A stretch of 64,000 nucleotides of DNA, taken from assembly GCF_009834535.1 (NCBI RefSeq), contig NC_045716.1, positions 25,668,001 through 25,732,000 on the forward strand, written 5' to 3'. The number at the start of each line of letters is the position of its first letter. The stretch's first letter is position 1. A program made the position numbers and the translations under genes. Source of the stretch: Camelus ferus (taxonomy: Eukaryota). Positions 1-64,000 of the stretch are shown here, one piece after another. Below the pieces are notes generated by a model. That model ran no database searches and was not told where the DNA came from. It worked only from the letters and a program-made list of their open reading frames with translations.

Positions 1-199
1 TTTTAGGAATCACAAGGTCTCAAGTTAGGAACACCCTTTAGAAATCATGTATTCATTCATTCATTTATTCATTCCCCCAATATTTTTGAGCATCTACTAT
101 ATGCCAGACACAATGGAGGTCATAGTGAATTCTCTGCTCTAAACATGCATCCTTCGTCTGATACATCATATTTAGTAAACTGTTATCCAGATAACAGGG

Positions 200-450
200 T
201 GTGAATCCCAGTTCTGTCACTTTCTAGCTACACAATCTTCAGCAATTTATTTAATAACTCTAGAACTGTTTCTTCATTTGTAAAATGGGAGTAATAATAA
301 TAATAAAACTATCTAATTCATTCAACAAACATTTACTGAGTTCTTACTATGTGCCAGGAACTGTTTCAAGTGCTAGGGATGTAGCAGTGAGCAAAAGGAC
401 AAAAAACTGCTGCACCCATGGAGTTTAAATGATGCTTACATTCTAGTGGA
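200..450. mobile_element. MIR plus L2 3' remnants, representative of many others (e.g. about 8910-9120, 11050-11230, 12420-12830, 15820-16390, 17110-17350, 21050-21260, 60380-60660)
   Basis: MIR core-like (ttcttcatttgtaaaatggg) and L2 tail (attcattcaacaaacatttactgag...tatgtgccagg) motifs. Confidence 0.65.
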
Positions 451-609
451 GTTATCAGTACACAAATATTTCAAGCCATGAGACTGGGTGAGATCCCTGA
501 AGGAGTGGATGTGAACAAAGAAGAGATTCAAGGACTGAGGTTTGCTTAGAGTTTGCTATATTTGTAATAAATAAGATAAGGAGTTAACACTCATTATAGT
601 AGAACTCAT

Positions 610-1500
610 GAAAATCCAAATTTAAAGAAATCACCCCAAAAGAATAAATGTGCAAAGAACATGAATAGGCAATTAACAGAGAATGGCCAATGAAACCACT
701 CTTTACCTATCAAACTGACAAATATTTAAAATATAATCAGGCTGGCATGAGTTTTTGTTTTGTTTTTTGGTTTTTTGGTTTTCTTTCATTTTTCAGTTTT
801 ATTACGTAGAATTGTTACAGTTTGACTGCACATATACAATATATTGCATGTAAATACATATACATAATATACTGTACATATTTTTAAAATTTACATATAT
901 GTACTGTTCATCGTTTCTAAGAACGTTTAGAGCTTTAGCTCGGCATGAGTTTTTTTTTTTTTTAGATGGACACTGTCATACCTCACTGGAAGGACTCTAA
1001 ACCCAATCTTTCAGGGGAGCAATATGACCGCTTGAAGCTCCAGCCTTTTAAATGTTCATATCCTTAATCCAGTAATCCTACTTTGAAAACCTATTCTAAA
1101 GAAATCAGTTATATAGTCAGAGATATAAGTAAAAGCATGTTCATCAAAGAGCTATCCGTGGTAGCTCAAATTTTAAAATAACCTAAATAGTCCAACAAAA
1201 TATGAATGGTTAAAAAAAATCAAATATCCATTTTAGACTATTATGTAGACATAAAAATGATTTCAAATAATACTTAAAGGCAGAAAAATGTTTACAATAT
1301 AATATAAAGTGAGTGGAGCGTGACATAAAACTGTATTTGTTGTATGGCTCTATTTGTGTAATACGTACACACACACATACATACATGCAGAAAATGAATT
1401 GGGAGGACACATATTAAACAATAATTATTATCACGTAATTGTCATGAAATAGGTATTTTATACCTTTATAGATTTCCAAATTTTCTAGAATACATGTATA
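610..1500 (+). mobile_element. Ancient L1 (L1M-type) 3' fragment
   Basis: A-rich decayed sequence with L1 3'-region hallmarks (aacatgaataggcaatt; atccagtaatcctact; atgttcatc...aacctaaat); boundaries approximate. Confidence 0.5.
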
Positions 1501-1856
1501 TTACTTCTATAATCAGAAAACAAAAGGGATGGTTTTCTTTATCAAGAATGTTACCACTAGGATAGCTCTCTCTCTTTTACAATGGAAACGTAGAATGCAT
1601 TTTCTTGAGCCATAGATTTCTTGCTTTATTTGTTGGATATTGATTGAAGGACAAATATCCAACAATGGCATGACCTGCAAAGTGAGATAGGGAGTTCTCT
1701 TACTGAAGAAGTTTAAATTGAAGCTAGGATAACAATTTACTAAATATATTTTATGAGAGGAAGGATGCATGTCTATAGTAGAGGCTTCGCTATGATCCCC
1801 ATCGTCTAGCATTGTGTCTGGCATACAGTAGATGCTCAATAAATATTTGCCAAAAG

Positions 1857-1878
1857 AAGGAAGGAAGGAAGGAAGGAA
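1857..1878 (+). repeat. (AAGG)5 microsatellite
   Basis: Read directly. Confidence 0.9.
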
Positions 1879-2439
1879 TACATGATTTCTAAGGGCTGTT
1901 CCAAACTTGAGATCCTCTGATTCCTGAAGCCTCCCCTCACCATCCCAGTCCTCTTAGCTTTCTCCCTTCTCTGGACTGTGGGAACAATTATATTACGAAC
2001 CACTAATTTAAGAGATCATAATTAGATGCTGTATTGCATTTTATTTTGTCTTTTATTGATTGTTCCCCAATTACATTAGGAGTTTAAATTCTTACTCCCC
2101 AATCAATTCCATTCAATTAACCTTTATTGGACACTATTATTAAGTACTAGAACCTGCCCTACAAAACTTTATAAGAATAGAAACATTAAAGGTGGAGCGG
2201 GCACTAAGGGTTCTAATAGAAGTAGGCGTAAAAAGCTATCGACAGACTGGGGAACAATTAATTCTGCAAAAAAAAAAAGGTGGTTCAGGAAAGCTACAGG
2301 TAGGAGGTAATATTTCATCAGAGTCTTGATATATAACCGGAGCTTGTCAGCCTTTTAGGGGAATAATATTTATAGATTCAGGGGAAGCTGATGCCATAAC
2401 AAAGAGTCAGAGGTACCAGAGTGATTCTTTCACTTTCTC

Positions 2440-2900
2440 CTTTAATATAACACCCCTATGCGCGGAAGAAAACTACGGTTCTCCAGTATACAAACAACAC
2501 AGCAATGGGAGACCAGAGGAAAAGCGTAGGGAACTAGAAAGAGGCTGATCCAACAGGCTGCCGAAAAGCGTTGTCTGTGCACCCAGCAGCTTGGCCCTGG
2601 TGAACTAGCTCGGGAAGTGTGGGACGGAACCAGATCAGAGCCACCAGGTCGGAGCCTTACCTGCTGCCCCTCCCCCACGCGGAGCACACGCCGCAGCCAA
2701 CTTGAAATTCGCTGTCTTCCTCAAGCTGGTGGCGTTCTAGGTCCGCCTCCCAGAGCTCCCCATTGGTGAGTTCTCCCAGCCAATCTAGGAGAAGCCAAGG
2801 AGGGAGGTCCGCCCACTTGAAGCCGGGGAGGGGAAGGAGCAACCGAGGGAATTAGCCGAAACTCAGGCTTGAGAAGCCGGGCGAGGAGAGAGATGGGGTT
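2440..2900. promoter_or_regulatory. CpG island / bidirectional promoter (POLR3GL - ANKRD34A)
   Basis: High CpG density, CCGCCC box near 2810 and CCAAT at about 2780, lying between divergently oriented genes. Confidence 0.6.
2661..2800 (-). other. POLR3GL: Putative non-coding first exon of POLR3GL (RNA Pol III subunit G-like); intron 1 runs off the left end of the window
   Basis: CpG-rich segment with a strong minus-strand donor CAG|GTAAGG (intron begins at 2660), GC boxes near 2810, and the conserved head-to-head position with ANKRD34A. No POLR3GL coding sequence is in the window, so the identity rests on synteny. The 5' limit is approximate. Confidence 0.55.
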
Positions 2901-4737
2901 GCAGAATCAACCGGGGGTCAGTCTTTTCAGACCTCATCTCAGATGGAGGACCCCGCTGGCTAGCAAGAGTTCACAGAGGGAACTTGACACTCAGACTTCA
3001 CCAGGGGACTCTGTCGAGAGAGCTTCTGCAGAGAAATGAACCCCCATGAAACCTGCTCCTTAGGGGTCAGTCTTTGTGTGAGTCTGTCTTCACAGCCTGG
3101 CCTCTCCTCTATTACTCCAACATTACTCCAATCTTCCCCTCAATCCTACATCACTGCTTCTCTCCAACACTACCAATGAATACTTATTTAAAAAAAAAAA
3201 AAAAGTCCTGTGGGTTGCTGCCATGTCTGTGAGAAGATGGAAAGAAAGTTTGGGGAAGGAAGGATTAGGAGTCAGAAAACCAGAGCTGGGGAGGCAGGGC
3301 TGGAGCCCAGTGTTTCCTCCATTTTCCACTGCCTTCCAGTTCCTCCTAGCCTTTGGTAAAAGAGGGCATAGTGGGAGGAGGAGTCCCACTTTCACAAAAA
3401 GCAGAAACAGAGGGAAAGCATTCAGAGTAGAAACAGATCTAGGAGTTAATCAAGAGGAATAACCCACATGTCAGGGAAAATGGCCCTGGGAGTGAAGCCT
3501 CTGGATTGGGATGGTTGTAAGTAGAGTGGCAAGCACCCAGTCATTGGAATAGGACAGAAACAGGGCTGTGAGGCCTCGGAGAACTTGCTTAACTTTACTC
3601 TCAGTCTCTTCATCTATAAGATAATTCCTACCTTATAGCATTGTTGTGAGAATTGGATGTAATGTATGTAAGTACTTGGCACATAGTTGGTGTCCAATAA
3701 ATGGTAGCTAGTGAAAAATGGGTAGCTTCCCTGCCAATACGTCTCTCTCTCCCTTCTCCGGGAACGTTGTTTTTAGTATCTTGTGTCTGGTGGCCTCCAG
3801 CCTCTAAAGTACCTCAAGTGAGTTTTCCACATCCTTAGGATTTTTTTCTGCACCCTCTACTTCCCCTGATGCTTTCCAGCTGGACACAAACTCTTTCCTA
3901 AAATATGCAGATGGAAGCTATGGTAACCATGGAGACAGGGCAGGTGGTGAGGAGAGTCAGAGACAGACAGAGAAACCGACTGCTACAGACAGGGAGAAAG
4001 ACTTTAAGGAGCAATTCGAACCGAGGCCTTCAAGCAAAATGGAAAAATAATGAATCCAGGCAACACTGAGAGTTAAGAGATGCAGTGAGAGAGGATGTGT
4101 TAAAAGGTTCACTCTTCTCTACTCCTTTTCCATCTCTCTTCCCACCCCTCCTCCAAGAATATGGGGAGGCGGCATCCGGGAATGCCCTTTGCTGTATCTA
4201 AAAATGACCCCAGATATCCAGCCTCCTCATACTTATCTAAGAGGTCTGCACAAGGGAGCTGAGGTCCAAGTTTATCTGTGCTGCATGCTTCGTTTTGGGG
4301 AAGGTAGAATGAAGATGTGTCGCTGTGTCTGACTCCAGCTCCCGCTGACATTTAAACTACGAGAAGGCAGCCGGATCGCTTGCTTCTCTCTGCACAGTAA
4401 GGACCACGGCTATGGATCCCCATTGCCTCTCTCCACCTCTCTGCACTGGGTGCCATGTGCCGTGTGTGGCAGGTCAGTTCTGGCGCACAGGCGCGCTTCA
4501 ACACACCATGCTCGGAGAATGAGGATCTGCAGATTGCAGATGCTCAATGAATAATTGGGATGGTCCCAGTCCGGGTCGCTGAGGAGTCTCCTAAGGAACA
4601 TTTAGGTTTGTTGTGGCTGAGGGGAGGTCGGCTAAACCAGGGAAGTCAGGATTGGAGCCTCTAGCTTTTGAGGGTTTATGTGTGCATGGGTGGGGTAACG
4701 GTTTGGTGCCCGACGCCCCCAACCGCAGAGACTAGGC

Positions 4738-4745
4738 TATAAATA
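4738..4745 (+). promoter_or_regulatory. TATA box (TATAAATA) of a proximal ANKRD34A promoter
   Basis: TATAAATA at the start of a CpG island. It is followed by an exon ending at donor CAG|GTATCT (4991/4992) and an acceptor TTTTTTGCAG|G (5539/5540) leading into the coding exon. Confidence 0.6.
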
Positions 4746-5654
4746 GCGAGGCAGAGCTCCGCCCCCCCCCCCCCCCCCAGCCAGCTTCTCTCCTCCCGAG
4801 CCGGCGCTGTGCCCGGGGCGCACCGGGAGGAGGGACCAGGATTCTGTGCCTAGGCGCTGATACTGACACCAAGGGAATCCGGGTGCCCCCCCTCACGCCA
4901 TGTGGGCCCCCAGGAACCGGGCTCCGCCACCCCAGCTGTCCAGTGGCCCTGGCCTCAGTCCTGGCCCGGCGGAGATTCTGCGGACAGACAGGTATCTATT
5001 TGGGTGTACAGTCTGGGAGGGGAAAGAGCAAGGAGTGATGCGGAACGTAGCCGGGGCAAAAGAATCCCCCAATTATCCCCCACCCGTTTTAGGTCCCAAA
5101 TGCAAGCTGCCTCCCTCCCCCCATTCAAATTATGGGGCTGTGGCAACCTAAAAGAGGTTAGGAATGGGAATATGTGTGTGAATGTATGGGTGCATGTGTG
5201 TGGGTGGGTGGCGTTCAGCATCCTAGAAAGGGGGATTCCAAGTGCGGATAAGAAAAGGGGGATGCTGGAAAGGTCTGATAAGCCGTGGGGTGAGGGTGGG
5301 GGTGCGGATATTCCTGCGCGTGCACGTACGCATTTGCACGCGCGCTCATCCTTCAATGCGGGTGCACCCTTCCCACCTCCTCAGGCATGCGCTGGGGGGA
5401 TGGGGGCGGCTCAAAGGCATGAGTTAGAAGGACTGTGTGCCGTGCCGTGAAGCTCTCCCCCGCCCCACGCGGGTCCTTCTACCTGTGCCTCAGTTTCCCT
5501 GCCTAAATCAGTCAATAAGATCTTTCTCTTTTTTTGCAGGGACTGGCTTCGCCACTGAGCCCTCAGACCTCTGCCAGCCACCACCCCCACACCCCTAGCC
5601 ACCCTCGGCAGGTCCTAGTCCCGGCTCCATCGGTGCTTCCGCCCAGCGGCAGCT

Positions 5655-7146
5655 ATGCTGCACACCGAGGGCCACGCTCTTCTTCGGGCCGTGGGTCAGG
5701 GTAAGCTACGCTTGGCCCGTTTGCTTCTGGAGGGGGGCGCCTACGTGAATGAGGGTGATGCCCAAGGGGAGACTGCGCTAATGGCGGCCTGTCGGGCCCG
5801 CTACGACGACCCCCAGAACAAGGCGCGCATGGTACGCTACCTCCTGGAAGCAAGGCGCGGACCCCAACATCGCAGATCGCCTAGGACGCACGGCCCTCAT
5901 GCACGCTTGCGCGGGCGGTGGGGGCGCCGCCGTGGCCTCTCTGCTTCTTGCCCATGGCGCAGACCCCTCAGTCCGAGATCACGCGGGCGCCTCGGCGCTT
6001 GTCCACGCCCTGGACCGCGGGGATCGCGAGACCCTTGCCACGCTGCTGGACGCCTGTAAGGCCAAAGGCACGGAGGTCATCATCATCACCACCGACACCT
6101 CGCCCTCGGGCACCAAGAAGACCCGGCAGTATCTCAATTCCCCACCGTCCCCGGGGGTAGAGGACCCAGCTCCCGCTCCTCCTAGCCCAGGGGTCTGCAC
6201 GTCGCCTTCGGAAATCCAGCTGCAGACTGCAGGAGGAGGAGGACGGGGGTTGCTATCCCCTCGCGCCCAGGAAGAAGAGGAGAAGCGGGACGTATTTGAA
6301 TTCCCTCTTCCTAAACCCCCCGATGACCCCTCCCCTTCTGAGCCACTCCCCAAACCACCCCGTCATCCTCCAAAACCACTCAAAAGGCTCAACTCCGAGC
6401 CCTGGGGCCTAGTTGCGCCTCCTCAACCAGTCCCACCCGCCGAAGGGAGGCCGGGGATCGAGCGCCTGACCGCCGAATTCAACGGCCTGACCCTGACAGG
6501 TCGACCGCGTCTTTCCAGACGTCACAGCACTGAAGGCCCAGAGGACCCGCCCCCGTGGGCGGAGAAAGTGACCGGTGGGGGTCCTCTCTCGCGCCGAAAC
6601 ACCGCGCCAGAAGCTCAGGAGTCTGGCCCTCCTTCCGGGCTGAGACAGAAACTGAGCCGCATGGAGCCGGTGGAGCTCGATACCCCCGGAAATCTTTGCC
6701 CCGACTCGCCGGAGTGCAGCCGCTTGTCCCTGGAGCGCCGCCGATACAGCGCCTCCCCGCTGAGCCTCCCTCCAGCTGGCTCGGCTCCCTCCCCGCGCCA
6801 GTCCCAAGAGAGTCTGCCTGGGGCTGTGTCTCCACTCAGCGGGCGGAGGCGGAGTCCAGGGCTGCTGGAGCGGAGGGGCTCGGGGACGTTGCTCCTGGAC
6901 CACATCGCGCAAACGCGGCCTGGTTTCCTGCCCCCGCTCAATGTCAGCCCCCACCCTCCCATCCCCGACATTCGCCCCCAACCCGGAGGTCGGGCGCCTT
7001 CGCTGCCCGCCCCTCCCCAGGCGGGGGCGCCAGGCTCTCCCAGGACCAAGCGCAAGTTGGTGAGGCGCCACTCCATGCAGACTGAGCAGATCCGCCTGCT
7101 AGGGGGCTTCCAGAGTCTAGGCGGGCCTGGGGAGCCCGGCCGCTGA
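5655..7146 (+). CDS. ANKRD34A: Ankyrin repeat domain 34A, single coding exon, interrupted by one extra base at about 5848 (CTG GAA GCA instead of CTG GAG CAA)
   Basis: ORF 5655 (MLHTEGHALLRAVGQGKLRLARLLLEGGAYVNEGD...) and ORF 5899-7146 (MHACAGGGGAAVASLLLAHGADPS...GGPGEPGR*) join into one 496-aa protein with the ankyrin motif LLEQGADPNIADRLGRTALMHAC if one A is removed. Confidence 0.95.
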
Positions 7147-7963
7147 GAGGAGTGAGAGGAGCCAAGAAGGGTGGGGATCAGGACCTCGATGGGACAGGTG
7201 GGACAACCAGCTCACACACACACCACGGACATAGGGGTCTCTTGCATGTGCTCATGGGCACGGTGCACACACACATGGGTAAACATGTGTCCACAAGCAC
7301 AGTACCCATATTTGCAGGGAAGGGTAAGTACTCAATTTATTGGGCATAGGGACATGCATTCATGCCCTGGTCACTTCACATGCATGTGGGAATTACTTGT
7401 GTACCCACAGGCACGACACACACAGGGCCACTTGTGCTAGGGCCCCAAAAGGGTCCCAAACTCACTTGCATTTGTTCAAAAGCAGTAGTGAGCCCCTATT
7501 TATGGGGTAGTCTAAAATCTCTTTACCCTCCTGCAATAGCAATCCCTTGCTTTCCATGTATGCCCTGCAACACAGCCCGCTCATGATTTTGGACACTCCA
7601 CCCTCTTCGTGAATCTCCACCCCATCTGCAGGTCTTGCTTCTCTCTCCAGGACTGGCTTCTTGTTCACACCCTGCTTCCAGCCCTAAACACTTTTCAGGA
7701 TATCTTCTTTACTCTCCTTAGGGGTTTCCTGCAGCAATCCTAAGCCTCAGTTCTGCTGCTGCCCTTCCTGCTTTCAGCTTTACTTCTCAACTTCCTGCTT
7801 TTTCTTCCCACCCTGTTGCCCCAACCAATACAACAGGTTGTCTCATTTTCCCAGGGGGTGGGTCATGGGCTCTAAGCTGCTCTTCTGTCAGAGCTTATGA
7901 ACACCCCCACAGGTAGAAGTGGGGAGTAACCCTAAATCACTTCTCTCTCCACTTGACATATCA

Positions 7964-7969
7964 AATAAA
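7964..7969 (+). terminator. Probable polyadenylation signal of ANKRD34A
   Basis: AATAAA about 820 nt after the stop, followed by GT/T-rich sequence. Confidence 0.6.
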
Positions 7970-9299
7970 TGTGTTCAGAAGTCTCTGTTTTGTCACTTCT
8001 GCCGGGAGTGGGGGGTGTGGGGAATGAGGAATAGGGAGGGAGGGTGATGCTAACTGCAGCTGTAAGTATCTAGAGGATACGTCAAGATTCTAGCCACATT
8101 CTTTCCAGACCAACTGTGGTTGTAGAAGAAAAGGTACGTGTCCTGTGTCCTGAAGGTTTTAAGGCATTTGATAGGTTTTCATTTCTCTCCTATGTCCATC
8201 CTCAAATGCTTTACTTAAGATTCCTACAAAGAATCCCTCCCACCATCAGCAGATATATCCCAGTAGGTTAACTGTCCCTCTTTCAAGCTTCCTATTTCTT
8301 TTTTAATGTGTGTCTGTGTGTATATACATATATTTAAGTATAGTCAGTTTATAATGTGTCAATTTCTGGTATACAGCATAATGCTTCAGTCATACACGAA
8401 GACACATACATTCAAGCTTCTTATTTCTTAACCACTCAGTCTTTCCTTGGGGGTTTAACTGTCACCTTACCAGGTGTATTTTATCCATTTTCTTCCACTT
8501 CTGCCTTCTGTTTCCCCATCTTTGATTTCTGAGCCACTGTAGGATGGAGAGAGAGAAAGAGAGAAATCTGGAGACAGAGAGAGAGAGACAAAGGGAGAGA
8601 GAATTAGTTATTATGACCTCACCTAGGTAAAAATGGTATGATTGTCAACTGACAAAGGCTGTGTAATGTGTGTGTGTGTAATTGTGTAGAAGTAATTGGA
8701 GGAACCCAGCCTGACAGGTTTAATGAACAAAAGTACCTGTCTTAATCTTCCCTGTGGACCTTTCAGCTTGCTGGTTTTCTTCCTATATTCTAACTTCCTT
8801 ACTCTAATGAGAGGTAGGGGAGCAACCCATTCTACTCTTTCTTACTCTCTCAAGTTTAAAATATATGAAATCAGAAAATTACCCAATGATGTGGTGTAAT
8901 GAAAAAAATAAAACTGTTGGGAATCAGAAGATTTATGTCTGAATCCCCTTTACCATCTTCTGACTATTTAATTTTGGGCAATTTTTCTAGCCTCTCAGTC
9001 AGCTTCCTTATCTGTAAAATAAGAAAATCTAGTTAGTGATTGTGATTATTAAATTAAACTGCACTACAGTATATTGTTTAGTGTCTGATATATAGTAAGT
9101 ATACGCTCATTAAATGTCAGTATCTTTCCTCCCTTTAGCTCCACCACCGATTGCATGTGATCTTGGACAAGTCACATCACTTCTCTGAACCATTTTCCTC
9201 ATCTATATTTATGTAATGCAATGGTCGGGGACAAAGGCTCTCTGAGAATCCTCTCATCCGGTCTACAGTTCCCCTCAGCCTTGCACGTAGGCCTATCTT

Positions 9300-26180
<16,881 letters not shown>

Positions 26181-28121
26181 NNNNNNNNNNNNNNNNNNNN
26201 NNNNCTCCCCAGGCCCTTTTTTATATGTCCTTTCTAAAACTTAGTGTGATTCCTGTACATACTTTCTCAACTTTATACTTTAAAATACAGAATATATATG
26301 TGTATGTATGTATAAATTCTACACTTGGATTCCTATTTGCTAAGAGATCATTTTTCTTACTTCTAGTTTTGGGATGTAGTTGCATTTGAAACATCTCCGT
26401 GTCGCTTGACAAACAGAGCAGGCTGTCTTTGGAGCTTTGTTGGCTCTTACACTCCCAGTAACTCTGTAGTCATTTTAACAGCGCAAAATGATTGACTGTG
26501 TTCATGTTTCCTTCTTTTCAAATAACAGGGAGCTTGAATAAGGACTGTGTGCCCCACCCTAACCCTCATTCTTCCTTTCTCTTGGACCCAATGGGGCATG
26601 AAAATGAAGACTTTGGCTTTGGCTTATCTTAAGCTGGGCCTATGTGGTACCAAGCTGTTCCTCCAGTAACCAGATATTTCATAGCCTACACCACCCTCTC
26701 CCCCCTCCCCCCACCACCTTACTCCTCCTCTGCCTCCAGATGGTACTTCATTTTGAGGCTTTCCTTACTTTATTATTTAGAAGGAAGTGAAGATCTGGTT
26801 TCTTATTTTTAAAATTATTGCTGAGAAACTGCCCAGGAATAAGAGAAGACTTATAAATACAACCTGTAGGGGTTTATCATGTAACGCTGCTTCTGGGGCA
26901 CAGGTACCACACCAGCAGTCCAGGTCTCCAGATGTGCTCTGCTGAAGGGGTCAGGATTGAAGCCGCTTATCTTCAGTTTTCCCTTTTCATTCCTCCTCCC
27001 CTCCTTACCTTAGTCAAACCCTGTCTTTAGACATTCCTGCCTGCAAAGATTGGTAGAAGGTAAAACATGTTTCCCTCCTCTCTCTCCTCTCATCATTTTG
27101 CCCTTTGGAAACAGTATCTGTCCAATTTGGTGAGGGCCATGTCCCTCCTATTCCCACGAAGTTGCTGCTGTTTACTACCTTGGATGTACATACCTTAGAT
27201 TCATGTTTTCTCTCTTTTCTTTCCTCTTCCTTTCCTTTGATTATTAGAGCATGAGCTGATCAGGAAAATTAGATGAGACTTTGGCATTATGGCACTTCCT
27301 TATTGGAACCTTGAGAGACTACAGGAAAGGAAAGAGAATCAATGATCAGCTGCTTGTGTTTTTAATACTGTTCTCTTCCCCCACCTCTTTCCTAGGGGAA
27401 ATAGGACAGAAATGATCTGGAGTACAGCGAAAGCATTTCCCTTTGGGAAGTTTTTTTGTGGGTCTCTCTAAAATATATTTCCCCCTTTTTTCTGTAATCT
27501 CCTTTATGCTGTGTTATAGTTCAATGCACTTTCTAAACTGAGTTTGAGAAACTCAATGCTCCTGCAGTTGTACTTCCCATTTAACAATTATGCACTTTGC
27601 TTTTAGAGATAGGTTAGGAAACATGCTACAATTTGCTGTTTTGGATCAGATAGGGAAAAGATGAAAGTTAGCTTTCTTACTTTTGAAATCATCTTGGTGA
27701 CCAGTACTTGTGGGATCAGAGGTAAGGAATCTAGCAGCAATTGTATTAGTGCTTGAAAGAGATGTCCTTGAATTCTCCAAGCCCCATCTCTGTATTCCAT
27801 GAAGCAAATGTAGGGTTTGAGCAGAGGCTCCTACATTAAATAAGACGTGTGTCTATTCAGTCTTTATGGATACTTATAATCCAGAAATCATAAACCCTCT
27901 TTTCTCCTGTGCTCTTTTCTCTGGGAAGTGTTAAGGCATGTGAGTTGTGGGAAGAATTTGTCCTTGCACCCCCTGGATTATTTTTCTCAAATATCTACCA
28001 GTAAGAGCCCAAAGAACTTGAGAAAAATTGTTCCCGTATCTGTCCACTTCTGGTGTTAAAGTTTTACTTACCTTTTTAGTACTTTCTTTGTATTTTATAT
28101 GTACAATTTAATACAATTAAA

Positions 28122-28127
28122 AATAAA
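28122..28127 (+). terminator. Probable LIX1L polyadenylation signal (about 1.9-kb 3' UTR)
   Basis: AATAAA at the end of a U-rich, largely repeat-free region, after which ancient repeat-like sequence resumes. Confidence 0.55.
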
Positions 28128-30449
28128 TTTTTGTCTAGTAAGCCAGACTGACTCTTTCTTGAGACTTATGTATCAGAGGATACTTTCTCTTACATATATA
28201 CACTTAAAAAGAACTCCTATGAGTATTTTTGGGGTGGTAGAAATAAGGTTGTACTACCAGGGGAGGGTATTCCGTTTCCCCTTCTCCAGACATTTGAGGA
28301 GCTTGGATTTTGTCCTTGGCACTTTCTCCTCAAGCTCTCCCCACTTCTGCTGGCAATCTCACCCACAAAGGTGGCTTAAACGCTATCATACACACAATTC
28401 TCAAACCTATTTCTTCCATCCCAACCTGTTTTGAGCTTTTCTGTTTTTCTCCTGAGCTCTTACATCTATATTTCCACACACTGAACATTACCACCCGGAT
28501 GACACAAGCTCTTTGAACTTACATAACTAAAATAAAATCCTTTTCTCCATACATGCTCCTCTTTGACTCCCCAGATCTGTTATTGAAATTATCTGCCCAG
28601 TTATCTAAGCTAGAACCTCAGATTCATCCTCAATTCTCCCCTAATATCATCTAATCAGTCACTTACTGTTGAGTTTACCTCCTATATAAACTTCCTAACC
28701 TGCTTTGTCCATATCTACTCTCTTAGTTCAGTCCTTTTTCACCTCTGAGCTGGACCACAGCAGTCTTTTCCTAACTAGTCTCTACCTTCATTCTTAACAT
28801 CCTCCACACTCCTATCAGATTTCTTTCTAAAATACTTATAGCTGTACCAATCCCTTGCTTAAACCATCACTTAGCTATCTTTACCTTTGGCAGCACTTCC
28901 CAAAGGTTTATATGTGAACCCTTGGTGTTACCTGAGATGACTTTAGGTGGTAGATGGGGAAACATTTTTATTTTTACTAGTTATGTTTTAATCTGAGTTT
29001 GTAATAGAAAAAATTTTTTTTCCATTTATGGCAGTGATATTTAAACTTAGTGTAAACTTTTTAAAATGCCAGTCTATTTAAGGAAAAATAAGAACCAAAA
29101 ATAGTGTGGGGGCTATTTGCAAACATTAAAAATTATGAGTACTAAAATATTGAACTAGAAACATTTCTTGCCTACAGGGTAAGTTCCAAAATCCTTAGCA
29201 TGGCATACAGTTTGACCATAAACTATACTTCCAGCTTTATTTCCTAGTTATAGAGCATCAGGAATACAGAGTTTCTTGCCATTCTGACAATAAACAATAA
29301 ACAAGTCAAAATAGACAATAAACAAGTCAGAAAGTAAGCAAGGTAATTAAAGCTTTGAGTTTAAATCCTGTGAAGGAAATAAGAGTGAAGACCCCAAGAG
29401 CTGGAGTGAGAGGATCAGGGACAGAGATTTGCAAAAGTCCTTAGATGGGAAGGAGTACAACATAGCTGAGAGAAAGTATAGGGAGAGTTTAATGGGTGAG
29501 AGGGAAGAATGGTGGTGGAAGAGGTGGGAGAGAGGCAGAGCAGGCTGTGTGAGCCTGAACTTTTTCATTCTAAGTGCAAAAGTAAGTCAAGGGAGGATTT
29601 TCAGTAGAGATGTAACCAACTCATTTTTCCAAAGACCACAGTACCTACTGCAGAGAACAGATTTATCTAAGTCTCAGTACAACTGCTTTCCCTGTAAAAC
29701 TACCCAACCTTAAAGTCCTAGTTCAAATGGAGGGCCCCCCTTACATGCACTCTCCTTACTTCCAGTCCTATTAGAAATTTTCTTTGTTCCGCCATAGAAC
29801 TTTGTGCTATGGCAATGATCACTTTCCTAATGTAATTATAAAGTGACTGTTGACAACACAGGAATTTCCCCGTTCTGCCAGCACCTCTTAAAATATTAGA
29901 CACACATATCGACATTCATAACTGTTTGACTTTAACATTAATAAATAAACCCACAGTCCACTATTGTTTAAGGTCTATGTAGATTCCAGAATGTGGGGGC
30001 AACATGGGTTTTGCCTCAACTCCTAGGTTTTTAAATGTTAAATATTTGTACCATCCTCAGAGAAGCTAAAGCTCCTATTTTGTTCAAAGCCGTGATTTTT
30101 CTTTTTTAATTTCCGTAAGTGGAGGAAAGAATTTGAGTGAGTTTTCTTTTTCTTTAAGGTTGATATTTGTCTCCCCAATCTTATTTTACCGGACAACCAG
30201 GTCTGCTAGGGTTTTTTTAGGAGAGAAAATTCGTGCTGCAGTACGTTCCAGAAGCAGCTTTTTGAGGCAGAACTGCTGACTGAACTACATTTTTTTTTTT
30301 TTTTTAATGCTTCCATCATAGATCAGGCTGCTCCTCGGCACAGTATAGGTCTGGAAGTTTCTAGAGAAAAAATCTCTCTTCAACTTCCATTCCCTAGTAT
30401 GGAGTGAAAGGAGACGCGAAGCAAGCCTTTAACAAAAAAAAAACCAGGC

Positions 30450-32254
<1,805 letters not shown>

Positions 32255-32395
32255 CCCATCTTCTGTTGTTCTGGTGTTCTCTCCAGAGGTTCCATTTGAC
32301 CATGCAGCTTTGGGAAAATAGGGCTGGGGTGGAACTCACTGTGTTTTATATTTAATCTCTTACCCTTTTCTGCTTAGTGTTTCTTTTGAGTTATG

Positions 32396-32401
32396 AATAA
32401 A
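32396..32401 (+). terminator. Proximal RBM8A polyadenylation signal
   Basis: AATAAA about 140 nt after the stop, with a T-rich downstream element. Confidence 0.7.
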
Positions 32402-32698
32402 TGTCCCATTTTTGTTTTCTACATTTAAAATTACTTTCCTGTTCTGACATTGCAAGCTCTGAAGCACTATTTACAGTAAGGTAGTGTGGGTCACTGTGAA
32501 GATACTTCTCCCAGGGACTGAATTCTGTGTGAGTTTCTACAGTAGACATAGTCTCAAGTCTCAGCTGGGGTCAAAGTAGAGACTGCTCAGTATTTCTTTT
32601 TCTTGGAAGCTAAGAGAGCAGGGTAGAAGTCAGATATTCTTGTGATACTAAAGAATAATTATTCTGTTCCTGTGTACTCTGTCCTGAGCAAATGGATG

Positions 32699-35600
32699 TT
32701 ATAGAAATGTCTCTTTTGTTTCTCCTGCCTCTTTTGCTGCCACATTTGCTTGTATTTCCATCTGTCTAAGGGCTTGAATCTCCTGCGGGGGCTTTCTTCC
32801 AGATCCTCCTTCTCTGGAGGAGTCTATACTAAGTTCTTGATGCCCTCTTCGGCAGCCAAGGGTGAAGGCCCCATAGAGGAGAGGATCCAGAGGAGCATTG
32901 AGGAGGCCAAAGAGGAAAAGGATGTGGCTGAGGCTGGGAGGCACTTCATTTAGCATGGTGGGAGAGAACCAGTACCAGAGACCTAGCAGGTAATAAGGTG
33001 TCCAGCAGAGGATGAAGGTCAGCAGGACAAGCAGGGCCAGTCGCAGGGCCCGAAGACGAACACGGGGATGATTGTCTAAGGAGCGGCGGAGGGCAAATTC
33101 ACCGGCAGAGGCTGGGAATTTAGAAAACACACTCAAATTCAGAACCACTCAGCTCCTGAGTTGATGAATGGGCATAAATAGAGCTCTCCCCCTCTACAAG
33201 GAAGAAAATGCTGCATGCCGCCTTTCCCTTCCCAGCCTAGGACGATACACTCTCCTCCCCCCAGGGATTATGATAGACATGCTGGGAAAAAAAAGGTTTC
33301 GATTAAGATGCTGTGTTACATGAAGCTGCCAAGTCTATTTGAAGACGTGCTGGTGTCTAACAGAGGAGAATACTGATCCCTTTTCTCCTTATTCTTGCCC
33401 AGCTAACTCAACTTCAGAGAATGAAGTTAGAATTGAAGGCATTCAATAACATTATGTGTAGCATCAGGTGCTAGAGATATGGGTGGTATTTCACTTTTGG
33501 TTTGATAGATCACTATCAAATAAATGAGGTTAGAAGCAGTAGGGTATGGGTTAGGGCCTGGGGTCTGGGGTCTCACCATGGTTCCCCTTTCTTGTNNNNN
33601 NNNNNNNNNNNNNNNNNNNNNNNNNNNNNNNNNNNNNNNNNNNNNNNNNNNNNNNNNNNNNNNNNNNNNNNNNNNNNNNNNNNNNNNNNNNNNNNNNNNN
33701 NNNNNNNNNNNNNNNNNNNNNNNNNNNNNNNNNNNNNNNNNNNNNNNNNNNNNNNNNNNCTCGGCGGACAGTATGGAACAGGAATAGCTAGAATGGAGTT
33801 GGGGACTGTTAGAGCTGGTTCCCCTTACCCTCCCCACCAGCCTACCCACCAGTTCAGCAGTATCTCCTTCCAGTTCATTCTTAATTCTCTGCAGTGCCGA
33901 GTAATTGTACATCCATGGTGCCATATTTAAAAGTGTAGAAATGTATCTCGAAAATCCCTCTTCCCCTTAGGCTATGTTTGTTAAATCCGGAATTTAAAGA
34001 ATCCTGTCTTCTCAAGGGGTGGGTACAGCTCAGAGGTAGCACATATGCTTACCATGCACGAGGTCCTGGGTTCAATCCCCAGTACCTACATTTAGAACAA
34101 AAAGGAAAAAAAAACCTTGCCCTTTCAAATACTATTCTAACATTGAACTTCATAAAAGGGTATCTACCACCTCACCAACCTTTTGAGCTGAAATGATTTT
34201 CATGATGTGTGTGATTGATTCTGTGAAAACAAGAAATCTTGTATAAAACAGGTGCTGCTAAAGTTTCAGGCCATTTTGCAGCCACTCTGTAAAGTGACCT
34301 TTAGTAATAGTCATATGTACAGTAACTATGATGGTGAAACAATGTTAAATAAAATCTAACATTTTCCAAATGCTGTTGGCTGCCCCTTCCCCTTTTTGGC
34401 AAACTGCTGGGGTTTTGCTTTGAGTCAGTAGGGAGTATTTTTCAGTTGAGAGCTTCAGGTTGACTACCTCAGTTCAGGTAAGGTGGACTGAGTCACTATT
34501 AGTTTGATAGAAGGCAAGCTTTGTAGGTATCAGATTCTTAGATATAAGTCATTTTGGAAAGTGATTTCAGCAAACATGAGGGACTTTTAGGAAAGGTAAA
34601 TAGTATCAGCCACAGACATGCAATTAAATGAACTGCTTGGACTTAGGATCAGGCGATTCTAAGTCAGTTGGGGAGTGGTTTTTCCTCTTCCCCTATCTTG
34701 AGTCCATATATTTTGAGGGTTTTGTTTTGGTGGGGTGGGGGGGGGCGGGTTATAGTACACCTAGAAATACTTGACACCTTGTGAGAAGGAGTTTAAAATA
34801 GGCAGGGCTCCTGGACTCACATTTTGGTCCATGGCCCCACTTCTGCCTCTTCTTTTCTTATCTGATACGCAATTTACCATCGACTGTGGAAACCTTTTCA
34901 GCTACTTCTGATAACTTGGAAACTCGAGTCTATAAAAATAGTTTCTAACTACAACAATGTTCCCTTCACCACACTAACAAAAAAGTTTTTTTTTACTGAC
35001 ACTAATATTTTAAGTGCAACATAAGGGCAGTGCAGAATTTACATAGGAGGATGCTAATGTGGAACCCAAAATAGCACCTTTTGAACCTCAATCATGATGT
35101 TACCAGGTTGCTGTTGAAGCAAATGGAGGTTGCACTATTGTCAGGTTTTCAGACTGCAAGAAAGGATGAAATTCATTTGCTATTCCATTATCTTGTGGCC
35201 TATATATTTCAAGGGATTTAGCCAGTCATATAGCTAGTTGTGGTAGAGCCTAGACTCAAAAAGCAAAAGTAAAACAAGCAAACGTCAAAAACAGGCTTCT
35301 TCCTAACTCCCAGCTCACATCTAAAATTCGCTTCATATAAATTCAACTGTAACTCCTTTTGCATGGAGGCAACAGGCTGCTTTTTAAAACTTGGGGTAGC
35401 AGAGGTCCTGTTTGCAACATACTGTTGGAAGCAATACTTCCTACTTTAGAACTACGGTCAGACTAACTGATAGTTAATTTAAAATATTTAAGGATTTAAG
35501 GGTCAAATCTTAAATCTGGCTCTAGAATGTATTATTCCAGAGGCTGAAATTATAGACTCCGTCCTGACATAACCCTAATCCTTGTCTCAGAGATGCTGCT

Positions 35601-37064
35601 TTACTCCCTCCTCCCAGATAGTGGTAGTGGTTTTGGTTTTGAAAGACTTGCTTTTTTCTAGATTTCTAGTTCATTTTCAGTATTGAGATTTGATTAACTG
35701 GTCCTCAAGTTCAGATGCTCCCCCTTTCCCCCGGTTCTGACACCCACCATAAAGTTAGAGTAAAAAATGGCAAATCTAATTGTCACTCTCTACCTTTTAC
35801 TTTAGAGTCTCCACTGCCCTCAGGATAAACTACAAGCCTAATATTTGTGATCTGGTTCTTCATTCCCCCCAGGGCTCATTATTCACCATTCTCTAGCCCT
35901 CATCTTGAGCTGCAACCACTGTGAGATTGTCTACCCTCTACCCTCCCCAGCAGTCCTGCTTTAACTTGTCTGACTTCCAAGAATCAACTTTTAACGTCTC
36001 TGGGAAGTCAGGAAGCTTTCCCTAACTGTCCAAGAGTGGGTCAGACATCTCCGTTGTTCTTTAGCTCCTTATGCTTAGATTAACGCTCGACTACACACTG
36101 TGTTCTAATTGCATATTAATTTGACTCTGCACTAGTTTAAAAATTTCTTGGAGGCAAGACTTTGTCGCTCTATCCTTGATAGAACTTTTGATTGTACCTA
36201 GGGGATGCACATTATTTTTTGGATTGATGAATGAATGTACCACAAAGTTTTGTCCAAAGTCACTGACTTAACTGTCTTCTTCCCATATATGTTTCCTCCC
36301 TGCCCTAGAGTTCTGCATCTGAAAAAGGTTGGGAGGGAGGATGCAAAAAGGTGGAAGTCAAGTGTAGTAAAATCAAAGGCTCTTTACAAAAATACAAATT
36401 AACACTCGATGATGGTAACTTGCAAAAGAGATAGCAGAGGCTCCCCCGCTGAGGATTAATGGTGACCGCGGCCACGCACACCCCTTGAAACCGAAGGCTC
36501 ATGTTGTATACCCAAATTCTTGTTGAGTCTAGCCGTAAGTGCCGGCAAGTCACTCACCTGGGGCAAGGCAAGCAGGAAACTAAGTCCCCAGGCTGCCCCC
36601 AGAAGTTTCCCTCCAGTTGAGCGGGGTCCAAGCGGGTGGAGTACGGCTGCCTGGCGGTCGAGCCCAATGACCACAGGCAGGAAAGCTGCGGCATACATAG
36701 CCATTAGTTTCAGGAACATGAGTGTCCGACATGCGATATCCCCGGCCAGCCACTGAACAGTGATATTCCAGGTGGCATCTAGAGGCATAACCACAAAAGT
36801 GACCAGTAAGTCGGCAGCTGCTAAATGAGCAAAGAGTCGTCGTACCGGAGAGGGGCGGAGCTGGCTAGGTTGCGGCCGTGTCACTGACCACAGCACAGCC
36901 AGGTTCCCTCCAGCCGAAGAAATAAACAGCACAACGGTCACTCCCACTCGGACCTTGGCTGCAACTGAGAAGGTGGGCAGCTCTGAGCCCTCCACTTCTA
37001 CTCCTGACCCCGCCCAGACCTCCCCTGCTGCTGACCCCGAAGGGGTGCCGTTTCCTGCAGACAT
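32699..37064 (-). CDS. GNRHR2: Type II gonadotropin-releasing hormone receptor (class A GPCR), apparently intact, 376 aa. Coding exons 37064-36558 (507 nt), 33787-33577 (211 nt, 164 nt of it N) and 33111-32699 (413 nt)
   Basis: Exon 1: MSAGNGTP...AADLLVTFVVMPLDATWNITVQW...FLKLMAMY...GLDRQAAV...LALPQ|GTGAGT. Exon 2: TAG|LFLFHTVRR...TRKGNH|GTGAGA. Exon 3: CAG|ASAGEFALRRS...FILCWTPYY...EVPPSLSHIL...NAPLDPLLY plus a cytoplasmic tail. Total 1131 nt, divisible by 3. Confidence 0.9.
34016..34114 (+). mobile_element. tRNA-derived SINE
   Basis: GGGTACAGCTCAGAGGTAG...CATGCACGAGGTCCTGGGTTCAATCCCCAGTACC plus an A-rich tail. Confidence 0.8.
34348..34353 (+). terminator. Candidate distal RBM8A polyadenylation signal
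   Basis: AATAAA at the end of 3'-UTR-like sequence; a further AATAAA at 33519-33524. Confidence 0.4.
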
Positions 37065-37249
37065 GGTGACCTGGAAAGGCAAGGGGTGAGGGGATAAAGT
37101 GTGGGTTTGAAGAGATTAGCTGCGTCCGCTGATTGTTCTCCCTCCCTTTTAGGATCTGAAGTTGGTTATTTGGCGAATTTCGTCCACTAAAGCGTCTGTC
37201 TCTGGAGACTCCATCCGTATTCTGGAAGTCACCTGTCCAACTGTCAGGG

Positions 37250-38200
37250 TCCTGCAGGGAACAGGAATCCGGTGTAGGCTTCTGCTTCCATTGACTTCTT
37301 TAGCGCCCAGAGTCCTGGATTCGTCTGGAGCGTGCGAGTGAGTCAGTGTGTGAACTGACTGGGGTGTTCTGTTGAACGCGCTCCACGGGTGGAGGGAACG
37401 CTATCCTAGCGGCCCCGGCGAGAGCACTGCGGCACCTTCTGGCCCCGCCCGCATCCTGCAAGCCCCGCCCTTGGTCCAGACTATTTAAAGGAAAATGTGC
37501 CTCCGCAGGCGGGCTTAAGAAATAGAGATCATCTGACAAAAGGACGCGCTGATGGAGACGCGCGCAAAAACACGCAGGTGTAGGCCCAGAGACAAGTGCT
37601 GCTCGTTCTGAAATGCCGCTTCAGGGGCCGGCTGCAGGCGCTTTCTTTCCTGATGATGTTTGTCCCTCGCGCGGCACCGTCGGGTCGTCCGGGAGGCGTG
37701 ACTAGGGGCGGGAAGTGGGGCGGGAGCAGATCTGCGGAGCCGGGGCCGCCGCTGTCATGGACGCCTGGGTCCGCTTCAGCGCTCAGAGCCAGGCCCGGGA
37801 GCGGCTGTGTAGGTGCGGCCCGAAGAGGAGTTGGGGGAGGGCGGGCAGGGGAAGAGCCTCGTGAGGCGAGGTCAGGTTCCCACTACGGGGGTCAAAAAGG
37901 GTCAACTCAGGGTACGGGGTCCCGGACGGAACGCGAGGCTCTCTGTTGAGCCGGCTATGAGGCCATGATTCGTTTCTGCCCGCGGGAAAGATGGGAAAAC
38001 TGAGGCACGAGTGGGCCAGCGGGGAGGTCGCTCAGGGTTGCGTGTTGACATGAGACCGACAGTTTCCTCACTGGGCGCCGGTGGGACGAGGAGCGTTCGC
38101 CCCGTGGCGGATAGCGACCTGGACTCTGTCCCCAGGGCTGACGAGGCGCTCCGAAGTTTCCCTGTCCCCTCAGCCTTCTGTCACCCGCGAACTCCTCTGT
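37250..38200. promoter_or_regulatory. CpG island / shared divergent promoter region of GNRHR2 and PEX11B
   Basis: CpG-rich; GC boxes at 37441-37470 and about 37705-37722; TATA-like TATTTAAA at 37482-37489; the two ATGs are about 690 nt apart. Confidence 0.7.
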
Positions 38201-41200
38201 CTCCCCGCCCTGGCTTTTAGTCTCGATTCATCTCAAGGGCCTTGAAAATCTTAGTCCACCTATTCTGAAGAATAATCTGCCCTCCAGCTATCCCCCACTC
38301 CCTCACATATCACAAAGATGCTCACACTGATGTGCTTGTGATGGACCCCCTGCCGCCTTCATTATCCCCTTCAGTCCTCGTCATTGTCAAATCTCTCGTT
38401 TCCTCAGTTCTAGAGAGTGCTCCCCACCCCCTTCTAGGCTCCTTTTTTTTTAATCCTTACGTCTTTCTCTTCCCCTGGCCTGGAGGAGAAACGGTGAGAT
38501 GTGGGCATGAAGAGGAGGAGAGGGAAATGTCTCAAACGGGGAAAAGGAGGGGTCCAGGGAGGACTCGCCTTTTGGAGGACACTTTTGAGAGGGAGGTTAG
38601 GGAGGCCTCCACCTTACCTTACCTGTCCTCTCTCTCCTCCAGGGCTGCCCAGTATGCTTGCTCCCTTCTTGGCCATGCTCTACAGAAACATGGGGCCAGT
38701 CCTGAGTTACAGAAACAGATTCGACAACTGGAGGGCCATCTGAGCCTAGGAAGAAAGCGTAAGTAACTGTGCCTTTCCTTTTATTAATCCAACACTTCCT
38801 CCATCCCCAGCTTTTCTTCCTTAGCCCCTCCGTCCTGTTTTTGACCTTCTCTGCCGGTTCTTCTCCCTCATTTCCTCTGCACTTACTCTCTGCATGCCTC
38901 CTGACCGGGACAAGAGAGCAGGGGTAAGAGTAATGAAGGATTAGAAAGAATGGGGCAAATTTGAGAAAACTAACCTGGGACACAAATTGACTAAATCTTG
39001 AAGTAAAATAGAATGAACTCTTTCTGCACTTAAAATTGTTTGTTATTGTTTTTTATCACTTGCTCGACTTTCACCCTCTTGCGCTCTCTCTTTCTCTGTG
39101 TCTTGCTCTCTATTTGCCTCTCTGCTTTCCCAAATCCTTGCTTTTCTTTGCTAACCTCCGCAAGTCCTACGCCTCGGTAACTCGGCAGATGCCCTTGAGT
39201 CAGCCAAACGAGNNNNNNNNNNNNNNNNNNNNNNNNNNNNNNNNNNNNNNNNNNNNNNNNNNNNNNNNNNNNNNNNNNNNNNNNNNNNNNNNNNNNNNNN
39301 NNNNNNNNNNNNNNNNNNNNNNNNNNNNNNNNNNNNNNNNNNNNNNNNNNNNNNNNNNNNNNNNNNNNNNNNNNNNNNNNNNNNNNNNNNNNCCTTTTGT
39401 ATTCTCCATACTGCATAGCTGGCCTTTTATGAAAGAACAGTCTCTCAGGGGCTTCTCTGAGAATATACACATCTTAATCACTTGGCTTCCAATCTTCATT
39501 TAGATCTTAAACTATCAGAGAATAATGAATAGGGGAAGATGGAAGACAGATGCTCTTCCATGATGAATGACTAAGATCGGGCAAGATTAGATATTAATTC
39601 TATTTCTTTAATTCTGCGTCTGTCTGTACCACAGGTTATGCCCCTCATTGCCTGCTCATTCATTCATTCTAAAAATATTTAGTAGGTTCTTGCTGTGAGC
39701 CAGGGAATACAGCAAAGGGCCAAACAGTTATGGTTCCTGCTCTCATGAAGCTTCTAGTCTAGTGGAGGAGTCAGGGATTAAGACAAATAATCACCAAACC
39801 AAATATTTGTGGGGAAGTACACGATGTTATGAGATATATAACACGGGGAACTAATTTAGATTGAAAAGTCAAGGAAGAATTCTTTGAGAAAATTAAATTT
39901 GTTTCAGACTTGAAGTCTGAGTAGAAGTTATACAAAGCAAACAGTAGCAGAGAAGATCTTCCCAAACAGAAAATAGCACACTTTGAGGACTGAGCCAAGA
40001 AAGACTTCATGGAATTAGAGAAATAGAAAGAAAACCAGTGTGATGGACTTAAGGCTAAAAGTTCAAACTGGAGAGGCAGACAGGGTCCAGGTCATTCATG
40101 CAAAGCCTTGTAGGCAATGGTAAGGGTTTTTTTTTTTTTGTTTAAATTTTATCCTAAGTACAGTGGGTTCTGAGCAGAGATGTGACATAATTCAAATTGT
40201 GTTCAAAAAAGATCTCTCATGCTGTAGTGTGGAAAATGGATTGCTGTAGGGCAAAAGAGGAGGAGATGCCCTAATGTGGTCAAGAGATGATGTTGGCTTG
40301 GACTGAGGAGCAGGCTGGTGATGAAAGTGGAAAGAATCATGATTTGGGAGTTAAATGATCTGTATACATATCATCTGTATTGGTTTTTTGTTCTCCAATG
40401 ATTCTTTGTCATTTTACATTAGCATCTTTCCTTCTACATTTATGTCTTGCTTTTCTCTTCATCTTTATCATTTATATTTATAACATGGCTTAGGATGTAT
40501 GAGGGGTGGGAGTGGAGGCATGGCTGGAGTGGTATGGAGAAACAACTCCCCAGAAGGGTTTATATGCCATGTTTATTCATTTTATTCAATAAATATTTAT
40601 AGAGCTCTTAGTATGTGCCGAGCACTGGTCTAGACACAGTGCTAAAGACAAACAAGATCCCTGCTCCAGTGGTGCTTACATTGTAACAGTAAGAGCAAAG
40701 AAACAATAAATGAGAAAAATGACAGAGAGTGGTAAATGCAATACAGGAAGTTAAAATAAGGTCATGTGGTAGACAGTAAATGGCTCGCTACTTTAGAATT
40801 GGGAGGTCGGAGAATACATCCCTAAAGAGATAATATTTATTTATTTATTTATTTATTTTAATTGAAATATAGTTGATTTACAATGTTGTGTTAGTTTCTG
40901 GTGTATAGCAAAGTGATTCAGAGATATATATATAAATTTTTTTCTTTTTCATGTTCTTTTCCATTATGGTATATTACAAGATATTGAATATAGTTCCCTG
41001 TGCTATACAGTAGGACCTCGTTGTTTATTTTATATACAGTAGTTTATATCTGCTAATCTCATACTCCTAATATGGCCCTCCCCCACACCCCTCTCCTTTG
41101 GTAACTATCAGTTTGTTTTCTGTGAATCTATTTCTGTTTTGTAAATAAGTTCATTTGTGTCATATTTTAGATCCCACATATAAGTGATATCATATGATAC

Positions 41201-42781
41201 TTGTCTTTCTCTGGCTTACTTCGCTTAGTGTGATAAGNNNNNNNNNNNNNNNNNNNNNNNNNNNNNNNNNNNNNNNNNNNNNNNNNNNNNNNNNNNNNNN
41301 NNNNNNNNNNNNNNNNNNNNNNNNNNNNNNNNNNNNNNNNNNNNNNNNNNNNNNNNNNNNNNNNNNNNNNNNNNNNNNATTTAAGCTCAAACCTGAAGTG
41401 CAAGGAAGAACCAGCCATGAGAAGATTTTGGAGGGAGAATATTTCAGGTTGAGGGAGTATGTGGTATAAAGTTTCTAAAACAGAAACGAGCTTAATAGGA
41501 TCAAAATACAGAAAGAACCTAATGTGTTTGGAGCATAGCGATTAAGGGAAAGCATGGTACAAGATGAAGTTAGAGAGACAGAGTCAGATGTTGAGTTCTA
41601 TATGCCTGCCTAAAGTAGTTTATTCTAAATGTGGTAGGGAGGAAACCTTGGAGAGTTTTAAGAAAGGGAATAATGATGTGATTTATGTTTATGCCAGCTA
41701 CTGTATGAGATTAGATTGTTGGGAGTGGGGAGCAAGTGTGGCTGTGGAGAAACCAGTTAAAAGACTAAAGTAGTAGTTCAAGGAAGAGATGATGGTGGCT
41801 CAGACTGTGGTGGTGGAGTATAAAAGATAGATGTGGTCAGAGTCAGGATACGTTTTAGAGTTAGGACAATTATATTGAATACAGACCACTGTTGTCAGAA
41901 TGGATTAAAAATAAAAAAGACATAGACTGTTCTTAAGGAATTTATAATCCAACTCATTTGGCAAGGTGGGCTTAGCTTTTTTTTTTCTTTTAATGGAAGG
42001 ATTGGATTTAAATGGTCTATACATCTGAGTCTTTGAAACAACTGAAGCTGTTCTTTTAAAATAAATTTGCATTGTTATAGTTCAAGTTGAATGTGTGTGC
42101 ACTAATGGGTTGCCAAGTGGAAAAGTGAAATTTGAGGTTGATCTTGGAATATTTCATGACTCATGAATTTTAAGCGAGGATCTTAAGGTGCACATAAATC
42201 CCATTAGTTACAGAAAGGTGGAAGGCCATTTGTGAGAGTGGGCAATAACATTCCCTTCTGGTATTCTAATGTGTAATCCTTTTGCACTATGGGGGGAAAA
42301 AAGAAGTGTAAGTGTTCTGTTGGATGTAAGTAGGTATACGTACCCTTACTGACTCTACTGCCCTGTGTATCCCAGGTATTATCTGTTTTCCCTCATCATG
42401 AATTTGAGCCGTGATGCTTATGAGATTCGCCTCCTGATGGAACAAGAGTCTTCAGCTTGTAGCCGGCGACTGAAGGGCTCTGGAGGAGGAGTCCCAGGAG
42501 GAATTGAAACTGGGGGAGCTGGGAGTCCAGGAACTCCAGGAGGAAGCCTGCCCCAAGTAGCTCTGAAGCTTCGACTCCGAGTCCTGCTCCTGGCTCGGGT
42601 CCTTCGAGGTCATCCCCCTCTTCTGCTCGATGTGGTCAGAAATGCCTGCGATCTCTTCATTCCACTGGACAAGCTAGGCCTCTGGCACTGTGGCCCTGGG
42701 ATTGTGGGGTTTTGTGGCCTTGTGTCCTCCATCCTGTCTATTCTCACCCTAATCTGCCCTTGGCTACGACTCAAGCCTTGA
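37757..42781 (+). CDS. PEX11B: Peroxisomal biogenesis factor 11 beta. Exons 37757-37812, 38643-38758, 39165-(donor inside N-gap 39213-39392) and 42376-42781
   Basis: [18 protein letters not shown]|[18 protein letters not shown]...LSLGRK|[16 protein letters not shown]...|[21 protein letters not shown]...glycine-rich loop...[10 protein letters not shown]; phases consistent. Confidence 0.96.
40836..41237 (-). mobile_element. L1 3' end running into N-gap 41238-41378
   Basis: (TTTA)n tail, ttgatttacaatgttgtgttagtttctgg, tagatcccacatataagtgatatcatatgatacttgtctttctct. Confidence 0.8.
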
Positions 42782-43618
42782 TGTTCTGGTGGTACAGGAT
42801 AAGGAGGGGCCTGAATTGGTGGGATGGAATTTTAGGTTGTCCCCATGTAGCAGTCCCATTCTAACTCTACTCCTTGGTTAAAGTTGAAATCCAGAGATTC
42901 AAGGGTAGAGGGGGAAGCTTTGGGGAAGATGAGGGAAGGAAAGCTGTCTTGCAAAGTCGGTGGGATGATTCTGATGTTCATATCTGCTGATTTCTTGTTC
43001 TTTTCCTCTTTCATTGTATTGTCTTGACTCTTTTTCCTGTGTCTCTTTCAAGTCTGTTTAAGATTCTGCGTCTGCATCTCTTTTACCTTCTCAGTACCCT
43101 ATCCTAGGAATTTAATCCACAGCAGAATTACTTTTTGATGTGGGAGGTAGAAGGTATGGTCTGTAAAGTTCTTTTTTAAATTATTATTGTTTTTATTGAA
43201 GTATAGTCAGAAAGAGAAGTCCCATGTGGTCTGTGGAGTTCTAACTGCCTTCTTTTTTCTCACAAGGGTGACCTGTGGCAGTTACTCCCCCCTTCATACT
43301 CCACATCATAAATTTAAGGGCTTTACGTTCCAGTGAGCCCTTCCCACGGGCCCCAGAGCTGGCTTCACGCTTCTTCTTCCTCTCCCGTGTCGGCCTCACC
43401 AACCTTCCTCATGACTTGCCCTTACCCTTCCCTCTGTGTACACCTGCAGATTTCTGCCTACACTTTGATTTCATGGCTTGATCTGGCCTTTTCTTACCCC
43501 TTCTTTGCCTATCCAATGATGCTGTGTCTGGCATCTTGCTGTAAATACTGTACAATGATTCTGTGTAAATAGCTGAGGCCCTTGCCCATGATGGAGAGCA
43601 AGCCTTCCAGGTTAGCAG

Positions 43619-43624
43619 ATTAAA
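43619..43624 (+). terminator. Candidate PEX11B polyadenylation signal (ATTAAA)
   Basis: Variant hexamer about 840 nt after the stop; I saw no AATAAA in the 3' UTR before it. Confidence 0.35.
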
Positions 43625-44488
43625 GATCAATTCACTCACTGAAGTTTGGTCTGGTCCCATGTGTTCTGGTCCTCTGAGGCGCCTATTTCTGTCACTGTGG
43701 TTTGGGTTTTCCATGGAATTAGCCACTGGCATCATTGTCCACAGACTTTTATTGAGCACCTACAGTGTGCAGGGCATAATACTAAATGGTAGAGACACAA
43801 AAAGCTGAGAGGCTCCACGGCCCCCACTTCAGAAGTTTAGAGCCCAGCTGAGGAGCTGGGGGCCTTGTGGCAAAGTAGTCACACTGGTTCCACAAGGCGC
43901 ATCTCCCACCAGGTTCCTAGTTTATAGCTCCTCCAAAAACTATGGTGTCATAGGCAGCATAGGCGAAGAGTCACAAACAAAACCAAGTGGAGCGGGGATG
44001 GTAAGTCGTGGTTTGTGGGCTGGCTGTGTCTTCACACGGTGGGACTCCCTTGGGTAGGTGGGAAATGTATCACTGTTGTCAGCTCTTTCGTCTTCCATAT
44101 CCCAGGTTGAGATAAATAAGGTTAGGAAGCAAAAAGAGTCTATCTCCCGCTCCTGCCTTCTATTCCAAACTCGAGGAAAGCATTGCCTGGAACCACAAAG
44201 ATAGACTAAAAGAAAGGTAAAGAAACGACAGAAAGTCAAGAACTGTGTTCTCTTTGGATGCTAAGACGACGCCTCCAGGGGGCAGCACCAAGGCAGAGAA
44301 ATACACTAAAATCGGTCAGTCCTCCTTTCCTTGGTCTGGGGCTCCCCACCATTACTCCTCCCATTCCTCCCAACTTTATTTTTAGCTGCCAGTGGGAGGG
44401 GGCAGGATGGGAGAGAAAGTAAAGAAAACAGAGAAGGAGAGGGACAGAGGCACAGAGGACTTCTCACACGGACAGGGAACGACCAGGC

Positions 44489-47400
44489 ATGGAGCTCCCC
44501 CTCATCCCTTACCTGTCCTTGCCCTTGGTGCTCCTGACAGGTGAGGGAGGTTAAGTTCTTGGTTTCTGGTGGGAATGGAAGAGATAGAGATTGTTTAGCA
44601 TTGGGACCTTTATGGTTAAAATTCTTTGGGAGTTAGGTTGAGGGGTTAACTGATTTCTACATTCCTCGTGTGTGTGTGCGTGTGTGTGCGCGCGTGCACA
44701 CACGTTTGCATTCTTATGCCCACACAGATGACTGCCTGGCAGGGGCTGAAGCTGTCCAGTGCCTTGTGTAATATTTGTGTGCAATCATCTAAAACTTTCT
44801 CCTAAGCCCTGGAGGAGTGAAGGGACCAAGAGGAAACATGATCTGACCTTCCTCGTGGCTAGTCTGATTACTATTACCGCCTCCCTATTTCTGCCTATTC
44901 TTGGTGGTCTCTGGGGCCTAGGCATAACTGATTGACTATGGTCAGAGCCCTGGGTTTACCTAACCAATGAGATACAGTTCCTGCTCATACAGTCCTGCCG
45001 GTTTCCTAGATGTGAAAAGGCTCACATACACCTTTCTGAAACTGAGCATGCTGTAAGACAGAACTGTGACCATTGGTGTAAGTGGTGGTAGGGTGACCTG
45101 AGAGGGGGTTGCTTGAAAGGAAGGAACAAGACACAGTTAGGGAAAGAACCATGGGAGGGACAAGAGGCCTGGAATTTTTCCTCATCAGTGCCCTGTAATC
45201 TTCGTTTCCTAAAATACCAGCTCTGATTTTAAAGGGGTAGGGGTTGGGAGGGAAGAATCAGCCAGTACAGATGGAGGGGTTGTCTTAGAGTGGGCTGAGA
45301 GTTAAGGAAGAAAGGCAGGTAGGTAGGGGCAGCTGGCTGGGGGATGAGTTAGAAAGGAAGCGGGTTGTGAGAAATTGGGGGTGATGGGACACTTGGAAAG
45401 GATGGATGGCAAACCATGTGTGTGGGCAGGCAAGTGGCTCCACCCAGTTAATTACCACTGAGGTTTTCAGGGCTGGAATCAACCAGAGACCTAGACATTG
45501 GAGAAAGAAGTGAGGATGTAACGACGCTGGGAGTCAAGAAGAGAGAGGAAGGAAAGGAGAGACCTGGATTGCAGTGTTCCTTAACCTCTTGTCTCCCTGT
45601 GGTCCTGGGTTTGGGGAGACTTTGGAAGGAACAGTTGTTCTGAGGCTGCAGAAAGGCCTCCCTCTTTTGACCTTCATAGCTTGGAGAGAAGGATGTGTAG
45701 GAGGAATGATGTAGAAAAGAGGAACTTGACCCTTTCAGACATGTCTGTAAATGAGATTTCGGGGGTGGGAATGGAAATACAGCTGTGCAACAGCATGGCA
45801 GAGGGCCACACGTTAGACATCTGACCCAAACACAGGAAAGAGCTCGTCCTTGCTTGGAGCTCTGGGTGCATGACATTGACAGAGGCCAGGAGAGCTTATG
45901 AGTAAGAAGAAGGGAGAGAGATTGAGATCAAAACATGCTCTTTATGGCGTCTCTCTGGTTGTACCTCTGGGCATTCATTAGCCACACCAACTGAATCCTG
46001 CTAACTTTATGATCCTGGCCCCCAGGTCTCTGCTGCCCCTTTAACCTGGATGTGCATCGCCCACGCCTATTTCCAGGGCCACCTGAGGCTGAATTTGGAT
46101 ACAGTGTCTTGCAACATGTTGTGGGTGGACAGCGATGGTGAGGAGGAAACCAGAGAGCCATGGGACTGGGACTGTGCTAGAGCTGTTAAAGGGGAGGTGA
46201 AGTAGATGGATATGTAAACTTGTCTGGTTCTTTGGAAGTGGCTGGAGCTCTAGACTTGCTATCCCCGTGCCCTTTCCCTCTGGTCTATCTCAAGTGTCAT
46301 ATTCACACTATGCTTGTATTCATGTCCTCCTCCCAGGATGCTGGTGGGTGCCCCCTGGGATGGGCCTTCAGGCGACCGAAGAGGGGACGTTTATCGCTGC
46401 CCTGTAGGGGGCTCTCACAATGCCCCATGTGCCAAGGGCCACTTGGGTAAGAAGGTTCCCAATGCTTCCACTCCTAAACTCTAACCTCGATGAGTAGCTT
46501 TGACCCCTTACACCTCACCACTTCACCTCCATATCCCACATACTCCCCGCTCCTGACTCAAGCCTGATGTCACCCTCTTCCCAAATCACCCTGAACTCCA
46601 GCACCCCATCTGTGACCCCCATGATCTCTTCCACTCCCCTCCAACCAGGTGACTACCCACTAGGAAATTCATCTCGTCCTGCTGTGAATATGCACCTGGG
46701 GATGTCACTACTAGAGACAGATGGTGACGGGGGATTCATGGTAAGCTAAGGAAAGGGTGGTGGCGGGGTTTCTGAAAGTTCGTGGTAGAGAAAAGGGTGG
46801 CATGGTAAGGGAAACTGGTCTATGTGTAGCCGTCAAGGAGTTAAACCTAGACAGCAAGGAGGGGACTCTCGGGGAGTGGACTCAATGGCTCCTTTGACCA
46901 GGAGCATGTTCTGAGGGTGCCCTCCCAAGCCTGGGAGTAACTGTTTCCCCCCACCCATCCCCAGGCTTGTGCCCCTCTCTGGTCGCGTGCTTGCGGCTCC
47001 TCTGTCTTCAGTTCTGGGATCTGCACCCACGTAGATGCTTCGTTTCAGCCCCAGGGAAGTCTGGCACCCACCGCGCAACGTGAGCCAGGAGCAGGGACTG
47101 AGGACTCGGTTCCCAGAACAGGGTGCAGGGTGGGGAAAAGATGGGGCTGCAGGGTGTGATGCTTGGCGGGGGGCCTGCATGGCTATCCTCATTGCTACCT
47201 AATGTGCCTGCAAAAGCTCCATGTTTCCTAACAGATTAGAATTCAGACTCTTTACGAGGGTATCAAGACTCCACGAACTGATTTAACCAACTCCACCTGT
47301 GTCCCTCCATACCCTGCACCTCGTCTGTAGCCTTCACCTCGCCATTCTCCTGTGTGTCATCTATCTTTATACCTCTACCTCCCTTTGTTTAAAGTGTTCT

Positions 47401-50400
47401 CCACCCAGATGCCTTTCCTCATATTCCCCGCTCCTCCAGCACCTCCAGTCTTCAGTATCTTCTCAGTTGCTGCCTCCTTTGCTTCCCCACCAGCAGAACT
47501 GACCCTCTTTTGTTCTCCAGCAGCAGAGTGGTGCTATGTTTCTACCTAGCACTTAATTCCTTCTTCTCTGTTTTTTAGTAAATTGTATGTGTGCTCATCT
47601 TCTCTTTTACCTATTTCTTTTTTTTTTAACATTTTTTATTGATTTATAATCATTTTACAATGTTGTGTCAAATTCCAGTGTTCAGCACTATTTTTCAGTC
47701 ATTCATAGACATATACACACTCATTGTCACATTTTTTTCTCTGTGAGTTATCATAACATTTTGTATATATTTCCCTGTGCTATACAGTGTAATCTTGTTT
47801 ATCTATTCTACAATTTTGAAATCCCAGTCTATCCCTTCCCACCCTCCACCCACCCTGGCAACCACAAGTCTGTATTCTCTGTCTATGAGTCTATTTCTGT
47901 CCTGTATTTACGCTTTGTTTTTGTTTGTTTGTTTGTTTCTTTTACCTATTTCTGTATTTACCCAGGACCTGGCACACTACCTTCCTTGCATGTAAGAAGT
48001 GCCTAATAAATGTTTGAATTGAACGTGCCTTCCTGTGACCTCTTCCCCTGTCACCCCCATGCCCAGTATCCCCTGCCCCTCTGTTCCTCATCACCACGCC
48101 CCTCCTCCTAGGCTGCCCCACCTACATGGATGTCGTCATTGTCTTGGATGGCTCCAACAGCATCTATCCCTGGTCTGAAGTTCAGACCTTCCTACGAAGA
48201 CTGGTAGGGAGATTGTTTATTGACCCGGAGCAGATACAGGTAAGAGAAGGCAATACAGATGGACTTGGAGGGGGAGAGACAGGGAGAGAGGAGGAAGATG
48301 TGGACAGTAGCTTCAGTAGTATCCAGGTGCCCATCTCCCCTCCCTCACATACCTTCTTCTGCCACCCCCACCCCCTGCGCCCCCCGCACATCCCATTCCA
48401 ACGTGCACACTGCATTCTCAGGTCGGGCTGGTACAGTATGGAGAGAGCTCTGTACACGAGTGGTCCCTGGGGGATTTCCGAACCAAAGAAGAAGTGGTGA
48501 GAGCAGCAAGGAACCTGAGCCGACGAGAGGGGCGAGAAACAAAGACTGCTGAAGCAATCACGGTGGCCTGGTGAGGCACTGGGAGGGGGAGCGTGGGAGG
48601 CGAGTGGGAGGGTCTAGAAGGGTTAGAGGCGGGTTTGGAGTGCAGTGTGTACGTCCCAAGGTGTCCTGCAAGCTTATCTTTGTCTGCGCCGGGACGGTGG
48701 GTGGGAGAGGCGAGGCAGGCTGCCCCTGCGCTCCTTCTCCCTGCGTTTCCACAGTGTCTGTGTCTGTGTCTGTCCACATTTCCGCTTCTTGCTCTCTGTA
48801 GACGGAATTCTGTCTGTCTGTACACCCCCATCCCACTTTGACCTTGGCCCTCAGGTTCTCCGCCACTCATGTCCTAGCTCATTCTCCAAACGTGACAAAA
48901 CTCGTCTCCCAGAAGACTTCCCTGGCCTGGCCATTCTTCTCTATTCTACATTCCCTTAATATTTGTCCTTTCAAATACAATATTTGCCGATTGAATCTAT
49001 GAATGTGTGGATTTAAACTTCTTTGGATTGATGATACGCTGCTCCACATGTTCTATGATGTTCAGACATTTGAGCTTGCACTCCGTGCCTTTCTCTGCAC
49101 TAGACAGTTGGAGAGATGGGCTACAGGCAAGAGGCCTGACCTCAGTGGATGGCTGGCAGTGTTAAGTACTGTGTGGGCGTGTATCTGTCTGCATACATCT
49201 CATTGTACTTCAGTCCTCTCTCTTCTTAGCACAGAAGGATTCAGTCAGTCCCGTGGGGGCCGACCAGAGGCTGCCAGGCTACTGGTGGTTGTCACTGATG
49301 GAGAATCACATGATGGAGAGGAGCTCCCCACAGCACTGAAGGCCTGTGAGGCTGGAAGAGTGACACGCTACGGGATAGCTGTGAGAATCAGCTCCAGATC
49401 TGAAAGGACGGCAGCGGGTGGGGGTAGCGACACTGAGGACTGGGAACCTGAGGAACACGGGCATTAACCACTTCCCAGACATCAGCCATGTTTCCCTTTC
49501 TTCTCTTCAGTTGGCTGGGATCTGTACCAGCTCTGACGCTCACTCCGCACAGCCAACAGACCCCATGTTGATCTCTGACCCCAGGTCCTTGGTCACTACC
49601 TCCGGCGGCAGCGAGACCCCAGTGCTTTCCTGCGAGAAATCAGAGCTATTGCCAGTGATCCAGACGAGAGGTTCTTCTTCAATGTCACAGATGAAGCTGC
49701 GCTGACTGATATCGTGGATGCATTAGGGGACCGAATTTTTGGCCTTGAGGGTAATGGTTACCTTGGAGAGGTGGAGGACAGGGTAGGAGAAGCGCTGGGA
49801 TAAAGGTGGGGTTCTAGAAGGAGTTTGGTAGGTCAGGGAGGGAATGGTCTTCTCTTGTATTGCCTCTGTATTTTCTCATGCTCAGGGTCCCACGGAGAAA
49901 ATGAAAGCTCCTTTGGGCTGGAAATGTCTCAGATTGGTTTCTCTACTCATCAGCTAAAGGTTGGACAGACTCTGGCCTCTCCACAACTCCTCTCAACATG
50001 ACTCCTTCCAACCTCTAATTCAGACAACAACCCCAGGGTTCTTCTAGCTTCCTCCCTTAACCAGTGTCCACGCTGACCTTCCCATGCTTTTCTAACTGAC
50101 CAAAGCATGCCCTCAGTGACCCTCTCACTCCCGGAAAGTGTGTTTCTTCTCATTCCCTACTGTCTTTTCAGCAAATCCATCTGGTTCTGCCCTACAGGAT
50201 GGGATTCTCTTTGGGATGGTAGGGGCTTACGACTGGGGGGGGTCAGTGTTATGGCTTGGAGAAGATCACCGCCTCTTCCCGCCACGGACAGCCCTAGAAG
50301 ATGAGTTCCCCCCTGCATTACAGAACCATGCAGCCTACCTGGGTGAGTAGCAGAGAACTGCAAAGGACTAGAGAGGGTGGAGGGGAGGGAGAAAAATGCT

Positions 50401-53400
50401 GCCTCGGTGCGGGGTGTAAGGTTCTCACTCTTAACTTGTGCAGGTCCTCGCTGACCTGCTACTTTCCTTGGGACCCTTTGTATACCTTTAGGGAGCCCTC
50501 CTACTCTGGCCCCGTCTTCTTTTCCTTTCACCCCTGATTCCTTGTCCGCTTCCAGGTTACTCTGTTTCCTCCATGCTTTTGCGGGGTGGACGCCGCCTCT
50601 TTCTCTCAGGGGCTCCTCGGTTTAGACATCGAGGAAAGGTCATCGCCTTCCAGTTTAAGAAAGATGGGGCTGTGAGGGTCGCCCAGAGCCTCCAGGGGGA
50701 GCAGGTAGGGCATCCAAGGGAGGGTGGGACCCTTAGGTCCTAAGGGATCTCCAGGCTGGGGGTGGGGGCTGGGAAGTGAAGGGGCCTGAAAAGTCTGCGT
50801 TGAATTCTAGTTGGCAGAGTCTGTCAAGGGGGTGAGGCCCAGATTGGAAGGTGCTTCCCATTGTTATAATCTTCCCTTCTCCTTCCTCTGGGGTCACCAC
50901 TACCCACCACTCCCCAGATTGGCTCGTACTTCGGCAGTGAGCTCTGCCCATTGGATACGGATGGAGATGGAACAACTGACGTCTTACTCGTGGCCGCCCC
51001 CATGTTCCTGGGGCCCCAGAACAAGGAGACAGGACGTGTCTATGTGTATCTGGTGGGCCAGGTGAGACTTGCTGGACCTCCTAGAATTTGTTTGTCGGGG
51101 GGAAGGGGAGGGAAGAAGGGAAGGCGCGTGCATCTGAGGGCTGGCTGAGAGGCTGGGACTGTCAAATCAGCATTGTCCGTCTTCTCACCTCCATCAGCAG
51201 TCCTTGCTGACACTCCAGGGAACACTTCAGCCAGAACCCCCCCAGGATGCTCGGTTTGGCTTTGCCATGGGTGCCCTTCCTGATCTGAACCAGGATGGTT
51301 TTGCTGATGTGGCTGTGGGGGCGCCCCTAGGAGGACGGGCACCGCGGAGCTCTGTACATATACCATGGGAGCCGGAGTGGAGTCAGGCCCCGTCCTGCCC
51401 AGGTCAGGAGTGCCCAGATAAAGCTGGGGTGTGGTGGGAGGAAGGGTGGGGGAGGGAGGTGCACTCTTTGCTGATCATTGCTCCCCTGGGCTTGAAACCC
51501 AAACTGAACCAGTGCTTTTTTTATCAGTAGTCGAAAAGGTAAGTGGTAGGGTAGGAAACGTGTTGCTGTACCAGGGACTGTTGAACGCAGGCAAGCTCCT
51601 CCTGTTCCGCCTCATGCCTGGGGGAAGAGTTAGAAAGAGCCAGGTGGGGGACCTAGGGAACCCGGTGTGTAAGCCCCTGCTCAGTCCCTCCTCTCTCCCT
51701 CTCAGCGGGTTGCTGCTGTCTCCATGCCACAGGCCCTCAGCTACTTTGGCCGGAGTGTGGATGGCCGGCTAGATCTGGATGGAGATGACCTGGTAGATGT
51801 GGCTGTGGGTGCCCAAGGGGCAGCCGTCCTGCTCAGGTGAGCGGTCCCAGCTCGGGTAGCAGTGGATGGCATAGCACAGCTGTTAAAAGCAAGGGCTTTG
51901 GGGTCACAAACTTGGATTTGGATTTCTTGATCAGCTTACTCTGTGCCTCCATTTCCTAGTGTATAAAATGAGAATAATAATAGTACCTGCCTTGTAGGCT
52001 TGTTGTGAGGATTAAATACAATAATCCATGTAAAGACCATAAGACTGGGCCTAGCACGTGCAAAGTCCTTGTTAAATGTTGGCTGTTATCTTACTTCTGT
52101 CAGAAGGTTGCAGGGTGGAGACACATGTGTCACCTGTCACCTAGCCCCTTATTCTTTCCTTTGACCTCAGGGAGGGAATCACTGGAGATTGCCTTTCTCA
52201 AAGGGCTTTCCTTCCACTGGTAGAATTTCTTTCCCTCCCTATTCCCAGCTCCCGGCCCATTGTCCACCTGGCCCCTTCACTGGAAGTGACCCCGCCAGCC
52301 ATCAGTGTGGTTCAGAGGGACTGCAGGCGGCGAGGCCAGGAGGCAGCCTGCCTATCCGCAGCCCTTTGCTTCCAAGTGACCTCCCGCACTCCTGGCCGCT
52401 GGGATCGCCGATTCTGTGAGTGACTAGAGTGCATCCCAGGCAACTCTGAACCCCAGCCTGCCATGGTCTCTGGACCTTTCTCCACCTCCACTCTTGCCTG
52501 CCTCATTCAGATGTGCGGTTCACAGCATCACTGGATGAGTGGACAGCTGGGGCCCGTGCAGCGTTTGATGGCTCTGGCCAGAGACTGTCCCCTCGGCGGC
52601 TCTGGCTAAGTGTGGGGAATGTCACTTGTGAGCAGCTTCACTTCCACGTGCAGGTGAGGAGTGGGCAGGAACTGCTTTGCATCAGGGCCTGGGGGTGAGA
52701 GGAAGGCTGGATCAGAGGGGAGGTTTCTGCTGGACTGGCAAGAAAGCCAAAGCCAGGAAAGTGAGAAAGTCCAAACCTGGGAGCGAGGCTAGTCCAGGTT
52801 TGAAGCGCAGCTCTGCCATGTACTACCTGTGAATTCCGGCAAGCCACATAACCTGCAAGCCTTAGTTTCCCTGCCTGGAAAGGGGGGATAGTGAAGATGA
52901 CTGTGTCATAGGAGGTGTCTTAGAATTAAATGTCATAGTCTTTTGAGGGGGAGGTAATTAGGGTTATTTATTTATTTGTTTATTTAGTTATTTAAGTGGA
53001 ATTACTGAGGATTGAACCCAAGACCTCATGCATGCTAAGTGTGCACTCTACTACTGAGCTATACCCTCCCCGCAAATGTAATAGTCTTCATAAAACCTGA
53101 GGACAGTGCCAAGCACACGGAGAATGCTCAGTAAATGATCACCCTCATGATCGCATTCAGCCGGTGGCCTGGGTTGTATCCCTAACCGCGGCTTTGCGTG
53201 ATCCTTGACCCTGGTTTCTCTCAGGACACATCAGATTACCTCCGGCCAGTCGTCTTGACTGTGACCTTTGCTTTGGACAACACCACAAAGCCAGGACCTG
53301 TGCTGGAAGAGGGCTCACCCACCTTCATACGAAAGCTGGTCAGCAGTGCCAAGCCCTGCCCTGCCCCTGGGTCCCAACACTGCCCTTCTCAGTGCATTCA

Positions 53401-56400
53401 AGCTTAAAGAGGGAGGAGACATGGGACGACAGCAGAATCTGACCTGGGCACCCCCTCTTGTCTTTCCACTTCTCCTCCAGTCCCGTTCCTTCTCCTTGTC
53501 TTCCTCTCAGCCCTCAGCCCTTCTCTCCCCTCTAGGTCCCCTTCTCAAAGGACTGCGGCCCCGACAATGAATGTGTCACAGATCTGGCACTTCGAGCCAG
53601 TATGGACATCAGAGGCTCCAGGTGGGATGGACATGACCTGGCCAAACCAGGGTGACCTGAGACAGACCAGAGGGGGCCTGAAGGGAGACGGAGGGTTGAT
53701 TCTCACCCAGGAAAAGAGAAGTGAGGCTTCTGGCACCCCTCAAGTCTGGGCCCTCCTTTACCCGCCCCTCCTAGGAAGGAGCCCTTTGTGGTTCGGGGTG
53801 GTCGGCGAAAGGTGCTCGTGTCAGCAGCTCTGGAGAACAGGGAGGAAAACGCCTACAACACGAGCCTGAGCCTCAGCTTTTCTAGAAACCTCCATCTGTC
53901 CAGCTTCACTCCTCAGGTGCCCTTGCGGGAGGGAGCTGGGGAGGAGTCGGGGAAGGAGGAGGAAGAAGACTGGGGTGTTGGCTGTGAGGGGCTCTGGGGA
54001 AAGGCTGCATTTAGAAGCTGCAGGCAGGAGAGCAGTGGCAGCCCCAGCTCCAGCCTCCACCCTCGGTGCTCTGCTCTCAGAGGGACAGCGCAGTAAAGGT
54101 GGAATGTGCAGCCCCTTCCCCTCACTCCCGACTCTGCAGCGTGGGGCATCCTGTCTTCCGGTCTGGAGGCAAGGTGAGCTGGGGCCCGGGATGAGAAAGG
54201 GGCTCTGACAGGGGAAGCAAATTTATGGTTACCAGAGGGAAAGGGAGGTGGAAGGGATAAATTAGGAGTTGGAGATGTGCAGATGCTAACTACGGTGTAT
54301 AAAATAGTTAAGTGACAAGTTTCTACTGTATAGCCCAGGGGACTATTTCAAGAAGAAAGAAANNNNNNNNNNNNNNNNNNNNNNNNNNNNNNNNNNNNNN
54401 NNNNNNNNNNNNNNNNNNNNNNNNNNNNNNNNNNNNNNNNNNNNNNNNNNNNNNNNNNNNNNNNNNNNNNNNNNNNNNNNNNNNNNNNNNNNNNNNNNNN
54501 NNNNNNNNNNNNNNNNNNNNNNNNNNNNNNNNNNNNNNNNNNNNNNNTGGAATCTGTGGGGCCTGGCAGTTTAGGGGAGGAGGCACACAATGACTCCTTT
54601 TCCTCTGTAGCGGCCCCATGAAAAGAAATCTCCTGTGACCCCATGTCCCTTGCCCTCAGGTGACCTTTCTTCTGGAGTTTGAGTTTAGCTGCTCCTTCCT
54701 CCTGAGCCAGGTCCTTGTGAGGCTAACTGCTGCCAGGTGAGGACAAGGAGAATTTCCTCCTGGCCCTCTCCTGCTGGGTCTTGGCAGTGGGGAGGTAGGG
54801 GGTGGAGGGGTGGAAACAGCACTGGCTCCTTTACTCCAGAGAGGGGTGCCTGAGACAGGGCTGGGACATGAGCCTCTCCCCCTGACCCTACAGCAACAGC
54901 CTGGAGAGAAACGGAACCCTTCAAGACAACACAGTCCAGACCTCAGCCTACATCCAATATGAGCCTCACCTCCTATTTGCTAGGTACGGCCTAGCTTCCC
55001 GCTGGGACTCCATCCTGACCTCAGATTCATACTCCATTTCCTCCCTCTCCCTCCATGTGCTTCAGCGTTCCTGAACACCAAACCCCTGGGGCTCCTCCAT
55101 CTTTTTGCCCTCAGTCCCACTCATGCTGAAATTTCTCTTTTAAACATCTTACTTCCCTGGGCATGGGTATACCTATACCTCCTAGGCGTAGGGCTTTGCT
55201 GTGCCCTAGGGATTGGAGCTCGGGTGAGGGAAAATGGGATGTGGTCATGAAGTATATGCCAAGTCTATGTCATGTCCCGTTTCTGTCTTCTCTGTGTACC
55301 CCCATCTCTTTATCCATGTGCTGGCCTTGCCTCCCCTGAATCCATGTCTGTGTGCTGATCATGTGCCCCTGCGTCTGTGTCATGGCTGTGACCATGTACT
55401 TCCTGACTTGGTGTCCATGCAGTGAGTCCACTCTGCACCGCTATGAGGTTCACCCACATGGGACCCTCCCAGTGGGCCCTGGCCCCGAATTCAAAACCAC
55501 TCTTAGGGTGAGAAGCTGGAGGGGCCTTGGCATGAGCAGGGGGAGGGGGGGAGTCCTTGGGGAAGTGACGGAAGCATCTCTTGTAGATTTCAGTGGTATC
55601 CAGGGTAAAGGGAACAGATAAGAAGGCTCCTTCTCTATCTCCCACCTCTTCTCATTTCCAATCCTCCTTTTAGGTTCAGAACCTTGGCTGCTATGTGGTC
55701 AGTGGCCTCATCATCTCAGCCCTCCTTCCAGCTGTGGCCCATGGGGGCCATTATTTCCTGTCCCTGTCTCAAGTCATCACTAACAACGTGAGTCTGGGCC
55801 AGGGGCGCATGGAACCCCGCCACCTCGATCTGGTGGACTCACCCAGCTCCCTGTCTGCTGGGTCATTGCTCTCAGGGCTCCTCCTTCCCCGGGAGACCTT
55901 TCTTTCACGCACATAGCTGCCTTGAGAAGAAAGAACGGGATTACCCAGGGAAGAACTGCAGGAGTGTGGGCGGTATGCTCCTGCTTAGCCTGGAGTGGCT
56001 GGCCCTCACCATCGGAGGGTCCCTTAAGTTGGATCTTCCTCTAGGCAAGCTGCACAGTGCAGAACCTGACTGAGCCCCCAGGCCGCCCTGTGCATCCAGA
56101 GGAGCTTCAGGACACAAGCAGGCTGGTACGAGTCACAGAGGGTGAAGAGGGCTTCCAGCATGGGAATGCAGGGGGGAGCTGTGGGGCGGAGGGGGGTCTC
56201 TCTACCCCAAGGTCCTGATCTGTCTCTCTCTTCTGGTAGAACGGGAGCAATGCTCGGTGTCAGGTCGTGAGGTGCCACCTTGGGCGACTGGCAAAGGGGA
56301 CAGAGGTGTCTGTCGGGCTACTGAGGCTGGTTCACAATGAATTTTTCCGGAGGGTAAACTCTTCCTTTCTTACTGCTCTCCCCTTCTGCTCCTATCTGGG

Positions 56401-58584
56401 ACTTTAGCACAGGCTTTTCGGGTAGACCGACTCTGTTCAAGTTCTAGCTTTGTCTCCTTCTACCACAGTTATTTAATTTTTTTAAGCTTCTTTCTCCTTA
56501 TCTCTAAGATAATACCTACTTCATGGGGTTTTTGTAAAGAATAAATTAGTAGGGATATAGCTCAGTGGTAGAGGGCTTGCTTTGCATGTGCGAGGTCCTG
56601 TGTTCAACCCCAGCACCTCTATTAACCAGCCAACCAACCAACCAAACAAACCTAATGACTCCCCCCCAAAAGAAGAATTTAAGAGAAGAGTGAAAAAATG
56701 ATGAACAATGAGATGGACTCACTAGAAGCTAGTTACTATCCTTGTGTTTCTATTTCCCTCCGTTTATCATCGCTTAGTGCTGTATCAATAATCAGTCAAC
56801 ATTTACAGGACACCTAAATTCAATCGACCCATCAAGTACCTACTGTATAAAAGGCCCTGACTTAGGTAGACACTGAGGAGAATATGGCCAACATTTAGCA
56901 CCATGCCTAACTTACTGTGCTGATTTAATACATTGTTGTTAAACGAATGAATAAATAGTTGACATCACATGCAGGGAGGTGCTGGGAAGTGACATTGCAT
57001 AGCTGAAAGGGATCTAGAGTATGAAAGCTCTTTAAAGCTAGGGAGATGAAATTGAACTTAACAGGACAGGCAGGCAGGAGTCGGTGTGATTTCCTGAGCA
57101 CGGAGATGAAATCTTGGTTGTAACAGCTCTTTAGTGCTAGGGGTTTATATTGTGCCTTCCCACGTGCCATCTACTTTGAATAACACAAGATCCCTGGGGT
57201 GTAGGTATGTCTCAGGGAAGTTAGGTCTGACAGACCATCCCTCTCTAAGTCTGGTTCTCTCTTTATCTCCCTTTGGTATCCTTTTAAAAATTCATTTATT
57301 TATTCTTTCAACAAAGATTTGTTGAGAAACTGTGCTAGGTACTTGGGACACATAAATTACTAAGGTACTACCCTTGACCTCAAAAATCTTATAGCTCACT
57401 GCTGAAAGAGAAGTAAAGAGAATATTCTAACCCAGCCCAGGGTGGTGGAGGTTTGGAAAAGACACTTTCCTGCTTCCCAGAGGGGAGGACATCTAAACTT
57501 CAGCCTGAAGGAAGGGTAGGAGTTGAATGAATTTCAAGCTGAGCAAACACAGTACAGGAAGGGTCAGAGGCTTTCCATCTATAACCCTTCCTCTCTTTCC
57601 CCATTGTTCTCCAATCTTTTCCTCTGGTCTGGAGGGTCCTGGGAGCTGCACCTCTCAGCCTCACCCTTGCTATAGGGGTTCTGGGAGCCATATCCCGTGA
57701 TGATGGCTCACTTTAAATGTCTTCTCATCCACAGGCCAAATTCAAGTCTCTAACAGTGGTCAGCACCTTTGAGCTGGGAACTGAGGAGGGGAGTGTCCTG
57801 CGGCTGACTGAAGCCTCCCGTTGGAGTGAGGTAGGTTGGAGACTGAGTTTGAGAGCCGTGAAACTTGTGAGGGTGGGGATGAGATAAGGGCACCTGTGAG
57901 CTTTCTCAGAACAGAGGCATCTTCATTAGGCTGCAGTCAGGGGGTCAGAAGGGAAAAATCAGAATGGTGGGGGTCCCACCGCCTCCCTTCCTACCTCAGT
58001 TTCTTTCCTTTTATTCTCCTGTGTTAAGGTTGGCTTTGCTACAGTGTGGGGCGAGGCTAGCCGGCCCAAAGTGTGCAAGTAAAAAACAACTCTCCTCCCT
58101 GTACAGAGCCTCCTGGAGGTGATTCAGACCCGCCCCGTGCTCCTCTCCCTGTGGGTCCTCGTTGGCAGCATCCTGGGAGGGCTGCTCCTGCTCGCGCTCC
58201 TTGTCTTCTGCCTCTGGAAGGTAAGCCCTGCTCCGGTGAGGAGTCCTGGGCACGGCGCCCACGCGTTAAGGGATCCCTGATTATAGCACCGGAGAACTGG
58301 ATTTGTGCGGGACAGCTAAGCAGGCTGTGGGTGTCATGCCCAGATCGCCTTCACTCTCTTCCGCAAATGTTGGTTGAATTAAACTAAGCCAAATACAATA
58401 AATTTGAACCTCATTTTTGGAAGCAGAACAAAATGGAAGACTTCAGATACATCTCAGGGCTGTTGGCAAGGCCCCTAGGCAGGGCATTTGGCAATGACTC
58501 TTATCTCTTCCTCTATAGCTTGGCTTCTTTACCCGTAAGAAAATCCCCGAGGGAGAAAAAAGAGAAGAGAAACTGGAACAGTGA
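44489..58584 (+). CDS. ITGA10: Integrin alpha-10, 30 coding exons, with a +1 insertion in exon 14 (about 51329)
   Basis: Exons 44489-44540, 46026-46137, 46337-46446, 46649-46740, 46965-47079, 48112-48239, 48422-48570, 49230-49380, 49585-49750, 49886-49959, 50198-50342, 50556-50704, 50918-51061, 51198-51402, 51706-51836, 52249-52415, 52511-52653, 53225-53338, 53536-53621, 53775-53916, 54081-54173, 54660-54736, 54894-54983, 55423-55507, 55674-55787, 56045-56125, 56240-56353, 57735-57830, 58107-58220, 58519-58584. Sum is 3505 nt = 1167 aa + stop + 1 extra nt. Contains a signal peptide, I-domain MIDAS (DGSNS, T, TDGES), FG-GAP Ca-binding motifs ([27 protein letters not shown]), a TM helix and a KLGFFTRK tail. 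Confidence 0.97.
47626..47945 (-). mobile_element. L1 3' end fragment (younger lineage-specific type)
   Basis: Poly-T tail, ttccctgtgctatacagt, ggcaaccacaagtctgtattctctgtctatgagtct. Confidence 0.78.
52943..53073 (-). mobile_element. Full-length tRNA-derived SINE with target-site duplication
   Basis: Reverse complement GGGGAGGGTATAGCTCAGTAGTAGAGTG...GGGTTCAATCC with tail AAATAAATAACCCTAATTACCTCCCCC; flanked by AAATGT(C/A)ATAGTCTT at 52928-52942 and 53074-53088. Confidence 0.88.
54209..54362 (+). mobile_element. L1 3' fragment adjoining N-gap 54363-54547
   Basis: atttatggttaccagagggaaagg...gggataaattaggagtt...ctactgtatagcccaggg. Confidence 0.7.
56549..56671 (+). mobile_element. tRNA-derived SINE
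   Basis: GGGATATAGCTCAGTGGTAGAG...GGTCCTGTGTTCAACCCC with (AACC)n and the same CCTAATGACTCCCCCC tail type as the 52943 copy. Confidence 0.82.
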
Positions 58585-60111
58585 ATGTGGAATAAACTCT
58601 AGAAAGTCCTCCTGGCAGCTTCTCCAAAAGACTTGCATAAGAGCGGAGTTTGGGGGCCTCAGATGGGACAAGAAGAAGCCTCTGATCTCCCCAGACCTGC
58701 AGCCTGACTTTTGAGTCACGAGGATGCTGCTGGCAAGAGATGAGGCCTTACCTCAGACAAGAAGGGCTGGAACCAAAACCAGGAACACCCCCACCCTGTG
58801 CTTCCCTCCTCATGATCCTGGTTCCAGAGCCAACACTGGGGCTTTGGTGTAGGGCCCTTTCTCCCCAACCCCCAGGAATCTAAAATTTTTTGCCTTGTTC
58901 TCTGACTTCCTTCAGTTTCCCTCTACGTCCTCGCTCACAATTTGGAAGGGATGGGGGTCATCTTCCTCCATTTCCCGCTTCTCACCTTCCTGCCTGCTCC
59001 CCACTCCACAGGAGAGAGCTGACGTTGGCTTGAAAAAGTAAAGTCAACATCTGCTGCTTTCCTGTGGAGTCTGGTGATTCAGAGAGCCGGATGGGGAGCG
59101 TCAACAGGAAAAAAGGAGGGAGGAGGAGAAGCCACAAGAGACATTCTGTACAATTCCAAGGAACAGAGAAGCCTTTAGACAGGCAACTGCCATCCCACTG
59201 AAACCTGAGACTTTCCTGGTGCACTCGCCCGCCCTCAGGTGCTGGCGAAAGGGAGCTGCCCCAGGCCTGCTGGGCAAGGGTTTCCCAACTCCGCAGCCTT
59301 CCCTGGGAGCAAAGCCAGGGCTGGGTGCCCAATTCTCTGGAGCCAGAGGCCCCCACGTGGCTAGAGCAGGAATAACAGAAGACTGAATGCCCCAGGCAGT
59401 TTCCTCCTCTCTCAGGCCTCACCAGCTCCTGAGCCCTCCTTGGAGCCTCGTCATAGAAAGAGAGAAGGGAGAGGATTGCCGCTTGATGGTGGGAAACCCT
59501 TTCAGCTTACCAGCTTTGGGAAGCTGCAGCCCTATGGGGTCTGAACACATGGGGTCCATGTTAGGGAAGCAGCTGAAGTAGGTGCAGGAGATCTCTGAGG
59601 AGCAAGCCCTTACTTGCTTGGCACTGGTTGTGTAGCACAGATAGCTCCTAGGAAATGCTTCTGGAGGATCTCCAGTCATATCTTGTGGGGCTTCTCTGGT
59701 GGAATCAGTTTGCCAGCCCTTGCGTGATGTTTACTGGAAAGTCCCAAGTTAATTTCTGGACCATCCCACCCCCTGACTCCCATTTTTTTGGTCATGGCCA
59801 GTAAAGAGAGTTGGATTCTCATTGACACCTAGGTAACTTATATTTTTTTGTAATCAAGACTTTGGGTACCAAAGTCAGTTATTGGTCTCCAGAGGGCAGC
59901 TCTGACAGCCATTCAAAGAATTAGCACCCATTTAGAGCTGAAAAGAGAGGGGACCTGATTGGGCAGTTTGACTAGCAGCCACAGACCCTGTCCTGCAAGG
60001 CTGTTCTTGAGCTCTGGTTACAGTGTTTATTTTGATGTGTCTCTGGCCTTTTGCAGACGGCATTGTCTCTGTTTCCTAGCAGGGTGGACAGTGTATCAGA
60101 TGGTCAGAACA

Positions 60112-60117
60112 AATAAA
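60112..60117 (+). terminator. Probable ITGA10 polyadenylation signal
   Basis: AATAAA about 1.5 kb after the stop, with GT-rich downstream sequence. Confidence 0.6.
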
Positions 60118-62049
60118 GTTCAGTGTCAAATGACTTCTGGCTCTATGTGCGTTCCCTGGGATGTATGCAGGCTGCTCGCAAATGTTAAGGGGTGGAGTCT
60201 TGGTTCACCTGCGACCTTATACAGTTGGTCCCTGGAAGGCAAAGTTATGAAGTATTTGAAATGTTTTCTGGGACTCTTCCACTGGAGGTGTTCTCTAGCC
60301 TCCTGAAACCCTCACCTGCTTAGGTGAGCACAGGGTGTAAACGTGTGGGTTTGGTTAGCACTTACACCTAGATTGAAACCCCAGGTCTGCCATTTATTAG
60401 CTGTGTGGCCTTGGGCAAGTCATAACTACCCGAGGCTCAAATAGCAATAAGAGGCTGTGTAGTACAGTGGTTAAGAATCAAGCCAGACTTGGGTTTAAAC
60501 CTAAGCTATACCACTTAAACCCTATTTGACCCTGAACAGATTTAACATCTCTAAGTCTTGGCTTTCTTGACTGTAAAGTTATTAGGGTGTGAGGACTAAA
60601 TGAGATGACTCAAGTAAAGTGAGCATATAGTAAGTACTCAATGAATGGTAACTATTGTTACAGAAATATTTTGTTATAAAATAATCTACCCCACCTACTG
60701 TGTGTTGCGCGGACTAAGAGAGAAGGTGCATTGAAGCAGCAGGTGGTGCACCTGATCTGGTGACTCACCTGCCCTCCACAGACCCTGAAGATTTGTTTCT
60801 TCGGTGTTATTGTCTCCTCCCACTAACTCTTAGCCTTTCTATGCCTCATTCCCTTTGAAATAAGCCCTCTAAACCCTCTGTGCCCACTAAGGTGATACTT
60901 AGATGATTAACTTAAGGTTCTAATGGCAGAAATCAAATCTATTCAATTTCTTCATACACCCAGAGTTCTTCCAGTACCCTCAAGGAACATGTGCACTTCA
61001 ACAATGGCCTTCTAGAGACCATGTCTCTGCCTTTGCTGCCTAACCCTGAGAATAGGCCTGTTTTGCCTATTAGGCAGGGACAACCATTCTGTGGCAAGCT
61101 GGTGAGTTATTTTGTGGCAAGAGAAGTCCATGATGGCCTTCAATACACTTCATATAAGCTATGGCTTGATCAAACTTTATGGAGCATACTGCTTCTGGGG
61201 TGGGGACTGAAGCTATGGATATGTTGACAGATCGCCCCTCTTTATCCCAACCTCTTCTTCAATAAGCCTATTACCTCTTCGTTGAAGCCCAGCTGGTTTG
61301 CGAAGCAACTGTAGAAACAACAGGCTGTCCCCAGACACACAAGTGTTGCTTTCTTCTCATTGTTGCTCCTTTGTTCTTTCCTTCATTCCTTCATTCATTC
61401 ATCAGAAATTAAGCACCAACTATGTCCTAGGCAATGGGAATAATATAAAATACAACTCCTACCATCAAAGAGCCCAGTCTAGTTGGGGAAGCAAACATAT
61501 AAACAAATAATGGCAAATACAGAAAGCTGGTTGCTGGACAACATAGCAGGAGGTATTAAGAAGTGTGTCACACACAAGAGGCACACTTTTTTGGGTGGGG
61601 GTGGGAAGGTTATAAGGGAAAACTTTGAGGGACCACCAAGTGTGAGAGGAGGCATTCCAGGAGGATTAACCACTGGTCAGAAAGGGAGCTGTCGTAGATT
61701 GTAAGAGCCTGAGCATTCAGCTATTTGTGAAAGCAGTGAGAGATGAGACTTGAGAAGGCAGCGTGCAACTCCTGACGAGCCTAGCAAACCACGTTAAGAA
61801 CTTTGAACTTCATCCGGTAGGCTTTCATATGCATTGGAGTGGACTCTGGCTGCAGGGAAGAGAAAGGAGAGACTAGTAGACCAGTTGGCTGCGACAAACC
61901 AAGCACGAATTGCTGAGAATCTTAATTTAAAGGGCAGTGGAAATGGTGAAGACAGTTTTGTGAGTTTTTTTTTGCGGAAGGAGATGCTTAAAATGAAAAA
62001 AAATTCTCTCCGCTCCCTCTACCCTTTCCTATCTTAGAGGTTCCTTAGG

Positions 62050-62830
62050 GTATTAAGCCTGATCCGGTTTCCCCACGTTGTGGTGGGTCATGAATCACCT
62101 GCGCTCAGCCTTTGGCTCTGCACTACAATCTCCCGTTTCCAAAATGCACTGTTCAAATCCGATTTTGTGCCTATGTTTTTGGCCGCGGAATAGGGGCAGG
62201 AAGTAGAGGTTGGAAAAAGTCTCTGGATATAATCAAAACATCGTCACCAGTAGTTAAAAGCGACAGTTGGTAAGACTGGAGCACACCGGGAGAATCCAAG
62301 GCCTACTTTCCTCCCGCGGCGGCGCTCGGGGGCGGGGTTGAGGCGGGGTTTAGGGCGGAGCAGCAGCCTGGAACAGCAGCCTGGAACAGCGGGGAGAGGC
62401 GGGGCTGGGGGTGTGTTTTAGCCGGAGCCCGTAGGTTCCCTTTTGCTATAGGGCAGGTCGGAGCTGGGGGCGGGCTCGGTTTGGGAAAGCGAGGCTGAAG
62501 CCAAGACTACGTCGTAACCGAAGACTGCAGGCTTTTTGCCTCCGCAACAGCGGAGTGGGGCGGGATCAGGGGCGGAGTTTGAAGCCCAGCCCTCGGGTTC
62601 TTGTCTCTGATTGAACGAAGTGGTCTGGGGCGGGTCCTGGGGTGGGTCCTGGGGCGGGCCCCGCTCTGCTTTTGACAGCTCCTGTGCACAGCCGCAGCTG
62701 AGTCCGGTGGGTTCGGGAACCTGTGGCCCCTCTCTCCTCGCGTCCCCGTCCCCCCGTCGCCTTGGCCCCGGCCATGAAGCGCATCTTCTCCTGCTCCAGT
62801 TCACAGGTGGCGGTAGGTGCTAAAATGTCT
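62050..62830 (+). promoter_or_regulatory. ANKRD35 CpG-island promoter
   Basis: CpG-rich with many GGGGCGG boxes, a tandem CAGCAGCCTGGAA x2 (about 62360-62386) and GGGG(C/T)GGGTCCT-like x3 (about 62627-62660). Confidence 0.65.
62774..62812 (+). CDS. ANKRD35: First coding exon of ankyrin repeat domain 35 (rest of the gene lies beyond the window)
   Basis: Kozak GCCATGA, translation MKRIFSCSSSQVA, donor GCG|GTAGGT; N-terminus recognised and synteny after ITGA10. Confidence 0.85.
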
Positions 62831-64000
62831 GGCAGACTGAGCATGGGGTTGGGGTCCAAGCCCTATGGTGACAGAAGTCCTGAGTCCCATCTCCATGCCT
62901 TTTCTCTTCACCGGTTTTTCTAGCTCTTCCGCTCCCGCAGTGCAGCCCGCCAGCCCTGCCTTCCTTAAGACCCTGTCCCCCAACCTCTGACTTGCCTTCC
63001 CAACCTCTGTCCTCTCCAAGGTCCTTTCCCTTAGTGCTTTCTGGTCTTCCTATCATCTACACCCCCAACTTCTGATATGTGTCCTACATCCCCTGCCCCC
63101 TCCTAAGGCTCTGTTTTCTACTTCTGCTCTGTTTCCCAGTACTGAACTAAAGTATCTGTCCTATTCCCCAGCCCCGGCTCATCCCCAAGCTCTTTTCTGT
63201 CTTCCAAGTGCCCCATGGCCCCATTTTCCAGCCCTGCCCTGTCCTCACAACTCAACCCTCCCATATGGCCCTACCTTTGCTGTTTCCTCTCAGCCTAATA
63301 AGTACTCCCAGCCCTGTGCCCTCCTCTAGCCCTTCTTCATAGAGTCTTCTCTGTCCTTGCCCCCACCTCACCCATGGCACTTCCACTCCCATTCTCCCAT
63401 CACCACCGCTGGCTCTCAGGCATCACTCCAAACCTCTTTCCAGTTGGTGTTCCCACTGCGGCAGCCTTCCTGTTCTCCCCTTCAAAATCTGCCCCTCTCT
63501 GTCCAGTAGTTGTTCAATTCCACTTTCCCCCCTTTTGTCCCGATCTCCTCCTGCCTGCTCTCTGTGAGTTAATCTTGCAGTCTGGCCTGGCCAGCCTGAC
63601 AGGCAGTGTCAGAGGAGGCACATTTGCCTGGCTGCTCCCCAAGGAATGGGTAAATTGTCTGCAGAATCCACCCTGGCCAGTTCACTGCAGTTCTGGTCAT
63701 CAGACTGGTTCTTGGGCCAGTCAAGGCCTTTTGCCTGCTTCTCTCCAGAATCTTCCTTCATTCTAAACCCTCACCCAGCTGTTTAGGGCTTGGACTCTCT
63801 GCTCCCTTGGACTGAGCTGGGGAACGGTGACAGTGAGAGGAGGAGAGGATAAAGTGGATTCACTCTGAGAGTTCCCAGTAGCAGCCACTCTCCTTCCACT
63901 GTTCTCTCAGAACAAAACACAGGGAAGAAGCTACAGAAGGTAGTGGCTAAGGGAGGCTACCTCTTCTCCTTCTGTGAAGGTCTTTTACAGAGAGACCCCT

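Follow-up and report, generated by a model that had tools for sequence, protein, structure and literature searches.

Does Camelus ferus retain an intact gene for the type II GnRH receptor (GNRHR2), and is that gene kept by selection? The locus in question lies within a 64,000-nt stretch of contig NC_045716.1 (the window, whose positions are used throughout). GNRHR2 is disrupted in human, cattle and sheep, deleted in mouse and rat, and functional in pig and several monkeys (PMC5732264), a distribution that agrees with the background given in the original prediction. In human, the in-frame TGA was placed by this 2017 review at "an arginine codon in exon 2" (PMC5732264). The review lists camelid GNRHR2 gene IDs, with the status of alpaca marked "?", and gives camel GNRH2 as gene IDs only (PMC5732264). 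A search of the literature on camelid GnRH-II and GNRHR2 found nothing beyond these tables and a llama paper, according to which the GnRH-II peptide has never been looked for in llama brain. For three camels and alpaca the gene already carries a RefSeq and UniProt annotation, and its presence is no discovery.

Three exons of GNRHR2 were read on the minus strand (37064-36558, 33787-33577 and 33111-32699), and the features of the gene are as follows.

36558 to 37064, minus strand: GNRHR2 coding exon 1, 507 nt, 169 codons, open, donor CAG/GTGAGT; covers the N-terminus to the end of TM4, with AADLL, PLDATWN, FLKL and DRQ
33788 to 36557, minus strand: intron 1, GT...AG, with the same splice sites in alpaca
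33577 to 33787, minus strand: coding exon 2, nominally 211 nt, acceptor TTCTAG, donor GTGAGA
33596 to 33759, no strand: run of 164 N in exon 2; the span encodes ECL2, TM5 and the start of ICL3 in orthologues
33112 to 33576, minus strand: intron 2, GTGAGA...CCCAG, with the same splice sites in alpaca
32699 to 33111, minus strand: coding exon 3, 413 nt including TAA, acceptor TCCCAG, open in the phase of exon 2; covers ICL3, TM6, ECL3, TM7 and the C-terminal tail, with CWTPYY, VPPS and DPLLY
32351 to 32356, minus strand: candidate GNRHR2 polyadenylation signal ATTAAA, 343 nt past the stop, from a pattern scan only

The start ATG (37064-37062) has A at -3, and an in-frame TAA is present 18 codons upstream (37118-37116). 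Each of the four splice sites is canonical, and the exon junctions are in phase 0 and phase 1. The nominal coding sequence (507+211+413 = 1131 nt, 376 codons plus stop) presupposes an N run of exactly 164 nt; the readable part, 967 of the 1131 nt, is open throughout. The readable letters of exon 2 are 28 nt at its 5' end, encoding LFLFHTVRR, and 19 nt at its 3' end (ACAAGAAAGGGGAACCATG, then GTGAGA), encoding TRKGNH. The product ends in a C-terminal tail of about 55 residues after DPLLYGAF, which aligns with the pig and primate tails. Type II receptors are expected to carry an Asp in TM2, another in the DPxxY motif of TM7 and the PPS motif of ECL3; the camel gene has AADLL, DPLLY and EVPPSLSH, which are invariant across the aligned orthologues. 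The minus-strand reading thus agrees with the original prediction of open exons 1 and 3, canonical splice sites, exon 2 ends in phase and a total of 1131 nt or 376 aa. The exon 2 peptide LFLFHTVR-R, with CGA at 33763-33761, was also read as predicted, and the C-terminal tail and every motif that had been named (AADLL, PLDATWN, FLKL, DRQ, CWTPYY, VPPS and DPLLY) were found in the translation. Intron 1 also carries a tRNA-derived SINE at 34019-34090 (Rfam tRNA match, 33 bits).

The product was assigned to the type II receptors by several searches. The Pfam family 7tm_1 (PF00001; curated cut-off, 30.5 bits) matched the exon 1 product over profile positions 1-120 (E=1.4e-18, 67.7 bits) and the exon 3 product over positions 198-260 (E=1.4e-08, 35 bits), and the middle of the profile corresponds to the N span. 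The best-matching solved structure was a GnRH receptor for both exon 1 (E=7.6e-45) and exon 3 (E=1.9e-36). The type I GnRH receptor (GNRHR; PDB 7br3) belongs to the same family and shares the motifs of exons 1 and 3, but the human type I structure scored far weaker than these (E=5e-31 and 4e-23, respectively). The type I receptor has no cytoplasmic tail, whereas the camel product carries one. In a database search with a 219-codon open stretch (37115-36459), in which scoring was confined to exon 1, every top named match was a GnRH-II or type II receptor, with identities of 81-99%, and for exon 1 the alpaca GnRH-II receptor model reached 99%. The matches also showed that many other mammals carry intact-looking GNRHR2 copies.

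The neighbours of the locus are in line with these matches. The gene order is LIX1L, RBM8A, GNRHR2, PEX11B and an integrin with a VWA domain, and the two adjoining genes are located as follows.

30747 to 32254, plus strand: coding region of RBM8A (Y14), convergent with GNRHR2; translations MADVLDLHE..., GWILFVTG... and ...SPDRRRR before the stop
37750 to 42781, plus strand: PEX11B, head to head with GNRHR2; Pfam PEX11 in the open reading frames 38332-38766 and 42365-42781

RBM8A has its stop at 32252-32254 and its AATAAA at 32396; the candidate ATTAAA of GNRHR2 sits within the predicted RBM8A 3' UTR. A 174-aa RRM_1 gene occupies the RBM8A position in several species, alpaca, pig, sloth and tarsier among them. 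By analogy with alpaca, the PEX11B start would lie about 690 nt from the GNRHR2 ATG. Among nine fetched orthologous loci (that of pig was fetched through the pig isoform X1 model), RBM8A adjoins GNRHR2 in all nine and PEX11B in eight; at the star-nosed mole locus, no PEX11B was called beside GNRHR2. The earlier assignment to GNRHR2 was borne out both by the best matches, which are GnRH-II receptors, and by the position between RBM8A and PEX11B. The probable camelid origin was likewise borne out, by full identity to the Camelus ferus model at the 321 residues compared and by 98.4% identity to the alpaca protein. With a probability of roughly 0.7, the locus is the single-copy GNRHR2 orthologue of a Bactrian-lineage camel, C. 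ferus or C. bactrianus, with three exons and a predicted 376-residue tailed type II receptor of the rhodopsin family that would act as proposed below.

The closest known model is that of Camelus ferus itself (XP_006172806.1, EPY89977.1, UniProt S9XHF2; 376 aa), an automatic annotation named "gonadotropin-releasing hormone II receptor". It is identical to the present product at 321/321 residues outside the N run and shares its length, the N-terminal single-Glu form and the ETKETFL ending, so that the two are effectively the same gene. The pig GnRHR-II (NP_001001639.1, 377 aa) is identical to the camel product at 294/321 residues (~92%) outside the N run and shares the three exons (510/211/413 in pig and 507/211/413 in camel), the neighbours, the motifs and the tail ending. 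Exon lengths of 510/211/413 are also found in alpaca, sloth and tarsier, and the boundaries match those of camel in seven orthologues. The camel product differs from that of pig by the lack of one Glu in the N-terminal ectodomain and by R153G, R255H and T295N (pig numbering), at positions that are invariant elsewhere. The pig receptor is the best-studied functional non-primate type II receptor, with expression and signalling data (PMC5732264). The alpaca protein (XP_006212503.3, 377 aa) is 98.4% identical to that of camel, with identical splice sites; it has one extra Glu and differs at five amino acids that each fall in ICL3 or the tail, and its full 1134-nt open reading frame is intact. The disrupted GNRHR2 copies of human, cattle, sheep, horse and deer have the same locus and exon plan as camel (PMC5732264), but they carry frameshifts and in-frame stops, whereas the readable parts of the camel gene contain none. 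The deer copy has indels in each of its three exons as well as two in-frame stops, and the zebra copy has a 2-nt insertion in exon 2.

The masked part of exon 2 was assessed through its orthologues. In the alignment, all 17 non-camelid orthologues have exactly 55 residues in the columns of the N run, with the flanks in register, and a 211-nt exon 2 is shared by alpaca, pig, warthog, sloth, tarsier, capuchin and star-nosed mole. Between the sequences that flank the camel N run, the alpaca locus carries exactly 164 nt, and where the window has its neighbouring N run (39213-39392) alpaca carries exactly 180 nt, indicating that the N runs behave as exact-length replacements. By residue counts only, the 376-aa Camelus ferus model fills these columns with 55 residues, none of them X. 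Alpaca retains all 46 of the invariant columns within the span that is masked in camel. The masked 164 nt of the camel exon are probably also open.

The camelid lineage has been under purifying selection at the protein level. In a codon model, the omega of the camelid clade was 0.34 and differed from 1 (2dlnL=9.77, p=0.0018), with no significant difference from the intact-lineage background of 0.27 (p=0.52). The camelid stem branch alone gave 0.29 (p=0.0012), whereas the camel and alpaca tip branches alone gave 0.69, which is indistinguishable from 1 (p=0.63, ~8 substitutions). Of the dN/dS comparison proposed earlier, in which a value near 1 would count against a working gene, the outcome was therefore favourable for the clade but not for the tips. 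The branches of the broken deer and zebra copies also had an omega significantly below 1 (0.56), so a value below 1 on a long branch is no proof of present-day function. Between camel and alpaca, exon 1 differs at 2/507 sites, compared with 71/3225 (2.2%) in the introns (59/2761 in intron 1 and 12/464 in intron 2) and 13/527 in the adjacent promoter-side intergenic DNA. This deficit is significant (Poisson P=0.001), and exon 1 has diverged at one fifth of the flanking, neutral rate since the two lineages split. The five nonsynonymous differences over ~713 nonsynonymous sites correspond to ~0.31 times the intron rate (Fisher p=0.006). The seven differences in exon 3 comprise these five, all in ICL3 or the tail, and two synonymous ones. 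The comparison of coding indels was without power (2.4 expected, one in-frame observed). Of 243 columns invariant in six intact non-camelid orthologues, camel retains 240; among the broken copies, that of deer has lost 24 and that of zebra 16. The omega values, the slow exon 1 and the retained columns together indicate that camel GNRHR2 is very probably intact and selected, as judged from sequence comparison.

A young or silent pseudogene would have to be reconciled with this conservation. The gene could have been silenced by a lesion within the N run, a dead promoter, failed splicing or a disabling missense change (R153G, R255H or T295N), and the tip-branch omega that is indistinguishable from 1, the five-to-two ratio of nonsynonymous to synonymous differences in exon 3 and the three changed residues that are invariant in the other intact orthologues would all fit such a history. 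Losses of GNRHR2 are also numerous among mammals, the camel-related ruminants and the cetaceans included (PMC5732264), and such lesions were seen in deer. However, neither the 967 readable coding nucleotides of camel nor the full 1134 nt of alpaca contain a stop or frameshift, the masked span is filled by 55 ordinary residues in the 376-aa Camelus ferus model, and the four canonical splice sites are common to camel and alpaca. Exon 1 has evolved fivefold more slowly than its flanks since the camel-alpaca split, and the number of invariant columns lost (three) is far from the 24 and 16 of real pseudogenes. A pseudogene is an unlikely explanation on this evidence, but one that still carries some weight. 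A 202-aa product from a camelid-like short contig (P0001) was considered as transcript evidence and rejected; its length equals that of exon 1 plus intron read-through (169+33 codons), which suggests, from length alone, that it derives from unspliced DNA.

The conservation might instead reflect constraint on RNA or DNA, namely overlap with the RBM8A 3' UTR, a bidirectional promoter in common with PEX11B or a role as antisense RNA, with the open frame being incidental. GNRHR2 and RBM8A do overlap at their predicted 3' ends (polyadenylation signals at 32356 on the minus strand and 32396 on the plus strand), plus-strand AATAAA signals at 33519 and 34348 would extend the RBM8A 3' UTR over exons 3 and 2, and exon 1 lies in GC-rich DNA ~700 nt from the PEX11B start. 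Yet the conservation is codon-aware (omega 0.29-0.34, significantly below 1), the promoter-side intergenic DNA has evolved at the neutral rate (13/527) and exon 1 has not (2/507), and a 376-codon open frame with every family motif would be unexpected under constraint on RNA, which makes this explanation highly improbable. Equally, the "LOW QUALITY PROTEIN" label borne by XP_010998010.2, XP_010966535.2/.3 and XP_006212503.2, which are 405-406 aa long, might point to a real frameshift that damages the receptor. These models nevertheless contain no X, and before the last codons they depart from the camel product at isolated single residues only. The additional tail (...DISITSICSGQ...) is what DNA of the window encodes in a neighbouring frame past the normal TAA; the normal ending, ETKETFL and stop, also occurs in the functional pig receptor and in most of the other mammals, and the label is gone from the latest alpaca model, of 377 aa. 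The idea that the 405/406-aa models reveal a lesion in exon 2 was also rejected, since it is only in the last codons that their frame differs. A genuine frameshift has next to no likelihood, and the misleading labels on the camel models are thereby cleared up.

If the locus is an intact receptor gene, it would be transcribed and spliced, and the receptor would be expected to bind GnRH-II and to signal via Gq/11 to IP3 and Ca2+. The C-terminal tail may permit the receptor to desensitise and internalise rapidly, which has been described for the receptors of monkey and pig. On the analogy of the pig, a role in the gonads (Leydig cells) or brain would be likelier than control of pituitary gonadotropins. 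A working GnRH-II/GnRHR-II axis in camelids, as originally proposed, reaches beyond the data, and a link of camel GNRHR2 to induced ovulation is speculation. It is rather unlikely that camelids retain a GnRH-II/GnRHR-II system that is complete and expressed and that contributes to their reproductive physiology. If it were true, LH-independent testicular steroidogenesis, as in the boar, would be one possible role in camelids, and another would be the gating of mating-induced (beta-NGF triggered) ovulation or of receptivity, in line with a proposal for the musk shrew.

The gene is of modest practical value, since it is annotated already and intact-looking copies occur in many other mammals. A usable type II GnRH receptor is nevertheless accepted in few mammals, with pig and some monkeys as the working models, and the receptor is lost in human, ruminants, horse, dog, mouse and rat. 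A livestock lineage with an intact-looking, selected GNRHR2 would be gained with the camelids. Because the camelid gene looks intact, its loss within the artiodactyls would be dated after the camelid and pig lineages branched off, with which the broken deer copy agrees. For research on camelid reproduction the gene provides a small, testable lead, and camels would become, if the complete system is confirmed, a second large-animal model for the GnRH-II/GnRHR-II axis.

The minus strand of the window carries a three-exon type II GnRH receptor gene (GNRHR2), flanked by plus-strand genes. Exon 2 is interrupted by a masked span of 164 N.

37064-36558, minus strand: GNRHR2 exon 1, 507 nt, ATG at 37064, donor CAG/GTGAGT
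Between exons 1 and 2, minus strand: GNRHR2 intron 1, 2.8 kb, acceptor TTCTAG/
From 33787, minus strand: GNRHR2 exon 2, LFLFHTVRR, then 164 N (33759-33596), 19 readable nt and donor /GTGAGA
From 33111 to the TAA at 32701-32699, minus strand: GNRHR2 exon 3, acceptor CCCAG/
~20195-20680, plus strand: LIX1-family exon, probably LIX1L (Pfam LIX1, 3e-23)
30747-32254, plus strand: RBM8A, neighbour of GNRHR2
~37.75-42.8 kb, plus strand: PEX11B, neighbour of GNRHR2
48126-49467, plus strand: integrin alpha I-domain (VWA), probably ITGA10

The start codon at 37064 has an A at -3 and is preceded, 18 codons 5', by an in-frame TAA. In exon 2, the second Arg codon of LFLFHTVRR is CGA (33763-33761), and the 19 readable nt at the 3' end encode TRKGNH plus one base. 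Taking the N run at face-value length, the coding sequence is 507 + 211 + 413 = 1131 nt, or 376 codons and a stop. When the minus strand was read and translated, the exons, splice sites and all receptor motifs listed in the original prediction were present. The homologue matches and gene order also bear out its identification of an intact-looking camelid GNRHR2.

Both readable ends of the product matched Pfam 7tm_1, and their best solved structures were GnRH receptors. With scoring on exon 1, a database search brought up type II (GnRH-II) receptors of many mammals at 81-99% identity, and the 90% cluster of the top match holds models of Vicugna pacos, Camelus ferus, C. dromedarius, C. bactrianus, pig and warthog. 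Computed without the masked span, the product was identical to the Camelus ferus model XP_006172806.1/EPY89977.1 (376 aa) at 321/321 residues and to the older dromedary model at 320/321, the exception being a dromedary Arg for the His of DNHPRV. Identity was 98.4% with the alpaca receptor and 294/321 with pig NP_001001639.1. These identities place the window in the Bactrian camel lineage (C. ferus or C. bactrianus). The gene order in the window is LIX1-family, RBM8A (+), GNRHR2 (-), PEX11B (+) and the integrin with the VWA domain, an order that matches human 1q21.1 around GNRHR2. In the nine fetched orthologous loci, GNRHR2 is always followed by an RBM8A-type gene, and PEX11B precedes it in eight of them, none being called at the star-nosed mole locus. 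These conserved neighbours mark the gene as the true locus rather than a retro-copy.

GNRHR2 (ATTAAA at 32356, -) and RBM8A (AATAAA at 32396, +; stop 32252-32254) have predicted 3' ends that overlap tail to tail at 32335-32420. With two more AATAAA signals on the plus strand, at 33519 and 34348, RBM8A could acquire a long 3' UTR lying antisense to exons 3 and 2 of GNRHR2. In human, a long RBM8A 3' UTR antisense to GNRHR2 exons has been reported. Intron 1 of GNRHR2 also holds a tRNA-like element (34019-34090, +; Rfam tRNA, 33 bits) within a tRNA-derived SINE at ~34040-34130. A tRNA-Cys(GCA)-like element was called by ARAGORN at 56550-56622 (+).

The window contains five N runs of 132-185 nt (26073-26204, 33596-33759, 39213-39392, 41238-41378 and 54363-54547), the second of which is the masked span in GNRHR2 exon 2. 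For the camelid residues in the masked columns, '?' stood in for each letter and nothing but counts was taken; the letters were read from no source. In the alignment, all 17 non-camelid orthologues have 55 residues between the readable exon 2 flanks, which are in register. Measured from splice junctions that reproduce each annotated protein, exon 2 comes to exactly 211 nt in alpaca, pig, warthog, sloth, tarsier, capuchin and star-nosed mole. The window aligns collinearly with the alpaca locus (L001) at 97-99% identity, and alpaca has exactly 164 nt opposite the 164 N and exactly 180 nt opposite the 180-N run at 39213-39392. Since the alpaca length matches exactly in both runs compared, the N runs likely replace real letters one for one, unlike estimated scaffold gaps. 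On this basis, a continuous reading frame over the masked span, whose own content is unseen in the window, is well supported.

The newer RefSeq models of dromedary and Bactrian camel and of the earlier alpaca build (P0124, P0127, P0130, P0134) are 405-406 aa long and flagged 'LOW QUALITY PROTEIN', labels behind which a hidden lesion might lie. These models contain no X, fill the masked columns with 55 residues, and equal the window product up to ...AGETK bar isolated single-residue differences; the same holds for their core against the clean 376/377-aa models. Their extra tail (DISITSICSGQ...LLS) is window DNA read in the neighbouring frame beyond the normal stop, so the labels are no sign of a lesion. 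The hidden lesion was rejected, as the frame switch is confined to the last few codons. The annotation pipeline evidently moved the frame to mimic a primate tail; the ending ETKETFL* is found in the pig receptor, which is functional, and in most mammals.

An apparent 1-nt frame break was seen in another gene of the window, the ANKRD34A-like single-exon gene at 5655-7146 (+). The frame from the ATG at 5655 encodes ankyrin repeats (Pfam Ank, 1.7e-06) and stops at 6059, and the repeats go on in the next frame, open to 7146 (...YLLEA followed by GADPNIADRLGRTALMHA...). An additional A near 5850 (GCAAGGCGCG) would explain the break, behind which either a real lesion or a fault of the assembly may lie.

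Two broken GNRHR2 copies served as controls. In the red deer copy (L009, 4001-8600), exon 1 has one 3-nt and one 1-nt insertion, exon 2 a deletion of 2 nt and an insertion of 4 nt, and exon 3 an insertion of 1 nt; its two in-frame stops fall at pig codons 225 and 349. Exon 2 of the plains zebra copy (L008, 1001-5292) is lengthened by an insertion of 2 nt. Databases still carry both copies as proteins.

Selection was estimated on a codon alignment in pig coordinates of ten taxa (camel, alpaca, pig, warthog, star-nosed mole, tarsier, capuchin, sloth and the two controls), using a custom-written GY94/F3x4 branch model on the accepted species tree; with the masked span left out, 317 codons entered the fit. 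The background branches had an omega of 0.27. Omega of the camelid clade was 0.34, significantly below 1 (2dlnL 9.77, p=0.0018) and not different from the background (p=0.52); it hardly moved (0.355, p=0.0021) once the masked-span codons of all taxa except camel were included. Within the clade, the camelid stem gave 0.29 (p=0.0012), and the camel and alpaca tips, with only about eight substitutions, gave 0.69, not separable from 1 (p=0.63). Because the tips of the broken deer and zebra copies (0.56) were also significantly below 1, omega on long branches is a record of past selection and no proof of present-day function.

Comparing camel directly with alpaca gives better evidence on recent evolution. 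In exon 1 the two are separated by synonymous changes alone, at 2/507 sites, against 71/3225 in introns and 13/527 in intergenic DNA toward PEX11B (Poisson P=0.001 for the exon 1 contrast); over the readable coding sequence as a whole they differ at 9/967 (Fisher p=0.01). Per site, the five amino-acid replacements occur at ~0.31 of the intron rate (p=0.006; the number of nonsynonymous sites is approximate). They are confined to ICL3 and the tail, with none in a helix. Six intact non-camelid orthologues share 243 invariant columns, of which camel retains 240; of its three changes, R153G and T295N also occur in alpaca and R255H is particular to the Bactrian lineage. Deer has 24 changes at these columns and zebra 16. 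Within the masked span, alpaca retains 46/46 invariant columns. These comparisons are evidence for purifying selection on GNRHR2 in camelids.

By analogy with its family, the camel product would serve as the receptor of GnRH-II and couple to Gq/11, and its cytoplasmic tail may permit rapid desensitisation and internalisation. The mammalian type I receptor has no cytoplasmic tail. In the musk shrew, the GnRH-II system has been tied to female reproductive behaviour. The pig GnRH-II receptor acts mostly in testis (PMC5732264). A llama study states that GnRH-II had yet to be sought in the llama brain, and Desaulniers et al. (2017) list alpaca GnRHR2 as present, with '?' for both disruption and function. 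Literature searches found no paper on camelid GNRHR2 function. A working GnRH-II/GnRHR-II axis linked to induced ovulation, as originally proposed, is a step beyond the sequence data and is not supported.

The feature is genuine and ordinary, and it has existing annotation: a camelid GnRH-II receptor protein is named in RefSeq and UniProt. Intact-looking models occur in many other mammals, including sloth, tarsier, capuchin, star-nosed mole, golden mole, degu, ferret and kangaroo rat. To this the analysis adds indirect support for the frame across the masked span, a reason for the low-quality labels on the camel and alpaca models, and evidence that the receptor has been under purifying selection in camelids.
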